From the NCBI GenBank assembly GCA_963781755.1, contig CAWAGZ010000013.1, positions 65,749 through 129,748 on the forward strand: DNA of 64,000 nucleotides, given 5' to 3'. Below the pieces are notes generated by a model. That model did not search any database, was not told where the DNA came from, and saw only the letters and a list, made by a program, of their open reading frames with translations. Shown piece after piece: positions 1-64,000 of the stretch; within the stretch, counting starts at the first letter, position 1; the number at the start of each line of letters is the position of its first letter. The translations under genes and the position numbers were made by a program. Source of the DNA: an uncultured Acidobacteriota bacterium (GTDB lineage: Bacteria; Acidobacteriota; Thermoanaerobaculia; Multivoradales; JAGPDF01).

Positions 1-1712
1 CCGCCTCGGCCCCGGACAGCATCTCCTCGGCGTGCTCCTTGGAGACCGAAGTGACCCGCGAACCGGAGACCATCCGGGCGATCTCGCCGACGCGGTCCTC
101 CCGCTCGAGGGTGACGACGTCGGCGAAGGTGCGCCCGGCCCGACTCCGCTTGGCCACCCGGAGGTGTCGGTGGGCGAAGCTCGCGACCTGGGGCAGGTGG
201 GTGACCGCGAGGATCTGCCCCCGCCGCGCGAGCCGCGCGAGCTTGCGTCCCAGAGCCGCCCCCTGTGCCCCCCCGAGTCCCGCGTCGGCCTCGTCGAAGA
301 CCAGGGTCGGTCCGCCCCCCACCTCCTCGCCGTGCGCGGCGAGCTGCAGGGCGAGGGAGACGCGGGCCAACTCGCCTCCGGACGCGGTGCGGGCCAGGGG
401 CAGCAGCGGCTCGCCCGGGTTGGGCGCGAACAGGAACTGGACGCGATCGAAGCCGTGCGCTCCGAACTCCACCGCCTCACCGGCGACCTGCAGCGGGCTG
501 TCGCCACGGCGGGTGCGCTCGAGCGCGACCTCGAAGCGGGTGCCCTTCAGGGCGAGCTCGGTGAGCTCGTCCTCGAGCCGTTCCGCGAGACCGCTGCCCC
601 AGCGCCGGCGGGCTTCGGACAGCTCCTCCGCGGCGACCCGGTACTCCTCGAGCGCCAGCTCGGCCTCGGCCACGAGCTCCTCGCGGTGACTGGAGTCGTC
701 CTCGAGCTCGGCGAGCTCGGTCCGGATCTCGTCGCGCCGCGCCAGGATCCCGGCCGAGTCGCAGCCGTACTTGCGCAACAGGCGCTCGATCACCGCCAGG
801 CGCGCCTCCACCGCGTCCAGGCGGCCGGGCTCGGTCTCGATCTCCGCCAGCCGCTCGGCCAGCGCCCGCCCGAGCTCCGCGGTGCGCGTCTGCAGCTCCT
901 CGAGCTCCGCGAGCGCCCCGGCGGCGGTCGGTTCCCAGGCCGAGATCGCCGCGAGCTCCTGCCGGGCCAGGGCGAACCTCTCGGTGGCGGCGCCCTCGTC
1001 CTCGACCAGCGCGTTGAAACCGGCCGCGAGGGCCTGGAGGATCGCCTCGCCGTGGCGCAGGACGTCGCGGTCGCGGCGCAGGTCGTCCTCCTCCCCGGCG
1101 GAGAGCCCCGTCTCGTCGATCTCGCGCGCCTGGAACCGCAGCAGATCGAGCCGCTCCTGACGCAATCGCCGGTCGCCGCTCAGCCGCTCGAGACGATCGG
1201 ACACCGCGCGCCAGCGCTCGAAGGCGGCGGCCGTCTTCGCCAGCAGCGGTAGCGCCGGCGCGCCCCCCGCGCGATCCAGCCACTCGCGCTGCAGCTCGGG
1301 ATTCGCGAGACCCAGCTCCTCGCGCTGTCCATGGATGCGGAGCAGCGAGGGGGCGATCTCCTGCAGCAGGCGCAGCGTCGCCGGCTGGTCGTTCAGGAAC
1401 ACGCGGTTGCGACCCTCGCGGCCGATCTCACGGCGCACGACGAGCTCGTCGGACTCGGCGTCCAGGCCTGACTCGACCAGTCGACCGCGCGTCTCCGGCG
1501 AGAGGTCGAAGACTCCGGCCACCGCCAGCGTCTCCGCCCCCTCGCGCACCAGGTCGCTCGCCGCCCGCGCCCCGGCCAGCAGGCCGATCGAGTCCACGAC
1601 CAGCGACTTGCCCGCGCCCGTCTCGCCGGTCAGGACGTTGAATCCGGGTCCGAGCTCGAGCTCGCCGCCGGCGAGGAGCGCGAGATTGCGAACGTGGAGG
1701 CTTCTGAGCACC
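1..1712 (-). CDS. recN: DNA repair protein RecN, C-terminally truncated by the window edge; GTG start at ~1710-1712.
   Basis: Reverse-strand translation gives MLRSLHVRNLALLAGGELELGPGFNVLTGETGAGKSLVVDSIGLLAGA at the N-terminus and QILAVTHLPQVASFAHRHLRVAK near the window start, the RecN P-loop and signature regions. Absent from the ORF track because it runs off the window. Confidence 0.85.
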
Positions 1713-1738
1713 GCGCCGCTCCCCGTCCGCTCCCCGGC

Positions 1739-2125
1739 TCACCCGCGGGTGAAGGAGGGAACGTACTCGGGATCGTCCTGGCTCCGCCGCTCCGAGCACA
1801 GGAAGTCGTAGAAGCCGCACCGGGCGGTCCCGGGGTAGGACCTGCAGATGGCCGGACGGGCGTCGTAGACGCCACAGCGCCGGGTCTCCGGATCCAGGAA
1901 CCGGCAGGCGGTGCCGAAGACCTCGTCCCGCTGGTGGCGCAGGACCCGCATCTCGCGCCCGTCCACCCGGGCTTTCTTGGTGAAGCGCCGTTCGGCCACC
2001 GCCTCCGTCAGGCCGAAGGACGCGGCCAGACGGGCGAGGTCCGCTGCCGTCACCTCGATGTAGTCGTAGGTGCAGCAGTAGGCGGGGCAGTTCGAGCAGT
2101 TGTACTGGCGGCGCGTGCGCGGCAC
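1739..2125 (-). CDS. YkgJ/UPF0153-family cysteine-cluster (putative Fe-S/Zn-binding) protein.
   Basis: 128 aa with CSNCPAYCC and CRFLDPETRRCGVYDARPAICRSYP cysteine motifs typical of the family. Confidence 0.7.
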   Translation of the reverse strand: MPRTRRQYNCSNCPAYCCTYDYIEVTAADLARLAASFGLTEAVAERRFTKKARVDGREMRVLRHQRDEVFGTACRFLDPETRRCGVYDARPAICRSYPGTARCGFYDFLCSERRSQDDPEYVPSFTRG

Positions 2126-2165
2126 CGCCCCATTCTATCCACGGACCGGCGTCACGACGACACGG

Positions 2166-3167
2166 TCACCTGGCGCCTGCCTCCAGGGGCTCGATCTCGA
2201 TGCGGTCCCGACCCTGGTTCTTCGCCCGGTAGAGCGCCCGGTCCGCGGCGGCGACGAGGTCGTCCAGGCTGCGCACCTTCGGCGCCACGCCGGCGACGCC
2301 GAACGAGCAGGTCACGGCGATCGAGCCCGTGCCGCAGTCGAAGGGACGGTCCGCGAAGGTGCCCTTCATCCGCTCCGCCATCTTGGCCGCGCCGGCGAGG
2401 TCGGTCTCGGGGCAGAGCACCCCGAACTCCTCACCCCCCACCCGCGCGAAGATCTGCTCGGGCCGCAGCATGCCGCCGACGCGTGCCGCGAGCTGCTTGA
2501 GGACGCTGTCCCCGCACAGGTGACCGTGGGTGTCGTTGATCACCTTGAAGTGGTCGATGTCGAAAAGGACCAGCGCCAGCGGCCGGTCGTGGCGGGTCGC
2601 CCGGGCCACCTCGCGCGCACCCTCCTCCTGGAACTTGCGCCGGTTGTAGACCTCGGTCAGGCCGTCGCGCATGACCATCTGGTAGATCGCCTCGTGGTAG
2701 GCGTGCTCCACGTCGCGCTCCTGGAGGAACTTGAAGTGCACCGAGCCGACCTGGAAGCGGTCCCCCGTGCGCAACTCCACCGTGCTCCGGACCTGGCGGT
2801 CGTTGACGAACGTCCCGTTGCGGCTACCGAGGTCCTCGACCTCCACGTGGTCGCCCTTGTGGAGCAGACGGGCGTGGCTGCGCGACAGCGACGGCACCTC
2901 GGGCAGGCTGATGTCGGCAGAGGGCGACCGCCCGATGTCGATCGTGCCGCCCGGGGCAAGCGTGAAGCGGTTCCCGAGCTTGCGGTTCTCCGGGTGCGCG
3001 ATCAGGATCACCGCCGCGTCGTAGTAGCTCTCGGGAGCGGCCGCTCGGGCGAGCTCGGGGATGGTCACCGGACCGGTGACCCGGCGGACCCGGGCGACCT
3101 TGGTCGCGGAGAGGCCCTCCGTCGAGGGGTCTCGCGTGTCGGAGTCCTTGCGCTTCCGCTTCTTCAC
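2166..3167 (-). CDS. FHA-domain-containing diguanylate cyclase (GGDEF variant GGEEF).
   Basis: FHA motif (IGRSPSADISLPEVPSLSRSHARLL...GSRNGTFVNDRQV) followed by a GGDEF domain (DHFKVINDTHGHLCGD...RVGGEEFGVL...DRALYRAKNQGRDRI). The track ORF extends to 3647 in an Arg-rich overlap. The likely true start is the GTG at ~3165-3167, overlapping the upstream stop as GTGA. Confidence 0.8.
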   Translation of the reverse strand: MKKRKRKDSDTRDPSTEGLSATKVARVRRVTGPVTIPELARAAAPESYYDAAVILIAHPENRKLGNRFTLAPGGTIDIGRSPSADISLPEVPSLSRSHARLLHKGDHVEVEDLGSRNGTFVNDRQVRSTVELRTGDRFQVGSVHFKFLQERDVEHAYHEAIYQMVMRDGLTEVYNRRKFQEEGAREVARATRHDRPLALVLFDIDHFKVINDTHGHLCGDSVLKQLAARVGGMLRPEQIFARVGGEEFGVLCPETDLAGAAKMAERMKGTFADRPFDCGTGSIAVTCSFGVAGVAPKVRSLDDLVAAADRALYRAKNQGRDRIEIEPLEAGAR

Positions 3168-3949
3168 GGCCGCTCGTCTCCCGCCGCAGCCAGCTCCAGG
3201 AAGCGTCCGAAGAGGCCCGACGCCTCCGGCGACGGACGCAGCCGCGCCGCCAGGCGGTCGATGCCGCCCGCCCCCGGAGCGTACGTCCCGCGATAGAGCG
3301 AAGCGCGCTCGAGGACCGCCCGGTCGTCCATCTCGACGTGGAACTGGCAGCCCCAGACCCGCCGTCCGGCGATCCGGAAGCACTGGTTCGGACAAGCGGC
3401 GGTCGTCGCCAGCTCGATCGCACCCGGCGGCAGCCGGCGAACCCGGTCGCGGTGCCCCAGCTGCACGGGAAAGCTCCCGGGGAGCCCGGCGAACAGCGGG
3501 TCGCGCCGCCCGGCGTCCGTCAGATCCAGGTCGAATGTCCCCACCTCGGCGCGATCGACGTCGACGATCACCTCGCCGCCCAGCGCCTGCGCCACGAACT
3601 GGTGCCCGAAGCACGAGCCCAGCAACGGACGACCTGCCTCGATCCAACGCCGGACGAGGTCGGTGAGCGGTGCGGTGAAGGAGTGGGGCTCGGTCACCGA
3701 GTGCGCACCGGCGCCCCCCAGCACCAGGACGTCGCCCTCCCCGAGCTCCCGGGGGGCCGGCACCGGGGCCTCGAGCAGGTTGAGGAAGCGGAACCGGTCC
3801 GCCGCCAGTCCGGACCTACGGACGAAGCAATCCTGCTCCTGGCGTTCGGCGGTCGGGTCGTCGCGGACCTGGAGCACGGTCACCCGGAGACCCGAGACGC
3901 CCGGACGGTTCACGGCGAGTTGCGGGGTCATGCGCGTTCCTCGAGCCAC
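3164..3949 (-). CDS. Class-I glutamine amidotransferase (GATase1) domain protein; start may be the second Met at ~3931.
   Basis: VLVLGGAGAHS...GSCFGHQFVAQALGG...FHVE, a GATase1 catalytic Cys/His pattern; translationally coupled (GTGA) to the downstream FHA-GGDEF gene. Confidence 0.8.
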   Translation of the reverse strand: MARGTRMTPQLAVNRPGVSGLRVTVLQVRDDPTAERQEQDCFVRRSGLAADRFRFLNLLEAPVPAPRELGEGDVLVLGGAGAHSVTEPHSFTAPLTDLVRRWIEAGRPLLGSCFGHQFVAQALGGEVIVDVDRAEVGTFDLDLTDAGRRDPLFAGLPGSFPVQLGHRDRVRRLPPGAIELATTAACPNQCFRIAGRRVWGCQFHVEMDDRAVLERASLYRGTYAPGAGGIDRLAARLRPSPEASGLFGRFLELAAAGDERP

Positions 3950-4044
3950 ATCCTACCCGCTCGGAGCGCCCGGCCGGAAGCTGCCCGTCACCGCCGCCGC
4001 GAGGACGCCGGCACCGGAGCGGCCGGCCCCGTCACGACGCCGTC

Positions 4045-4953
4045 TCAACCGCCTCCGAAAATGGAGCGCAGGACGTTCTTGGCGACCTCCGGATTCTCGC
4101 GCAGCCGCCGTGTCGAGTACGGGTACCAGTCCTTGCCGTACGGGACGTAGACGCGCAGGCGATGTCCGCCCTCGAGGAGGATCTTGCGCAGGGCGGGCTC
4201 GACGCCCAGCAGCATCTGGAACTCGTAGCGCTCGCGCGGGACCCGGTATCGGTCGATCAGGGCCAGGGCGCCGCACACCAAGTGCTCGTCGTGGGTCGCG
4301 ACCCCGGCGTAGATCCCGCTCGCGAAGAGCTTCTCGAGCGCCGCCAGGAAGTTGAGCCGCACCGTCTCGTAGCCTTTGAAGGCGATCGCCCGGGGCTCGA
4401 TGTAGATTCCCTTGCACAGGCGCACGTTGGTGCGGTCGTCGGGGAGCGCGGCGATGTCCGAGAGCGTCCTGCGCATGTAGGCCTGGAGCACGACCCCGAG
4501 GTTGCCGTACCGGGGCTGGAGGGTGCGGTAGACGTCCAGCGTGGCATCGGTGGTCGTCGCGTCCTCCATGTCGAGGCGGACGAAATTGCCGTGATCGCGC
4601 GCCGACGAGGCGATCCGCTCGAAATTCTCCAGGCAGAACGAACGGTCGATCTTGAGGCCGACGGCGGTCGGCTTGACCGAGATGTTGGCGTTCAAGCCAC
4701 GCTCCCCGATGGCGTCGAGCATGCGGACGTACTCGTCCGTGCTGGCGACCGCCTTGGAGCGCTCCTTGACCTCCTCGCCGAGCAGGTCGAGGGTCGCCAT
4801 CGCGCCCTCCGCGGCGAGCTCCTCGATCTTGCGCAGGGCGTCGTCCAGCGTCGGGCCGGCCACGTAGCGGCGCGCCACCCGGCCCACGATCGGCTTGGGC
4901 ACCAGGGGCAGGCCCCGTCGGATCAGCCAGGAGAAGAGTCCTGCCATCGGCAA
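4045..4953 (-). CDS. Proline dehydrogenase (monofunctional ProDH family).
   Basis: 302 aa with a good match to the ProDH TIM-barrel (VKPTAVGLKIDRS...LDMEDATTTDATL...LQAYMRRT...CKGIY). Confidence 0.85.
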   Translation of the reverse strand: MPMAGLFSWLIRRGLPLVPKPIVGRVARRYVAGPTLDDALRKIEELAAEGAMATLDLLGEEVKERSKAVASTDEYVRMLDAIGERGLNANISVKPTAVGLKIDRSFCLENFERIASSARDHGNFVRLDMEDATTTDATLDVYRTLQPRYGNLGVVLQAYMRRTLSDIAALPDDRTNVRLCKGIYIEPRAIAFKGYETVRLNFLAALEKLFASGIYAGVATHDEHLVCGALALIDRYRVPRERYEFQMLLGVEPALRKILLEGGHRLRVYVPYGKDWYPYSTRRLRENPEVAKNVLRSIFGGG

Positions 4954-4971
4954 CCTCCGGAGGGTCGGCGC

Positions 4972-6315
4972 TCAGCCGCCCTGAACGATCCCGGACTCCG
5001 GGAGCTCGACCACTTCGTCGGCGACCCAGCGCACCGCCCGCGAGCACGGGCAGACGCCGCCGACGCGGCGCAGCTGGGGCATGACGCGCTGCGCCTCCTC
5101 TGCGGTCCTCTCCCCCGCCGCGACCTGGCGCAGCGCCTCGACGTAGTCGGCGAAATCCCGCGTCGCGCGATAACCGTCCGGAAGGGTCCGGGAGAGGTGC
5201 CCGAGGAAGCCGTCCACGTCGTCGAAGGTCACGCCGTCGACTCCGACCATCCCGAAGGCCGGGACCCCCCGGCGCCGGAAGTAGCCGCGGTCCGGCAGGC
5301 GGAGGAGGTCCTCGAAGCGGACGCCCTGGCGGGTTTCGCGGTCCGCCTCGAACCCGTCGAGCAGCTCCTCCGCGGTCGCCGCCGTGAGCTTCGGGAGACG
5401 CGCCCGCAGGTAGCGCAGGTTGAGATCGCGGACAACCTTGGCGATCTCCTTCCAGTACTGGTCCTGCGCCTCGGCGTTCTTCATCGGCTTGAGGCCGAAG
5501 CGGACGTTCGTGCCGCCGCCGCGCTCGTCGCCGAACATCTCGAGCGCGCGCGGGACCCACTTGTAGAGGTGCTTCTGGATCACCTCCATGGTGATCATCT
5601 GCGACCCCTTCGCGGCCTTGACCACCCAACGCCTCAGCGGCACGACCCCGGTGGCCAGGTGGTACGCCTCCTCGCGCAGCATCTGGGGCATCGACTCGGC
5701 CATCGGCGCGTAGGCCGAGACCTTCTGCATCGCCAGCTGGTACTTGCCCACGCGATCGATGAGGGCGCAGAACACGATGTTGTCGACGAAGGACTCGAAA
5801 TCGATGTTGAAGGCCCCCAGGACGTGGGAGCCGGTGCGCATCGAGAGGATCTCCTCGAGCATCTCCTCGCTCGACTGCCCGGTGATCGGCTTCCAGTCGT
5901 CCGAGACCAACAGGTGGAGCATCTGGTAGCCGTGGCGCAGCTCCTCGGCCATCATGCGCAGGACCATCGCCTGCTCCTCCTCGTCCTGCGCCCGCGCGAG
6001 GGTGAGCTGATGCTGCTGGATCGAGCCGAACTCCGTCGAGGCCTGGGCCCGGATGGCTGCGGCCAGGTGCTGCGCCGCATCCGGCTTCATCTCGCACGCG
6101 CGGCGGTACTTGTCCTTGCCCGCTTCGTCACCGCACTCGATCGAGCACGGCATGCCGCACTCGCGGTAGGCGCAGAGACGGAAGCGCGGATCGCGCGGGA
6201 AGAACCGTTCCCAGTTCTCGATCAGGTAGTCGAAGTCGGGCAGGAACGTCTGCCGCCACTTCTCGACCGCGGCGTGGAATCGCCGGGGCAGCTCGTCGGT
6301 CTCGACATTGGCCAT
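4972..6315 (-). CDS. BoxB-like diiron oxygenase (benzoyl-CoA 2,3-epoxidase subunit B / phenylacetate-catabolic diiron family).
   Basis: 447 aa. AEELRHGYQMLHLL and MLREEAYHLATG diiron E..H motifs and DRVGKYQLAMQK resemble BoxB (VEEGRHLWAMVYLL / MLTEEAHHMFVG), as recalled from memory. No boxA/boxC nearby. Confidence 0.55.
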   Translation of the reverse strand: MANVETDELPRRFHAAVEKWRQTFLPDFDYLIENWERFFPRDPRFRLCAYRECGMPCSIECGDEAGKDKYRRACEMKPDAAQHLAAAIRAQASTEFGSIQQHQLTLARAQDEEEQAMVLRMMAEELRHGYQMLHLLVSDDWKPITGQSSEEMLEEILSMRTGSHVLGAFNIDFESFVDNIVFCALIDRVGKYQLAMQKVSAYAPMAESMPQMLREEAYHLATGVVPLRRWVVKAAKGSQMITMEVIQKHLYKWVPRALEMFGDERGGGTNVRFGLKPMKNAEAQDQYWKEIAKVVRDLNLRYLRARLPKLTAATAEELLDGFEADRETRQGVRFEDLLRLPDRGYFRRRGVPAFGMVGVDGVTFDDVDGFLGHLSRTLPDGYRATRDFADYVEALRQVAAGERTAEEAQRVMPQLRRVGGVCPCSRAVRWVADEVVELPESGIVQGG

Positions 6316-6329
6316 GGGTCGCGTGTTCC

Positions 6330-6779
6330 TCAGTCCCGAAGCTCGATCACGAAGGGGCGCAGGCTGTCCGGGGCGAAGCCGGTGCGGACGAAGAAGCGCT
6401 CGACCTGCGGCATGGCCTCGTCGACCATCGTGCGCACCCGCCGGATGCCGCGGCTGCGGTAGCGGGCGAGCATCTCAGCCGCCAGGGCGGTGCCGACTCC
6501 ACGGCCCGCGAACTCCGGATCGACCCCGATGACCTCGATCCAGCCGCTCGGCTCCTCGATGCCGAACTCGCCGGCGCGGACGTCGCCGAGCATGAACCCC
6601 ACCACCCGTCCGCCCGACTCGGCGACCACCGAGCCCTCCGGGTCGCGCCTCAGGTAGTAGGTCACCCGGTCCTCCCAGAGGTCCGGCTGATAGACGCTGC
6701 GGGTCTTCTCGCCGATCCGGACGATATCTTGGAGGTCGAGCTCGGACAGAGCTCGGACCTGGATCGGGGCGTCGGTCAC
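6330..6779 (-). CDS. GNAT family N-acetyltransferase.
   Basis: 149 aa; acetyl-CoA-binding motif VIGVDPEFAGRGVGTAL. Confidence 0.8.
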   Translation of the reverse strand: MTDAPIQVRALSELDLQDIVRIGEKTRSVYQPDLWEDRVTYYLRRDPEGSVVAESGGRVVGFMLGDVRAGEFGIEEPSGWIEVIGVDPEFAGRGVGTALAAEMLARYRSRGIRRVRTMVDEAMPQVERFFVRTGFAPDSLRPFVIELRD

Positions 6780-6868
6780 CTGGGAGTCCTCATCCGATCC
6801 ATTCTAACCAGCGGCGGCTGCGACGCAAAGCACTCTCCTCGCGCCACTTTCGACGCCGGCCGCGATTC

Positions 6869-7823
6869 TCAGGGGGCGGAGGCCGGCGCCTCGCGCAGGG
6901 GACGGCCCACCTGCTCGTGCGCGTGATAGCTCGAGCGCACCAGCGGCCCCGACTCGCAGTGGGCGAATCCGAGCTCGCCGGCATGAGCCTTGAGCTCGGC
7001 GAACTCCTCGGGCGGGACGTAGCGCTCGACCGGGAGGTGCTTCGAGGTCGGCTGCAGGTACTGGCCGATGGTGAGCACCTCGACGCCCGCCGAGCGGATC
7101 TCCCGCAGGGTCGCCCGGACCTGGGCGGGCGTCTCGCCCAGCCCGACCATGATCCCGGTCTTGACCCGGCCGTCGAAAGCCCCGGCGTCCCGCCGCGAGG
7201 CCGCGTCCGCGAGCAGCGCGAGGCTGCGGTCGTAACGGCTGCCCGGGCGGGCGCGGTGATAGAGCTCCGGCACGGTCTCCACGTTGTGGCTGAAGATCTG
7301 CGGCCGGGCTCCGAGCACGACGTCCAGAGCGTCGGCGACGCCGCGGAAGTCCGGCGTGAGCACCTCCACCGAACAGTCGGGAGCGCGCCGGTGGACGGCT
7401 TCGATCACCTCCGCCCAGTGCCGCGCGCCGCCGTCCTCGAGGTCGTCGCGGTCGACCGAGGTGACCACGACGTGACGCAGCCTCATGCTGGCGACCGCAT
7501 CGGCGAGACGCTCGGGCTCTCCCGGGTCGGTGCCGGCCGCCGGCCGCCCCGAGGTGACGGCGCAGAATCCGCATCGCCGGGTGCAGATCTCGCCCAGGAT
7601 CATGAAGGTCGCGGTCCCGTGCTCGCCCCAGCACTCGTAGATGTTGGGGCAGCGGGCCTCCTCGCACACGGTGTGCAGGCTCAATCCGTCGACCAGACGG
7701 CGCACCGTGTGGTACTGCGCCGGCGTCGCGATCCGGATCCGGAGCCACTCCGGCCGAGGCTCACGCCGCGGCCGCCCGTCCGGTGGCCGCCGCTTCCCGA
7801 TCTGAACCAGTTCCTCCGCCATG
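6869..7823 (-). CDS. lipA: Lipoyl synthase.
   Basis: Internal Met of track ORF 6869..8725: MAEELVQ...CEEARCPNIYECW...CTRRCGFCAV, the radical-SAM CxxxCxxC plus the auxiliary cluster cysteines. Confidence 0.9.
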
Positions 7824-7827
7824 CCCG

Positions 7828-8715
7828 TCAGTCTAGTACGGCCGCCGCAGGCTCGAAGTCGAGGGCGACGTCGAGCGCCGGGGCGCTGTGCGTGATCCAG
7901 CCGACCGAGATCCGGTCGACGCCGGTCTCGGCCACCGCGCGGACGGTCTCCAGGGTGATGCCGCCCGAGGCCTCGAGCAGGACGCGGCCGCGGTTGGCGG
8001 CCACGGCCCGCCGCAGGTCCGCGAGCGCGAAGTTGTCCAGCAGCACGACGTCCGGAGCGGCCGAGATCGCATCCTCGAGCGAGTCGAGCCGGGCCACCTC
8101 GACCTCCACCCGGACGCCGCTTCCGACGTTGTCGCGGGCGCGCCGGACCGCATCGCCCGGTCCGCCCGCCAGGGCCAGGTGGTTGTCCTTGATCAGGACG
8201 GCGTCGTCGAGCCCGAAGCGGTGGTTCGCGCCGCCGCCGCAGCGCACCGCGTACTTCTCGAGCGAGCGCAGCCCGGGGGTCGTCTTGCGCGTGTCGAGGA
8301 TCACCGCCCGGGTCCCCGCCACGGCGTCCACCAGGCGCCGGGTCGCAGTCGCGATGCCCGACAACCGGCCGAGCAGGTTCAGGCTCACCCGCTCGGCGGC
8401 GAGCAACTGCCGGGCCGGGCCCTCGAGCTCCGCCAGCACCGTGTCGGCGGGAACGCGATCGCCATCGGAGGTCCGGCGCTCCAGCCGGGGCGGAGGGCCC
8501 AGTCGAGCGAGGATCCATTCGACCAGCGGCAGGCCGGCGACGACCCCGGGCCGGCGAGCCACGATCCGGCCGCGGGCGCGCGCGTCGGCCGCGATCAGCG
8601 CCCGCGAGGTGATGTCGCCCGAGCGGCCCAGGTCCTCGGCCAGCGCCGCCTCGAGGCACGCGCGCCAGGACGCCTCGGGCGGCAGATCGGGGCCCCCGCT
8701 CTGCGCCGGACTCAT
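7828..8715 (-). CDS. nadC: Nicotinate-nucleotide pyrophosphorylase (quinolinate PRTase).
   Basis: MSPAQSGG...VLIKDNHLALAGG...ASGGITLETV, the QPRTase fold. Start ATG at ~8713-8715 overlaps the nadB stop as ATGA. Confidence 0.9.
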   Translation of the reverse strand: MSPAQSGGPDLPPEASWRACLEAALAEDLGRSGDITSRALIAADARARGRIVARRPGVVAGLPLVEWILARLGPPPRLERRTSDGDRVPADTVLAELEGPARQLLAAERVSLNLLGRLSGIATATRRLVDAVAGTRAVILDTRKTTPGLRSLEKYAVRCGGGANHRFGLDDAVLIKDNHLALAGGPGDAVRRARDNVGSGVRVEVEVARLDSLEDAISAAPDVVLLDNFALADLRRAVAANRGRVLLEASGGITLETVRAVAETGVDRISVGWITHSAPALDVALDFEPAAAVLD

Positions 8716-10334
8716 CCCGCCGCACCCGCCTGCGGATCGTCGGGTCCTTCGAAGCGAATGTGCAGCTCGGCGGCGTCGGCCCGCGCCGTCATCGTCTGGC
8801 GACGCCGCCAGGCCTCCCGCTCGTGCGGGAAGTCGGAGCGGAAGTGGGCCCCCCGGCTCTCCTCGCGGCGCAGCGCCGCGGCCGCGACCAGTGTCCCCGC
8901 GGCGAGCAGGCTGCGGGTCTCCGAAGCGCCCGGCGGCAACCTCTCCCACAGATCGGCCAACCGGCCCAGGGCAAAGAGCAGCCCGGCCCGATCGCGCACC
9001 AGTCCGAGCTTCGACCCGGCGAGCGCGCGGATCCGCTTGCGCAGCAACGGCGCGGCGCGGCGGGGATCGCCCCGCCCGGCCGGCGGATCGTCCCGAGCGT
9101 CGAGATCGCGCTCGGACCGTGCCCCTCCGGCCGCCTCCCGGAGGCTCTCGGCGACCCGGGCGCCGAAGACCAGCGCCTCGAGCAGCGAGTTGGACGCCAG
9201 GCGGTTGGCGCCGTGGACGCCCGTGGACGCGACCTCGCCGCAGGCCCAGAGCCCGTCCACTCCGGTACGCCCGCCGTCGTCCACCGCGACGCCCCCCATG
9301 TGGTAATGCGCCGCCGGAACGATCGGGAGCCGCTCGACGCGGGGATCGAAGCCGGCCTCCCGGCAGGCGGCGAAGACGCTCGGGAACCGCTCCGGGAAGG
9401 CCTCGCCCACCGCGTCGCGCGCGTCCAGGAAGACCCGGCGTCCTTCCGCCAGCCGGCGCCAGATGGCACGCGCGACGACGTCGCGTGGCGCCAGCTCCCC
9501 CGCCTCGTGCTCGGCGGCCAGGAAGCGCTCTCCGCGGTCGTCGACCACCACGGCGCCTTCGCCGCGCAGCGCTTCCGTCAGCAAGGGGAGCGGGTCGGTG
9601 CCCACCGCCAGCGCAGTGGGATGGAACTGCACGAACTCCAGATCGACCAGGCGCGCTCCGGCCTGTGCCGCCAGCAGGAGCCCGTCCGCCGTCGCCTCCA
9701 CCGGATTGGTGGTGAAGCGGTAGAGCTGACCCGAGCCACCGGTCGCCAGGACGATCCGGGGTGCCGCGTGCAGCGTGCGCTCGCCGTCGGAGCCGCGCGC
9801 CAGGACCCCGACGATCCCGCGCCCGCCGTCCACGATCCGCTCCACGAACACGCCCTCGAAACGCTCGACGCGATCCTCGTGGCGCACCTTTTCGGCCAAC
9901 GCGCGGACGACCTCGGCACCGGTGGCGTCACCCCGGGCGTGGAGGATGCGCCGTCGGCTGTGGGCCGCCTCCGCGCCGAAGGCGAGGTCGCCGCCCGCGC
10001 CGTGGTCGAACTCCGCCCCGATCGCGATCAGGCGTTCGACCGCCAGGACGCCGTCGCGCGCGACGACCTCGGCGACCCTCGGATCGACCAGCCCGGCGCC
10101 GGCCGCGACGGTGTCGGCCGCGTGGAGCTCGGGCGAGTCTCCCGCTCCGAGCGCCACCGCGACTCCGCCCTGGGCCCGGGGGCTCGAGCCCGATTCCAAC
10201 AGCGCGGTCTTGGTCAGCAGGTGGACGCGCAGGCCGGCGGCGGCCGCTCCGAGCGCGGCGGTCAGGCCCGCGACGCCGGTGCCGACCACGACGACGTCCG
10301 CGGTGCGGCGATTCCAGCGCGCCGGGGTGCTCAC
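8712..10334 (-). CDS. nadB: L-aspartate oxidase.
   Basis: 540 aa; FAD-binding VVVVGTGVAGLTAAL, RAQGGVAVA, HYHMGGV and the C-terminal RGAHFRSDFP. Confidence 0.9.
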   Translation of the reverse strand: MSTPARWNRRTADVVVVGTGVAGLTAALGAAAAGLRVHLLTKTALLESGSSPRAQGGVAVALGAGDSPELHAADTVAAGAGLVDPRVAEVVARDGVLAVERLIAIGAEFDHGAGGDLAFGAEAAHSRRRILHARGDATGAEVVRALAEKVRHEDRVERFEGVFVERIVDGGRGIVGVLARGSDGERTLHAAPRIVLATGGSGQLYRFTTNPVEATADGLLLAAQAGARLVDLEFVQFHPTALAVGTDPLPLLTEALRGEGAVVVDDRGERFLAAEHEAGELAPRDVVARAIWRRLAEGRRVFLDARDAVGEAFPERFPSVFAACREAGFDPRVERLPIVPAAHYHMGGVAVDDGGRTGVDGLWACGEVASTGVHGANRLASNSLLEALVFGARVAESLREAAGGARSERDLDARDDPPAGRGDPRRAAPLLRKRIRALAGSKLGLVRDRAGLLFALGRLADLWERLPPGASETRSLLAAGTLVAAAALRREESRGAHFRSDFPHEREAWRRRQTMTARADAAELHIRFEGPDDPQAGAAG

Positions 10335-10335
10335 T

Positions 10336-11373
10336 TCACGCCGTCCGGCGCCGGTTCGCGCCGACCCCCACCTCGAGCATCCGGTCGACGGCGCGCCGCG
10401 CCCGGCGGGCGACCTCGGGCTCGACCGTCACCTCGAAGCGTCCGCTCTCGAGCGAGCGCTGGATCTTCGGCAGCGTGATCCGCTTCATGTGCGGGCACAG
10501 GTTGCACGGACGCACGAACTCGAGGTCGGGATACGCGACCGCGACGTTGTCGCTCATCGAGCACTCGGTGATCATCGCCACCCGCCCCCGGGGCCGTGCG
10601 TCCAGCGCCCGGATCATCGCCGCGGTCGAGCCCACGAAGTCGGCCTCCTCCAGCACCGGCGGCGGGCACTCCGGGTGGGCGAGTACGTAGAGACCCGGAT
10701 GCAGCTCGCGCAACCCGCGGACGTCTTCCGCGGTGAAGCGCTCGTGCACCTCGCAGTGTCCGTTCCAGAGCACCAGCTCGACCTCGGTGCGCGCCGCCAC
10801 GTAGTGCCCGAGGTACTCGTCGGGAAGGAAGACGACGCGTTCCGCGCCCAGCGACTCGACGATCTCGACCGCGTTCGCCGAGGTACAGCAGATGTCCGAC
10901 TCCGCCTTCACCTCGGCCGAGGTGTTGACGTAGGTCACCACGGGCGCACCCGGATGGCGACGGCGCAGGCGCCGGACGTCGGCCGCCGTGATCGAAGCCG
11001 CGAGCGAGCATCCGGCGGCCGGGTCCGGGATCAGAACCGTCTTGCCCGGACTGAGGATCTTGGCGGTCTCCGCCATGAAGTGCACGCCGCACTGGACGAT
11101 GACGTCGGCACCGGTCGCGGCCGCCTCGCGGGCCAGCCCCAGGGAATCGCCGACGAAGTCCGCGACGCCGTGGAAGATCTCCGGCGTCTGGTAGTTGTGG
11201 GCGAGGATCACGGCGTTGCGCTCGCGCTTCAGGCGCTCGATCTCGGCGACGTAGCCGGCGACGAGGGCCAGCTCGATCTCGGGAACGACTCCGCGCAGGC
11301 GCTCGCGCGCCGCGTCGAGCGCATTCGCCGTGGCCTCTCGAGGTGCTCTTCCGGTTGCAGGTGCGAAGCTCAT
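10336..11373 (-). CDS. nadA: Quinolinate synthase A.
   Basis: 345 aa; VILAHNYQ...VHFMAETAKIL...CSLA...YVNTSAEVKA...CTSANA...HPECP, the NadA repeats with the cluster cysteines. Confidence 0.9.
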   Translation of the reverse strand: MSFAPATGRAPREATANALDAARERLRGVVPEIELALVAGYVAEIERLKRERNAVILAHNYQTPEIFHGVADFVGDSLGLAREAAATGADVIVQCGVHFMAETAKILSPGKTVLIPDPAAGCSLAASITAADVRRLRRRHPGAPVVTYVNTSAEVKAESDICCTSANAVEIVESLGAERVVFLPDEYLGHYVAARTEVELVLWNGHCEVHERFTAEDVRGLRELHPGLYVLAHPECPPPVLEEADFVGSTAAMIRALDARPRGRVAMITECSMSDNVAVAYPDLEFVRPCNLCPHMKRITLPKIQRSLESGRFEVTVEPEVARRARRAVDRMLEVGVGANRRRTA

Positions 11374-11418
11374 GTCGACTCCCCTGTCGCCGCCCCCGGG
11401 AACCCCGGGACGCGACTT

Positions 11419-11448
11419 ATTCTAGACATGAGCATAACTGCCGGTCAA
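11419..11448 (-). promoter_or_regulatory. Candidate sigma70-type promoter/operator for nadA-nadB-nadC-lipA.
   Basis: Minus-strand reading TTGACC-18nt-TAGAAT about 45 nt upstream of the nadA ATG. The -35 lies in the CCGGTCCCTTGACCGG inverted repeat, and the spacer/-10 forms an imperfect 21-bp palindrome TTATGCTCATGTCTAGAATAA. It is the only AT-rich island in the region. Confidence 0.4.
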
Positions 11449-12503
11449 GGGACCGGCAGGGGGTCCGTCGAGCGCAGCCGCCGGCACCCGGCGCGGGCGA
11501 AGCGGTTCAGCGCCTCCTCGGCCTCGCCGGTGAAGTCGAACCGGAACCCGCCGGGCCCGTTGGGGTCGGGCACCGCCACCGCCGACATGCAGTCCTCGAG
11601 GATCCAGATCCTGCGCGCCCACTCCGGATCGATCGACTCCGGGTCGCCGAGCAGGTCCGCCAGGGTGCTGCGCACGCAGTGGCTCGCCGCCTCCCCCGCC
11701 ACGACCACCGCGTCGGCGCCCCGCAGCCGCGCTTCGAGGGCTCGGTTGCGCCGGCCCAGCGGCCGCCCGTCGAAGCCCAGCAGCACCTCGGGAGCCAGCG
11801 CCGAGTAGCTCTCGGACAGCGGCGTCGCCCCTTTCGGCTCGAGGTGGCCGGGAGAGCGCCGCGCCCAGGCGTGGAACAGGCGCGCCTCCTGGACGACCCC
11901 CGACAGGCAGTGCCCCTCGCCCCCGGCCAGGCAGTGCGGAGGCCAGAGGTAGAGCCGGTAGCGGCCGCCCCGTTCCAGGGCCTCGCAGTAGTCGAGCGCT
12001 TGGCGCTCGAGCCAGCGGGGATCTCCGCCGGGTGCCAACCAGGCGGCCAGCGCGGGATCCGGACGCGCCGCGCCGGACCGAACCTCTTCGGCGAGCACTT
12101 CGCGGTGCGCCGTCAGGGGCCGCCCCGAGGCGTCGACCCAGAACTCCGGAGAGAAGATCTGGAACGGCACGTGGGTGTCCAGGGTGGCCGTGATCTCCGA
12201 GATCCGGTGGAGGTGCCGGTAGATCCACCGCGTCAGCCGGTCGACGTCCTCGAGCGCGCCGTTCCCCGTGCGTCCGCCGACGTAGAGCGAGCCTTGCGGC
12301 AGGCAGAAGTCGCGCTGCACGTCGACCAGCAGCAGGTGGATCCGGGCGCGGTCGTCCGCTGCCGCGGCGATGCCGTGATCGCGCCGCCATTCACGCGCCG
12401 CCCCGGCGAGCGCCGGCAGCTCCGGCTGGTAGCTCCACAGCTCCGTGTTCTCGCGCCGGTAGAACGGCGGGACGGGAAGCTCTCTCGTCGGGCGGCTCGG
12501 CAT
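11445..12503 (-). CDS. Isochorismatase-family hydrolase, probable nicotinamidase (PncA-like) with a C-terminal extension.
   Basis: Internal Met of track ORF 11445..13427: LLVDVQRDFC...(Cys in GEAASHCV), an isochorismatase-like Asp/Lys/Cys arrangement. Sits between pncB and nadA. Confidence 0.65.
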   Translation of the reverse strand: MPSRPTRELPVPPFYRRENTELWSYQPELPALAGAAREWRRDHGIAAAADDRARIHLLLVDVQRDFCLPQGSLYVGGRTGNGALEDVDRLTRWIYRHLHRISEITATLDTHVPFQIFSPEFWVDASGRPLTAHREVLAEEVRSGAARPDPALAAWLAPGGDPRWLERQALDYCEALERGGRYRLYLWPPHCLAGGEGHCLSGVVQEARLFHAWARRSPGHLEPKGATPLSESYSALAPEVLLGFDGRPLGRRNRALEARLRGADAVVVAGEAASHCVRSTLADLLGDPESIDPEWARRIWILEDCMSAVAVPDPNGPGGFRFDFTGEAEEALNRFARAGCRRLRSTDPLPVP

Positions 12504-12529
12504 CGATCGGCTCTCCCCGGGCTCGGGCC

Positions 12530-14011
12530 TCAGCCGCGCGCGGTCACGATCGCCTGCGCCTTGGCTTCGTGGAGACGGCGTTCGAGACCCACCGGATAGA
12601 CGTGCGGATTGAGGAAGCGTCGGATCGCCGGATGCAGCGCGGCCAGCTGCTCGCGGGCGCGCGTGCGCGCCGCTTCGAGCGCCGCCGGCGGCGCCAACCC
12701 CCGCCCCGCACGCACCACCGGTCGCAACAACTCCTCCGGCTCGGCTTCGGGCGGGATCCGGCGGTGGCGGAAGGGGTCCGCCGGATCGAAGATCTCGGCC
12801 GGGTCGCCGACGCCGCGCGTGCGGTCCCAGATCATGTCGGCGAGCAGCGTGCCGTCCGGACGCCGGAAGCGGCGCACCTCGAGGACACCGGGAGTGGTCG
12901 TCTTCGCCGTCTGTTCGGAGAGTTTCAGCCGCGGCTGCCAGGGCTCGCCCGGGCGGCGGATCGCTCCCAGCTTGTACACCCCGCCGAGCGCCGGATCGTC
13001 GCGCGCGGTCGCCAGCGCCGTGCCGACGCACCACACGTCGATGCGCGAGCCCTGCAGCTTCAAGCTCTCGATCAGGTGCTCGTCCAGGTTGTTGCTGGCC
13101 AGGATCTCGACCTCCCCGAGCCCGGCCGCGTCGAGCAGACGCCGCGCCTCGATCGACAGGTAGGCGAGGTCGCCCGAGTCCAGCCGGATCCCCGACAGCT
13201 TCTCGCCCCGCGCCTTCATCTCGAGTCCCACGCGCACCGCCTTGCGGACCCCTTCCAGCGTGTCGTAGGTGTCCACGAGCAGGACACAGTTCCCGGGCTC
13301 CACCCGGGCGAAGGCGCGGAAGGCCTCCTCCTCCGAGTCGAAGGAGGAGATCCACGAGTGGGCGTGGGTGCCGCTGACCGGGATCCCGAACAGCTCTCCC
13401 GCGAGCAGGTTCGACGTTCCCGAGCATCCGCCGACGTAGGCCGAACGGCTCGCCGTGACGCCGCCGTCGATCCCCTGCGCGCGCCGGAGCCCGAACTCGA
13501 CCACCGGCTGACCTCCCGCCGCCTGGACCAGACGCGCCGCCTTGGTCGCGACCAGGGTCGGGAAGTTGATCAGGTTGAGCAGCGCGGTTTCGACCAGCTG
13601 AGCGTCCAGGATCGGCGCGCAGACCCGGACCAGCGGCTCGTTGGCGAAGACCACCGTCCCCTCGGGGACGGCGTCGACGTCGCCCGCGAAGCGCCAGCCC
13701 GAGAGGAAGCGCAGGAAGTCACCGGGGAACAGCGGCCGGTCGTCGTTTCCCCGCAGCGACTCGAGGTAGTCGAGGTCGCACGTCTCGAAGCGCAGGCCCT
13801 CGAGATAGGCGAGCGCCGCTTCGAGACCGCAGGCCACGGCGAAGCCGCCGTGAAAGGGCTGGTCGCGGAAGTAGAGGTGGAACGCCGCCTCCAGATCCCG
13901 CTCCGGACGTCGGTAGTGGCCCAGCGCCATGGTCAGCTGGTACAGGTCGGTGAGCAGGCCGAAGGGCCGGCCGTAGAGCCGGTCCAGGATGGAGGGCGTC
14001 CCGGAGGTCAT
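12530..14011 (-). CDS. pncB: Nicotinate phosphoribosyltransferase.
   Basis: Internal Met ([14 protein letters not shown]...) of track ORF 12530..14680: [11 protein letters not shown]...FGLRRAQG...SGTHAHSWI, a NAPRTase match. Confidence 0.85.
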
Positions 14012-14016
14012 CGCCG

Positions 14017-15012
14017 TCACCCTTCCGGATGGGGCTCCCGGAGCCCCGGCAGTCCGACGCCCGGCGCCGGACGCTCGCGCAGCACGCCGCGCCGAAAGCG
14101 GAACAGGGCCGCCGGGCGGCCTCCGGTTCCGGTGACTTGGCGCCCGGTGGTCTCGACCAGCCCTCCGCCCTCGACCAGCCGGCGGAAGTTCTGCTTGTGC
14201 AGGCGGCGGCCGGCCAGCGCCTCGACGGTGCGCTGGAGTGCGAGGAGGGTGAAGGTCGGTGGCAGCAGCTCGAAGATCACGGGTCGATATCGGATCTTGC
14301 CACGCAGCCGGCCCAGAGCCGACGCCAGGATCCGGCGGTGGTCGAGAGCCATGGCGACGCCCACCCGCAGGCCCGGATCGGCGACCGCCGAGACCGTCTC
14401 CTCGGCAGAGGTCTCTCCCCGCCCGCCGCCGGCCCGCCACGCCTCCCCGACCAGGCCCGCCTCGTAGACCACTTCGTAGCGGTCGAGGACCCTGTCGCCG
14501 TCCCAGGCCGCGCCGCCGCGCCCGAAACCGAGGTCCACGCGCTCCCTGCGCCGGCCGCGCTCCGCCCCGGCGCCGGATCCCACCCAGCGCTGGAGCGCAG
14601 GACCGAGGGCTTCGTCGAGCACCGCCGGCCGCCCTTCCCGCCAGTCCTCCCAGGGCAGAAAGTCGTACCACGGGCGCCAACCGGCCCGCGCCGACGCCGG
14701 CGGCTTCGCCTCGCGCACCAGAGCCAGATAGGCGATGGAGACGACCCGCGGCCCGCCCGAACGCTCGCGCGGGTCGCGAAATCGATTGCCGAAGGTGTAG
14801 AGCTGCTCGAGGTAGCCCAGCTCCAGGCCGGTCCGCTCGCGCACCCAGCCGCGCAGCGCCAGGTCGAGCGTCCGGTCGCGTGCCGCGTCGAGAGCTCCCG
14901 TCGGCAGCGCCGGCTCGGCGTCGCCCCGGGAGTCGACGATCAGCACTCTCGGCTCCTCCTCGGTCACCGCCACGATCACGGCGACGAGGCCGATCTCGAC
15001 GCGCCGGGTCAC
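14017..15012 (-). CDS. nrtR: NrtR-like Nudix-related transcriptional regulator of NAD metabolism.
   Basis: An N-terminal Nudix-like domain plus a C-terminal winged-helix ([37 protein letters not shown]). Embedded between lipB and pncB in the NAD operon. Confidence 0.7.
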
Positions 15013-15707
15013 GCGTGCAACCGCGCCTGGGACGCGAATCCCGCGTCGCCCCTGAGATCGCGCTCGAACCGGCCGGCGAAATGAACTACGACGCGCTCGG
15101 CGACGTCGGCGAGCGCCGGCGCCTTGCCGGTCTCGCGCGCGATCGAGGTCATCTCGATCCCGGGCATCCCGCAGGGCACGATGCCACCGAAGAAGCCGAG
15201 CTCCGGATCGACGTTGAGCGCGAAACCGTGGGTGGTGCGCCAGCGCGCGAGGTGGATCCCGAGGGAGGCGATCTTGCGTTCACCCACCCAGACACCGATC
15301 CTCTCCCGCTCTCCTCCCGTCGCCCGGACGCCGAAATCCGCCAGTGTGCGAACCAGGACCTCCTGGAGATCACGGACGTACCGCCGCAGGTCGCGTCGGT
15401 CCGGATTGAGGTCCAGGATCGGATAGCCCACCAGCTGGCCGGGGCCATGGTAGGTGACCTGTCCGCCGCGATCCGTGGCGGCGACCTCGACGCCGCGCTC
15501 CTGCAGCTGCTCGGGCGAGAGCCGCACGTCGGCCTGCGAGGCGTTCCGACCCAGCGTGTAGACGTGCGGGTGCTCGAGCAGCAGGAGCCTCTCCGGTCCC
15601 GTGCCGGCCGCGAGCGCCTCGCGCACCGCGACCTGGAGCGCCGTCGCCTCGTCGTAGGCCACGCGCCCGAGGTCGCTCCACCGGACGATCCGCCGCGCGG
15701 GTTCCAT
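15009..15707 (-). CDS. lipB: Octanoyltransferase (lipoyl(octanoyl) transferase).
   Basis: 232 aa; [13 protein letters not shown]...[20 protein letters not shown]...IASLGIH...HGFALNV. Confidence 0.9.
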
Positions 15708-15859
15708 GCCCGTATTCTAGGGAAGCCCGCTGGTGCCCCTGCCGGTCCCCGGGCCGGCGTCCGATACAATGCCCGGTCGCGCCTCGAGTCGAGCGCGTAC
15801 GTGACCGTGGCGTCCGCCGCGACGCCGCTCCGCCGACCTCTCGTCCGCAGGAGAGCGAA

Positions 15860-16837
15860 ATGTCCCAGGCTCCGGTCCGCGAGTTCATCCGCCGGCACTA
15901 CCGCCACTTCAACGCCCTGGCGCTGGTACGTGCCGCGGAGGACTACGAGAAACACCTGGCCGCGGGCGGCAAGATGATGGTCACCCTCGCCGGCGCCATG
16001 TCGACGGCCGAGCTGGGGTTGTCGCTGGCCGAGATGATCCGGCGCGACAAGGTCCACATCATCTCGTGCACCGGTGCCAACCTCGAGGAGGACCTGTTCA
16101 ACCTGGTCGCGCACGACCACTACGTCATGGTGCCGACCTACCGCGACCTGACGCCGCACGACGAGAAAGCCCTGCTGGAACGGCACCTCAACCGGGTAAC
16201 CGACACCTGCATCCCGGAAGAGGAGGCGATGCGCCGGATCGAGCGGGCGGTCTACGAGGAGTGGGGCGCCGCGGAGGCCGGGGGCAAGAGGCTCTTCCCC
16301 CACGAGTTCCTCTACCGCATCATCCTCTCCGGCCGGCTCCGGGACAGCTACCAGATCGACCCCGCCGACAGCTGGCTGGTCGCCGCGGCGGAGAAGAACC
16401 TGCCGATGGTCGTGCCCGGCTGGGAGGATGCGACCCTCGGCAACATGTACGCGGGCCACGTCCTGAAGGGCGACCTGAAGAACGTCCACACGGTGCGTTC
16501 CGGAATCGAGTACATGACCTTCCTGGCCGACTGGTACCGGCGAGAGTCCGCCGGGACGTCGATCGGCTTCTTCCAGATCGGCGGCGGCATCGCCGGGGAC
16601 TTCCCGATCTGCGTGGTGCCGATGCTCTACCAGGACATGGGGCTCCACGAGACGCCGTTCTGGGGCTACTTCTGCCAGATCAGCGACTCGACGACCAGCT
16701 ACGGCTCCTACTCCGGGGCCGTCCCGAACGAGAAGATCACCTGGGGGAAGCTCGACGTGAGCACGCCGCGGCACATCGTGGAGTCCGACGCGACGATCGC
16801 GGCGCCGCTGATCTTCGCCTGGTTGCTGGGCTGGTAG
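15860..16837 (+). CDS. Deoxyhypusine synthase family protein (DHS-like, NAD-dependent).
   Basis: 325 aa; IISCTGANLEEDLFNLV...GWEDATLGNMYAGH...FQIGGGIAGDFP, the DHS/homospermidine synthase fold. Confidence 0.85.
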   Translation: MSQAPVREFIRRHYRHFNALALVRAAEDYEKHLAAGGKMMVTLAGAMSTAELGLSLAEMIRRDKVHIISCTGANLEEDLFNLVAHDHYVMVPTYRDLTPHDEKALLERHLNRVTDTCIPEEEAMRRIERAVYEEWGAAEAGGKRLFPHEFLYRIILSGRLRDSYQIDPADSWLVAAAEKNLPMVVPGWEDATLGNMYAGHVLKGDLKNVHTVRSGIEYMTFLADWYRRESAGTSIGFFQIGGGIAGDFPICVVPMLYQDMGLHETPFWGYFCQISDSTTSYGSYSGAVPNEKITWGKLDVSTPRHIVESDATIAAPLIFAWLLGW

Positions 16838-16867
16838 GCGCCGCGCCGTCGGCGACGCGCGCCGGGC

Positions 16868-18064
16868 TCAATTCGGGTTCGCCGCGCGGCCGGACAGCGG
16901 CACCCGGACGGCGATCACGGTCCCCTCGCCCTCCGAGCTGCGCACGGACACCCGACCGCCCGCCTCCTCCACCAACCCGCGCACGATCCAGAGCCCGAGG
17001 CCGCTGCCTCGGTCGCTGGGCTTGGTGCTGAAACCGGGCTCGAACAGCCGGTCGATCCGGTCGGCCGGGATGCCGGCGCCCGAGTCCTCGACCTCGAGAA
17101 CCCAGGTCGACCCTGCCTCGACCCGCGAGCGCAGGTCGAGGCGGCCGGCGAGGCCCATGGCGTCGCGGGCGTTGGTCGCGAGGTTGAGCAGGATCTGCTC
17201 CAGGACCCCCTCGGCCACCACGACCTCGGCTCCGGGGGCCCCGGCGGCGAGACGCAGCTCGACCCCGGATCCGACCACCCAGCGCACCAGGTCCTCCATC
17301 TCGAGCAAGTTGCGGTCGGCCTCGACCGCGGCAGCGGGGGCCTCGGCGCGCCGGCCCGAAGCCAGGATGCGGCGGACCAAGCTCGAGGCGACCTGGGCTG
17401 AACGGTCGATCTGGCGGGCGTAGTTCCCGGCCCGGGTGTCCGGCTCGACCGAGCCGCGGAGCAGCTCCGTGTACCCGAGGATCGGCTGGAGCAGGTTGTT
17501 GAGGTCGTGGCTGGTCGCCGCGAGCATGCGGCCGAGGCCGACGAACCGCCGGGCTTCGTCCAACAGCTCGGCCGGAGCCGTCGGCTCCAGAAGACGCACC
17601 CGCAGGCGCTCTTCCGCCCGCTCCCGGCGGGCGATCTCGAAGGCGCAGCGCAGCGCCCGCACCATGTCGTCCACGGTGGCCCGCCCGCGCACCAGCACGT
17701 CCGAACAGCCCTGCGCGAAGGCGGCCTCGGCCAGCTCCTCGACCGGTGCCGCCAGGAAGACCACGATCGGCACCGGGCCGTCCCGATTGCCCAGCGTCCG
17801 CGCCAGGCGGAGCAGATCCCGCTCGGTGACCTGCGACCCCACGAGGATCGCCGGCAGGGCTCCCGCTTCCCGGCTCCGGCGCAGCTCGCCCAGGGCGTGG
17901 TCGGGCGTCGGCTGTTCGACCCGCCTCGCGCCGGTGGCGCCCAGGGCGGTCACCAGCAGGGCCTCGACCGCCCGCCGGTCGGCCGTGTCCAGCCCGACGA
18001 GGATGACCCGCCGCTGATCCACCGTCGGCTCGGGATCGGTCGCGCCGACCCAGGGTCGCTCCAT
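16868..18064 (-). CDS. Hybrid sensor histidine kinase with an N-terminal receiver-like domain.
   Basis: HisKA H-box ATSHDLNNLLQPILGYTELL and HATPase N/G boxes (LNLATNARDAM, DSGAGIP, GSGLGLWIV). Start taken at the internal MERPW; the track ORF runs to 18118. Confidence 0.75.
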   Translation of the reverse strand: MERPWVGATDPEPTVDQRRVILVGLDTADRRAVEALLVTALGATGARRVEQPTPDHALGELRRSREAGALPAILVGSQVTERDLLRLARTLGNRDGPVPIVVFLAAPVEELAEAAFAQGCSDVLVRGRATVDDMVRALRCAFEIARRERAEERLRVRLLEPTAPAELLDEARRFVGLGRMLAATSHDLNNLLQPILGYTELLRGSVEPDTRAGNYARQIDRSAQVASSLVRRILASGRRAEAPAAAVEADRNLLEMEDLVRWVVGSGVELRLAAGAPGAEVVVAEGVLEQILLNLATNARDAMGLAGRLDLRSRVEAGSTWVLEVEDSGAGIPADRIDRLFEPGFSTKPSDRGSGLGLWIVRGLVEEAGGRVSVRSSEGEGTVIAVRVPLSGRAANPN

Positions 18065-18279
18065 GCACTCCTCCTCTCGAGGTAGATACCGTTTCCCCGC
18101 AGGGCCCGAACGTGACACGGATCACAAAAAAAGAGCCGATTCCGGTTCAATCTAGGGAAAACAGAGCTCGCGGGACCCTGGGGTGTCACGATCCGGCCCT
18201 CCCGGGAAACGAATAGAGATGAGGGCCGGGAAGACGGCGTCCGAAAGACGCCCCCGGCCCCGTCGAAAGGAGCTTCGTC

Positions 18280-18498
18280 ATGAGCGCCCACCGCCGCCTG
18301 TTGGGATTCGTCCTCGCCGCAGCCTTGTCGGGAGCAGCCCTGGCCGTCCCGGCCCAAGCCGCCCGGGTTTCGACCCGGGGAGCCGTCGACGCGACGGCAG
18401 CGGTCGATCGGGGGGTCTCCGAGCCCGGATGGCTCGCCAGCGCCTGGTCCTGGCTGACCGCGATGATGGCCGCCGACAGCGGCTACATCGTCCCCTAG
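18280..18498 (+). CDS. Small secreted protein (72 aa, signal peptide) upstream of the ECF sigma factor.
   Basis: A strong SD (AAAGGAG, 7 nt before the ATG); signal peptide LLGFVLAAALSGAALAVPAQA. A structured GC hairpin (~18222-18262) sits in its leader. Confidence 0.5.
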   Translation: MSAHRRLLGFVLAAALSGAALAVPAQAARVSTRGAVDATAAVDRGVSEPGWLASAWSWLTAMMAADSGYIVP

Positions 18499-18658
18499 CG
18501 GGAGCTCGCCGGACCCCGCGACGAACGCCGGGCGGCGGAGCCGACCTCCGTCCGCCCGCGCCGCCCCGCCCGGGGCGGTCGCCCGAGCCTGCCCCGCCAG
18601 CCGGCGGATCCGGGGCCCGAGGTGGTATAGTGCGCCTGTCTTCCGAGGAGGGAGGCAC

Positions 18659-19186
18659 GTGCGCCAATCGGTCGCGGGTCGACAGCCAGACGATCTGACC
18701 ACGGTGCTCGAGCACCTCGAGCCCGAGCTCCGTCGCGTCTTGCTGCGCTTCCGCATCCCCGCGCAGGACGCCGAGGACCTGATCCAGGACACGCTGCTGG
18801 TCTTCCTCACCAAGCGCGCGAGCATCGAGTCGCCGGCGCCCTGGCTCCTGGCGACGCTGCGCAATCGCTGCCTGGTCTACTGGCGCAGCCGCCGCCGCCG
18901 GCTGATCGAAGCGATCGACGCCGGCCTGCTCGAGGTGGTCGCCGGTGGACAGCAGGGGAACCAGGACCGACGCGACCTGGCCCGCGACCTGTCCGGCGCC
19001 GTCTCCCAACTCCCGAATCGCTGCCGCAGCATCCTCCGGCTCCGCTACGGTCTCGAGTGCGGCGCTCCGGAGATCGCCGAGCGCCTCGGCTACCGCCCCG
19101 ACACCATCCGGCAGGCCACTTTGCGGTGCCTCTCGGCGCTCTCGAAGCAGCTCCTCTCGACCGGCTACGCGAAGGAGGCCGTGTGA
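18659..19186 (+). CDS. ECF-type RNA polymerase sigma-70 factor.
   Basis: Sigma region 2 (DAEDLIQDTLLVFL) and region 4 (ILRLRYGLECGAPEIAERLGYRPDTIRQ); a GGAGGGAGG SD before the GTG. Confidence 0.85.
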   Translation: MRQSVAGRQPDDLTTVLEHLEPELRRVLLRFRIPAQDAEDLIQDTLLVFLTKRASIESPAPWLLATLRNRCLVYWRSRRRRLIEAIDAGLLEVVAGGQQGNQDRRDLARDLSGAVSQLPNRCRSILRLRYGLECGAPEIAERLGYRPDTIRQATLRCLSALSKQLLSTGYAKEAV

Positions 19187-20541
19187 TGCCCCAGAACCCG
19201 TCCCGAGACACCTGCGGCGTTCCCGCCGGCGAGCTGCTGAGATTCGCGGCCGGGGAGTCGAGCGGAACCGAGCGGAGACGCATTCTGGAGCACGTGCTCG
19301 CCGGCTGCGAGCGCTGCCGCGAGTCGCTCGACGCGCTGCGCCAGTTGCGCGAGGACGGCCAGGCCGCCGCGGCCGAAGCCGAAGATTCGCCGTCGATCAG
19401 CCGGATCCTCGCCAATCTCGGCGAGCGGGCGGCGCGGATCGAGCGCGAGCGGGCCGAGGCCGCCGTCCAGCTCGAGGACTTCGCGACCCATCCGTACGCC
19501 CGCCAGTGGACGCTCGTCCGCAACAGCCACCGGTTCGACACCTGGAGCTTCTGCGCCGGTCTGCTCGAGGACGCCTTCGAGGCGATGTACGACGATCCGC
19601 GCCGTTCGCTCGAGCTCGCCTCGATGGCGCGCGAGATCGCCGAGCGCCTCGATCCGGAGCCTTACGGCGAACGGTCGGTCCTGGATCTGCGCGGGCGCGC
19701 CTGGGCGCATGTCGGCAACGCCCACCGCGCGCTCGGCGACCTCACCGCCGCCGACCAGGACCTCGGCCGCGCCCGCGAGCTGCTCGAGGAGGGCACCGGC
19801 GATCCGCTCGACGAGGCCGAGCTGCTCTATTTCGAGGCCTCGCTGCTGCGCGGCCAGCGCAATCTGCAGGGCGCGCTGCGCAAGGTCCGCCGTTCGGCCC
19901 GTCTCTACCGCGAGCTGGGCGACGAGCACCTCGAGGGACGCTGCCTGGTCAACGAGTCGAACATCCTCCACGTCGCGGGGCGCGCCGAGGAGTCGATCCT
20001 CAAGTGCCGGGAGGCGCTGGCCAAGGTCGATTCCACCCGCGACCGTCACCTCGAGCTGGCGGCACGCCACAATCTCGCGTGGGCCTTGGTCGATGCCGGA
20101 GAGGTCGATCAGGCGCTGCGGTCGCTGGCCGAGTTCCGGAGCTCCTACCAGGAGCTCGGCGATCAGGCTTCCCTGCTCCGTCTCCAGTGGCTCGAGGCCC
20201 ACATCTGCCAGAAGCTGGACCGGATTCCGGAAGCCGAGGAGCGGTTCCGCGCGACCATCGACGGCTTCGCCGTCGCCGAGCTCCCCTACGAGGTCGCCAA
20301 GAGCTCGCTCGATCTCGCGCTGCTCGAGGTCACCGCCGAGAAGCCCGAGGAGGTCAAGCGCATCGCCGGGGACACCCTCGTGCTGTTCCGCTCCCTGGGT
20401 GTCGCGCGCGAGGCGATCGGAGCGTGGATGGTCTTCCAGCAGGCTGCCGAGGCCGAGGCTGTCAGCGGAGCCCTGATCGAGCGTCTGGCCCGCTACTACG
20501 CCGAGGCACGGCTGCGTCCCGAGCTCCGTTTCGAGACCTGA
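19186..20541 (+). CDS. Anti-sigma factor with an N-terminal zinc-finger (ZAS-like) and C-terminal TPR-like repeats.
   Basis: HVLAGCERCRESL H/CxxC motif; the ATG overlaps the sigma-factor stop (TGATG) with an AAGGAGG SD; long helical repeat region. Confidence 0.7.
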   Translation: MPQNPSRDTCGVPAGELLRFAAGESSGTERRRILEHVLAGCERCRESLDALRQLREDGQAAAAEAEDSPSISRILANLGERAARIERERAEAAVQLEDFATHPYARQWTLVRNSHRFDTWSFCAGLLEDAFEAMYDDPRRSLELASMAREIAERLDPEPYGERSVLDLRGRAWAHVGNAHRALGDLTAADQDLGRARELLEEGTGDPLDEAELLYFEASLLRGQRNLQGALRKVRRSARLYRELGDEHLEGRCLVNESNILHVAGRAEESILKCREALAKVDSTRDRHLELAARHNLAWALVDAGEVDQALRSLAEFRSSYQELGDQASLLRLQWLEAHICQKLDRIPEAEERFRATIDGFAVAELPYEVAKSSLDLALLEVTAEKPEEVKRIAGDTLVLFRSLGVAREAIGAWMVFQQAAEAEAVSGALIERLARYYAEARLRPELRFET

Positions 20542-20576
20542 GCCGCGCGCCGCAGCGCGCGCCCACCGTCATCGTC

Positions 20577-21962
20577 TCAGTAGAAGGGCTCGAGCTCCGG
20601 CCACGAGTCGGACTCGAGCGTGGCCTTGACGTCGTTCATGAAGTGATCGGCGTCCGCGCCGTCGACCAGGCGATGGTCGTAGGTGATCCCGAAATAGGAC
20701 ATGACCCGGATCGCGATCGTGTCGCATCCGTCGGCGTCCGTGACCACCACCGGCCGCTTCTCGATCGTCCCGATGCCGAGGATCGCCACCTGCGGCTGAT
20801 TGATCACCGGGGTGCCGAAGAGCGAGCCGAAGACGCCGGGATTGGTGATCGTGAACGTCCCGCCCTTGAGCTCGTCGGGGCCGAGTTTCTTGCTCCGGGC
20901 CCGGTCGGCGAGGTCGTTGGCCGTCCGAGCCAGTCCGATCAGGTTCATCTCGTCCGCGTGCCGGATCACCGGCACCACCAGCCCCCGATCGAGCGCGACC
21001 GCCATGCCCAGGTTGATGTCCTTCTTGAACACGATATTGGTGCCGTCGATCGCGGCGTTGACCTTGGGGTTGACCTTGAGCCCGTTGCACACCGACTTGA
21101 AGATGAACGGCATGTAGCTGAGCTTGGTGCCGTTGACCTCCAGGAACTTCCGCTTGGCCCGCTCCCGCGCCCGGTGGACCTTGGTGAAGTCCATGTGGAA
21201 GACGGTCGTGACGTGAGCCGAAGTGTCCTTCGAGTAGCGCATGTGCGCGGCGGTGATCTGCCGGATCTTGGACATCGGCTCGATCACCACGTTCTCGTCC
21301 GGCGTGTACGCCGGCACGTAGAAGCCGCCCGGCGCCCGGGCGGGCTGCGTCGGCGCGGCAGTGGCCGCCGTTCGCGCTCCCTGCGCTCCTCCGGCCGGCT
21401 GCTGCTCGACGTAGGAGAGGATGTCGCGCTTCGTGACCCGGCTGTGGACTCCGGTACCCTGAACCTGGGCGAGGTCGACTCCGTGCTCGCGCGCGATGTT
21501 GCGCACCAGCGGCGACGAGAGCCGACGGAGCCGATCCTCCAGGGATCCCGCTCCTGGAGACGCGGGCGCCGCGGCCGGTATGGCGCGGGCGGAAGCCGTC
21601 GCGGCCGCAACCGGAGCGGGCGCGGGCGCAACCGGCGCGGGCGCCGCCGCGGCCGGAGCGGGAGCCGGGGGCGACTTCGTCGCCGCCGCGGGCTGCGCCG
21701 GGGCAGCCGGAGTCGTCGACTCCCCGCTCTCCCCGATCACCGCCACCACCGCGGCCACCGGCACCGTCTCGCCCGACTGGTTGCGGATCTCCAGCAGCAC
21801 GCCCGACGCCGGGCTCGGAATCTCCGCGTCCACCTTGTCCGTCGAGATCTCGAACAGCGGCTGGTCCCGCTCCACCGTCTCGCCCACCTTCACCAGCCAC
21901 TTCGTGATCGTCCCTTCGGCGATCGACTCACCCATCTGAGGCATCACGACTTCCGTCGCCAT
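20577..21962 (-). CDS. Dihydrolipoamide acyltransferase (E2) of a 2-oxoacid dehydrogenase complex.
   Basis: Lipoyl domain (EISTDKVDAEIPSPASG), an Ala/Pro linker, a peripheral subunit-binding domain, and a catalytic domain with DHRLVDGADADHF. Confidence 0.9.
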   Translation of the reverse strand: MATEVVMPQMGESIAEGTITKWLVKVGETVERDQPLFEISTDKVDAEIPSPASGVLLEIRNQSGETVPVAAVVAVIGESGESTTPAAPAQPAAATKSPPAPAPAAAAPAPVAPAPAPVAAATASARAIPAAAPASPGAGSLEDRLRRLSSPLVRNIAREHGVDLAQVQGTGVHSRVTKRDILSYVEQQPAGGAQGARTAATAAPTQPARAPGGFYVPAYTPDENVVIEPMSKIRQITAAHMRYSKDTSAHVTTVFHMDFTKVHRARERAKRKFLEVNGTKLSYMPFIFKSVCNGLKVNPKVNAAIDGTNIVFKKDINLGMAVALDRGLVVPVIRHADEMNLIGLARTANDLADRARSKKLGPDELKGGTFTITNPGVFGSLFGTPVINQPQVAILGIGTIEKRPVVVTDADGCDTIAIRVMSYFGITYDHRLVDGADADHFMNDVKATLESDSWPELEPFY

Positions 21963-21971
21963 CGCTCGTCG
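21621..21971. repeat. Direct repeat copy 1 (~350 bp): the lipoyl-domain coding 5' end of E2 plus 9 bp upstream.
   Basis: Identical to 28080..28429 apart from one mismatch (tcccttcgg vs tcccctcgg). Confidence 0.85.
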
Positions 21972-22066
21972 TCTCCCGGGTCCTCATCGCGCTCGCCGCT
22001 GGCGCCCGGCGGGGCTGTGGCAGCGCGAACGCACACCTTATCAGCCCGACCCTGCGGCCCGGAGCG

Positions 22067-22100
22067 CGAAAACGGCCGCCGGGTCACCCCGGCGGCCGCC
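22067..22100 (-). terminator. Rho-independent terminator downstream of the lipoprotein gene.
   Basis: Minus-strand GGCGGCCGCCGGG-GTGA-CCCGGCGGCCG followed by TTTTCG. Confidence 0.55.
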
Positions 22101-22129
22101 GTTCTCGGATGGGTGCTCTGAATCCAGGC

Positions 22130-22516
22130 TCAGAAGGTGCAGCCGTAAGCCGCCATCGAAGTCTTTGCGGCGTCCATCGCCTGCGTGCACGCGGTGGCGA
22201 GTCCGGCCTTGCCGGTCTCGGTCGCGGCCGCCTGCTGCCAGGCCGCCCGGGTCTGATCGAACGCCGACTGCAGCTGCTCCTTGGCCGCCTCCGGCACGTG
22301 CTCGTCGATGCAGGCCAGGTACTTCTGCACGTAGTCGTCGCACTCCGGGACACCGAAGGACGCCTCGGCCGCGGGCGCTTCCTCCGCGGCCGGAGCCGCC
22401 TCGGTCGCGGCGGGCTGCTCCGCCGCCGGTGCCGGGGCGGGGGCCGGAGCCTGCTTCTGGCATGCGGCGAACAGCGCCAGCACCGCGACGATCGACAGGA
22501 TCTCTCTACGAACCAT
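22130..22516 (-). CDS. Small lipoprotein (signal peptide + lipobox LFAAC), function unknown.
   Basis: AAGAGGAGG SD; Ala/Pro/Glu-rich linker, then a Cys-containing C-terminal domain. Confidence 0.6.
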   Translation of the reverse strand: MVRREILSIVAVLALFAACQKQAPAPAPAPAAEQPAATEAAPAAEEAPAAEASFGVPECDDYVQKYLACIDEHVPEAAKEQLQSAFDQTRAAWQQAAATETGKAGLATACTQAMDAAKTSMAAYGCTF

Positions 22517-22630
22517 GGTGGACCTCCTCTTCAGTCGAAATCGAAAAAGTAGTGGGAGTCTACAACGCGGGACTCTTCCGGTACACGCGATCGATGACGA
22601 AACAGGGACAGGCGCCGGCCGGGTACGGGC

Positions 22631-23605
22631 TCAGGTCCGCACCAGGTCGCGGATTCTCTCCACCAGCTTTTGGGCGTTCGGTAGGTAGAACTCCTCGAGC
22701 GGCGGACTGTAGGGCACCGGCGTGTCCGGGCAGCCCAGGCGAGCGACCGGCGCGTCCAGGAACCAGAACCCCTTCTCTGCGATGCGCGCCGCGACGTCCC
22801 CGGCGACGCTGCCGGTGGCCGGCTCCTCCGAGAGGACCAGGGCGCGACTCGTCCTGCGCACCGAGGCCAGGACCGTCTCCTCGTCCATCGGCTTGAGCGT
22901 GCGCAGGTCGACGACCTCGACCTCGACCCCTTCGTCCGCCAGGACCTGAGCGGCCTCGAGCGCGACGTGGACCATCGCCGCCCAGGTCACCACGGTCGCA
23001 TCGCGTCCCTCGCGCGCGATCCTCGCCCGGCCGATCGGAACCGTCTCCGCTCCCTCGGCGAGCACGCCCTTGATCCGGCGGTAGAGGAACTTGTGCTCGA
23101 AGAAGAGCACCGGGTTCGGGTCGCGGATCGCGGATCGCAGCAGACCGTAAGCGTCCTCCACCGTCGAAGGGCAGACGATCTTGAGCCCGGGCGCGCGGTG
23201 GAAGTAGGCCTCGGGATTGCCGCTGTGGAACGCCGAGCCGTGGACGCCGCCGCCCGAAGGCCCGCGCAGCACCACCGGGACAGGTTGCCCCCACCGGTAA
23301 CGGTTGGTGCCGGCGAAGTTGACGATCATGTCGAAGGCGTTGGCGATGAAGTCGATGAACTGGAACTCGACCACCGGCCGCAGGCCCATCATCGCCGCGC
23401 CGATCGCCGCGCCGGTGAAGCCGGACTCGGAGATCGGGGTGTCTACGATCCGGCGCGGGCCGAACTCCTCCAGCAGCCCCGCGGTCACCTTGAACGCGCC
23501 GCCGTAGCGCCCGATGTCCTCGCCGATCAGGAAGACCCGGTCGTCGGCGCGCATCTCGTCCTGGAGGCCCTTCCGGACCGCTTCCAGGTAGGTGATCTCG
23601 GTCAC
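22631..23605 (-). CDS. 2-oxoacid dehydrogenase E1 component beta subunit (transketolase-like).
   Basis: GTG start (VTEITYLEAV...) inside track ORF 22631..23797; FLIGEDIG...GGAFKVT...ESGFTGAAIGAA. Confidence 0.9.
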   Translation of the reverse strand: MTEITYLEAVRKGLQDEMRADDRVFLIGEDIGRYGGAFKVTAGLLEEFGPRRIVDTPISESGFTGAAIGAAMMGLRPVVEFQFIDFIANAFDMIVNFAGTNRYRWGQPVPVVLRGPSGGGVHGSAFHSGNPEAYFHRAPGLKIVCPSTVEDAYGLLRSAIRDPNPVLFFEHKFLYRRIKGVLAEGAETVPIGRARIAREGRDATVVTWAAMVHVALEAAQVLADEGVEVEVVDLRTLKPMDEETVLASVRRTSRALVLSEEPATGSVAGDVAARIAEKGFWFLDAPVARLGCPDTPVPYSPPLEEFYLPNAQKLVERIRDLVRT

Positions 23606-24645
23606 CCCTCCGTCTCCTCGTAGACTCCCTCGAGCGCGCGCTCGGCGGGGGGCAGCGGGCTGGCGAGCGCGAAGTCGACGTCGGCGTCCAGCTCGCGGTC
23701 CAGCTCGGAGACGATCGCCTCGAGCTCCTCGCGCCCGGCCAGCCCGCTCTCGAGCAGGTGGCTCTCGAAGCGGGCGATGGGGTCCTTCTCCCGCCACTCC
23801 GCGAACAGCTCCGGCGGCACGTACGAAGCGTCGTCGTGCTCGGCGTGCCCCTTCATGCGGAAGGTCTTGACCTCGATCATCTGCGCGCCGGCGCCGCGGC
23901 GCGCCGCCTCGACCGCGGTCCGCGTGGCCTCGTAGACCGCCAGCACGTCGTTGCCGTCGACGATCCGGGCCGGGATCCCGTAGGCCGCGGCGCGCTGCGC
24001 GAGGTCGCGGATCTTCATCTGGCGCGAGGTCGGCGTCGAGTAGGCGTAGCCGTTGTGCTCGGCGATGACCACCAGGGGCACCTCGAGCACCGCGGCGAGG
24101 TTCATGCCCTCGTGGAAGTCGCCGGTGGAGGTCCCGCCGTCGCCGATGTAGGTCAGGGCGACGAAATCCCGGCCGAGGTAACGGGAGGCGAAGGCGACGC
24201 CGGTCATCACCGGGATCAGGGCGCCGAGCATGGAGATCGGCGAGATCAATCCGCGCGACAGGTCGCCGAAGTGGAGATTGCAGTCCTTGCCGCCGGTCGG
24301 GCTGGTCGCCCGGGCCATGTACTGGGTGAAGACCTCCCGCGGCCTCACTCCGCGCACGAGGAGCGAGCCCAGGTTGCGGATCAGCGGCGCCAGGACGTCG
24401 TCGGCTTCGAGCGCGAACGCCGAGCCGACGGACACGGCCTCCTGGCCGCGCGAGGAGTAGAGACCTCCCACCACCTTGCCCTGGCGGTAGAGGTTCGTGA
24501 GCCGGTCCTCGACCCGGCGGTTGAGCTGGAGGAAGCGGTAGAGCTCGAGCTGGCGCTCGCGCTTCAGCGTCGTCGGGGCCAGTTCTTCGCGGGCCCGGTC
24601 GGTGCTGGGGTGGAGCGGGCCGTAGTCGCCGTCGAGTGCGGTCAT
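23602..24645 (-). CDS. 2-oxoacid dehydrogenase E1 component alpha subunit (TPP-binding).
   Basis: YIGDGGTSTGDFHEGMNLAA, a TPP-binding motif; the stop overlaps the E1beta GTG (GTGA). Confidence 0.9.
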   Translation of the reverse strand: MTALDGDYGPLHPSTDRAREELAPTTLKRERQLELYRFLQLNRRVEDRLTNLYRQGKVVGGLYSSRGQEAVSVGSAFALEADDVLAPLIRNLGSLLVRGVRPREVFTQYMARATSPTGGKDCNLHFGDLSRGLISPISMLGALIPVMTGVAFASRYLGRDFVALTYIGDGGTSTGDFHEGMNLAAVLEVPLVVIAEHNGYAYSTPTSRQMKIRDLAQRAAAYGIPARIVDGNDVLAVYEATRTAVEAARRGAGAQMIEVKTFRMKGHAEHDDASYVPPELFAEWREKDPIARFESHLLESGLAGREELEAIVSELDRELDADVDFALASPLPPAERALEGVYEETEG

Positions 24646-24688
24646 GCGTCGTCGCCGACTCTACCGCGAACGGCGCGGGGTCCGCGTC

Positions 24689-26635
24689 TCAATCCCCGGC
24701 CTCGAGCGCCTCGTGCACCTTCTCGAGCAGCCGGCGCGGCGAGAAGGGCTTCTGGACGACCGGGAAGGTGCGCCCGAGCGGAGCGCCGATACCGACCACC
24801 TCCTCGGCGTAGCCGGACGAGAGCAGGACGCGGGCGTCCGGCCAGCGCTCGAGCAGGCGACGGACCAGGTCGACTCCGCCCGGACCGGGGACCAGGAAGT
24901 CGATGAGCAGAAGCTCGACCGGCTCCGCCGACCGCCGAGCCAGGGCGAACGCCTCCGCGGCGCCGCCCGCCTCGAGAACGCGGTAGCCGGAGCCTTCCAG
25001 CGTCCTGCGGACGATACGCCGCACGGCGGCGTCGTCGTCGACGACCAGCACTGTGGGGGCTTCGGCGCGGCCGATCGTCTCCGGCGGCTCCCGGAGGATC
25101 TCCTCGGGGCCCGCCGACGCTTCGGCGGTCGGCAGGTAGACGGTGAAGACCGATCCGCGCCCGACCTGCGACGTCAGGGCCATCGATCCCCCGCTCTGGC
25201 GCACGATCCCGTAAACCGAAGAGAGTCCGAGACCGGTGCCCTTACCCGGCTCCTTGGTGGTGAAGAAGGGCTCGAAGATGAGCTCGCGGATCTCGGCCGG
25301 GATGCCGCCGCCGGTGTCCGCGACCCGCAGCTCGACGTAGCTGCCCGGCGCCAGGCCGACGGCAGCGGCTTCATCCGCGTCGAGCTCGACCGCAGAAGAG
25401 GCGATGGTGAGCCGCCCGCCGCTCGGCATGGCGTCGCGCGCATTGAGCGCGAGGTTGAGCAGGACCTGCTGCATCTGGCTGGCGTCGACGTACACGGGCT
25501 CGAGCCGCTGGGCGAGGCGCAGCGCGATCTCGACGTCCTCGCCCAGGATCCGGCGCAGGATCTTCTCGACCTGGCCGACGACCTCGTTGAGATCGGTCGA
25601 CGCCGGCCGCAGCACCTGCCGGCGGCCGAAGGCGAGGAGCCGGCGCGTCAGCTCCGCCGCCCGCTCCGAGGCTCTGAGGATCTGGGCGATCGCCGCCTGG
25701 TGGTCGTCCGACTCCGGAAGACCGTGCTGGACGAGCTCGCCGTAACCTTGGATCACCGTCAGCAGGTTGTTGAAGTCGTGCGCGATGCCCCCGGCCAGAC
25801 GTCCGATCGCTTCCATCTTCTGGGCCTGGAGGAGCTGCTCGCGCGCGGCCAGCAGCTTCGACTCCGTGTCCTTGAAGTCCGTGATGTCGGCGGCGACGCC
25901 GCGCAGGCCGACGATCCGGCCCTCGCGCTCGATCGTCCGGCCGAAACTTCGGACCCAACGGATCGCTCCATTGCGATGGCGGACCCGGTACTCCAGGGGC
26001 ACCGCCTCACCCGTCTCGAACGCCCTGGTGACGAAGTCGGTCACCGTCGCCCGGTCTGCGGGAACCACCATCTCGAGCCAAGGTGTCCCGACCAGCTCAT
26101 CGGCCCGGTAGCCGAGCGCCGGCTCGATCGAGGGGCTCAAGAAGGAGAACCGGCCCGCGGCGTCGAGCTCGAACAGGACGTCGTTGAGCTCCTCGACCAG
26201 CTCGCGGTAGCGCGCCTCCGACTCGCGCAGCGCCGCTTCGACGCCCTCGCGGGAGCTCACGTCCAGGACCGCGACGAGCCGCCCGGGGCGGCCCTCCCAT
26301 TCCAGCGGCTGGCTCGCGATCTCCGCCCGCAGCTCTTCGCCCCGCCGGGTGCGGTGAATCCAGACGCCGGAAGTCTCGGCGCCCGGCGGCGCCTCGCGCA
26401 CCGACCGCTCGAGCCGGCCCACCTCGACCTCGGGTCGGATGTCGCGGATGGTCATGGCGAGGAACTCCTGGCGCGACCAGCCGTAGCGGGCGACCGCCGC
26501 CCGGTTGACGGCGAGGAAGGCGAGGGTCTCGACGTCGTAGACCCACATCGGCAGCGGATTGGCTTCGAACAGGAGCCGGTTCTCCGCCGCGTTCTCTCCC
26601 GCGGACGGATCGGGCTTCGCCTTCCGGGCGGTCAC
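24689..26635 (-). CDS. PAS-domain hybrid sensor histidine kinase / response-regulator receiver.
   Basis: Two PAS-like segments, HisKA ([15 protein letters not shown]), HATPase ([12 protein letters not shown]...DTGGGIP...GTGLGLS), and a C-terminal REC (VLVVDDD...LLIDFLVPG...K). Embedded between the E3 and E1alpha genes. Confidence 0.85.
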
Positions 26636-26648
26636 GGGCGGCTCCGGC

Positions 26649-28421
26649 TCAGGAGTGGATGGCGTGGCCGAGCGCGGCGTGCGCGGCCTCCATGACGGCC
26701 TCCGAGAGCGTCGGGTGCGCGTGAATGGTGCGCATCAGCTCCTCGGTGGTGACCTCGCCGTGGAGCGCCACTCCCGCCTCGGCGATCAGGTCGGTCGCGT
26801 GCGGACCGATGATGTGAACGCCCAGGATCTCGTCGTACCGGGTCTCGCGGACGATCTTGACGAAGCCGCCGGTCTGGCCCAGGATCCGGGCCTTGCCGCT
26901 GGCCATGAAGCTGAACTTCCCGACCGCCACGTCGTAGCCGCGCTCGCGTGCCTTGGCTTCGGTCAGCCCGACGCTGGCCACTTCCGGATCGCAGTAGGTG
27001 CACGACGGCGTCTGGTCGTAGTCGAGCGGTCGCACGTCGAGCCCCGCCATGTGCTCGACGGCGAGGATCCCCTCCGCCGAGGCGACGTGCGCCAGCCAGG
27101 GCGTGTTGACCACGTCGCCGATGGCGTAGACGCCCGCCGCCGAGGTGCGCATCAGCGGATCGATCCGGACGTAGCCCCGGTCGAGCTCGACGCCCAGCTG
27201 CTCGAGCCCCAGGTCCTCGGTGACCGGCGCCCGGCCCACGGCGACGAGCAGCAGCTCGGTCTCGAGCTGGATCTCCTTCGTGCCTTGGCGCAATGACATG
27301 CGCACCCCGGACTCGGTCTGCTCCGCCGTCTCGAGCTGGGTCGAGGTCAGGACCTTGATGTCGCGCTTCCGGAACTGCCGCTCGAGCTCCTTGGACACCT
27401 CTTCGTCCTCGATCGGCAGCGCCCGCGGCAGCATCTCGACCAGGGTCACCTCGGCGCCGAACGAGCGGAACACGGAGGCGAACTCGGTGCCCACCGCCCC
27501 GGCGCCCAGGACCGCGATCGACTTGGGGACCCGCTCGAGCTCGAGCAGATGATCCGAGTTGAGGATCCGCTCGCCGTCGGTCGGCGCGACCCGGATCTCG
27601 CGCGGGACCGAGCCCGTGGCGATCAGGACGAAGCGGGTCGAGAGCGTCCGGGTCGAGCCGTCCTTCGCCGCGACCTCGACCGCGTGCGGCCCGGAAAGAC
27701 GGCCGCGGCCGTGGATCCCCTCGACCTTGTACTTCTTGAACAGGCTCTCGATCCCCTTGGCGCTCTTGTCCACGACGCCGCGCTTGTACTCGTGGACCTT
27801 CGCCACGTCGAGGGTGGGCTCGCCGACGCCGACGCCGAACTGGTCGGCGTGCCGGATTCCGTCGAGCACCTCGGCCGAGTGCAGGAGCGCCTTGGTCGGG
27901 ATGCAGCCGCGGTGGGTGCAGGTCCCGCCGAACTTGGGGTCCTTCTCGACGCAGGCCACCCGGAGCCCGAGCTGGCCGGCGCGGATGGCGGCGACGTAGC
28001 CGCCCGGCCCGCTGCCCACGATCACCAGGTCGTAGTCGAAGTCGCCGGCGGCGGCCTCCGGCGGCGACGCCTTCGCCGCCGCGGGCGCAACCGGCGCGGG
28101 CGCCGCCGCGGCCGGAGCGGGAGCCGGGGGCGACTTCGTCGCCGCCGCGGGCTGCGCCGGGGCAGCCGGAGTCGTCGACTCCCCGCTCTCCCCGATCACC
28201 GCCACCACCGCGGCCACCGGCACCGTCTCGCCCGACTGGTTGCGGATCTCCAGCAGCACGCCCGACGCCGGGCTCGGAATCTCCGCGTCCACCTTGTCCG
28301 TCGAGATCTCGAACAGCGGCTGGTCCCGCTCCACCGTCTCGCCCACCTTCACCAGCCACTTCGTGATCGTCCCCTCGGCGATCGACTCACCCATCTGAGG
28401 CATCACGACTTCCGTCGCCAT
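26649..28421 (-). CDS. lpd: Dihydrolipoamide dehydrogenase (E3) with an N-terminal lipoyl domain.
   Basis: Residues 1-~115 are identical to the E2 lipoyl domain; then FAD/NAD Rossmann (DLVIVGSGPGGYVAAIRA), a redox-active disulfide (GGTCTHRGCIPTK) and a dimerisation domain (HAHPTLSE). Confidence 0.9.
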   Translation of the reverse strand: MATEVVMPQMGESIAEGTITKWLVKVGETVERDQPLFEISTDKVDAEIPSPASGVLLEIRNQSGETVPVAAVVAVIGESGESTTPAAPAQPAAATKSPPAPAPAAAAPAPVAPAAAKASPPEAAAGDFDYDLVIVGSGPGGYVAAIRAGQLGLRVACVEKDPKFGGTCTHRGCIPTKALLHSAEVLDGIRHADQFGVGVGEPTLDVAKVHEYKRGVVDKSAKGIESLFKKYKVEGIHGRGRLSGPHAVEVAAKDGSTRTLSTRFVLIATGSVPREIRVAPTDGERILNSDHLLELERVPKSIAVLGAGAVGTEFASVFRSFGAEVTLVEMLPRALPIEDEEVSKELERQFRKRDIKVLTSTQLETAEQTESGVRMSLRQGTKEIQLETELLLVAVGRAPVTEDLGLEQLGVELDRGYVRIDPLMRTSAAGVYAIGDVVNTPWLAHVASAEGILAVEHMAGLDVRPLDYDQTPSCTYCDPEVASVGLTEAKARERGYDVAVGKFSFMASGKARILGQTGGFVKIVRETRYDEILGVHIIGPHATDLIAEAGVALHGEVTTEELMRTIHAHPTLSEAVMEAAHAALGHAIHS

Positions 28422-28429
28422 CGCTCGTC
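28080..28429. repeat. Direct repeat copy 2 (~350 bp): the lipoyl-domain coding 5' end of E3 plus 9 bp upstream.
   Basis: See copy 1 (21621..21971). Confidence 0.85.
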
Positions 28430-28737
28430 TCCAACTCCGCTTCCGTCGCTTCGTCTCGAGGATCCGGGACGACCCTCCCGGAAGGATCCGTACCTTATCA
28501 GCCGCGCTGGACCGTGAAGGTGCGGCGGTGTCCGGTCAGGCCGAGGGAGGCGACGTCCGGAACGCGTCGGCATGCTCCTCCGGAACCGGTTCGGGCCTCT
28601 CGCAATGGAGGGCCCCGGGCCCTCACCTGCGCTCCTCGGGACGCTTGACCGGGACTGCTCGGCGATTCGAGGGAGCGCGCCCTCGTCGAGCTTCCTCCGG
28701 AGCATGCCGACGCGTTCCGGACGCCGCCCTCGAGGTC

Positions 28738-29595
28738 TCAGAAGGGATCGAGCGGATCCGCCTTGTACCGCCCGGGACGCTCCTCGACGATGCGCCCGAC
28801 GGGGGTGTCGGCGTCGTGCTCGAAGATCGAGAGCCAGCCCCCGGCGGCGGCGCGCGGGATCCACTCCTTCTTGGTCGCGAGCGTGGTCACCGGGTAGAGG
28901 TCGTAGGCCATGATCCAGGGATAGGGGACGTGCACGGCGTGGGGGACGAGGTCGGCCCAGAAGACGGCACGGGTCGCGTCCCCGCCGCCGCCGTCCAGAG
29001 TCACGACGCACAGGTCCGCGTTGTGTCCGGGCGCCTTGACGGCGCGCACCCCGGGTACGACCTCGGCTTCGTCGTCGAACAGCTCGACGACGCCGGCCTC
29101 GAGCAGCGGCTCCCAGTTCTCCGGGAAGTAGCTCGCCCGGTCGCGCTCGTTCGGCGCGCGCGCGTGCGCCAGCTCGCCGCGCTCGATCCAGTAGCGGGCG
29201 CGGGAGAAGGTCGGCACCAGGCGCTCCCCCTCCCGGCGCGTGTTCCAGCCGCAGTGGTCGAAGTGGAGGTGGGTGAGCAGGACGTGGGTGACCTCCCCGG
29301 GATCGAACCCCGCCTCGGCGAGCGCCGCGGGCAGCCGGCGCGCGGAATCGTCCATGCCGTTCTGATCGCGGAAGCGTTCGTCGTGCTTGTCGCCGATACC
29401 GGTGTCGATCAGGACGAGGTCGCGCCCGGACTCGACCAGCAGGCTGTTCGTGCCCATCCGGATCCGGTTGCGCTCGTCCGGCGGCTTGACCCGGCTCCAG
29501 AGCACCTTCGGTACCGCGCCGAACATGCCCCCGCCGTCGAGGCGGAAATCGCCGTCGGAGAGCAGATGGAGCTTGAGACCGCCGAGCTCGAGCAC
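28738..29595 (-). CDS. MBL-fold metallo-hydrolase.
   Basis: HLHFDHCG (HxHxDH) and downstream His/Asp ligands. Confidence 0.8.
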   Translation of the reverse strand: MLELGGLKLHLLSDGDFRLDGGGMFGAVPKVLWSRVKPPDERNRIRMGTNSLLVESGRDLVLIDTGIGDKHDERFRDQNGMDDSARRLPAALAEAGFDPGEVTHVLLTHLHFDHCGWNTRREGERLVPTFSRARYWIERGELAHARAPNERDRASYFPENWEPLLEAGVVELFDDEAEVVPGVRAVKAPGHNADLCVVTLDGGGGDATRAVFWADLVPHAVHVPYPWIMAYDLYPVTTLATKKEWIPRAAAGGWLSIFEHDADTPVGRIVEERPGRYKADPLDPF

Positions 29596-29617
29596 GGTCC
29601 GGACTCTACCGCCTCCG

Positions 29618-30121
29618 TCACTGCTCTCCCGCCCTGCCGGCGCACACCGGACAGGGGGAGCAGCCGGCGTCGAACACGACCTCCCAGCGCCCGTCCGGCC
29701 GGCGCCGCCAGACCGAGTTGAAGGTGCCGCTCACGACCCGCTCCTTGCCGGTCTTGTCCTTCGAGCGCAGCGTCCAGGGGCCACGTGTCAGACCGAGGTT
29801 GCCGTCTCCGGAGAGCTCGACGAGCTCGGGGTGCCATTCGATCAGGGCGCGGTCCGGCCCGAAGAACCCGCCCCACGACTTCACGATCGCGTCGCGTCCC
29901 CGGGTCGCGGTCGAGCCCGAGACGAACACGGCGTCCTGGGCGACGTAGCCGGCGAACCTCCCGGCGTCGTCCGCCGCCACCGACGCCGCGAATCCCAGCT
30001 CCGCCTGCCGCAGCTCCTCGGTCCGGGCGGCGCGTCCGCCGTCCTCGCCCGCCGCCGCCATCCCGGCGGCCACCAGCGCCACCGCTCCGCCCACGATCCA
30101 GGTGACTCCCCATCTGCGCAT
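29618..30121 (-). CDS. Secreted SnoaL-like/DUF4440 (NTF2-fold) protein.
   Basis: Signal peptide; [29 protein letters not shown], typical of the NTF2-like DUF4440. Confidence 0.55.
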
Positions 30122-30440
30122 CGCGACCTCCTTCGGTGTCCCAGGATCTACGTACCTCCGGAGAGATGGTTCCCCACTCCGGCTTCGCGGAGCTCCCTGT
30201 CGAGGCCCGGCGCGACAGAGGCTTTCGGTGACGGGTCGCGCGGGGCCTCGACCGTCGGAGCGGACGCCGAGGCCGAGCCGCTTCGTAGCGTCCCTTCAAC
30301 AGAAAGTCTTCGCGGGTCCGGCCAAAGCGGGGCGGGGGCCGGCAGGCGCTCCCGACGGCACCTCGCCCACCCCCGCGGGAAGTTGTCTCCGACGCTCGTC
30401 GCGGCGCGGCCGCGAGGCTCCGCGCGACGACCCCAGGTCG

Positions 30441-31505
<1,065 letters not shown>

Positions 31506-31598
31506 CGGGTTCCTCCGAGATGCATTCGAGGTGGCCGAATCGTACCGCGAACCGCGATTCTCGAAGTTCGCCGCGGCGCGTCGATCGCGCGCCGCTCC

Positions 31599-33695
31599 CT
31601 ACGAGCGGTTTCGCCGGGCGCGGGCGGAGCGCGCGGCGCGCGCGACCTCGGCCAGGTCCGCGCGCAGGCGGGCCAGCTCCGCCGCGCTCGGCGGCCGCCC
31701 CGCGTAGGCCTCCAAGACATAGCTCGCGACCAGACGGGAAGCCGGCGGGCCGGCCGGTGGCAACCGGCCCTCGACCCGGCGAGCGAGCGCCAGCGGAGCC
31801 AGCGAGTCGGCGACGGGGATGCCGGCGGCCGCCAGCGTCTCGCGCAGCCTCCGGTAGGCGAGCGTCGCACTCCACGCCGGCCGCCGCAGCAGCAGCACGG
31901 CGGTGCCGAAGCCGGCCAGGACCATCGCCGCGAGGACCCAGGGCCACGCCGGGCGAGGCGGTCGCGACGGCGCGGGTCCCGCTTCTCCCGGCCGGGGCGT
32001 CACCGGCGGCTTCGCCGCAGAGGGGCCCTCGCCCTGCGCCAGACGCCGGAGCAGGCGCGACCACCAGCCGCGGATCCCTCCCAGGACGCCGACCTGGTCC
32101 TCGAAGTCGTAGGAGATCACCCACCGGTCCCAACGGAAGACGAGCGCGTCCCAGGCTTGGCGCGCGGAGCTCAGCAGCCCACCCGGTGCCGGGCTCGGCA
32201 GCCCGTCGTCCGGCGTCGGATCGAACACGGTCCAGCCGCGCTCGGGCAGCCAGGCCTCGACCCAGGCGTGGGCGTTGGACTGGCGCACGACGTAGCCGCC
32301 CTCCCACGGGCTGTACTCGGCACCGTAAAAGCCCGTCACGAGTCGGGCCGGGATCTCCTGGGAGCGCAACAGCAGCACCATCGCGGAGGCGAAGTACTCG
32401 CAGTGTCCGCGCCGGTCGCGGAAGAGGAAGTCCTGGATCGGCGAGGCCCCGCCGCGACCGAGGAACTCCGTGGAGTAGGAGTAGTCGGTCCGGAGGTGCT
32501 GCCAGATGCGCTGCGCGCGCTGGTCCGGGCTCCCCTCCCCCGCCCAGCCCGCGGCGAGCGCCCTCATCTCGGGCGTGATTCCCGCGCTCGAGAGCGTGCC
32601 CTCGTCCGGAAGGCCGCCGGGAGGGACGGCGGCCGAGACCGGCGCGCGACCGAGCAGCGCCGTGTATTGGAAGACCTGCCCCGGGAGTCCCCCCAGCGCC
32701 ACGGCTCCGCCGCGGGAGATCTCGAGCCGGGGCACCGGAGCCTCGACGGCGACGCTCTCGACCGGCAGCACCAGGGACGGCGAGCGCAGCGGCTCGAGCT
32801 CGATGTGCGCTCGTCCGACGACCGGCCCCGCGGCGATCCGGAAGGTCTCCTCGGGCCCTTGCCGGAGCAGCCTCCGCGCACCGGGGGCCGGCTTCCAGGT
32901 CCGGCCGCCCCACTCCTCGTAGGCTCCGGCCTTGAATCTCATCGTCGCGGGATCGGGTGGCACCCGCCCTTCGAGCTGCAGCCGCAGCGCGATCTCCCGG
33001 TTCTCGCGCAGCCGGCCGATGAGATCCAGGTTGATGTCGTCCGAGAAGCCGATCTGGTGGCTCCCGCCGCTGCCGGAGAGGGCCCCGGTGCCGACCACGA
33101 AGGGCGACCTCACGCGCGGCAGCAGGGCGAAGAGCGGAATCGAGAGCAGCGCCGTGGCCGCCACGATGCCGGCGATCGCGCGGCCCAGGCCGAGCGACGT
33201 CACGCCGCCGCGCAGGCCGCCGAAAGCCGCCGCGACGTGGAAGTGGACGAACCGTGCGAGCAGGACCACCGTCAGGGCCAGGAAGCCGAGCAGGTAGGCG
33301 ACGACCGACGGATGGGTGGACGTGGCCATCGCGGCCAGGAAGAGGAAGAAGATCCCGATCCACGTCTGCCACTTGTCCTTCTCGCGGCGCAACGACCACA
33401 GCTTGGCGGCGACGCCGAACAGGGTCAGGTGCAGGATCGGCCGCACCGGTTGGATCCGCCCCAGCGCCAGGATGTCGAAGACCAGGAACGGCAGGTAGGC
33501 GAGTCCGAGCACGTTGAGCGCGCGGTTCGACAACCAGCGCTCCGAGCCGGAGGCGGCGCGCCGGAGGAAGAGCACCACGGCCACCACGAAGGCGACGAGC
33601 GCCGGCCACTCGAGGGCGTCGTTGAGCGGCAGGGGCACGGCCACCCCGAGCGCCACCAAGCCGAGCAGCAGCCGCTTCTCGCGCCCGAAGGTCAC
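31599..33695 (-). CDS. Transglutaminase-like membrane protein (TgpA family, DUF3488 + TGase core).
   Basis: N-terminal TM helices; TGase core RRGHCEYFASAMVLLLRSQEIPARLVTGF...AHAWVEAW...FDPT. GTG start overlaps the DUF58 stop (GTGA); the track ORF extends spuriously to 34712. Confidence 0.8.
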   Translation of the reverse strand: MTFGREKRLLLGLVALGVAVPLPLNDALEWPALVAFVVAVVLFLRRAASGSERWLSNRALNVLGLAYLPFLVFDILALGRIQPVRPILHLTLFGVAAKLWSLRREKDKWQTWIGIFFLFLAAMATSTHPSVVAYLLGFLALTVVLLARFVHFHVAAAFGGLRGGVTSLGLGRAIAGIVAATALLSIPLFALLPRVRSPFVVGTGALSGSGGSHQIGFSDDINLDLIGRLRENREIALRLQLEGRVPPDPATMRFKAGAYEEWGGRTWKPAPGARRLLRQGPEETFRIAAGPVVGRAHIELEPLRSPSLVLPVESVAVEAPVPRLEISRGGAVALGGLPGQVFQYTALLGRAPVSAAVPPGGLPDEGTLSSAGITPEMRALAAGWAGEGSPDQRAQRIWQHLRTDYSYSTEFLGRGGASPIQDFLFRDRRGHCEYFASAMVLLLRSQEIPARLVTGFYGAEYSPWEGGYVVRQSNAHAWVEAWLPERGWTVFDPTPDDGLPSPAPGGLLSSARQAWDALVFRWDRWVISYDFEDQVGVLGGIRGWWSRLLRRLAQGEGPSAAKPPVTPRPGEAGPAPSRPPRPAWPWVLAAMVLAGFGTAVLLLRRPAWSATLAYRRLRETLAAAGIPVADSLAPLALARRVEGRLPPAGPPASRLVASYVLEAYAGRPPSAAELARLRADLAEVARAARSARARRNRS

Positions 33696-34783
33696 GCCGC
33701 GGCTCCCGCGCTCCGGCCCAGGGAGAGGCGCAGCTGGAGCGCTCCGCTGTCGCCGGGCACCAGTGTCCGGGGCGAGGGAGCGGTGGGCTGGATCCGCGCC
33801 AGCTCCTCGAGCACCTCCCGTCGGTGGCGCGGGCCGCTGCCGAACGCCACGCGCCGGCCGTGGGTCACCAACTCCACCTCGAAGCCGCGGTCCAGGTGGT
33901 CCACCGCCGCGGTCGCGGCCTCGGACACCAGACGCTCGAAGCGCTCGCTCTCCGCCGGCGCCGCGAACGGAGCGCAGCCTTCGTCGAAGAGGATCGAGAG
34001 TCGCAGCGTCTCCTCCGCCTCCCGTTCCCGGTAGACGAGAGAGCGCGTCTGGGCGCTCTTCTTCCAGTGGATCCCGCGCGGGTCGTCGCCGTGACGGAAG
34101 GAGCGCAGGGCGTGCAGGTCGTGGCCCCACCCGGGCCGCGACGCCGCCAGGTCGCCCGCCAGTCCGGAGGCCGCGACCTGGATCTCCCCGGGCGGGAAGA
34201 GCTCCGGGTAGACCAGCACCTCCGCGTCGACCGGGTAGCGCATGCCCTTGCGGAAGAGGCCGAGGGGGAACAGCGACGCGACATGGACCGCCGGGACTCG
34301 CTGCGGCCCGCGGCGCGGGAAGATCACGTCGAGCGATCCGCTCGCCAGCTCGCCGGCTCCCAGGCGCGGGATCAGGTGCCAGGGCCCGTCCGGCCGCGCC
34401 GAGACCAGAACCAGCCAGCGCGGGATCCAGCGCCCGCGGTGGCGGAGCGTGAACGCGAGCGCCGCGGGCTGCCGGGCGTAGAGATCCGCCGGGCGCTCCA
34501 GCACCGGTTCGAGGTCGCGCAAGTTGCGTCGCGAGACGACGCCCGAGACCACCATCAGCGAGAGCATCGCCGAGAGCACGAGGTAGAGGGCGTTGTTGCC
34601 GGTGTTCGTCGCAGCGACCGCGACGACGACGGTGAGCAGGACGAACCAGAGCCCGACCTTCGTGATGCGGATGCCTTCCGGCACCGGCCGCGAGCGCCAG
34701 CGCCGAAGCCATCCGGCGACCCTGGCGCCGCGACCGGAGTCGGGCTGCCGGCCGCCTGGTGCCGGTCGGGCCGCGCGGCTCAC
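33692..34783 (-). CDS. DUF58 (vWA-like) protein of the MoxR triad.
   Basis: DLHALRSFRHGDDPRGIHWKKSAQTRSLVYREREAE, the DUF58 signature. Confidence 0.8.
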   Translation of the reverse strand: MSRAARPAPGGRQPDSGRGARVAGWLRRWRSRPVPEGIRITKVGLWFVLLTVVVAVAATNTGNNALYLVLSAMLSLMVVSGVVSRRNLRDLEPVLERPADLYARQPAALAFTLRHRGRWIPRWLVLVSARPDGPWHLIPRLGAGELASGSLDVIFPRRGPQRVPAVHVASLFPLGLFRKGMRYPVDAEVLVYPELFPPGEIQVAASGLAGDLAASRPGWGHDLHALRSFRHGDDPRGIHWKKSAQTRSLVYREREAEETLRLSILFDEGCAPFAAPAESERFERLVSEAATAAVDHLDRGFEVELVTHGRRVAFGSGPRHRREVLEELARIQPTAPSPRTLVPGDSGALQLRLSLGRSAGAAA

Positions 34784-34814
34784 CGAGAGCCTCTCCGTCG
34801 CCCCCGGAGCCGCC

Positions 34815-35780
34815 TCAGATCGGCACGGGGACGGTGCCGACCAGCTGCGCCACCGCCCGCCGGGCGGAGTCGAGGCCGGAAGCCCCGCGCCGCAACACGA
34901 CCCGGTGGGCCAGGACCGGCACCGCCAGCCTCTGGACGTCGTCCGGGACGACGAAGTCGCGACCCTCGATCAGCGCCAGGGCCTGCGCCGCGCGCTGGAG
35001 GCCGAGCGCCGCGCGGGTCGAGACTCCGAGCTGGAACTCCTCGGCCTTGCGGGTGCGATCGGCGACCGCCAGGACGTAGTCCGCCACCTTTTCGACCACC
35101 CGCACCTCGCCGACCCGGCGTTGCAGCTCGCGCACCTCGTCGCCGTCGAGGACCACCTGCAGCCGGTCGAGCTCGTCCTCGACGCCGCCCGCGAGCAGCA
35201 GTCCGCGCTCCTGTTCGTGGCTCGGGTACCCCAGCCGGAGGTGCATCTCGAAGCGATCGAGCTGCGACTCGGGGAGCGGAAAGGTCCCGAGGTACTCGTG
35301 GGGGTTCTGCGTCGCGAGCACGAGAAACGGATCGGGCAGGTCGAGGCGCTGCCTCTCCACCGTGACCTTGCGCTCGCTCATCGCCTCGAGCAGCGCCGAC
35401 TGGGTCTTGGGAGTGGCCCGGTTGATCTCGTCGGCGAGGACGACGTTGGCGAAGATCGGACCGGGGACGAACTCGAACGACTCGCGGCGCTGGTTCCAGA
35501 CCGAGACCCCCAGGATGTCCGAGGGCAGCAGGTCACTGGTGAACTGGATGCGCTGGAAGGCGAGTCCGAGAGACCGGGCGAGGGCCTGGGCGAGGGTCGT
35601 CTTGCCCACCCCCGGTACGTCCTCGATCAGCACGTGCCCGCGCGCCAGCAGCGCGACCACGGCCAGCCGCACCGCCTCGGCGCTGCCGCGGAAGGCGCGC
35701 GTGACGTTGGCCTCGAGACGGGCGAGCGCCGGTTCGGGCGAGCCGGCGACCGCATCGGCGACGCGGAGGATCTCGCTCAT
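34815..35780 (-). CDS. MoxR-family AAA+ ATPase.
   Basis: Walker A VLIEDVPGVGKTTLAQALA, Walker B VVLADEINRATPKTQSALLEAM, sensor motifs. Confidence 0.9.
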   Translation of the reverse strand: MSEILRVADAVAGSPEPALARLEANVTRAFRGSAEAVRLAVVALLARGHVLIEDVPGVGKTTLAQALARSLGLAFQRIQFTSDLLPSDILGVSVWNQRRESFEFVPGPIFANVVLADEINRATPKTQSALLEAMSERKVTVERQRLDLPDPFLVLATQNPHEYLGTFPLPESQLDRFEMHLRLGYPSHEQERGLLLAGGVEDELDRLQVVLDGDEVRELQRRVGEVRVVEKVADYVLAVADRTRKAEEFQLGVSTRAALGLQRAAQALALIEGRDFVVPDDVQRLAVPVLAHRVVLRRGASGLDSARRAVAQLVGTVPVPI

Positions 35781-35826
35781 CGTTCCGAGTCTGCGCGGCG
35801 CGGCTGCGTGGGGCGGCCCCGTCGGC

Positions 35827-36288
35827 TCAGGAGACGCCGGAGAACTCGCGATAGTCGCCCCGGTCGCCTGCCGGCACCGGGGAGCGAACCTCCGCGAAGA
35901 AGCCGTCGCCGGGTTGGTAGGGCAGGTCGTCGAGCTCGATCGAGGTCTGGGCGCCCCCCGGTCCGACCCGGGAGGTGTCGATCCAGATCCTGCGGCGGGC
36001 CTTCTCCGTACCGGAGGAGTCCGCCATCGAGACGTCGAGCGTGATCCCCGGCAGCGGATCCCCCGTGTCGTCGTGCTCGATCAGCAGATCGAGCACGATC
36101 TTCGGTTGGGCGCCGGCCTCCGCCTCGTCCTTGACCACGAAGCTCTGGACGGTCGCGGAGTAGCGCGCGCGGCGCGCCTCCAGCTGCGCGATCGGGTCGC
36201 CGGCACAGGCCGCGCCGAGCGCGGCGAGCGCGAGCACTCCCAGGAGCGGCACGAGCGCAGCGCGGACGGCGGGCCGGAGGGGATCCAT
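35827..36288 (-). CDS. Lipoprotein of unknown function.
   Basis: Signal peptide + lipobox (LAALGAAC). Confidence 0.5.
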   Translation of the reverse strand: MDPLRPAVRAALVPLLGVLALAALGAACAGDPIAQLEARRARYSATVQSFVVKDEAEAGAQPKIVLDLLIEHDDTGDPLPGITLDVSMADSSGTEKARRRIWIDTSRVGPGGAQTSIELDDLPYQPGDGFFAEVRSPVPAGDRGDYREFSGVS

Positions 36289-37004
36289 CAGTGACCGAGA
36301 TTGTAGCGGAGGATGGCCCAGAGCGCTCCCAGGCCGTCGCGCCAGCCGATCTTCTTGCCCTGCGCGTAGGTGCGGCCGTGGTAGGAGATCGGCACCTCGT
36401 AGATGCGCGCCCTGAGGCGTGCCAGCTTGGCTGTCAGCTCCGGCTCGATGCCGAAGCGGTCCGAGCGCAACGTCATCCCTTCGAGCAGCGAGCGGCGAAA
36501 CACCTTGTAGCAGGTCTCCATGTCGGTGAGGTTGAGATTGGAGAAGGCGTTGGACAGCGTGGTGAGGAACCGGTTGCCGAGGTAGTGCCAGTAGAACAGG
36601 ACGCGGTGCGGCCCGCCCAGGAACCGGGACCCGAACACGACGTCGGCCTGGTCCGCGAGGATCGGCGCGAGCAGGGCCGGGTAGTCGCGCGGGTCGTACT
36701 CGAGATCGGCGTCCTGGATCAGGACGACCTCCCCGGTGGCCTCGGCGAAGCCGCGGCGCAGCGCCGCTCCCTTGCCGCAGTTGCGTGGCTGCTCGAACAC
36801 CCGCAGCGGCAGGCCGCCCGTCGCCACCAGCTCGCGCAGGACCTCGCGCGTGCCGTCGCTCGAGCCGTCGTCCACCACCAGGAGCTCGCGTTCGAGGCCC
36901 TCGGGCAGCTCCGCCCGGGCGACCCGCTCCACCAGCTCGCGGATCGTCGGCCGCTCGTTGAAGGCGGGAATCACGATCGAGATCCGGCGCACCATGGGAA
37001 CCAC
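36288..37004 (-). CDS. Family 2 glycosyltransferase (Dpm1/GtrB-like).
   Basis: SIVIPAFNE...[10 protein letters not shown]...DADLEYDP. Confidence 0.85.
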
Positions 37005-37060
37005 TACTCTACCGGTCCCGCGCCCCGGCTGCGGGACTGCCCCCCACTCCCCGTCTCGCG

Positions 37061-37089
37061 TAGGACGCCGCCACCCCTCGCGCTATACT
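37061..37089 (+). promoter_or_regulatory. Candidate sigma70 promoter for metzincin gene 1 (TAGGAC-17-TATACT).
   Basis: About 40 nt upstream of the ATG. The paralogous gene has a similar TATACT at 39142..39147 preceded by CTGACA. Confidence 0.35.
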
Positions 37090-37129
37090 CCTCGAACCGC
37101 ACGCTCAGAACCCTCCGAGAGGTCCTCCC

Positions 37130-39103
37130 ATGATCCAGCGTCGCTCGTTCCGGTCCCTTCTCGGTCTCGCCGCCGGCCTGCTCCTGTGGACCCTCCCGGC
37201 CCGGGCCACCACGGTGGTCCCGATCTCCGATCCGATCCTGGTCAACCGGGCCCCGGTCATCCTCGTCGGGCGCGTGCTCGGGACCCTTCCCAACACCACG
37301 AACAAGCCTCGGACCCAGTGGGTCGTCTCGGTGCTCGACGTGCTCAAGGGCGAGGTCGACGGCAGCCCGATCGTGCTCCGCGAGCTGGGCGGCGACACCG
37401 CCAACGGCAGGCACCTGACCATCTACGGTCAGCCGGACTTCAAGAGCTACGAGAAGGTGCTGCTCTTCCTCAGGCACCGCTCCGACGGCACCTGGGCGAT
37501 CGAGCAGTATCTCCAGGGGGCCTTCCACGTGGTGTGGCTGGGACGCGGCCACACCGCGGCGGTGCGCGACTACTCCGAGGTCCGAGTCGTCGGCCGCGGC
37601 CGGCGCCATCCGCCCAAGGTGCGCGACTTCGACGAGTTCACCGAGTGGATCCGCGACCACGTCGCCGGGGTGCAGAGGTCGCGCAACTACACGTTCCGCC
37701 CGAACCAACACGAGCGCCAGATGATCGAGGGGCGCTTCACCCTGCTGCAGAGCGGCGGTCACGACACCCGCTGGTTCGAATTCGACACCGGCGGCTCGGT
37801 GACCTGGAAGGCGCATACCGGCGGGCAGCCGGGGCTCCAGGGCGGTGGCTACGCGGAGTTCCAGCGTGCGCTGGCGGCCTGGAACAACGAGCCGACGACT
37901 CCGATCAAGCTGCTCTACGGCGGCACCACCACCGCCTCGGCCGGATTCCAGCACTTCGACAACCAGAACGTCCTGCTGTTCGACGACCCCAACAACGACA
38001 TCGACGGCGCCTTCGCCTGCGGCACGGGAGGCACCCTCGCGATCGGCGGCCCGTGGTCCGATTCGTCCAACACGGGCCGCTTCGACGGCAAGACCTACGT
38101 CCGCATCCAGGGCGCCGACATCGTCACCAACGACGGGATCCAGTGCGCGTTCAACCGCTCCCCGTCGCCGAGCAAGTTCGGCGAGGAGCTGTTCGCCCAC
38201 GAGCTGGGCCACACGCTCGGGCTCGGACACTCCAGCGAAGACCCCAACGAGACCAACGCGACCCTGCGCGACGCGCTGATGTACTACAAGATCCACGACG
38301 ACGGCCGCGGAGCGCGGTTCAACAGCGACGACCTCGCCGGCATCCGGTCGCTCTACAAGAGGGGCGGAGGAGGCGGCGGAGGCGGCGGCAACGGGAACGG
38401 CAACTGTCCGCCGGGCACCCTCTGCCTGCTCCACGGCCGCTTCGAGGTCACCGCCACCTGGCAGAACCAGTACGACGGCAGCTCCGGGACCGCCGGGGCC
38501 ACGCCGGCTTCCGACGTTTCGGGCTACCTGTACTTCTCCAACCCGGGCAACACCGAGCTGATCGTCAAGGTCCTGGACTTCGGCGACGTGGTCAAGGTCT
38601 TCTGGGGCCAGTTGACCGACTTCCACTACACCATCACGGTTCTCGACACCCAGACCCACACCACCAAGACCTACACGAACACGCCCGGGGATTGCGGCGG
38701 CTTCGACAACTCGGGCTTCCCCGCCGCCGGCAACCCGGCCGCACCGCCGCCGTACAACGGCGCCACCCAGGGGAGCTGCCACGCCAACGCCCAGACACTG
38801 TGCTTGCTCAACGACCGCTTCGCGGTCCGGATGGACTGGCACAACCAGTTCAACAACACGAGCGGCACGGGCATCGCACAGGCGCTCTCCAATCTGACGG
38901 GCGCCTTCGCCTTCACCAATCCGGCGAACCTCGAGATCCTGATCAAGACGCTGGATTTCGGCGACCACGTCCTGGTCATCTACGGCGCGCTCTCGAACCT
39001 CGAGTACACGCTCACCGTCACCGACACGATCGGGGGACAGGTCAAGACGTACCACAACCCCGCCGGCCAGTACTGCGGGGGCCTCGACAACAACGCCTTC
39101 TGA
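37130..39103 (+). CDS. Secreted metzincin-like zinc metalloprotease (matrixin-type HExxHxxGxxH + Met-turn) with two C-terminal repeated Cys-containing domains; paralog 1.
   Basis: Signal peptide, ~150-aa N-terminal pro-like region, catalytic HELGHTLGLGHS...ALMYY, a Gly9-NGNGN linker, then two ~105-aa homologous domains (CLLxxRF.V...W.NQ...F.NP.N.E...K.LDFGD...Y....V.DT...KTY.N..G.CGG.DN..F). Confidence 0.8.
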   Translation: MIQRRSFRSLLGLAAGLLLWTLPARATTVVPISDPILVNRAPVILVGRVLGTLPNTTNKPRTQWVVSVLDVLKGEVDGSPIVLRELGGDTANGRHLTIYGQPDFKSYEKVLLFLRHRSDGTWAIEQYLQGAFHVVWLGRGHTAAVRDYSEVRVVGRGRRHPPKVRDFDEFTEWIRDHVAGVQRSRNYTFRPNQHERQMIEGRFTLLQSGGHDTRWFEFDTGGSVTWKAHTGGQPGLQGGGYAEFQRALAAWNNEPTTPIKLLYGGTTTASAGFQHFDNQNVLLFDDPNNDIDGAFACGTGGTLAIGGPWSDSSNTGRFDGKTYVRIQGADIVTNDGIQCAFNRSPSPSKFGEELFAHELGHTLGLGHSSEDPNETNATLRDALMYYKIHDDGRGARFNSDDLAGIRSLYKRGGGGGGGGGNGNGNCPPGTLCLLHGRFEVTATWQNQYDGSSGTAGATPASDVSGYLYFSNPGNTELIVKVLDFGDVVKVFWGQLTDFHYTITVLDTQTHTTKTYTNTPGDCGGFDNSGFPAAGNPAAPPPYNGATQGSCHANAQTLCLLNDRFAVRMDWHNQFNNTSGTGIAQALSNLTGAFAFTNPANLEILIKTLDFGDHVLVIYGALSNLEYTLTVTDTIGGQVKTYHNPAGQYCGGLDNNAF

Positions 39104-39191
39104 GGGCGTTCTGAGGCGCGCTGACAGATTCTGACAGCACCTATACTCGCGGGACAGCCCTCCGACGAACTCCCCGATAGGTCGCTCTCCC

Positions 39192-41138
39192 ATGTGTATC
39201 CAGCGTGCTCTCCGAACCGTTCTTGGGCTCGCCGCCGGCCTCTTGGTGTGGAGTCTTCCGGCCCGAGCCACCACGATCGTCCCGATCGCCGACCCCGTCC
39301 TGGTGGATCGGGCGCCGGTCATCCTCGTCGGGCGCGTGGTCGGCACCCTGCCCAACGCCACGAACAAGCCTCAGACCCAGTGGGTCGTCTCGGTGCTCGA
39401 CGTGCTCAAGGGTCAGGTGGACGGCAGCCCGATCGTCGTGCGCGAGCTCGGCGGCGACACCGCCAACGGCAGGCACCTGACGATCTACGGCCAGCCCGAG
39501 TTCGGGAGCTACGAGAAGGTCCTGCTCTTCCTCCGGCCGCGGGCCGACGGCACCTGGGGCATCGAGCAGTACCTCCAGGGCGCCTTCCACGTCGTCTGGT
39601 TGGGACGCCGGCACACGGCGGCCGTGCGCGACCTTTCGGAGGTCGAGGTGGTGGGACGCGGCCGCCACCGCGGCACGCCGCGGATCCGCGACTTCGACGA
39701 ATTCACCGACTGGATCCGCGACCACGTCGCGGGCGCCCAGACGCAGCGCAACTACATGTTCCGACCCAACAACCACGAGCGCCAGGGAGTCGCCGGCCGC
39801 TTCGCGCTCCTCGACAACGACGGGCTCAACCTGCGTTGGTTCGAGTTCGACGGCGGCGGCTCGGTGACCTGGAAGGCCCATACCGGCGGACAGCCCGGCC
39901 TGCCGGGGGGTGGCTACACGGAGTTCCAGACCGCGCTGGCGCTGTGGACCGACGAGCGGACCACTCCGGTCAAGCTCGTCTACGCCGGAACGACCGGAGC
40001 CTCGGGCGGCTTCCAGACCTTCGACCAGCAGAACGTCCTGCTCTTCGCCGACCCCAACAACGACATCGATGGCGCTTTCAGCTGTGGCTCGGGAGGCACT
40101 CTGGCGATCGGCGGGCCCTGGTCCAACTCCAACAACACCGGGCTGTGGGACGGCAACACGTACGTGCGCATCCAGGGCGCCGACATCGTCACCAACGACG
40201 GGATCCAGTGCTTCTTCAACCGCTCCAGGCACAAGTCCCAAGCGGGCGCCGAGCTGTTCGCGCACGAGGTCGGCCACACGCTCGGCCTCGGTCACTCGCA
40301 GAAGCAGCAGGCCCTGATGTACTACCAGATCCACGACGACGGCCGCGGCGCGCGCCTCGACCCCGACGACGTCGCCGGGCTCCAGGCGCTCTACAAGCGC
40401 GGGTCGCACGGCGGGGGCGGGGGCGGCGGGAGCGGGCACTGCCCTGCCGGCGCCCTGTGCCTGCTCCACGACCGCTTCCGGATTACCGCGACCTGGCAGA
40501 ACCAGTTCGACGGCAGCTCCGGCACCGCCGGCGCCACGCCGGCCTCCGACATCTCCGGCTTCCTCTACTTCACCAACCCCGCCAACACGGAGCTGGTCGT
40601 CAAGGTCGTCGACTTCGGCGACGTGGTCAAATTCTTCTGGGGACAGCTGACCAATCTCCACTACACGATCAAGGTCCTCGACACGGCCAACAACGTCACC
40701 AAGACGTACACGAACACGCCCGGGGACTGCGGCGGCTTCGACGACTCGGGCTTCCCATCCGCCGGCAACCCCGCCGCGCCGCCCCCGTACAACGGCGACA
40801 CCCAGGGCAGCTGCCACGCCAACTCCCAGACGCTCTGCCTGCTCAACGACCGCTTCGCGGTGCGAATGGACTGGCACAACCAGTTCAACAACACGAGCGG
40901 CACCGGCATCGCGCACAGGCTCTCGAACCTGACCGGCGCCTTCGCCTTCACCAATCCGGCCAATCTGGAGATCCTGATCAAGACGCTGAACTTCGGCGAC
41001 CACGTCCTGGTCATCTACGGCGCGCTCTCCAACCTCGAGTACACGCTCACCGTCACCGACACCATCGGGGGGCAGGTCAAGACGTACCAGAACCCCGCCG
41101 GCCAGTACTGCGGGGGACTCGACAACAACGCCTTCTAG
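39192..41138 (+). CDS. Secreted metzincin-like zinc metalloprotease, paralog 2 (tandem duplicate; ~85% aa identity to paralog 1).
   Basis: Same architecture; HEVGHTLGLGHS...ALMYY; the 3' ~330 bp is >90% identical at the DNA level to paralog 1. Confidence 0.8.
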   Translation: MCIQRALRTVLGLAAGLLVWSLPARATTIVPIADPVLVDRAPVILVGRVVGTLPNATNKPQTQWVVSVLDVLKGQVDGSPIVVRELGGDTANGRHLTIYGQPEFGSYEKVLLFLRPRADGTWGIEQYLQGAFHVVWLGRRHTAAVRDLSEVEVVGRGRHRGTPRIRDFDEFTDWIRDHVAGAQTQRNYMFRPNNHERQGVAGRFALLDNDGLNLRWFEFDGGGSVTWKAHTGGQPGLPGGGYTEFQTALALWTDERTTPVKLVYAGTTGASGGFQTFDQQNVLLFADPNNDIDGAFSCGSGGTLAIGGPWSNSNNTGLWDGNTYVRIQGADIVTNDGIQCFFNRSRHKSQAGAELFAHEVGHTLGLGHSQKQQALMYYQIHDDGRGARLDPDDVAGLQALYKRGSHGGGGGGGSGHCPAGALCLLHDRFRITATWQNQFDGSSGTAGATPASDISGFLYFTNPANTELVVKVVDFGDVVKFFWGQLTNLHYTIKVLDTANNVTKTYTNTPGDCGGFDDSGFPSAGNPAAPPPYNGDTQGSCHANSQTLCLLNDRFAVRMDWHNQFNNTSGTGIAHRLSNLTGAFAFTNPANLEILIKTLNFGDHVLVIYGALSNLEYTLTVTDTIGGQVKTYQNPAGQYCGGLDNNAF

Positions 41139-41198
41139 GCCGGCTGCGCAACAGATCACAGAGGGCTCACCGCGGCTGCTTCTAACATCCAGGGCACG

Positions 41199-42260
41199 AT
41201 GTCCCGATCCGTTCGCGTCGTCCTGCGCGTCGCGCCCGTCGCGGCCCTGCTGCTGGCGGCGCCCGCGCTGGCCCAGCCCGTGCTCGACGGCTGTCCCGTC
41301 CTGCCCAAGAACAACATCTGGAACGCGCCGGTCGACGCCCTTCCCGTGGCGGCGAACTCGGCCGCCGTGATCCAGTACATCAACAACCACGGCGCCACCC
41401 ATCTGCACCCCGATTTCGGCTCCGGGCTCTACCAGGGGGCGCCGATCGGCATCCCCTACGTCGCGGTCCCCGACGCCCAGGCGATGGTCCCGATCGACTT
41501 CTCGACCTACGGCTGGCCCGACGAGAGCGATCCCGGCCCGTATCCGATCCCGGTCAACGCTCCGATCGAGGGCGGACCGAGCTCCGACGGCGACCGCCAC
41601 GTGCTCGTTCTGCGGCAGAACGCCTGCATCCTCTACGAGCTCTACTACAGCTGGCCGAACGGTACCGGTCCGTCGGGAGAGCCGTCGTGCGTCGAGCCGG
41701 GCGGCTGGTGCGGGGCCTCGGGGGCGCTCTACGATCTCCACTCGAACGCGCTCCGTCCGGACACCTGGACCTCGGCGGACGCCGCCGGGCTGCCCATCCT
41801 GCCCGGACTGGCCCGCTACCCGGAGGACGCTTCGGGCGAGATCCGTCACGCGCTGCGCTTCACCGTCTCCGTCACCCGCCACAGCTACGTCTGGCCCGCG
41901 CGCCACGAGGCCGGCTCGACCAACGACGCCGCCGCGCCGCCGATGGGGCTGCGCCTGCGACTCAAGGCGAGCTTCGACCTCTCCGGCTTCTCGCCCCAGA
42001 CCCGCGTCCTGCTGCTGGCGCTCCGGAAGTACGGCCTGATCCTGGCCGACAACGGCTCCAACTGGTACCTCTCGGGAGCCCCGGACGACAACTGGGACAA
42101 CGACGCCCTGGTCTCCGAGCTGGCCCAGGTTCCGGGCAGCGCCTTCGAGGTCGTCGACGTCTCCTCGCTCGAGCTCGACCCGGACAGCGGCGCCACGCCC
42201 CACCTCTTCTCCGACGGCTTCGACAGCGGCGGCACCGGCCGCTGGACCCTCGGCCCCTGA
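41199..42260 (+). CDS. Secreted protein of unknown function downstream of the protease pair.
   Basis: Signal peptide (AALLLAAPALAQP); no recognisable catalytic motif; Gly/Pro/Trp-rich. Confidence 0.6.
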   Translation: MSRSVRVVLRVAPVAALLLAAPALAQPVLDGCPVLPKNNIWNAPVDALPVAANSAAVIQYINNHGATHLHPDFGSGLYQGAPIGIPYVAVPDAQAMVPIDFSTYGWPDESDPGPYPIPVNAPIEGGPSSDGDRHVLVLRQNACILYELYYSWPNGTGPSGEPSCVEPGGWCGASGALYDLHSNALRPDTWTSADAAGLPILPGLARYPEDASGEIRHALRFTVSVTRHSYVWPARHEAGSTNDAAAPPMGLRLRLKASFDLSGFSPQTRVLLLALRKYGLILADNGSNWYLSGAPDDNWDNDALVSELAQVPGSAFEVVDVSSLELDPDSGATPHLFSDGFDSGGTGRWTLGP

Positions 42261-42284
42261 ACGGAACCGGGCGCTGCCGGAGGC

Positions 42285-43244
42285 TCAGGCCCGCGACGGA
42301 ACGGAGCTCCGCCAGGCGGCAGCGAGCGGGCCGGTGAGGACGATCTCCGGCTCGAGCTCGATGCCGAAGCGCTCCGCGACCGCGCTGCGGCAGCGCAGCA
42401 TCAGATCGAGGACGTCCGCGGCGCGCGCGCCGCCGGTGTTGACGATGACGTTGGCGTGCTCGAAGCTGATCTCGGCGCCGCCGGCCCGGGAGCCCTTGAG
42501 GCCGCAGGCGTCGATCAGGCGCCCCGCGTGGTCGCCGGGCGGGTTCTTGAAGATCGACCCGGCGTTGGGCCGTCCCGAGGGCAGGGAGGCCCAGCGCTTG
42601 GCGTTGAGCTCGTCGATGCGCGCCGTGAGGGCCGTGGGGTCGCCGGGAGCGAGGTCGAACAGGGCGCGGGTGACGACGGCGCCGCTGCGCTCGAGGTTGG
42701 TCGCCCGGTAGGCCGGCTCGAGGTCCGCGACGCGGACGCGCCGGCGGGTCCCGTCGAGCTCCACCAGCCGCGCCGAGAGCAGGACGTCCTGGATCTCCGT
42801 GCCGTAGCAGCCGGCGTTCATGTACACGGCGCCGCCCACCGTCGAGGGGAAGCCCGAGAGCGCTTCGAGCCCGGCCAGCCCGGCCTTCGCGGTGCGCCGG
42901 GCGACCTGGGCGAGCACCGCACCGGCGCCCGCCGACACCCGCCGGCCCCGGATCCGGACCCGGGCGAGCGAGCCCCCGAGCCGCCCCACCACCCCGCCCA
43001 GTCCCTCGTCGGGGACCAGGACGTTGGAGCCCAGGCCCAGCAGGTGGAAGGCCAGGCCGGCGCCCCGGAGCGCGCCCAGCAGCGCCACCAGGGCCGGCTC
43101 CGTGTCGATCTCGACCCAGACCTCGGCGGGACCGCCGATGCGCAGCGTGGTGCGGCGGCTCAGGGGCTCCGCGGCCCGGATGCGCAGGCCGGGGACGTGC
43201 CGCAGCGCCGCCACCAGGTCCTCGGCCGCGCCAGTCGGAGGCAT
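42285..43244 (-). CDS. murB: UDP-N-acetylenolpyruvoylglucosamine reductase.
   Basis: Internal Met of track ORF 42285..44219: FAD-binding TTLRIGGPAEVWV...LGLGSNVLV, and the C-terminal GGAEISFEHANVIVN. Confidence 0.85.
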   Translation of the reverse strand: MPPTGAAEDLVAALRHVPGLRIRAAEPLSRRTTLRIGGPAEVWVEIDTEPALVALLGALRGAGLAFHLLGLGSNVLVPDEGLGGVVGRLGGSLARVRIRGRRVSAGAGAVLAQVARRTAKAGLAGLEALSGFPSTVGGAVYMNAGCYGTEIQDVLLSARLVELDGTRRRVRVADLEPAYRATNLERSGAVVTRALFDLAPGDPTALTARIDELNAKRWASLPSGRPNAGSIFKNPPGDHAGRLIDACGLKGSRAGGAEISFEHANVIVNTGGARAADVLDLMLRCRSAVAERFGIELEPEIVLTGPLAAAWRSSVPSRA

Positions 43245-43370
43245 CGGGATCCGTCCTCTCCAGTGCGATCTCGGCGCCGGGCGGACCTTCCGGCCGGGCC
43301 GTGTCGGGGGTAGTATAGCGGCGTAAGAAGGACGGAAAACAGGGATCTCACCAGACGAAAGGATGCCGGA

Positions 43371-44413
<1,043 letters not shown>

Positions 44414-44417
<4 letters not shown>

Positions 44418-44911
44418 GGCGCGGAGGCCCCGGCTGCGGGGCGCCGGTGTCGCGCCGGCCGCGCCGCGGGGAGGCCCGGCGGCGGGGCCTGCGGCAGGCG
44501 ATCGCCGCGCTCGCGGCGATCGTCGCCGTCGCTGCTCCGGCCGCGGCCGACCGGGCCGCGCCCCGACTCGAGCTGCGCGCCTCCGGTTGGTCGGTCGCCG
44601 GCCACGCCATCGAGCTCACCCTCGATCAGCACGGCGCCTTCGCGGGTCTGCCCCTCACGGTCAACGTCGCCGTGGACGGCCGCTCGACCGACCGCATCTC
44701 GACCCGCGGCGGCGAGACCCGCTTCCGCCTCGCGGACCCGGGCTGGACACCCGGGATTCACGAGGTCGCCGTCAAGTGCGGCACCGAAAACGACCGCGTC
44801 GCGATCCGCGTCCTGCCGGCGTGGACGCCGTGGGCGGCTGGCGGGGGTCTGGCGGCGCTGGCCGCCGGCGTGGGACTCGGCGTGCGCGCCCGGCGCACTC
44901 GGCGACTCTGA
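44414..44911 (+). CDS. Hypothetical membrane-anchored/secreted protein after recA (not RecX-like).
   Basis: GTG overlapping the recA stop; signal-like [17 protein letters not shown] and a C-terminal hydrophobic segment; weak support. Confidence 0.3.
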
Positions 44912-44921
44912 CCGGGGAGCC

Positions 44922-46076
44922 CTATCCGCCGCCCAGGCGACGCCACCAGGGGCGTTCCTCGGTCTTCGCGGGCTCTTCCGCTCCGCGCGGGGCCGCGGAC
45001 GGGGCGGGTCCGCGATCGGGTGCCGCGGCGGCCTGCCGATCGAGCACGTCCAGCGACGCCGGCAGGAGCGCGACGTTACCCTCGCGGAACTGCAGGACGA
45101 GGCGGTCCATCCGCGCCGCCCGCTCCTCCACCGGCACCGCGCCGAACAGCGTGGCGAGGTCGGTACCGCCGTCCACGCGATCGAAGAAGTCGCGCAGGCC
45201 GTCGCTCCACCGCTGCTGCTCGGCGCCGCCCGGCTTGTGCACCCAGATCGGCACGCAGTGCTCGATGGCGTCGAACGGCAGCGAGAGGTGATGACGGAAG
45301 AGGACGGCTCGCTCCTCGGCCACCTGCTCGAGCAGCAGGTCCGCCAGCCGCAGCTCGGTCGATCCGCTGTCGGCGGGCTCGTTGACCTCCTCGATGTCGA
45401 GCACGCCGGCGACGGTGAGCCGGTAGGCCGATTCGAGGAACCGGAACCAGGAGCCGCGGACCTCGTTGTAGAGCTCGAGCAGCGAACGGGTGCCGTCGAC
45501 CTCGTCGAGGATCCGGCGCTCGAGAGCGGTCGGGCGCGGCGGGGTCTTCTCGCCCCGCCTCAGGACGATGTTGTCGTGGACGAACAGCCGCCGGATCCGG
45601 GCGTACTCGTCGGCGCGGCGGCTGCCCTCGAACGCCAGCGCCGCGGCGGGCAGCGGCGTCGGCAGGACCTGGCTCGCGGGCAGGGTCTCGTTGGTGAAGT
45701 AGAAGATGCCCGACTTCCAGAGGAACAGCTCGCAAACCTGGTCCTCGACGTGGGTCCCCAGCGTCTGCTGGACCCGGCGCCCGGTCAGCAGCCCGAGCCG
45801 GTCGAGCGCGGTTCCCAGCAGCACCTTGTCGCGCTGGCAGACGCGCAGGGCTTGAACCAGTCCGTCCTGGTCGACGTACCCCTGGGCGAGGAGGAATTGG
45901 CCGTAGAACTCGACCGGGTCGCTCGACAGGCAGGCGACCACCTCGCCCTCGTGGAAGTAGACCCGCTTCTCGGTGCCGCTCCGGCGCACCACGAGGGACC
46001 CGGAGCGCCGATCGTTGTGGGCCCAGGAGAGCAGATCGGCGATCGGAAAGGCTGCGAGCCGGCCGGAGAACTCCAT
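44922..46076 (-). CDS. DUF4388 domain protein (PATAN-like N-terminal domain).
   Basis: MEFSGRLAAFPIADLLSWAHNDRRSGSLVVRRSGTEKRVYFHEGEVV matches the DUF4388 signature; start taken at the internal Met of the track ORF. Confidence 0.7.
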   Translation of the reverse strand: MEFSGRLAAFPIADLLSWAHNDRRSGSLVVRRSGTEKRVYFHEGEVVACLSSDPVEFYGQFLLAQGYVDQDGLVQALRVCQRDKVLLGTALDRLGLLTGRRVQQTLGTHVEDQVCELFLWKSGIFYFTNETLPASQVLPTPLPAAALAFEGSRRADEYARIRRLFVHDNIVLRRGEKTPPRPTALERRILDEVDGTRSLLELYNEVRGSWFRFLESAYRLTVAGVLDIEEVNEPADSGSTELRLADLLLEQVAEERAVLFRHHLSLPFDAIEHCVPIWVHKPGGAEQQRWSDGLRDFFDRVDGGTDLATLFGAVPVEERAARMDRLVLQFREGNVALLPASLDVLDRQAAAAPDRGPAPSAAPRGAEEPAKTEERPWWRRLGGG

Positions 46077-46143
46077 GATGGGTTGGTATGTTACCTGCAC
46101 GCCGCGCCCACTCGGTAAGCAGCTCGACCGGAGGGACTTCGTC

Positions 46144-49075
46144 TTGTCGAAGAAATCGCACGCCTTCTTCCCGGCGATCCTCGCGTTCGCCATCGCCCCT
46201 GCCGCCCTGGCGGCCGGAACGCCGTGCGCCCCCTGTGGGGGCCTGAGCGTGGCCGATCCCTACGCCCTCATCCCCGCCCTCTCGGCGGCTCCCAAGATCG
46301 ACCCCGAGGCGCGCCTCTACGTCGCCTGGGACGTCGACCTCGACGCCGCCGCGACGCCGGCGGCGGGCCACGCGCTCGCCACCGCCGGCGCCACGCCGTG
46401 GCTGCGGCTGGTCTTCCGCGCCGCGCCGCCGCTGTTCGACCACCTGGACGCCCTCCAGGTCGAGCTCGACACCGCCGCCGCCCTGGCCGCGATCGCGCAT
46501 CCCGAGGGCCCATTTCGAGGTCGTCTGGCGGCCGCCCGGCGATCCGGCGACGGCACCGTCCGCCCAGGAGTACGCCTTCCTGATCAAGCGCGCCGCCGTG
46601 GCCCTGACCGGCGCGGACCCGGACGCCAAGGTGGTCGCCGGTCCCCTGCCCGAGGACCCGGCGTGGCTCGAGGAGTTCTACGGACAGGACGTGGCCGCCT
46701 ACGTCGACGCGCTCGCCTTCCCGCCCGCCGACGAGGCGACCGAGCGGGCCCTGGTCGAGGCCGCGACGACCCTGGATCCGGGCAAGACGCTCGTCCTCGA
46801 GGGCGTTGCCCTGCCCGATCCGCGCCCGCGCCTGTTGGCCGAGGCGGCCCGGGCCCAGGCCCGCGGCTTCGGCGTCACCCTGTTCGCCGCCGCCGGCCCG
46901 CTCACCGCCGCCGACGTCGCGCCCCTGGCGCTGCTCGCCGACGAGTTCCGCGGCGAGCTCTCGCTCGACCCGGGAACCCGGCCCACCGGCGCGCGCGAAG
47001 CCTGGAGCTTCGTGCGCGGCGAGGACCTCGCCCTGCGCGTCATCGTCGACAACCCGGACGGGTCCGACAGCGTCTCGCTGAGCTTCCCCGATCCGCAGCT
47101 GCGTGACCCGGAGCGGGTCCTGCCGGACGGCGAGGTGGTTCCGCTCTCGGGCTACCGGCGCACGCCGTCGGCCCTCCAGGTCGAGGTCGCCGACCCGGGC
47201 CCGGCCGCGATCCTGCGCGTCCAGCGGGCGTCGATCCAGGAGCTCGAGGGGGTCGCCGAGGAGGTCACCGTCAACTCCCGGCGCCAGATGCCCGTCGAGG
47301 AGATCCTGCGCCGGCTGCAGTCGTTCGAGGACGCCCAGAACCGGCGCGTCCGGCACTGGCGGGCGGTCAACTCGACCACCCTGCGATTCCAGCTCGCTTC
47401 CGGCGTCCAGACCATCGAGGCGACCTTCGAAGGCGAGATCTTCTACCGGCCGGGCGAGCCGTTCGACTGGGTGTGGAAGAACTTCTATCTCAACGGCGTC
47501 AAGTGGCGGGGCAAGTCGATCCCCGAGATCCCGCTGGTGCAGCCGGAGAAGGCCGCCGCGATGCCGCTCGAGATCCTGTTCTCGAAGGAGTACCGCTACT
47601 CGCTGGCCGGCACCGACACCGTCGCGGGACGCGACTGCTGGGTGGTGGACTTCGAGCCCAACGCCGCGGTCCAGGCGGGCACGACGCTCTACCGCGGCCG
47701 AGTCTGGATCGACCGCGCCACCTACGCTCGGGTCCGGACTCGCGCGGTGCAGCTCGGCCTCCAGGGCGAGGTCCTGTCCAACGAGGAGACGCTCGACTAC
47801 ACCCCCGTCGACGCCGAAGGACGGCCCACCGACTGGGGCGCCGGAGCTTTCGTGCTGCCGCTGCACACCACCGGTCAGCAGGTGCTCTCGGTGGTCAACA
47901 CGGCGACGGTGGTCGAGAAGGACGTCCGGATCACCGGCGTGGTGGTCAACGGCCCCGACTTCGACGAGCAGCACGAGCGCGCCCTGGCCTCCGAGGCGAC
48001 CATGGTGCGCGACACCCAGGGGGGCCTGCGCTATCTGGTCAAGGAGGGCGCCGCGCCGGGCGGGCGCGTGGTCCAGGAGGGCTTCGACACCAGCAAGCTC
48101 TTCGCCCTGGCCGGGATCTTCTACGACGACTCGCTCTCGTACCCCTTGCCCCTCGCCGGCGTGAACTACTTCAACCTCGACTTCCACGGCAACAAGCGCC
48201 AGCTCAACGCCTTCTTCGGCGGCGTGCTCGGCATCGTCAACTACGCCGACCCGCGCTTCCTCGGCTCCAAGGTCGATCTCGGCGCCGACTTCTTCGCCAT
48301 CGCCATCGCCTCCAGCGACCAGGTCTTCCGCGACGGCAACGAGGTCCAGGCCGAGGAGGTCAAGGAGCTGCCGGCGCGCACCCGGCTCAACTTCGGCTTC
48401 CCGCTCGGGAACTTCGTCAAGGTGTCCTCGTCCTACGAGCTGTCTTACTCCCACTACTCGCGCGCCGACCACACCGCGGACGACTTCGTCCTGCCCGAGA
48501 ACCACTTCACCCACCACCTCGGACTGGGAGTCCAGTACGCCCGCGCCGGCTACCGCCTGAACCTCGAGGGCGCCTGGCACTCGCGCTCGAAGTGGGATTT
48601 CTGGGGCCTGCCGGGCAACCCCGAGTTCGACCCCGCGACCAAGACCTACACGACCTGGGAGGTGACCGCGTCGAAGAACTTCTACCTCACGAAGTTCCGC
48701 AAGATCGGCCTCGAGCTCGACGCCTTCGGCGGCAGCGACCTGGACCGTTTCTCGAAGTACCAGTTCGGCTTCTTCGGCTCCAACCGGGTCCACGGCTACC
48801 AGATCGGCAAGGTGAAGGCCGAGAAGGGCTACGCGGCGCACCTGACCTACGGCTTCGAGATCGGCAACCTGCTGCGCCTCGACGCGGTCGGCGACGCGGC
48901 CTGGGCGACCGACCGCAGTGCCGGCCTGGAGCGCGAGCTGCTGGCCGGCGCCGGACTCCAGGGCAGTTTCATGGGCCCCTGGGAGACGCTGGTCCAGGTC
49001 GACGTCGGCACCCCCGTGGCCGGCCCCGACACCGGGATCGTCGCCTACGTCGTCTTCCTGAAGCTGTTCAAGTGA
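46144..49075 (+). pseudogene. Large secreted outer-membrane protein: signal peptide + TIM-barrel-like N domain + LolA-like middle + C-terminal beta-barrel ending LKLFK. It is split by a +/-1 frameshift near 46505-46515; the intact downstream part is track ORF 46598..49075.
   Basis: Frame A (TTG 46144, GGAGGGA SD) gives MSKKSHAFFPAILAFAIAPAALAAG...LDTAAALAAIAHPEGP, then Arg-rich garbage. Frame B gives natural sequence from FEVVWRPPGD...EYAFLIKRAAVALTG onward. The switch is at a TTT run (cccatttcgagg). A C-terminal aromatic residue and alternating amphipathic strands indicate an OM beta-barrel. Confidence 0.5.
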
Positions 49076-49287
49076 ACCGGAAAGACGAAAGGCCTTCATA
49101 GAAGGGTCGGGGGGAACCCGGGGCGAGGCGCTGCGCGGTCCTCCTCCCGCCGGTTCCCGCTCCGGGTGCGCGTGCCGGCGGCGGCAAGGGCGCGGCGGCC
49201 GTCTCGCCGCCCCCCCGCGCCGAAGGCGCAACAGCCGTTCCGTCCTTCCCTTCTATGGCAGTCTCTGTCCGGCGGGAGACGATTCCG

Positions 49288-49590
49288 ATGATCGAAGACG
49301 AAGACGACGACCCGGGGAGCACGGAAGACGGGGTCGTCGAGGTGGCGTTCGGCGACGTGCTGGACCTGCACGGCTTCCCGCCCAAGGACATGAACGAGAT
49401 CGTTCGCGACTACCTCGACCGGGCCCACGCCGCGGGCCTGCGCCACGTCCGCATCGTCCACGGCAAGGGGATCGGGGTGCAGCGCGAGGCGGTCCGGGCG
49501 CTGCTGGCGCGGGACCCGCGCGTCGCCGGTTTCCGCGACGCGCCGGGCGAGCACGGCGGCTGGGGTGCGACGCTGGTCGAGCTGCGCTAG
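49288..49590 (+). CDS. Smr (small MutS-related) domain protein.
   Basis: LDLHGFPPKDMNEIVRDYLDRAHAAGLRHVRIVHGKGIGVQREAV Smr motif. SD GGGAGA before the ATG at 49288; the track start 49255 lacks an SD. Confidence 0.65.
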   Translation: MIEDEDDDPGSTEDGVVEVAFGDVLDLHGFPPKDMNEIVRDYLDRAHAAGLRHVRIVHGKGIGVQREAVRALLARDPRVAGFRDAPGEHGGWGATLVELR

Positions 49591-49623
49591 CCTTCCCTGG
49601 CGAGGAGCTCCCCGGAGCCCGCC

Positions 49624-51420
49624 ATGATTCGTTCTCTGCACCGCCTCGGCTATTCTCTGCGGCGCCGCCTCGCCGGCCGGATGCCGGTCTCGCTCGTGGT
49701 GGCGCCCGCCAGCTGCGTCCGGCTGCCCGTCGGCCTGCTCGATCCCTGGCGCAGCGCCCGGATCCTCTCCTTCCTGGAGGACGGCGGCCTGGCCGACGTG
49801 CGGCACGCGCGCCGGGCCGCGCCCGCCCGGACCGACGATCTCGGACGGGTCCACGACTTCGACTACCTCGAGGCCCTGGAACGGCCCGGCTTCAGCGAGC
49901 GCATCTTCGGCGTCCGCCTCGGGGAGCAGCTCGAGCAGTGCGTGCTCGACGCCCACCGGGGCCAGGTCGGAGCGACCTCGCTCGCGACGCGACTGGCGCT
50001 CGACCACCACGGCATCGCGGTCCACGCCGGCGGCGGCTTCCACCACGCGCGCCGCGACCGCGGCGCCGGGTTCTGTCTGTTCAACGACGTCGCCATCGCG
50101 ATCGCCCGGCAGCGCGGCCGGGGCTTCGGGGACCGGGTCGCGGTCCTCGACTTCGACCTCCACGACGGCGACGGCACGCGCACGATCTTCGCCGCCGACC
50201 CCTCGGTCCACACCTACTCGGTCCACAACCGCGCGTGGGAGGACGATTCGGCGATCGAGTCGACCTCGATCGAGCTGGGCAGCGGCGTCGAGGACGCCCG
50301 CTACCTCGACACGGTGCGGAACACGTTGCCGCCTCTGCTCGACCGTTTCCGGCCCGGGCTGGCCTTCTTCCTCGCCGGGGTCGACACCGCCGAGGACGAC
50401 GCCCTCGGCGACTGGAAGGTCTCCGCCGGAGCGCTGGTCGAGCGCGACCGGCTGGTCCTCGACGAGCTGGAGCGCCGCCGGGTGCCGACGGTGATCGTCC
50501 TGGCCGGCGGCTACGGCGACGACGCCTGGCGCCATTCGGCGCGCTCGCTGTCCCGGACCTTCTCGGGCGGCGCGGTGATCGAGCCCCCGACCACCGCCGC
50601 GGCACTGATGACGCGCTTCCGCCAGCTCGCGCGCGAGCTCTCGGCGACCGAGCTGGGCCAGGCCGACGAAGGGATCCTGACCACCGAGGACCTGGAGGAG
50701 GCGCTCGGCGTGGGGCCGTCCCGGAGGCTCCTCGGCTTCTACACCCGCGCCGGAATCGAGCTGGCGCTCGAGCGCCTGGGCTACTTCCAGGCGTTGCGGG
50801 AGCTCGGCTTCGACTCCCCGACGGTCGAGCTCGAGGCCGGCGGCGCCGACGGCGACACGATGCGCATCTTCGGGTCGCCGGCGCGCGACGAGCTCCTGCT
50901 GGAGCTGCGCGCGCGGCGCGATCGCAGCCTGCTGCCCGGCTTCGAGCTGATCTGGCTCGAGTGGCTCCTGCTCCAGAATCCGCGCGTCCCGTTCAGCGCC
51001 GAACGGCCGCCGCTGCCCGGCCAGAGCCACCCGGGACTCGGCATGCTGCGCGAGACGATGGCCGCACTCGTCCTGGTCTGCGACCGCCTCCACCTCGACG
51101 GCATCGGCATCACGGCGTCCCACTTCCACCCCGCCGCCCAGTCGCTCGGCGAGATGCGCTTCCTGGATCCGGCCGACGAGCCGCTGTTCCGGGCGCTCGG
51201 ACAGGCGGTCCGGGGTCTGCCGCTGGCCGCGGCCTGCGCCGCGATCGAACAGGACGGGCTGGCCGACGCGGCGACCGGCGAGGTCTTCTCCTGGCGTCCC
51301 TTCGCGATGGTCCTGCCCGTGTCCGAGGCCCTGCGCCAACGCTTCGAGGCGCCCGACTACCGCGAGATCGCCGAGCGCCCCGGACCCCGGCTGGAGCTGC
51401 GGACCCGCGGCTCCGGCTGA
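49624..51420 (+). CDS. Histone-deacetylase-family (HDAC/AcuC-like) enzyme with a ~280-aa C-terminal extension of unknown function.
   Basis: HAGGGFHHARRDRGAGFCLFNDVAIA and DFDLHDGDGT, the HDAC metal/catalytic motifs. The C-terminal half (LGFYTRAGIELALERLGYF...) has no recognisable domain. Confidence 0.8.
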   Translation: MIRSLHRLGYSLRRRLAGRMPVSLVVAPASCVRLPVGLLDPWRSARILSFLEDGGLADVRHARRAAPARTDDLGRVHDFDYLEALERPGFSERIFGVRLGEQLEQCVLDAHRGQVGATSLATRLALDHHGIAVHAGGGFHHARRDRGAGFCLFNDVAIAIARQRGRGFGDRVAVLDFDLHDGDGTRTIFAADPSVHTYSVHNRAWEDDSAIESTSIELGSGVEDARYLDTVRNTLPPLLDRFRPGLAFFLAGVDTAEDDALGDWKVSAGALVERDRLVLDELERRRVPTVIVLAGGYGDDAWRHSARSLSRTFSGGAVIEPPTTAAALMTRFRQLARELSATELGQADEGILTTEDLEEALGVGPSRRLLGFYTRAGIELALERLGYFQALRELGFDSPTVELEAGGADGDTMRIFGSPARDELLLELRARRDRSLLPGFELIWLEWLLLQNPRVPFSAERPPLPGQSHPGLGMLRETMAALVLVCDRLHLDGIGITASHFHPAAQSLGEMRFLDPADEPLFRALGQAVRGLPLAAACAAIEQDGLADAATGEVFSWRPFAMVLPVSEALRQRFEAPDYREIAERPGPRLELRTRGSG

Positions 51421-51433
51421 CCGGTTGCCGGGC

Positions 51434-52885
51434 TCAGTCGCGCTCCAGGACCATGGCCAGGCCGTGGCCGCCCGCGGCGCACACCGAGATGAGGCCGAAC
51501 TTGGCGTTGCGGCGGCCCATCTCGTCGAGCAGCTGGATCGTCAACCGCGCTCCGGTGGCGCCGAACGGGTGCCCGAGCGCGATCGAGCCTCCGGCGACGT
51601 TCCAGCGCTCCAGGTCGACCTCGCCCACGGGCTCGGTGCGGTGCAGCTCCTCGCGCGCGAACTTGCGCGACGCGAAGGCCTTGAGGTTGGACAGCACCTG
51701 CGCCGCGAAGGCCTCGTGCATCTCGACCAGGTCGATGTCGGCGAGCGTCAGGCCCGCCCGCTCGAGGGCCAGCGGCACGGCGTAGGCCGGCCCCTGGAGC
51801 AGCTGTCCGCCGGGCGGCAGGGCGTAGTAGGCCCACGAGCGGATGAAGCCGAGCGGCGGGCGCTCGAGCGCCCGCGCGCGCTTCTCGCTCATCAGGACCA
51901 CCGCGGCTCCGCCGTCGGTGATCGGTGAGGAGTTGCCGGCGGTCAGGGTGCCGTGGCGCCGGTCGAAGACGGGTCGCAGCGTGGCGAGCGCCTCGAGCGA
52001 GGTGTCCGCCCGGATCCCGTTGTCCTCGGTCACCGCCCGGTCGTAGCGGGGCGGCGGGAAGACCGGCACGATCTGTCCCGCGAATCTCCCCTCGGCGCGG
52101 GCCGCGGCCGCGCGCTGGTGCGAGAGCAGCGCGATCTCGTCCTGCGCGGCGCGCGCGACTCCATTCTCCTTGGCCATCTTCTCGCACGCCTGGCCCATCG
52201 TCATACCGGTGCTGAACTCGGCGATCGCCGGCGGCACGGGCGCGAAGTCGCGCGGCCGGAAGGAAGCGATCGCCGACAGCCGCGCCCCCAGGCTGCGGGC
52301 GCGGGCCAGCGCCTGGAACTTCGCCGCCGCCCGCCGGTTGAACTGGAGCGGGACGTTGGACAGCGACTCGGCCCCGCCGGCCAGCACCACCTCGGCTTCG
52401 CCGAGCAGGATCGCCTCGGCGCCCGACGTGATCGCCCGGTTCGACGAGGCGCACGCCAGATTGACGCTGGAGGCCGGGATCGACGTCGGCAAGGCCGCCC
52501 GGAAGATCGCCTCGCGGCCGAGGTTCGGACCGTGGAGGGCGGGAACGACGCAACCGAAGATCGCGAGCTGGATCCTCTCCGGCTCGATCCCGGAGCGCGC
52601 GGCCGCCTCCCCTGCCGCGATTCCCGCCAGGTCGATCACGTCCAGCTCCCTGAGGTCGCTGAGCGCGCGGGCGAACGGGGTCCGGGCGCCGGCCACCACG
52701 GCGACGCGGCCGTTGGGGCCGTAGAGCTTCTGCCGGCCGACCTGGTGCGCGGCCGGGAAGCCGGGGCCGACGCCGCCGGTCGCCACGGAGTCGGCGCGGG
52801 ACCGGATCTCCTCCAGGATGGCAGTGGTGGAAGGGGCTGTCCGGGGGGTCTCGGGTGCCTCGGAACGGGGGTTCGTCGGGGTCAT
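51434..52885 (-). CDS. Acetyl-CoA C-acyltransferase (thiolase).
   Basis: Catalytic Cys region SVNLACASSNRAI, C-terminal GHPFGATGARL and CAAGGHGLAMVLE. ATG at 52883-85 preferred over the track GTG (52894). Confidence 0.85.
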   Translation of the reverse strand: MTPTNPRSEAPETPRTAPSTTAILEEIRSRADSVATGGVGPGFPAAHQVGRQKLYGPNGRVAVVAGARTPFARALSDLRELDVIDLAGIAAGEAAARSGIEPERIQLAIFGCVVPALHGPNLGREAIFRAALPTSIPASSVNLACASSNRAITSGAEAILLGEAEVVLAGGAESLSNVPLQFNRRAAAKFQALARARSLGARLSAIASFRPRDFAPVPPAIAEFSTGMTMGQACEKMAKENGVARAAQDEIALLSHQRAAAARAEGRFAGQIVPVFPPPRYDRAVTEDNGIRADTSLEALATLRPVFDRRHGTLTAGNSSPITDGGAAVVLMSEKRARALERPPLGFIRSWAYYALPPGGQLLQGPAYAVPLALERAGLTLADIDLVEMHEAFAAQVLSNLKAFASRKFAREELHRTEPVGEVDLERWNVAGGSIALGHPFGATGARLTIQLLDEMGRRNAKFGLISVCAAGGHGLAMVLERD

Positions 52886-52910
52886 CGGGGGCACTCCTCG
52901 GAGTGCCCTT

Positions 52911-53552
52911 CTACCACTCGCCGTCGGGCCACGTCACCACCTCGACGTGCCCACCCAGACGGCCGACCCGCTCCGCCAGACCGCGCGCGGCTGCCGCGTC
53001 GTCCACCACCAGGGCGCGCAGCCGGGCCAGACGGCGACGCAGCCAGCGGCTGCGGAACACCCGCGGCGCCGACGCCTCGAAGTCCACGAGCAGGCTCTCG
53101 AGCTCCGCCGCCGGTCCGACGAGCAGCGTCGGGCGCGCCCAGGCGAAGGTCGACGGAGGCAACGGCTCGGCCGGCTCGCGCAGCACCGCCCAGCCGCCGA
53201 GCAGGGCGGCGAGCGCGGTGTCCACCTCGGCGGCGGCAGCCAGCGGGCGCCAGGAGATCCAGACGTCGCGCGCGGGCGCCGGGCCGAGGCGGTCGAGCAG
53301 GCGGCGGGCACGTCCCGCCGCGCTTTCGCCCGCGGCCAGCAGCGCCGCGAGCAGCTCGCGGGGAACGACGGCGTCGGCCTCGGGCGGCGGCGCCTCCGCG
53401 GCCGCGGAGACCCGCTCGCTCTCGCGCCGGGCGCGCTCGAACGACCACCAGCGGAAGTGGCCGCGTCCGTCGCGGTAGAAGAGGAAGGGGTCCTCCGGGC
53501 TGGCCTCCGCGCGCGAGCGCAGCTCGCGGGCAGCGACCGGTCTCGATTCCAC
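52911..53552 (-). CDS. Hypothetical protein.
   Basis: Natural-looking composition in the first ~100 aa; no motif recognised; lies between the PHA-system gene and the thiolase. Confidence 0.35.
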   Translation of the reverse strand: MESRPVAARELRSRAEASPEDPFLFYRDGRGHFRWWSFERARRESERVSAAAEAPPPEADAVVPRELLAALLAAGESAAGRARRLLDRLGPAPARDVWISWRPLAAAAEVDTALAALLGGWAVLREPAEPLPPSTFAWARPTLLVGPAAELESLLVDFEASAPRVFRSRWLRRRLARLRALVVDDAAAARGLAERVGRLGGHVEVVTWPDGEW

Positions 53553-53568
53553 GTCGGCGCCCGCGGGC

Positions 53569-53847
53569 TCAGCCGGCGGCGCTGCGCAAGGCGTCGCCGA
53601 CCTTCTTCTCGATCACGCTCCGCATCATGCTGGCGGGCGGGCCGAGCCGGGCGCGCCCGACCAGTTTGCCGTCCTCGAGCACGATGCTCCCTTCGGCGCC
53701 GGCCCCCGAGAGCCGCAGAACCTCCCCCTCCCACGTCCGGCGCAGCATGCCGCCGGGGAACTCCTTGTGGAGGGCGGCGTCGAGCGCCGGCCGGAGCTCT
53801 GCCATGGTGGACCGGGTCGTCGCCACCTCGATGATCACCTCGCTCAT
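53569..53847 (-). CDS. Small polyhydroxyalkanoic-acid-system family protein (TIGR02610-like, ~92 aa).
   Basis: The only natural-looking part of the spurious 1546-aa track ORF 53569..58209: MSEVIIEVATTRSTMAELRPALDAALHKEFPGGMLRRTWEGEVLRLSGAGAEGSIVLEDGKLVGRARLG...IEKKVGDAL. Pattern recalled from memory. Confidence 0.45.
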   Translation of the reverse strand: MSEVIIEVATTRSTMAELRPALDAALHKEFPGGMLRRTWEGEVLRLSGAGAEGSIVLEDGKLVGRARLGPPASMMRSVIEKKVGDALRSAAG

Positions 53848-53901
53848 GACGGCGGAGTCTACCCCGCGCCCAGCACGACTCTTGCTTCCGTTCGTGAGAC
53901 G

Positions 53902-55692
53902 ATGACTGGCGTGAGGTCCTGGCTGCGGATCCCGACCGCGTTGCTCGCGCTGGATCTGTTGCTCGCCGGAAGTCTCTGGGCCCAGACCCCGCGTCCGCGG
54001 GGCGCGGGTTCGGACACCCGGCGCGGCGACGACGCCCAGACCGGACCGGCGCGGCCGCGCGACGAGCTGTTCGACAAGAGCCTCCAGGCGGCGGTCGAAG
54101 CCCTCAAGGTCTACGGCCGCTGGGACTCGCCGGCCGATCTCCGGCGCGTCACCGAGATCGGCTACCGCGTCGCCCAGGAGTCGGGCTTCCGCGACTACCC
54201 GATCACCTTCTGCCTGATCGACATGACCGAGCCGAACGCCTTCGCCCTGCCGGCGGGCGAGGTCTTCGTCACCCGCGGGATGCTCGCGCTCGGGCTGGAC
54301 GACGACGAGCTGGCGGCGCTGCTCGGACACGAGATCGCCCACGTCGTTCACCGGCACAGCGTCCGCATGCAGCGGCGCGCGACACTGCTCAACGTCCTGA
54401 CCCAAGCGCTCATGGTCGGCGTCATGGTCGGCGCGGACCACAGCTACCGGCCGCCGCCGGTGCCCGATCCCTACGGCGTCAGCAAGCCCGCGCCCGGCTC
54501 CGGCGATCTGGTCTTCGGCAGCTACGCCGCCAGCCTGATCCTGGGCGAGCTGCTCATGCGCAGCTACTCGCGTGAGTTCGAGGACGAAGCCGACCAGGAC
54601 GGGCAGCGCTGGGCCGCCGCCGCGGGCTTCGCGCCCGACGGCGCGGCGAAGCTGATGGACCTGCTCGGATCCCGCCTCCCCGAATCGAAGGACTACGGCT
54701 ACTGGCGCACCCACCCCTTCTTCACCGAGCGGATCGGAGCGGCGCAGGCCCGCGGCCGCGACCTGGCCCGCGGCACCGAGAAGCCGACCGCCGAGTTCCG
54801 CGGCTGGACCCAGGGCAAGGTGCTCGACCTCGGCGCCGACCAGCCGCCGACCACCGACGCGGGCAAGCTCATCCAGCGTGTCGCGCTCGCCGCCTGGCCA
54901 CGCGGGGCGGAAGCCGACCGGCTGCGGATCGAGCGTATCCACCGGATCCGCGACGCCGCGCTGGACCAGAACGCGGAGTCGCGCGACTACGGCTCGCTGC
55001 TGCAGGACTACGATCGCGAGATCGCCGAGGTGTCCGACCTCGAACCCACGAGCTCTCTGATCGGGACGCTGCGCGGCGAGCGGGAGACGCTGGCCGCCGC
55101 GTGCCGGGACCTCTACCCCAAAGCGCGCGAGATCTGGAACGGCGGGATCTACCAGACCGCCTTCCTGGAGGCGTACCTCTCCAACTGGCCGAAATCGCCC
55201 GAGGTTCCCGACGTCGCGCTGGCCCTGGGCGAGGCCTACGGCCGCACGGAGCGGCAGACCGACGCCGTCGCGATGTTCCTGCGCGCGGTCGAGGCCGGTC
55301 CCGGGACGCCGGCCGGCGAGAAAGCCCTGCGCGGGCTGCGCAACCTGGCTCCCAACCTCGATCAGCTCACCGCCCTGGCCGAGCTCAGCGGCCTCGAGCA
55401 CGACCCCGAGCTGGCGCGGCTCGCCGGCGAGCGGCTGGCCGCGCTCGCCGGCAGCTACTCGGACCTGGCCGCCGGGGCCGCCTACCTCCAGAAGTACCCC
55501 GACGGCGAGTACGTCGAGAAGGTCAACGCGCGGCTGAACGTGCTGGCCGAGAACCTCTACGGCGAGGTCGTCCTCTACCAGAGCGTCGGCGACCACATCC
55601 GCGCCATCGACCGGATCCAGAAGATCCTCACCTCCGCTCCGGCCTCCCCCGCCGCCCACAAGCTGCTCGAGCACGCCGTCCTGCCCAGCTGA
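53902..55692 (+). CDS. Secreted M48-family zinc metalloprotease with a C-terminal TPR-like domain.
   Basis: Signal peptide; HEIAHVVHRH (HExxH) and downstream Glu; helical repeats after residue ~300. Start at the internal MTGVRSWL of the track ORF. Confidence 0.8.
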   Translation: MTGVRSWLRIPTALLALDLLLAGSLWAQTPRPRGAGSDTRRGDDAQTGPARPRDELFDKSLQAAVEALKVYGRWDSPADLRRVTEIGYRVAQESGFRDYPITFCLIDMTEPNAFALPAGEVFVTRGMLALGLDDDELAALLGHEIAHVVHRHSVRMQRRATLLNVLTQALMVGVMVGADHSYRPPPVPDPYGVSKPAPGSGDLVFGSYAASLILGELLMRSYSREFEDEADQDGQRWAAAAGFAPDGAAKLMDLLGSRLPESKDYGYWRTHPFFTERIGAAQARGRDLARGTEKPTAEFRGWTQGKVLDLGADQPPTTDAGKLIQRVALAAWPRGAEADRLRIERIHRIRDAALDQNAESRDYGSLLQDYDREIAEVSDLEPTSSLIGTLRGERETLAAACRDLYPKAREIWNGGIYQTAFLEAYLSNWPKSPEVPDVALALGEAYGRTERQTDAVAMFLRAVEAGPGTPAGEKALRGLRNLAPNLDQLTALAELSGLEHDPELARLAGERLAALAGSYSDLAAGAAYLQKYPDGEYVEKVNARLNVLAENLYGEVVLYQSVGDHIRAIDRIQKILTSAPASPAAHKLLEHAVLPS

Positions 55693-55800
55693 TCCGCGAG
55701 ACCGCGGCGCCGCGATCCGTCCCCATCTCCGACGGAACGGCCCGACGCGTCCGTGACCGCTTTGGTCGCGGCGGGACGCGGGCCGGTCCCGGAGGTGTCG

Positions 55801-56322
55801 ATGCCGGATTCGAGCCGCTTCCTCCGACCTGCGCTGGCGCTCGCCCTGGCGGCGCTCGCGGCCTCGCTCGCGACCTCCGCGCCGGCTTCGGCCGGCACCC
55901 TGGTCCTGCGCCGCGGCGGCTGGATCCGCACGCGCGGGCCCTGGCGCCGGATGGGCGACCGGATCCGCTTCCGCTCGATGCAGGGCCAGCTGCGCTCGCT
56001 CGCCGCCGACGAGGTGGACCTGGCGGCCAGCGGCGACGTCGCGCCCGAGCCGGGCGACCGCGAGATCCGCGACTACCCGGACGGCCGCTGGCGGCCGATC
56101 CCTTCCCGTCCCCGCGGGCCGGCACCGGACACGCCTCCGGCGACCACTCCGCGCCGCCCCGCTCCCGTCTGTCGCCTGGAGAGCGTCGAGCGCGGCCAGC
56201 CGCCGCGGCTGACCTGCGATCCGGGCCGCGAGCCACCGGTGCGTCCGCGCCCGGATCACGGCGGGGACGGTCCGTCCCCGGACGGGGCGGATTCCGCCGC
56301 TGCGCACCGCGACACCCCTTGA
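55801..56322 (+). CDS. Hypothetical secreted Pro/Arg-rich protein.
   Basis: Signal peptide LALALAALAASLATSAPASAG; low-complexity C-terminus; weak. Confidence 0.3.
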   Translation: MPDSSRFLRPALALALAALAASLATSAPASAGTLVLRRGGWIRTRGPWRRMGDRIRFRSMQGQLRSLAADEVDLAASGDVAPEPGDREIRDYPDGRWRPIPSRPRGPAPDTPPATTPRRPAPVCRLESVERGQPPRLTCDPGREPPVRPRPDHGGDGPSPDGADSAAAHRDTP

Positions 56323-56385
56323 GATCGGGAGGCCGCTCCGGTACCGTCGCGCCTTCCCCAACGACGTCCCGACCCGGGAGGCCCG

Positions 56386-57939
56386 ATGCAGATCCGGACC
56401 CTGTCGCACCCCTTCGTGCCTGCTTTCGTGGCCGGCTGCCTGCTCCTCGCTCCGTCGCTGAGGGCCGCGGAGCCGACCGGCGACGAGGCGGCGGCGGAGG
56501 CGGCGAAGCCTCCCGTCGCCGAGCAGTCGGTGACCGAGCACCGGGTGACGATCGGCGGCCGGACGATCGCCTACCGGGCGACCGCCGGAACCCTGATCCT
56601 GCGCAACGACGCCGACGAGCCGATCGCCAGCGTCGGCTACTTCGCCTACGTCGCCACCGGCGGGAGCGACCCCGCGGCCCGCCCGATCACGTTCGCCTTC
56701 AACGGCGGACCCGGCTCGTCCTCGATCTGGTTGCACATGGGAGCGCTGGGACCGCGGCGGGTCGTGACGACGGACGCCGGGGCGACGCCGCCGGCTCCGT
56801 ACGGCGTCGTCGACAACGCCGAGAGCCTGCTCGACGTCACCGACCTGGTGATGATCGACCCGGTGGGCACCGGCTTCAGCAAGGCCGAGGGCAAGTCCGC
56901 CGACAAGGACTTCTGGGGGGTCGATCCCGACATCGACGAGGTCACCCGGTTCATCGTCCAGTACGTGACCGACAACGGGCGCTGGAACTCGCCCAAGTTC
57001 CTGCTCGGCGAGAGCTACGGCACGACCCGCGGCGCCGGCATCGTGGACCTCCTCCAGCAGCGCTGGAACCTGGCCCTCAACGGCGTCGTCCTGGTCTCGA
57101 CGGCGATCGACCTCGAGTCGATCTTCGAGTGGACCGGCAACGAACGCCCGTACGCGATGTTCGTCCCGACCTTCGCGGCGACGGCCTGGTATCACCACGC
57201 GCTGCCCGCCGAGCACCCGGACCTCGCGAGCTTCCTCGACGAGGTCCGCGCTTGGGCGCTGGGCCCGTACAACGACGCGCTGATGCAGGGCGACCGCCTG
57301 CCGGCCGACCGGCGCACGGCGATCCTCGACCAGCTCCACGAATACACCGGCTTGTCGAAGGAGTACCTCGACCGCGCCGACCTGCGGGTGACGGAAGGAG
57401 AGTTCACCCACGAGCTGCTGCTCGAGCACCGCCGGACGGTGGGCCGGCTGGACTCCCGCTTCCTCGGGGTCTCGTTCGACCCGATGGCCAAGGAGGCCGA
57501 GTCGGACCCGCAGTCGGACGCGATCTCGTCCGCCTTCACCGCCGCGTTCCAGAGCTATCTCAAGGACGAGCTGAAGTTCGGCGCCGGCCGCACCTACCGG
57601 GTCGGCAACGACGAGGTCTTCAAGCACTGGAAGTTCGAGCACAAGTCGCCCGGGATGCCGTTCCCGATGCCGATGGTCAACACCGGCCCGGACCTCGCCC
57701 ACGCCCTGGGCGCGAATCCGAACCTCAAGGTCCTGGTGCTCCAGGGCACCTTCGACCTGGCGACGCCGTTCCTCGCCACCGAGTACACCTTCTCGCATCT
57801 CGGCATCGAGCCGTCCGAGCGCGACCGCATCGAGATCCGCTACTTCCCCGCCGGCCACATGATGTACATCGAGCCGGGGTCGCTGCCCAACTTCAAGTCC
57901 GCCATCGCCGACTTCATGACGCGCTCGATCCACCCCTGA
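56386..57939 (+). CDS. Secreted S10-family serine carboxypeptidase.
   Basis: Signal peptide; FNGGPGSSS, catalytic GESYG, and the distal Asp/His region (DLATP...FPAGHMMY). Confidence 0.85.
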   Translation: MQIRTLSHPFVPAFVAGCLLLAPSLRAAEPTGDEAAAEAAKPPVAEQSVTEHRVTIGGRTIAYRATAGTLILRNDADEPIASVGYFAYVATGGSDPAARPITFAFNGGPGSSSIWLHMGALGPRRVVTTDAGATPPAPYGVVDNAESLLDVTDLVMIDPVGTGFSKAEGKSADKDFWGVDPDIDEVTRFIVQYVTDNGRWNSPKFLLGESYGTTRGAGIVDLLQQRWNLALNGVVLVSTAIDLESIFEWTGNERPYAMFVPTFAATAWYHHALPAEHPDLASFLDEVRAWALGPYNDALMQGDRLPADRRTAILDQLHEYTGLSKEYLDRADLRVTEGEFTHELLLEHRRTVGRLDSRFLGVSFDPMAKEAESDPQSDAISSAFTAAFQSYLKDELKFGAGRTYRVGNDEVFKHWKFEHKSPGMPFPMPMVNTGPDLAHALGANPNLKVLVLQGTFDLATPFLATEYTFSHLGIEPSERDRIEIRYFPAGHMMYIEPGSLPNFKSAIADFMTRSIHP

Positions 57940-58147
57940 CCGCGGCCCGCGATCAGGAGTCGCAGGCGGCAAGAAGCCGGGCGTCGCAAAGAGGCGAAGC
58001 AGAAGCCGCAAAGCATCCAAAGAAGGGAAGGACGGGCGCGGATCGGCCGCTCGCGCCTGCCGTCCGGCGAGGAGCGGCCCGCACCGCCCCTCCCGTTTCA
58101 GAAGAACGTCTTCGGCTTCTGGCCCTCGTTGCGTCGGACGGGTGATG

Positions 58148-58211
58148 TGGTGGCCAGGGGCGGAGTTGAACCGCCGACACCGCCAGGGGCGGAGTTGAAC
58201 CGCCGACACCG
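58148..58211 (-). repeat. Tandem 29-bp direct repeats of a tRNA 3'-end-like sequence (T-arm GGCGG-TTCAACT-CCGCC + partial acceptor); the lower-coordinate copy ends in the acceptor CCTGGCC-A-CCA. Putative att site(s) of the adjacent integrase element.
   Basis: Plus strand TGGTGG + CCAGGGGCGGAGTTGAACCGCCGACACCG twice (58154..58182 and 58183..58211). No D or anticodon arm follows, so there is no intact tRNA. The 12-mer CCGACACCGTGA recurs at 58396. Confidence 0.6.
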
Positions 58212-58330
58212 TGATTTTCAGTTCGTGCCGGGCGCGTTGCTCAACGTTTCGTGACGTTGACGCGACGGGTAGCTCGATCCCGTCCTATATACCTCTTGCA
58301 ACGTCTATAGCGGTCTGATACCGTGACTGC

Positions 58331-59683
58331 ATGAGCCAGAAATCGCGGAAATCTGTTGAGCAGACGTTGAGCAGGCCGGAGGGCGTTGAGCAGCCCCGAC
58401 ACCGTGAAAGATCTGTCACTGGACGGGGCGCCCGGGCCGTTGAGCAGCCGTTGAGCAGCCGGTGCGACCTCGGCTCGGACAAGGCGATCCGCGCCCGGAT
58501 CCCCGCTCGCGGCCGGGTGTACCTGTGGGACGTGAAGCAGCCCGGCCTCGGCCTGCGGCTCTCCCACGACGGGAAGGGCCGCTTCTTCGCCGTCTACCGC
58601 ATCGGCGGCAAGCAGCGCCGGGCCGACGTCGGCGAGTGGCCCGCCACGCGAGCGACCACGCCGCGCCCGAGGGCCGGCGAACGTCCTGTTCCCGGCGCTC
58701 GCGAAGTCGCCGCCGAGATCCGTCGCCGCGCCCGGATCGAAGGGCACGACCCGCTCGCCGAACGCGCCCGCGCCACCGGGGAGGCGACCGTCGCGCAGCT
58801 ACTCGACCTGTGGCTCGCCGACCACGTAGCGAAGAAACGGCCCGCCACCATCGCGCAGTACAGCCGGATTGCGAACGACCTTCGCAAGCGCTGGGGACGC
58901 CGGCCGGTGGACGAGATCGAGCGCGAGGACGTAGCACGACTCCGGACCGCCCTCGGCGCCACGCCCTACTCAGCGAACCGGGCACTCGCCGTCGTCTCGA
59001 TCCTCTTCGCCTGGGCGATCGAGGCCGGCCTGCGATCGTCCGGACGCGGCAACCCGGCACAAGGGATCAAGCGCTACCAGGAGAAGCAGCGCGAGGCCTA
59101 CCTGTCCGACGCCCAGGTGCGTGACCTCGACGACGCGATCGGCGAGCACGTCGAGGACCCGATCATGGCCGCCGCCCTCCGCTTCGTGCTGTTCTCCGGC
59201 TGGCGCCGCGACGAAGTGCTCAGGCTCAAGTGGGAGAACGTGGACCTCGAGCGCGGCATCGCCACGTTCGAGTCGAAGTCGGGCCCGACCTCGCGCCCGC
59301 TGACTGCGCAGGCCCGAGAGATCCTCGAAGCGCTACCGCGCATCGGCGCCGCCGGCTGGTGCTTCCCGTCGCCGCGCACCGGAGGACCGATTCGCGGGAT
59401 TCATCGGCTGTGGGACGACGTGCGAAAGTCCGTCGGCCTCCCCGATCTCCGACTCCACGACCTCCGCCACAACGTCGGGACCGCATTGACCTCGGAGGGC
59501 GTGCCGCTGCCTCTCGTCGCCCGCGCGCTCGGGCATCGCTCGCTCGCGTCCACGGCGCGCTACGCGCACGCGACCGACGAGGCATCGCAGGCAGCCGTCG
59601 AGAAGCTCTCGGCCCGCTTCGCCAAGGCGCGCGCCGCGAAGCCGGCGAAGGTGCTCCGGCACCGGCCGCGGGGGTCGAAGTGA
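58331..59683 (+). CDS. Tyrosine-type site-specific recombinase/integrase (phage integrase family); the true start is probably downstream, ~58470-58520.
   Basis: N-terminal arm-binding-like segment (GRVYLWDVKQPGLGLRLSHDGKGRFFAVYRIGGKQRR); catalytic R...HDLRHNVGTAL...LGHRSLASTARYAH (R-H-R-Y). Confidence 0.85.
   Translation: MSQKSRKSVEQTLSRPEGVEQPRHRERSVTGRGARAVEQPLSSRCDLGSDKAIRARIPARGRVYLWDVKQPGLGLRLSHDGKGRFFAVYRIGGKQRRADVGEWPATRATTPRPRAGERPVPGAREVAAEIRRRARIEGHDPLAERARATGEATVAQLLDLWLADHVAKKRPATIAQYSRIANDLRKRWGRRPVDEIEREDVARLRTALGATPYSANRALAVVSILFAWAIEAGLRSSGRGNPAQGIKRYQEKQREAYLSDAQVRDLDDAIGEHVEDPIMAAALRFVLFSGWRRDEVLRLKWENVDLERGIATFESKSGPTSRPLTAQAREILEALPRIGAAGWCFPSPRTGGPIRGIHRLWDDVRKSVGLPDLRLHDLRHNVGTALTSEGVPLPLVARALGHRSLASTARYAHATDEASQAAVEKLSARFAKARAAKPAKVLRHRPRGSK
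58355..58458 (+). repeat. Five direct copies of GTTGAGCAG (at 58355, 58366, 58385, 58439, 58450), likely arm-type/iteron sites upstream of the real integrase start.
   Basis: Seen directly; an inverted near-copy TTGCTCAAC at ~58242. They fall in the VEQ-repeat N-terminus of the track ORF, which is unlikely to be coding. Confidence 0.5.
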
Positions 59684-60169
59684 CGAAGCGCAAGACGGCG
59701 AAGCGACCGCGCCAGCGCCAGCCCCGGCGGCGCGAACCGGCGCAGCATCCCGGACCGGTCAACCCGCCGCCCCGGGCGCATGTCGCCCTCGTATTCAAGC
59801 GCAACGGCCTCTCCGGGCGCCTGGAGGACGAGGGCCTCTTCCTCTACCTCGATCAGCGAGCGATCGAGAGCGAGCAGCGCGCCAGACGGCAGGACGACAC
59901 GCAGCAAAGGAGGGAAGGCCCCGAAAAAGGCGAAGGGCATCACGGCGCTCGCCGAGGCCCTCGTCGCGAGGCACCCAGAATTGAACGCGCGCCAGCTCTG
60001 GGAGATCCTCCCCAACGCCGCGAGGAGCCAGATCCTCGACGGCTTCGAGCTGTACCGCGATGGCGAGATCCTCGTACAGCTCGAGGAGAGGACCGGCCGC
60101 GAGCGGGAGATCAAGTTCGAGACGTTCAGGCGCTACGTTACCCGCGCCCGCAAGGGTCCTGCGCAGTAA
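59681..60169 (+). pseudogene. Element ORF with an apparent frameshift at an A5/G3 run (~59905-59935). The 5' part (GTG 59681 frame) and 3' part (track ORF 59780..60169 frame) each look natural only on one side.
   Basis: Frame P is natural to ...LYLDQRAIESEQRARRQDDTQQ and frame Q is natural from ...KGITALAEALVARHPELNARQLWEIL... to the stop. Confidence 0.35.
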
Positions 60170-60225
60170 GTCAGTTTCGCGCGTAGGTGCTCCTCGATCA
60201 TGGTCTGCGGAGGACTTGCAGGCCA

Positions 60226-60449
60226 TGCAGAAAGCGATCGACGAGAACTGCTTCTACACCGCCGCCCAGGTTGAGGAAATGGGCCTGTGGCGCGAGCCGA
60301 CGCTCCGCGCCTATCGGCACGAGACCCGCCGGACCGGCCGCCTGATCGGCCCCCTGTGGGTCGAGATCGGGCGCCGGCGCGTCTATCGCGGCGCTGATCT
60401 GCTCGCCGCGCTCAGCGGCCCCGGCGCACGCGCCGCGGGCGGGCGATGA
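60226..60449 (+). CDS. Excisionase/AlpA-like helix-turn-helix DNA-binding protein.
   Basis: YTAAQVEEMGLWREPTLRAYRHE...GPLWVEIGRRRVYRGADLLAAL, as in MerR-type Xis/AlpA proteins. Confidence 0.5.
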
Positions 60450-60452
60450 TCC

Positions 60453-61442
60453 ATGCCGGCCCACAGAAAGAGAACCGCCGCCCGGGGCAGGGGCGGCGTC
60501 GGTAGAGCTGCGCCAAGATCAAGAGCGCAAGAGCAGTATAGCGCTCCACGACGCACACGAGGTCGCTCGGCCGCCAGCCGGGAGCTGATCGACGCCGCTG
60601 CCCGGATCCTCGAAGAGATCCGGCCGGCCAGCGTGAGAGCCGTCTGCTATCGCCTCTTCGCCGAGGGGGTGATCCCTCGATGCACAAGAACGAGACGGCC
60701 CGCGTCTCGAGGTTGCTGGTCGTCGCCCGCGAGACCGGCATCATCCCCTGGGCGTCGATCGTGGACGAAACCCGCGAGCCGGAGTATCCGGGCACGTGGG
60801 CCGACCCCGAGCGATTCGCCGCCGCAGCTCTTCGATCGTTCCGCCGGGATCGGTGGGAGTCGCAGCCGGTGCGCGTCGAAATCTGGAGCGAGAAAGGGAC
60901 CATCCGAGGCACGCTCGCCCCGGTGCTCCACGAGCTCGGGTTGACGTTCCGAGTGATGCACGGCTTCGGCTCCACCACGGCGGTGCAGGCCGTCGCCGCG
61001 GAGCCTCGAGATCGGCCATTGGTGGCGCTGTACGTGGGCGATTACGACCCCAGCGGCCTCTACATGAGTGAGGTTGATCTACCTGGCCGACTCGAGCGGT
61101 ATCATCGACGACGAGGAGAGCAGCATCGTGGTCCGCCGCATCGCCCTGCTCCGATCCGACCTCGACGGCCTCCCCAGCTTCGACGTGGAGACCAAGCGGG
61201 GCGACGCGCGGTTCGACTGGTACAAGCGGACCACCGGGAGCTCGCGGGCCTGGGAGCTGGACGCCATGCCGCCGCCCGTCCTGCGTGACCGGCTCGAGAC
61301 CGCGATCACCGCCTACATCGATAAGGACGCCTGGCACCGCACCGGCCTGGCCGAGCAGGCGGAGCAGGACTCCCTCAAGCTGGTCATGGGCCGTTGGACC
61401 GCTGGCCTGAAGCAGATTCGGACCAGTCCGAGGTTGCCATGA
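60453..61442 (+). pseudogene. Hypothetical element protein encoded in three consecutive frames (0 -> 2 -> 0); apparent frameshifts at ~60665 (G5 run) and ~61068.
   Basis: Natural sequence SRELIDAAARILEEIRPASVRAVCYRLFAEGVIP (frame 0), then MHKNETARVSRLLVVARETGIIPWASIVDE...VALYVGDYDPSGLYMS (frame 2), then VRLIYLADSSGIIDDEESSIVVRRIALL...GLKQIRTSPRLP (frame 0). Each run ends where the next begins, and the continuations are Arg-rich garbage. Confidence 0.4.
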
Positions 61443-63540
61443 CCGGTTACGGCTCGCGGCTCCTCGCGCGGCACGCTGCCATGCTGGCCGCATCCGGCAT
61501 CCCGCCGGAGCATGCCCGCGAGCGCGGCTATTGCTCGATTGACATCAAGCGGCGTCTCGCCGACTTCAAGGTGGCGCAGACCGGGCGTCGCGTTCCTGGC
61601 CTGCTGATCCCACTCCTGCGCGCCGACGGCTCGACTTGGGGCTATCAGTATCGTCCCGACGATCCCCGCATGACGAAGACGGGCCGGGCGGTGAAGTACG
61701 AGACGCCCCGTGGGCAGCGCAACGGCCTCGACGTGCCTCCCGGCGTCGGCGGCAAACTCGGCGACCCGTCGATCCCGCTGTGGATTACCGGGGAAGCAAG
61801 AAGGCCGACGCAGCGGCCGTGCGCGGCCTGGCCTGCGTCTCTATCCCCGGCGTCTGGTCCTGGCGCGGCACCAACGAAGACGGCGGCCGGACCGCTGTAG
61901 CGGACTGGCACGACGTCGCGCTCGACGGCCGACGCGTTGTCCTGGCCTTCGATTCCGACGTCCAGCGAAAGCGGCCCGTTGCGGCGGCACTCCGACAGCT
62001 GGCTGACTACCTCGCGAGCAAAGGCGCCTCCCCCGAGTATCTGCACCTCCCAGACGACGGAGGAAAGGTCGGGCTCGACGACTTCCTCGCCGCCGGACAC
62101 AGCGTCGAAGAACTGACTAGCCTGATTCAGCCGGCGCCACCCGAGATGAGCGAGAAAAGTGACGAGCGCGCGGTCGAGGCGGAACCGAGCAGCGCATACG
62201 AGCTCGCGCCGCGCGCGTTCTCCCTGGCGCAAGTCGAGCAGGTTGTGGCGCGCTGGTTGCGGGATCCGGATCCTGTTCCCACCCGCGCAGTAATCGCCGC
62301 CTTCGCCGCGAACCGTCACCTCGGCGGTGACCCGGTTTGGCTAATGCTCGTTGGCGGCTCAGGCATCGGCAAAACCGAACGCCTGATCCCGCTCGCCGGC
62401 CTGCCACACGTCGTCGTTGCGTCGTCGATCTCTGGCCCCGCCGGCCTGCTGAGCGGATCGAAGCAGAGCGAGCGCAACGCGGCCTCAACCGGCGGCCTGC
62501 TTCGCCGGATCGGCCCCGCCGGGGTTCGTGCTCAAGGACTTCACCTCTGTGCTCGACATGCATCGCGATGCCCGCGCGCAAGTCCTCGCGGCGCTGCGCG
62601 AGGTCTATGACGGCCGGTGGGACCGAGACGTGGAAAGCGACGGCGGCCGCGTCTTGACGTGGCAAGGGCACCTCGGCCTGCTCGCTGGATGCACCACCGC
62701 GATCGACTCGGCCCACGCGGTCATCGCCACCATGGGAACCCGCTTCCTGCTCGTGCGCCTCACCGGCTCCGACACCGACGACTTGACGGCCTCGGCCTTG
62801 GATCACGTCGGCCAAGAGACGCAGATGCGCCAGGAGATCGCCGACGCCTTTCGCGGCCTCCTCGATCACCTGCCGGGCCGGCCGCGCGACCTGGGCCCCA
62901 TCCGTGCGCCGCTGATCGCCTTGGCCGGATTCGTTGCGACCGCTCGCTCACCTGTCGATAGGGACTACCAGGGCGAGATTCGCTCGTTATCGACCGGGAG
63001 GCGCCCACGCGGCTCGTGAAGATGCTGGGCCAGCTCTGGCGCGCTGCCGGCCTGCTCGGCCTCGACCCGCGCGGAGCGTGCGGAGATGGTGCGGCGGGCC
63101 GGCATGGACTCGATCCCGAAGCTGCGGCGGGCGATCCTCGATCACCTGGCAGGCACCCTGAGACCGTCCACGACCAGCAGTGTCGCCGTCGCCGTCGAGC
63201 ACCCGTCGCGCACCACCCGCCGAGGCCTGGAAGATCTCGCGGCGCACGGCATGGTCACGCGCGATGCCGGCGGCCAAGGGGCGGCCGACGCCTGGAGTCT
63301 GTCCACCCGAGCGGCCGGTTGGCTGGCCCGGGCAACCTTGCCAGAAACGTCGGACACCATGCACGATGCGCCTTCGCCTTTCTACACTCCTAATAACTCT
63401 TCACACGTCATCGACGACATTACTGGCAAGGTCGGTGAGGCGGAGGCTAAAGCGGTGCCCGGCTGCCCCGCTTGTCAGCGACTGGCCGAAGAAGTCCCGG
63501 GGGCGGTCTGCTCGCGGCACTTCAGGGGTGCGCGATGAGG
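61436..63540 (+). pseudogene. Phage/plasmid primase-helicase-like replication protein (Toprim-like N-terminal region, P-loop NTPase, C-terminal winged-helix), disrupted by at least 4 frameshifts (~61800, ~62520, ~62985, ~63060).
   Basis: PLWITGE|GSKKADAAAVRGLACVSIPGVWSW across a GGGG run (Toprim-like ITEG.KKA motif); Walker A LMLVGGSGIGKTERL; then ...IGPAG|FVLKDFTSVLDMHRDARAQVL across another CCGGGG run; the C-terminal wHTH-like SIPKLRRAILDHLAGTL. Confidence 0.5.
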
Positions 63541-63655
63541 TCGGGCTCGTGGCCGGGCCCTGGGTTCGACGCACGGCCGGAGCAGCCGCGAGCGGCGTCC
63601 CGTGACGGAGAATCACGGTGTCGCAGCCTTGAAAGCCTGCTACCATCGGACTTAA

Positions 63656-64000
63656 TGGCCACTGACTCCGAAGTGCTCAACGCCTGCTCAACCGCGAACC
63701 CCAACCTCCGGGCCCCGTCCGGTGATCCTCCGGCCTCTCGGCTCGAGCCTGTGGCGACGCAGGAACCGGCCGAGGCGGCGTCGGCGGCGGTGGCAGAGAT
63801 CGCCCAGCGTCCGAACCAAGATCCGGCGACTGGCAGGTTCCTGCCCGGCAATGAGTCGGCGCTTCGTCACGGGTTGCGGCGTCGGCCGGAGTCGGCGCTG
63901 TGGGAATTGCTCGGTCCAGCTCGGGAGGAGCTGGCGGCCCGGGTGCGCGAGGACGTGCTGCCGGGCACAGATGCCGCGGCGACGCTGGAGGGGCTCGCGG
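63656..64000 (+). CDS. Partial ORF of unknown function (runs off the window end).
   Basis: MATDSEVLNACSTANPNLRAPS...ATGRFLPGNESALRHGLRRRPESALWELLGPAREELAARVRE; natural composition, no motif recognised. Confidence 0.3.

Follow-up and report, generated by a model that had tools for sequence, protein, structure and literature searches.

Lipoyl-domain-encoding 5' ends of the E2 and E3 genes in an acidobacterial 2-oxoacid dehydrogenase cluster appear homogenised by recent gene conversion

Dihydrolipoyl dehydrogenases (E3) that bear a lipoyl domain of their own are already known, namely P64k of Neisseria meningitidis and its N. gonorrhoeae homologue (PDB 1BHY/1OJT, 1GJX, 5U25; Tozawa et al. 2001, as cited in PMC6270654). 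In Neisseria the lipoyl domain of E3 resembles the E2p lipoyl domains of the same organism (~86% amino-acid identity) much more than it resembles E. coli E2p, so that there too it was evidently derived from the cognate E2. Another such E3, PdhD of Mycoplasma hyopneumoniae, has a lipoyl-lysine near residue 42 that was found by experiment to be lipoylated in vivo (PMC7873978); that paper describes no link to an identical E2 domain or to gene conversion. Here we analysed a 64-kb stretch of DNA (the window) from a Thermoanaerobaculia (Acidobacteriota) bacterium, which holds a 2-oxoacid dehydrogenase cluster whose E3 and E2 genes begin with nearly the same sequence.

The genes of this cluster run along the minus strand in the order lipoyl-E3, hybrid histidine kinase, E1alpha, E1beta, small lipoprotein-like gene, hairpin and E2 (Table 1), and Pfam and NCBIfam matches bore out the E2 acyltransferase and the lipoyl-domain-bearing E3 named in the initial annotation. 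The E3, a protein of roughly 62 kDa, scores 566 bits against TIGR01350 (cut-off 409) and consists of a lipoyl domain at residues 4-76 (PF00364, E=1e-20), an Ala/Pro linker and, starting near residue 128, a core for FAD/NAD binding and dimerisation, with lipoyl domain and complete core in one continuous ORF and with both the redox motif CTHRGC (168-173; C168-C173) and the HPxxxE dyad (569-574; H569/E574) intact. The E2 scores 449 bits against TIGR02927 (cut-off 423) and comprises a single lipoyl domain, an E3/E1-binding domain (PF02817) and a catalytic domain whose DHRxxDG motif reads DHRLVDG at residue 429. E1beta (354 bits against NF006667, cut-off 321) begins at a GTG that overlaps the E1alpha stop (GTGA), and among solved structures E1alpha comes closest to 1um9, the 2-oxo acid dehydrogenase of Thermus, and to E1alpha chains of PDH and BCKDH, at scores too similar to separate the substrate. 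The histidine kinase gene is separated from E3 by 13 nt and from E1alpha by 43 nt; a kinase also follows E3 in the 88%-identical relative L081, and none was found at the other 11 lipoyl-E3 loci compared. The small lipoprotein-like protein has no Pfam or NCBIfam match and belongs to a real family, for which 1149 representatives match at E<=1e-3 and still 407 at E<=1e-10.

Table 1 Features of the 2-oxoacid dehydrogenase cluster, in window coordinates
Feature	Position	Strand	Basis or remark
E2 dihydrolipoyl acyltransferase, 461 aa	20577..21962	-	PF00364, PF02817, PF00198; TIGR02927
Repeat copy A: 8 nt before ATG plus E2 codons 1-114	21621..21970	-	Ungapped comparison and blastn
Motif GGCTGATAAGGT, candidate extended -10, ending 72 nt upstream of E2 ATG	22035..22046	-	Predicted transcription start near 22028
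Terminator-like hairpin	22068..22099	-	Predicted fold: 12-bp G+C stem, GUGA loop, then UUUU
Small lipoprotein-like gene, 128 aa, between E1beta and E2	22130..22516	-	Translation; signal peptide with LFAAC, four Cys
E1 beta subunit, 324 aa	22631..23605	-	PF02779, PF02780; NF006667
E1 alpha subunit (ThDP-dependent, heterotetrameric type), 347 aa	23602..24645	-	PF00676
Hybrid sensor histidine kinase (PAS, HisKA, HATPase_c, REC), 648 aa	24689..26635	-	Pfam/NCBIfam
Lipoyl-domain-bearing dihydrolipoyl dehydrogenase (E3), 590 aa	26649..28421	-	Pfam PF00364, PF07992, PF00070, PF02852; TIGR01350
Repeat copy B: 8 nt before ATG plus E3 codons 1-114	28080..28429	-	349/350 nt identical to copy A
Motif GGCTGATAAGGT, candidate extended -10 (TG-A-TAAGGT), ending 70 nt upstream of E3 ATG	28492..28503	-	Predicted transcription start near 28485

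Judged from its translation, the window E3 shares the chimeric architecture of Neisseria P64k, with an N-terminal lipoyl domain, an Ala/Pro-rich linker and a complete in-frame E3 core, and its PDB relatives include the lipoyl-E3 entry 5u25, which aligns to residues 22-585, and P64k itself (1bhy). The predicted lipoyl-lysine, Lys43 in TDKVD, is equivalent to that of M. hyopneumoniae PdhD, suggesting that the window E3 may be lipoylated as well. The window differs from the Neisseria system in its alpha/beta type of E1, in the single lipoyl domain of its E2, and in the 99.7% DNA identity of its two lipoyl-domain copies, as compared with the protein-level figure for Neisseria. Moreover, the E3 core scores higher against plain E3s (M. 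tuberculosis, pea, Thermus; 360-370 bits) than against P64k (277 bits), and sister Acidobacteriota have this operon with a plain E3, two observations which together suggest that the acidobacterial fusion is independent of the Neisseria one.

We delimited the repeat by ungapped comparison at an offset of 6459, with which blastn agrees. The tract spans -8 relative to both ATGs (21962 for E2, 28421 for E3) to codon 114, identity drops to background directly beyond both of its edges, and the copies are direct paralogous segments 6.46 kb apart. The sole mismatch (21915 T / 28374 C) is a synonymous GAA/GAG difference on the coding strand at Glu16, and the two proteins are identical over 114 residues covering the lipoyl domain and Ala/Pro linker. 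The near-identical repeat with a single differing base had thus been recognised correctly in the initial annotation, although its end was placed one base too far, at 21971, and the count of about 115 identical residues given there is corrected to 114. The sequences upstream of the repeat do diverge at once, as had also been claimed: no similarity above shuffled controls was detected in the 62-64 nt between the repeat and a 12-mer common to both genes, nor in the 60 nt upstream of that 12-mer.

To place this pair among its relatives, we compared 12 genomes with both lipoyl-E3 and E2, window included. Nucleotide identity between the E2 and E3 lipoyl segments of one genome reached 99.6% in the window, 99.6% in L002, 100% in L164 and 94.7% in L167, with 83-89% in the other eight genomes; the homogenised pairs of the window, L002 and L164 are only 85-91% identical between genomes. 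A phylogeny against orthologues, which had been proposed as a check, joined E2 and E3 segments by genome in each of these three (bootstrap 100 in every case), and placed the E3 copies of L016, L162, L165 and L166, which are 86-88% identical to E2, in an orthologous clade with its own signature (bootstrap 93.5). The fast-evolving linker is identical within genomes and unrelated between them, as in L002, whose E2 and E3 share a lineage-specific linker of PPQVEID repeats that is unlike the window linker. High identity within genomes and low identity between them, together with the E3 orthologous clade, argue for episodic conversion rather than a new duplication. Paralogues that are closer within a genome than orthologues in more than one lineage, homogenised synonymous sites and linker, and sharp tract ends all point to concerted evolution, supporting recent gene conversion as the source of the near-identical E2/E3 5' ends; homogenisation appears to have been independent in L002 and L164, and other genomes retain diverged paralogues.

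The mechanism we infer is that one non-reciprocal homologous recombination between the two direct segments left the 350-nt footprint, with the tract stopping in the Ala/Pro linker where the proteins would have to differ (E3-binding domain versus FAD domain). Such conversions would recur sporadically across the clade with varying tract lengths, sometimes covering leader and promoter. L164 exhibits nested tracts, with 100% identity from -100 to ~+290, 99% from -200 to -100, 92% from -300 to -200 and ~83% out to -480, and in L167 the E2/E3 similarity begins exactly at the 12-mer, so that the converted tract covers the promoter region in both.

Among the other explanations for the identity, the one that survives best, though we consider it improbable, is an assembly artefact, a hazard reasonably raised in the initial annotation, in which simplifying the assembly graph or polishing the consensus collapsed similar copies to near-identity. 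At 350 nt the repeat is longer than the k-mers in common use, and an assembler could erase a few real differences between already very similar copies, but one copy-specific mismatch survived, both junctions keep the reading frame and lead into intact domains, and L002 and L164, assembled independently in other projects, show such near-identity as well. Eight other genomes (seven from other records) keep 11-17% divergence, so assemblers do not routinely homogenise this pair, and even under a collapse the copies would still need to be far closer than unconverted paralogues. A brand-new duplication, by which E3 (or E2) recently gained its lipoyl domain by copying its neighbour's 5' end, would likewise yield the near-identity expected from a fresh copy, but is very improbable, since the lipoyl-E3 is found in L081, at 11 further loci and in ~90 protein clusters combining PF00364 with E3 domains, and in 12/12 genomes examined. 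This distribution argues that the fusion is old in the clade and that the near-identity reflects conversion rather than the first duplication, and the orthologous clade of four genomes implies a fusion older than these species; of the "recent gene conversion or duplication" suggested originally, the former is favoured. Purifying selection alone, acting without recombination, is scarcely credible, for even though the 24 N-terminal residues are invariant in nearly all copies, indicating strong selection on the domain, synonymous sites are identical too (1 difference in 76 codons in the window and 0-1 in the three homogenised pairs, versus 9-20 in the others), the linker is conserved only within genomes, and the tract edges are sharp.

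Upstream of both genes lies the 12-mer, GGCTGATAAGGT. Its occurrence at both places was noted correctly in the initial annotation, with the second site one base off (it lies at 28492-28503), and the distances to the ATG described there as the same are close but unequal (72 vs 70 nt). In the window the leaders between motif and repeat are dissimilar, and a shared ancestry of the two 12-mers can therefore not be demonstrated there. A search of the window that tolerated one mismatch found only these 2 matches to the motif, where shuffles lead us to expect 0.01, and its exact 11-nt core occurs 5 times in ~2.2 Mb of Acidobacteriota loci plus the window, all five times in coding orientation and 69-83 nt upstream of a lipoyl-domain ATG. 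Orthologous motifs precede E3 in L081, L001, L163 and L167 with diverged flanks, and the E2 of L167 carries the motif with one mismatch at the equivalent place. This rarity and strict positional conservation across species lend support to the earlier proposal of a shared promoter or operator element, and on our preferred reading the 12-mer functions in cis within the promoter region of E3.

As to its molecular role, the 12-mer is most likely an extended -10 (TGnTAAGGT) with a leader of ~65 nt: at both window sites TGn directly precedes the TAnnnT hexamer, as TGATAAGGT, and transcription starts are predicted ~7 nt downstream of TAAGGT. TAAGGT matches TATAAT at 3/6 positions, a sigma-70 consensus scan of 20000-30000 returned no promoter-like site, and no conserved -35 hexamer was found upstream of the motif across the genomes compared, L081 having a 17-nt deletion where a -35 would lie. 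Extended -10 promoters can do without a -35. The pattern TGnTAnnnT occurs at 6 sites in the 64 kb (4 of them intergenic and facing a gene, among these one 27 nt before an ECF sigma gene), which is not above the shuffled expectation of 6.7. A sigma-28-like reading (GCCGATAA) was rejected by inspection, the TAAA -35 being absent. Less likely, and in our estimation rather improbable, is that the 12-mer serves a dedicated transcription factor as operator, or is read by an alternative sigma factor, and so co-regulates E3 and E2 in place of a housekeeping -10. Conservation of 11-12 positions across species whose E3 proteins share only ~70-75% identity goes beyond what TGnTAnnnT or a generic -10 needs, and the missing -35 fits this too, but in the window the 12-mer is neither palindromic nor repeated, it contains the textbook TGnTAnnnT arrangement, and the variants that other genomes have in its place (GGTAGGAT in L164, L001 E2 and L166 E2; CGATAGGGT in L002) keep only the TAnnnT core.

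With the 12-mer taken as a probable extended -10, the E2 gene may form a transcription unit of its own. The predicted hairpin lies between the lipoprotein-like gene and the E2 motif, ending 21 nt upstream of the 12-mer; a terminator scan requiring at least 5 T in 8 does not report it, as only four U follow the stem. Inserted gene and hairpin would cut E2 off from the operon and leave it transcribed alone, which we propose is why E2 carries the same element as E3; the E2 12-mer could be a relic of an older, longer conversion running from E3, or could have been selected for co-regulation. To this reading as a whole (an old lipoyl-E3, recent conversion, a functional 12-mer that is likely an extended -10, and an E2 transcribed alone) we assign a probability of roughly 0.8.

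The ancestral operon is split by an insertion in other genomes as well as in the window, by a di-haem oxidoreductase gene in L001, by an unknown membrane protein in L167 and by 510 nt of copied intergenic DNA in L164. A speculative extension, which we hold to be doubtful, is that a portable 5' cassette (an 11-13-nt promoter or operator element, ~65 nt of leader, and lipoyl domain plus linker) repeatedly moves between the E3 and E2 genes of the clade and re-promoters the split-off E2. If so, conversion from E3 would hand E2 its own promoter after the operon splits, and one factor reading both promoters, which might be a dedicated regulator and not the housekeeping sigma, would keep E2 and E3 expression coupled.

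These findings document an apparently independent origin of a lipoyl-bearing E3 in Acidobacteriota, and provide a well-resolved natural series of domain-level conversion between different genes of one complex, with unconverted, old, fresh and nested tracts. The conserved 11-mer is among few candidate promoter elements from phylogenetic footprinting in Thermoanaerobaculia. On the practical side, exact repeats of 350-770 nt within these operons can leave short-read assemblies broken or distorted, and the lipoyl domain of E3 is at times omitted by gene callers: one protein cluster, which comes from the contig of L001, is named as a 473-aa plain E3, and our translation of L001 has lipoyl domain and E3 core in a single reading frame. 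Current understanding of 2-oxoacid dehydrogenase complexes is not overturned, and the case is a clear but fairly ordinary one of concerted evolution.

Among known systems, tandem E2p lipoyl repeats are commonly considered to owe their continued similarity to recombination. The E2p of E. coli and other Proteobacteria (PDB 7B9K), whose three E. coli lipoyl domains we aligned in our comparison, resembles the present case in having repeated, highly similar lipoyl modules separated by Ala/Pro linkers within one complex. The E2p repeats, however, lie in tandem in one gene, whereas those of the window begin two genes 6.5 kb apart, and the repeat units of this clade appear in some genomes to bring promoter and leader along. 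Dispersed bacterial paralogues are also known to undergo concerted evolution by gene conversion, as in tufA/tufB and the rRNA operons. The lipoyl segments share with these an identity that is higher within genomes than between species, homogenised synonymous sites and sharp tract ends, but differ in that conversion appears to have been confined to a 5' module the size of a domain, in two genes that are otherwise unrelated, and not to have taken in whole genes.

An ungapped comparison at an offset of 6459 nt revealed an unbroken 350-nt match with one mismatch between positions 21621-21970 and 28080-28429, the 5' segments of the genes encoding the dihydrolipoyl acyltransferase (E2) and a dihydrolipoyl dehydrogenase with an N-terminal lipoyl domain (lipoyl-E3). 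The lone mismatch (21915 T / 28374 C) is synonymous, being GAA vs. GAG at Glu16, and blastn gave the same limits, from 8 nt 5' of each ATG (-8) through codon 114 (+342), with identity at background level outside the repeat on both sides. The near-identical repeat described in the initial annotation is thus borne out by both comparisons (349/350 nt identical), with a correction of one base at two of its coordinates.

The two repeat-bearing genes belong to a single dehydrogenase cluster in which lipoyl-Lys43 (in TDKVD) is intact in both, as are CTHRGC and HPxxxE in E3 and DHRxxDG in E2. Theirs are the only two lipoyl domains in the whole window (G+C = 71.5%), and the E1 subunits match pyruvate and branched-chain enzymes with equal scores. 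The histidine kinase gene sits within the operon, 13 nt after E3 and 43 nt before E1 alpha; the same kinase follows E3 in the related locus L081 and is missing from the other 11 lipoyl-E3 loci. Mitochondrial PDH and BCKDH kinases, which are GHKL/His-kinase-like, dock on the lipoyl domains of E2. The lipoprotein-like ORF had no Pfam or NCBIfam match or other name, and a homologue search returned 1149 representatives, 407 of them with E<=1e-10; most are 110-150 aa long and have the C-terminal roughly 80 residues in common. The ORF belongs to a large, unnamed and widespread family of uncharacterised small proteins.

Genes and features of the 2-oxoacid dehydrogenase cluster
Feature	Position	Strand
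E3, N-terminal lipoyl domain, 590 aa	28421-26649	minus
Hybrid PAS-HisKA-HATPase-REC histidine kinase	26635-24689	minus
E1 alpha	24645-23602	minus
E1 beta, GTG start overlapping E1 alpha stop	23605-22631	minus
Lipoprotein-like protein, 128 aa (signal peptide, LFAAC, four Cys)	22516-22130	minus
G+C-rich hairpin, then UUUU	22099-22068	minus
E2: lipoyl, E3-binding and catalytic domains	21962-20577	minus

The best genome matches to the window were Thermoanaerobaculia and Holophagales MAGs (Acidobacteriota). In many relatives the E3 of this operon is a plain one; the lipoyl-E3 fusion was found in a subset (loci L001, L002 and L016) and in about 90 protein clusters. Exact-protein look-ups supplied eight further long contigs holding both lipoyl-E3 and E2; the 80 loci returned by a metagenome scan added no further one with both genes. 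L081 has an E3 88% identical to that of the window and shares its upstream gene, intergenic region and downstream kinase. One 473-aa cluster from the database search (P0095), named dihydrolipoyl dehydrogenase, was taken as coming from the L001 contig (L001 10001-11824), where a single frame from an upstream ATG spans lipoyl domain, linker and E3 core; automated start-codon choice may hide the lipoyl-E3 architecture in databases. Frameshifts in the G+C-rich Ala/Pro linkers of E3 and E2 (L016 10001-10400 and 13837-14260; L165 11929-13358, where E2 is split into two gene calls) do not look biological but resemble sequencing errors at homopolymers or low-complexity stretches.

E3 and E2 were compared over their initial 228 nt (76 codons) in 12 genomes. 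Within-genome E2/E3 identity was 99.6% in the window, 99.6% in L002, 100% in L164 and 94.7% in L167, as against 83-89% in the remaining eight, and the homogenised pairs differed from one another by 9-15%. In a neighbour-joining tree, the E2/E3 pairs of the window, L002 and L164 were each sisters with 100% bootstrap (94.5% for the L169 pair and 82% for L167), and the E3 lipoyl domains of L016, L162, L165 and L166 formed an orthologous clade (93.5%) apart from the E2 lipoyl domains. Synonymous codon differences numbered 1, 1 and 0 per 76 in the window, L002 and L164, and 9-20 elsewhere. Even the fast-evolving linkers were common within genomes and unrelated between them, with PPQVEID repeats in both E2 and E3 of L002 and one same Ala/Pro run in both copies of the window.

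Judged from the assembled sequences, this is the pattern that episodic gene conversion classically leaves, with possible assembly-level homogenisation as the main caveat; the conversion is recurrent and its pattern well documented among the compared genomes. A shared ancestral state behind the E2/E3 identity is excluded by the whole pattern of identity, tree, synonymous sites and linkers. Selection alone, acting to keep the lipoyl domains identical, is excluded because synonymous sites are homogenised too, and the age of the fusion, which some lineages conserve with a signature of its own, excludes a first-time duplication. The recent gene conversion put forward in the initial annotation was essentially right. 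Cues to its direction oppose each other: residue signatures make the shared sequence of the window E2-like, which is a hint, and the upstream motif is E3-type.

Relative to the ATG, the converted tracts run from -8 to +342 in the window, from -11 to about +398 in L002, from exactly the upstream motif (about -90) in L167, and from about -480 to about +290 in L164. In this last locus, a Holophagales MAG (GCA_020637315.1), about 770 nt are duplicated at 7481-8290 and 11883-12680, reaching from roughly 480 nt of upstream intergenic DNA into the genes for E3 and E2 and taking in their lipoyl domain. Its identity falls stepwise with distance from the ATG—100% from -100 to 0, 99% from -200 to -100, 92% from -300 to -200 and about 83% beyond that—a gradient indicating that conversion events were nested, with a long older tract and a short newer one. 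The 3' limit always lies within the linker, the place where the two proteins must diverge into E3-binding or FAD domain.

Upstream of both genes lies the 12-mer GGCTGATAAGGT (22035-22046 and 28492-28503), ending 72 nt (E2) and 70 nt (E3) before the ATG, with no further match in the window at one mismatch allowed (chance expectation 0.01). Five exact copies of its 11-nt core GCTGATAAGGT were present in 2.2 Mb of sequence comprising the fetched Acidobacteriota loci and the window, each in coding orientation and 69-83 nt upstream of the start codon for a lipoyl domain (E3 and E2 of the window, and E3 of L001, L163 and L167). A one-mismatch core precedes the L167 E2, and TTGATAAGGTA precedes the L081 E3. 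That the core keeps a fixed position while its flanks are not conserved between species argues that the motif is under selection and strongly positional. Across these loci and the window it was rare and positioned rather than frequent and scattered, which favours the shared promoter or operator element proposed earlier, its function being a reading of the sequence.

We infer that the 12-mer is an extended -10 promoter element: it contains TG-n-TAnnnT, the extended -10 form, TAnnnT variants occupy the same place elsewhere (GGTAGGAT in L164, CGATAGGGT in L002), and four of the six TGnTAnnnT sites in the 64-kb window are intergenic and face a gene. However, the hexamer matches TATAAT at three of six positions, a consensus promoter and terminator scan returned nothing in 20000-30000, and there is no -35 conservation upstream of the motif. 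More of its positions are also conserved than a -10 needs, and hence a regulator site is possible, at rather low odds. A sigma-28-type reading of GCTGATAA (cf. GCCGATAA) was rejected on inspection, as neither site has TAAA 15-16 nt upstream. One of the four intergenic sites, TGGTATAGT at 18623-18631 (+), is a second good extended -10 candidate, located 27 nt upstream of the start of an ECF sigma gene (18659-19186); this gene and the TPR-protein gene after it are convergent to E2, and the pair adjoins E2 in several relatives (L162, L163, L165, L166 and L168).

Between motif and repeat, residual homology of the two window leaders scored no better than shuffles. By analogy with L164 and L167, descent from the E3 promoter is suggested for the E2 motif copy of the window, or it may have arisen separately. 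We also considered a one-mismatch 11-mer in the lipoyl coding sequence of low-GC relatives (ACT GAT AAG GT = T-D-K-V) as the remnant of a decayed upstream lipoyl domain, and judged it coincidental, since its position relative to the ATG is unfit and TDKV in the window uses different codons.

The setting of E2 varies among the relatives. In L016, L162, L163, L165 and L166, E2 directly follows E1 beta (gaps of 35-78 nt), the full motif at its usual distance has no room, and the E2 and E3 lipoyl domains have diverged. In four genomes an insertion precedes E2, which then has its own -10-like element: a lipoprotein-like gene and hairpin in the window, a di-haem oxidoreductase gene in L001, a gene for a 420-aa protein without assigned function in L167, and 510 nt of copied intergenic DNA in L164. 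In three of the four genomes, the 5' end of E2 was recently copied from that of E3. We offer it as a reading of four genomes only, and not as a conclusion, that operon splitting may be linked to promoter-carrying conversion.

Between the E3 promoter motif and a minus-strand gene of the Lactamase_B family (28738-29595), we also observed a roughly 180-nt element (28549-28728), single-copy in the window and closed by a 37-nt inverted repeat (arms 28549-28585 and 28692-28728; perfect 30-bp core), with an MFE of -174.6 kcal/mol (z = -3.7) for the region. In L081, the 88%-related locus, five helix positions are changed on both arms and pairing is still perfect, and L162, L164, L165 and L166 carry long inverted repeats of other sequence at the same intergenic position (arms of 21-35 nt, 124-171 nt apart). 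At a permissive threshold, Rfam gave no known RNA family either for 19000-31000 or for the regions upstream in L164 (a single weak match at chance level in each case), and cross-group alignment with consensus folding produced inconsistent alignments. The element is possibly a structured RNA, or else a DNA palindrome that has been maintained.

Lipoyl-bearing E3 as such is already established. The lipoyl domain of Neisseria meningitidis P64k has a solved structure (Tozawa et al. 2001, as cited in PMC6270654), and Mycoplasma hyopneumoniae PdhD is lipoylated at K42 (PMC7873978); our structure-database comparisons recovered PDB 1GJX, 1BHY and 5U25. In a database search, Neisseria E2p fragments were about 86% identical to the P64k lipoyl domain whereas E. 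coli E2p domains were far less similar, which argues that the clade of the window is not the only one in which the lipoyl domain of E3 derives from the cognate E2. The E3 core of the window, in turn, is nearer plain E3s than P64k, which, together with the plain-E3 operons of sister lineages, points to an Acidobacteriota fusion independent of that in Neisseria. A literature search of incomplete coverage on lipoyl domains together with gene conversion found nothing relevant. Bacterial paralogues in general are well known to undergo concerted evolution; documented here are the recurrent conversion of a lipoyl segment, a conserved motif in the promoter region, and an E3 whose lipoyl domain derives from the cognate E2.

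What the first reader, a model, noticed from the sequence alone, without database searches (positions are those of the whole stretch)
58148..58530. tRNA-3'-end-like tandem repeats (T-arm + acceptor + CCA) form the att boundary of an integrase element, but no tRNA body is present
Minus-strand reading of 58148..58182 gives CGGTGTC-GGCGG-TTCAACT-CCGCC-CCTGGCC-A-CCA, a canonical tRNA T-arm, 7-nt acceptor strand, discriminator and CCA. A second 29-bp copy lacking the CCA end follows in tandem at 58183..58211, and a 12-mer from its end (CCGACACCGTGA) recurs at 58396. No D-arm or anticodon arm exists on either strand, so this is a tRNA 3' fragment of the kind left as attR by tRNA-targeting integrases. 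The intact tRNA would then sit on the minus strand beyond the far (right) end of the element, outside the window. Tandem duplication of the fragment is unusual and may reflect two integration events or an excision footprint.
Basis: partly seen in the sequence, partly recalled or inferred. Interest (0 to 1): 0.7.

Follow-up and report, generated by a model that had tools for sequence, protein, structure and literature searches.

The report
Displaced tRNA-Phe end marking island boundary
This is the leftover 3' piece of a phenylalanine tRNA gene, split off when a small phage-like island inserted into that gene. It is a very common, well-understood arrangement; the only oddity is a perfect 29-base duplication inside the leftover piece.

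Summary
Window 58153-58181 and 58182-58210 are a perfect 29-bp tandem duplication. On the minus strand, 58221-58148 reads as the 3' part of tRNA-Phe(GAA): anticodon loop, 3' anticodon stem, variable loop, T-arm, acceptor strand, A, CCA.

A P4-type tyrosine integrase (58451-59683) lies 230 bp away. Five GTTGAGCAG repeats sit between it and the fragment.

A 96%-identical related genome carries the same integrase at the same site. There the fragment is single-copy (45 nt), and an intact tRNA-Phe whose 3' 45 nt are identical lies 13,329 bp further on, in the same orientation. GTTGAGCAG copies sit beside that tRNA too. The two closest integrase relatives (46-48% identity) show the same integrase-plus-fragment layout.

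This is therefore an ordinary attR of a roughly 13-kb phage-related island in tRNA-Phe, of the anticodon-loop crossover class. The intact tRNA should lie beyond the window's right end.

The duplication is specific to this genome. Its ends do not coincide with the crossover site and no island DNA lies between the copies, so slippage (or an assembly error) fits better than two integrations or an excision footprint. Interest is low.

The parts
58148..58221 (-). Displaced native 3' part of tRNA-Phe(GAA), the attR core and B' side. It runs from the anticodon loop CTGAAAA (58221-58215) through TCACG, the variable loop, T-arm and acceptor 3' strand to discriminator A and CCA (58150-58148). It carries an internal perfect 29-nt duplication.
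   Evidence: It is identical to the 3' 45 nt of the intact tRNA-Phe in the related genome. It also matches 71 intact tRNA-Phe genes in soil metagenome contigs.
58153..58210 (.). Perfect 29-bp tandem duplication (58153-58181 and 58182-58210), equal to tRNA positions 43-71, with 1 nt of junction microhomology. It is absent from the related genome.
   Evidence: The related genome has a single copy at L001 9729-9773. The duplication junction is absent from all 200+ fetched loci.
58222..58450 (.). Island-side arm of attR (P arm) between the core and the integrase start. Besides the five direct GTTGAGCAG copies listed separately, it holds one inverted near-copy, TTGCTCAAC, at 58237-58245.
   Evidence: It is conserved at about 98% in the related genome.
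58355..58458 (+). Five exact GTTGAGCAG copies (58355, 58366, 58385, 58439, 58450), two pairs with 11-bp spacing. Proposed arm-type binding sites of the integrase.
   Evidence: Three further copies lie next to the intact tRNA at the other island end in the related genome (L120 8230-8270). In the 46-48% identical relatives, a pair of direct repeats with a different sequence but the same 11-bp spacing lies in the last 35 bp before the integrase start, as the last window pair does.
58396..58424 (-). Core-like site inside the arm: AGTGA-CAGATCTT-TCACGGTGTCGG on the minus strand. Function is unknown.
   Evidence: CGGTGTCGGC also recurs next to GTTGAGCAG in the other arm in the related genome.
58316..58328 (+). 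Box TGATACCGTGACT, conserved upstream of the integrase in the two closest related elements. Role unknown; possibly a promoter or regulatory site.
   Evidence: Alignment A1.
58451..59683 (+). P4-type tyrosine integrase, 410 aa, TTG start, transcribed away from the att site into the island.
   Evidence: Pfam hits PF00589 (72 bits), PF13356 and PF22022. An exact 410-aa database entry, P0001, exists. HxLRH and RYAH motifs are present.
59684..64000 (+). Proximal part of the island, which continues beyond the window. Contents: small ORFs; a phrog_6247 homologue split between two frames (60680-61288 / 61068-61442); primase-like and DUF3854 pieces (61394-63019, three frames); an HTH protein (63086-63538); and a GTGCTCAAC/CTGCTCAAC pair at 63673-63692.
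   Evidence: 63570-64000 is 91% identical to the related island.
56386..57939 (+). Chromosomal flank: a peptidase S10 family gene, syntenic with the related genome. It marks the outside of the island.

Best explanation
Window 58148-58221 (minus strand) is the native 3' part of the host's tRNA-Phe(GAA) gene. It was displaced when a phage-related island of about 13 kb integrated by site-specific recombination in the anticodon loop.

Mechanism (established for this class, inferred here). The island's attP carries its own copy of tRNA positions about 31-76. The P4-type tyrosine integrase binds repeated arm sites with its N-terminal domain; GTTGAGCAG is the proposed site. It binds the anticodon-stem half-sites with its core-binding domain and exchanges strands across the 7-nt anticodon loop. 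The result is an intact tRNA-Phe at the far end (attL), whose 3' part is supplied by the island. The original 3' part is left next to the integrase (attR).

In the window only attR and the first 5.8 kb of the island are present. By extrapolation from the related genome, the intact tRNA should lie roughly 8 kb beyond coordinate 64000 on the minus strand.

The perfect 29-bp duplication (tRNA positions 43-71) is a later, genome-specific change in this unselected leftover. Replication slippage or unequal exchange around the T-arm hairpin is the most likely cause. It leaves the crossover region and the first 39 nt after it unchanged.

Shown: the fragment's identity, the integrase, the repeats, and both island ends in a near-identical genome. 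Inferred: the strand-exchange position, integrase binding to the repeats, the origin of the duplication, and the far end in this genome.
For: 1. The fragment reads as the tRNA-Phe 3' part from the anticodon loop to CCA.
2. The 35-mer without CCA occurs 121 times on 118 soil metagenome contigs. Of these, 71 are intact tRNA-Phe(GAA) genes and 44 are fragments whose identity to the tRNA starts within a few bases of the anticodon loop; the other 6 are cut by a contig end.
3. Related genome (ENA ERZ25039533 contig_18705), 96% identical in the flanking chromosome:
- the same integrase at 98% DNA identity;
- a single-copy 45-nt fragment;
- an intact 76-nt tRNA-Phe with an identical 3' part (42 nt checked by pattern search, the full 45 nt incl. 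CCA by exact match), in the same orientation, 13,329 bp away;
- housekeeping genes (purH, lolA, kdsB, pyrG families) on its other side.
4. The integrase has arm-binding, central and catalytic domains.
5. GTTGAGCAG occurs 5 times in 104 bp upstream of the integrase. It occurs 3 times next to the intact tRNA in the related genome.
6. The two closest integrases (46-48% identity) each sit about 170-190 bp from a tRNA-Phe 3' fragment of their own host's sequence, on the opposite strand. Each has its own pair of direct repeats spaced 11 bp apart just upstream of the integrase.
7. The island encodes a primase/helicase and a terminase-large-subunit-like protein.
8. The Islander survey found 3760 of 3919 mapped islands with a 3' tDNA fragment, and 2083 with an anticodon-centred site (PMC4383910).
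Against: - The far end (the intact tRNA) was not seen in the window's own genome. The window's island differs from the related one over 59671-63570, so its size and distal end are extrapolated.
- No empty site (uninterrupted attB) was recovered. The nearest reference genomes are only 63-65% identical in the flanking peptidase and lack a tRNA-Phe next to it, so local synteny could not be used.
- The GTTGAGCAG motif also occurs as a pair inside the island (63673-63692). It could therefore be an operator for another island protein rather than, or as well as, an integrase arm site.
- Whether the duplication is real or an assembly error cannot be decided from the sequence.
Confidence: 0.9

Rival explanations
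1. The tandem copies record integrase activity itself: two successive integrations into the same tRNA, or a footprint of an excision.
For: Tandem arrays of islands at one tRNA gene do occur: 125 of 3919 in Islander (PMC4383910). Some soil metagenome contigs carry one tRNA-Phe plus more than one fragment (L029, L050, L080). The duplicated unit starts at the CGGTGTCGG motif, which also recurs in both arms.
Against: - In real arrays each fragment is preceded by its own element DNA. The fragments in L080 are about 1.2 kb apart, and those in L048, L070 and L085 lie 2.5-6 kb from the tRNA. Here the copies abut with nothing between them.
- The second copy lacks the anticodon-loop crossover sequence that a second integration would duplicate.
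- The duplication ends (positions 43 and 71) are not at the crossover site.
- The related genome with the same island has one copy.
- Tyrosine recombinases leave no footprint (established knowledge).
Confidence: 0.04
2. The 29-bp duplication is an assembly or sequencing artefact, and the real genome has the single-copy 45-nt fragment seen in the related genome.
For: - The source is an uncultured-organism contig (132 kb).
- Several island genes in the window are split between reading frames.
- The related assembly has a frameshifted integrase C-terminus. This fits indel-prone assemblies.
- The duplication is perfect.
Against: Typical long-read errors are 1-2 nt homopolymer indels, not exact 29-nt duplications. 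Short-read assemblers rarely create short perfect tandem duplications. Nothing in the sequence itself indicates an error.
Confidence: 0.2
3. The stretch is attP of a free (non-integrated) plasmid or phage, or a dispersed tRNA-derived repeat, rather than a chromosomal island boundary.
For: attP sites of tRNA-targeting elements also carry a tRNA 3' fragment next to the integrase (established knowledge).
Against: - The left flank (thiolase, M48 peptidase, S10 peptidase) is chromosomal. It is collinear over 9.8 kb with a 3.87-Mb contig in which the other island end is an intact tRNA followed by housekeeping genes.
- Only two adjacent copies of the repeat exist in 64 kb.
- Neither the 35-mer nor a close integrase relative is found in the viral contig collection.
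Confidence: 0.01

Closest known systems
Genomic islands and prophages integrated in tRNA genes with an anticodon-loop crossover (site class 'A' of Williams 2002, NAR 30:866, as used in Islander, PMC4383910)
   Same: Tyrosine integrase at one end. An intact tRNA gene at one boundary and a displaced 3' fragment in the same orientation at the other. [quoted passage not shown]
   Different: Nothing essential. The integrase lies next to the displaced fragment rather than next to the intact tRNA. I recall that as the less usual placement, but this was not checked in a paper. The displaced fragment carries a 29-bp internal duplication.
P4-type integrase islands in phe-tRNA genes, e.g. the Mesorhizobium loti symbiosis island (Sullivan & Ronson 1998, cited in PMC4383910) and, from my own knowledge, E. 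coli pheV/pheU islands
   Same: Same integrase domain architecture (arm-binding PF13356 plus catalytic PF00589) and the same target isoacceptor, tRNA-Phe.
   Different: As I recall, those elements duplicate only a short 3'-terminal segment (17 bp for the M. loti island). Here the repeat is 45-46 nt starting at the anticodon loop. Integrase identity to proteobacterial relatives is only about 30-34%. The island is small and phage-satellite-like (primase/helicase, terminase-like gene) rather than a 500-kb conjugative element.
'Damaged' displaced tDNA fragments (Williams 2003, J Bacteriol 185:1059, as described in PMC4383910)
   Same: The displaced fragment differs from the functional gene's 3' end, so excision would not restore the original gene.
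   Different: The reported damage is a small deletion 3 bp upstream of the discriminator, recurring in certain islands. Here it is a 29-bp tandem duplication seen in one genome only.

Membership tests
tRNA-gene integrative island (Islander definition: tDNA plus cognate displaced fragment plus integrase) | A tyrosine integrase gene inside the candidate island, near an att end | tested here: met
   PF00589 at 72 bits, plus PF13356 and PF22022. The gene is 58451-59683, 230 bp from the fragment.
tRNA-gene integrative island (Islander definition: tDNA plus cognate displaced fragment plus integrase) | The fragment is an end fragment of a real tRNA gene, reaching the gene's 3' end | tested here: met
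   It is identical to positions 31/32-76 of the intact tRNA-Phe in the related genome and of 71 metagenomic tRNA-Phe genes.
tRNA-gene integrative island (Islander definition: tDNA plus cognate displaced fragment plus integrase) | An intact cognate tRNA gene in the same replicon, in the same orientation, with the 3' fragment downstream of it | tested here: inconclusive
   Met in the 96%-identical related genome, where the two are 13,329 bp apart on the same strand. Not testable in the window's own genome: the far end is outside the window and the contig is not retrievable.
tRNA-gene integrative island (Islander definition: tDNA plus cognate displaced fragment plus integrase) | An uninterrupted target (attB) in related genomes lacking the island | tested here: inconclusive
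   The closest reference genomes are only 63-65% identical in the flanking peptidase and have no tRNA-Phe next to it.
tRNA-gene integrative island (Islander definition: tDNA plus cognate displaced fragment plus integrase) | Excision to a circular form with attP and a restored attB | not testable with these tools
   Needs PCR or read-level data.
Anticodon-loop (class A) att site | Identity between fragment and tRNA begins at the anticodon loop, flanked by the symmetric anticodon-stem sequences | tested here: met
   Identity ends at 58222 (A31). The island side reads GCACGAA|CTGAAAA|TCACG against the tRNA's GCACGTGA|CTGAAAA|TCACG. L121 and L122 break at the same point.
Heterobivalent (lambda/P4-type) integrase system with arm-type sites | An N-terminal arm-binding domain, and repeated arm-type sites on both sides of the core in attP | tested here: met
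   - PF13356 scores 26.1 bits here (cut-off 27) and is listed in the precomputed hits for P0001.
- GTTGAGCAG occurs 5 times, plus 1 inverted near-copy, in the attR arm.
- It occurs 3 times in the attL arm of the related genome.
- Binding itself was not tested.
Functional tRNA gene | A complete cloverleaf recognised by tRNA finders | tested here: not met
   ARAGORN finds 0 genes in the window. There is no Rfam tRNA match at E<=10. The 5' 30 nt of the tRNA are absent.
Tandem island array (two integrations at one tRNA) | Each fragment copy is separated by element DNA with its own integrase | tested here: not met
   The copies abut directly, 58181/58182.

The most novel reading that the evidence does not exclude
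The perfect 29-bp duplication is real and turns attR into a poisoned site. The crossover lies in the anticodon loop, so excision would join the tRNA's 5' part to the duplicated 3' part. That would rebuild a 105-nt tRNA-Phe gene carrying either an extra hairpin or, if the first T-arm copy is used, a G at position 72 and no encoded CCA. If this is the cell's only tRNA-Phe gene, losing the island would be costly. A neutral mutation in the leftover fragment would then lock a mobile element into the chromosome.
Probability: 0.2. Interest if true: 0.35.

Novelty: new member of a known kind. Interest (0 to 1): 0.15.

Why it matters
It matters mainly for annotation. The feature fixes one boundary of a small phage-related island. 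It identifies the island's target as tRNA-Phe(GAA), with an anticodon-loop crossover. It also gives a candidate arm-site motif for a poorly sampled integrase clade from uncultured soil bacteria.

Of the 115 metagenomic occurrences of this tRNA-Phe 3' half that could be classified (121 in all, 6 cut by contig ends), 44 are displaced fragments. This tRNA gene is therefore a busy integration site in that community.

The duplication is a small curiosity. It would matter only if it prevents harmless excision.

Tried and rejected
- Fetching the window's own contig. Three exact-protein look-ups (the 450-aa integrase ORF, P0001, and the S10 peptidase) found nothing on record.
- Exact 35-mer including CCA against the reference genome collection: 0 hits. 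Neither this species nor an identical tRNA-Phe with encoded CCA is among the species representatives.
- Empty-site test with the flanking S10 peptidase in the reference genomes. The relatives are at most 65% identical (Acidobacteriota/Thermoanaerobaculia and Gemmatimonadales MAGs), and none of the best 25 has a tRNA-Phe next to the gene. The test was uninformative.
- Viral contig collection: no close integrase relative and no 35-mer.
- BLAST of the 118 metagenome loci against the window and the related genome: only the tRNA part matches, and no flanks are shared.
- Rfam at a permissive threshold: only chance-level hits, the best at the site being a Tymovirus tRNA-like element at 15 bits, E=1.4.
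- Promoter and terminator scan of 57900-58520: nothing.
- Pfam search for an excisionase among the small ORFs after the integrase: no hit.
- P0004 context: the contig is too short to show an att site.
It was solved by first retrieving the protein through the homology search.

Full report
**Observation**

The stretch is as described. On the plus strand, 58148-58221 reads tggtggccaggggcggagttgaaccgccgacaccGCCAGGGGCGGAGTTGAACCGCCGACACCgtgattttcag. On the minus strand it reads CTGAAAA-TCACG-GTGTC-GGCGG-TTCAACT-CCGCC-CCTGG | C-GGTGTC-GGCGG-TTCAACT-CCGCC-CCTGGCC-A-CCA.

The two 29-bp units (58153-58181 and 58182-58210) are identical. TRF scores them 118 at 100% matches, and they are the only perfect tandem repeat in the window. 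A 29-mer search allowing three mismatches finds no other copy in 64 kb. ARAGORN finds no tRNA gene in the window. Rfam gives nothing tRNA-like above chance.

That names the piece as tRNA-Phe.

**Identity of the fragment**

I searched the 35-mer TCACGGTGTCGGCGGTTCAACTCCGCCCCTGGCCA in the metagenome collection. It returned 118 contigs, mostly from soil. ARAGORN and a script classified the 121 occurrences as follows:
- 71 are intact tRNA-Phe(GAA) genes: GGCCAGGTAGCTCAGTTGGTAGAGCACGTGACTGAAAATCACGG... (two of them with C for the T in CAGTTGG);
- 44 are fragments whose identity to the tRNA stops within a few bases of the anticodon loop;
- 6 are cut by a contig end.

Several contigs carry a tRNA-Phe plus a fragment 2.5-6 kb downstream (L048, L070, L085). 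The sequence is therefore a genuine tRNA-Phe 3' half, and this tRNA is a frequent integration target.

**Surroundings**

To the left are chromosomal genes: thiolase, M48 peptidase and S10 peptidase.

To the right, starting at a TTG at 58451, is a 410-aa tyrosine integrase with arm-binding, central and catalytic domains. An identical 410-aa protein, P0001, is in the protein collection.

Between fragment and integrase lie five exact GTTGAGCAG copies, two pairs of them spaced 11 bp apart, and one inverted near-copy.

After the integrase come small ORFs, a phrog_6247 homologue, primase-like and DUF3854 pieces, and an HTH protein. Several of these are split between reading frames.

**The other end**

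The window's own contig could not be fetched. A cluster mate of the integrase, P0121, led to a 3.87-Mb metagenome-assembled contig, locus L001. Its features:
- It is 96% identical to the window over 9.8 kb of chromosome and 98% identical over the integrase region.
- The fragment is single-copy there: tggtggccaggggcggagttgaaccgccgacaccgtgattttcag.
- Walking 10 kb further reached an intact 76-nt tRNA-Phe(GAA) with encoded CCA (L120 8109-8184). A pattern search matched 42 nt of its 3' part to the fragment, and an exact-match search of the merged sequence found the whole 45-nt fragment at both positions.
- The tRNA has the same orientation as the fragment and lies 13,329 bp from it (coordinates; merged sequence checked).
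- Beyond the tRNA lie housekeeping genes.
- Immediately inside the tRNA's 3' end are GTTGAGCAG, CTGCTCAAC and GCTCAAC, again with 11-bp spacing.
- The island encodes an HTH protein, a primase/helicase and a terminase-large-subunit-like protein.

The window's island shares the integrase and a distal block (63570-64000, 91% identity). It differs between 59671 and 63570. The two islands are therefore mosaic relatives at the same site.

**Comparators**

The two closest integrases, P0002 (48% identity) and P0003 (46%), each lie about 170-190 bp from a tRNA-Phe 3' fragment on the opposite strand. The fragment has their own host's sequence, and its identity to the tRNA breaks at the anticodon loop. 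Each has its own pair of 8-11-nt direct repeats, 11 bp apart, just upstream of the integrase. This is what co-evolving arm-type sites should look like.

A 36%-identical relative sits next to what reads as a tRNA-Pro-like fragment (my reading, not confirmed by a tool).

The layout is thus a property of the clade, and the closest members target tRNA-Phe.

**Mechanism**

The pattern matches the textbook model summarised in the Islander paper. Integration splits the tRNA gene, the island restores it, and the regenerated gene and its displaced fragment mark the island ends. In that survey, 3760 of 3919 islands have a 3' fragment and 2083 have an anticodon-centred site (PMC4383910).

Here the fragment next to the integrase is attR. 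The intact gene would be attL, about 8 kb beyond the window if the distal island part resembles the related one.

Binding of the integrase to GTTGAGCAG is inferred. A pair of the motif inside the island (63673-63692) leaves room for a regulatory role or for another binding protein. However, the integrase is the one nearby protein conserved in both islands.

**The duplication**

The duplication covers tRNA positions 43-71, with one base of junction microhomology. It is absent from the related genome and from every fetched locus. No element DNA lies between the copies. Its ends are far from the crossover region. Integrase-mediated origins (two integrations, or a footprint) are therefore unlikely.

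Slippage in a sequence no longer under selection is the simplest cause. An assembly error cannot be excluded.

If the duplication is real, excision would rebuild a 105-nt tRNA-Phe gene. ARAGORN still calls a tRNA in that construct using the first T-arm copy. The minimum-energy fold is a cloverleaf with an extra arm. Loss of function is therefore plausible but not certain.

**Verdict**

This is an ordinary attR of a tRNA-Phe-targeting island, and a new member of a very well-known kind. It carries one minor, possibly artefactual, oddity. Interest is low.

Noticed in passing
window 58355-58458, 58237-58245 and 63673-63692; L120 8230-8270: GTTGAGCAG occurs five times just upstream of the integrase, with pairs 11 bp apart. 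It recurs next to the intact tRNA at the other island end in the related genome. It also occurs as an inverted pair inside the island, in both genomes. These are candidate arm-type or regulatory sites.
   Followed up: partly
window 58396-58424 (minus strand): A core-like site lies inside the arm, between the GTTGAGCAG clusters: AGTGA-N8-TCACGGTGTCGG. It mimics the anticodon-stem inverted repeat of the real crossover site, with an 8-nt rather than 7-nt spacer. CGGTGTCGGC also sits beside GTTGAGCAG in the other arm (L120 8240-8249). Unexplained.
   Followed up: partly
window 58316-58328; L121 ~136-148; L122 ~852-864: The box TGATACCGTGACT (one change in each relative) is conserved upstream of the integrase in elements whose integrases are only 46-48% identical, while the surrounding DNA is not.
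   Followed up: no
window 60680-61442 and 61394-63019: Island genes appear broken. A phrog_6247 homologue is split between two frames near 61060-61290. A primase-like/DUF3854 region runs through three frames. These are either pseudogenes or indel errors in the assembly.
   Followed up: partly
L001 10001-11248 (P0121): The related genome's integrase is frameshifted near its C-terminus and loses the RYAH tyrosine region that is present in the window's copy.
   Followed up: no
L002-L119 (metagenome contigs): Of 121 occurrences of this tRNA-Phe 3' half in metagenome contigs, mostly from soil, 44 are displaced fragments, with at least half a dozen different island-side junction sequences. None of the 121 is followed by CCA, whereas the window's lineage encodes CCA.
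   Followed up: partly
L204 1-210: A 36%-identical integrase with the same layout lies next to what reads as a tRNA-Pro(GGG)-like 3' fragment cut by the contig end. This suggests target switching within the wider clade.
   Followed up: no
L122 718-736 and 810-828: In the P0003 element, the arm holds a 19-nt inverted, 79%-matching copy of the fragment's variable-loop/T-stem sequence. This is another case of tRNA-like sequence repeated inside an arm.
   Followed up: no
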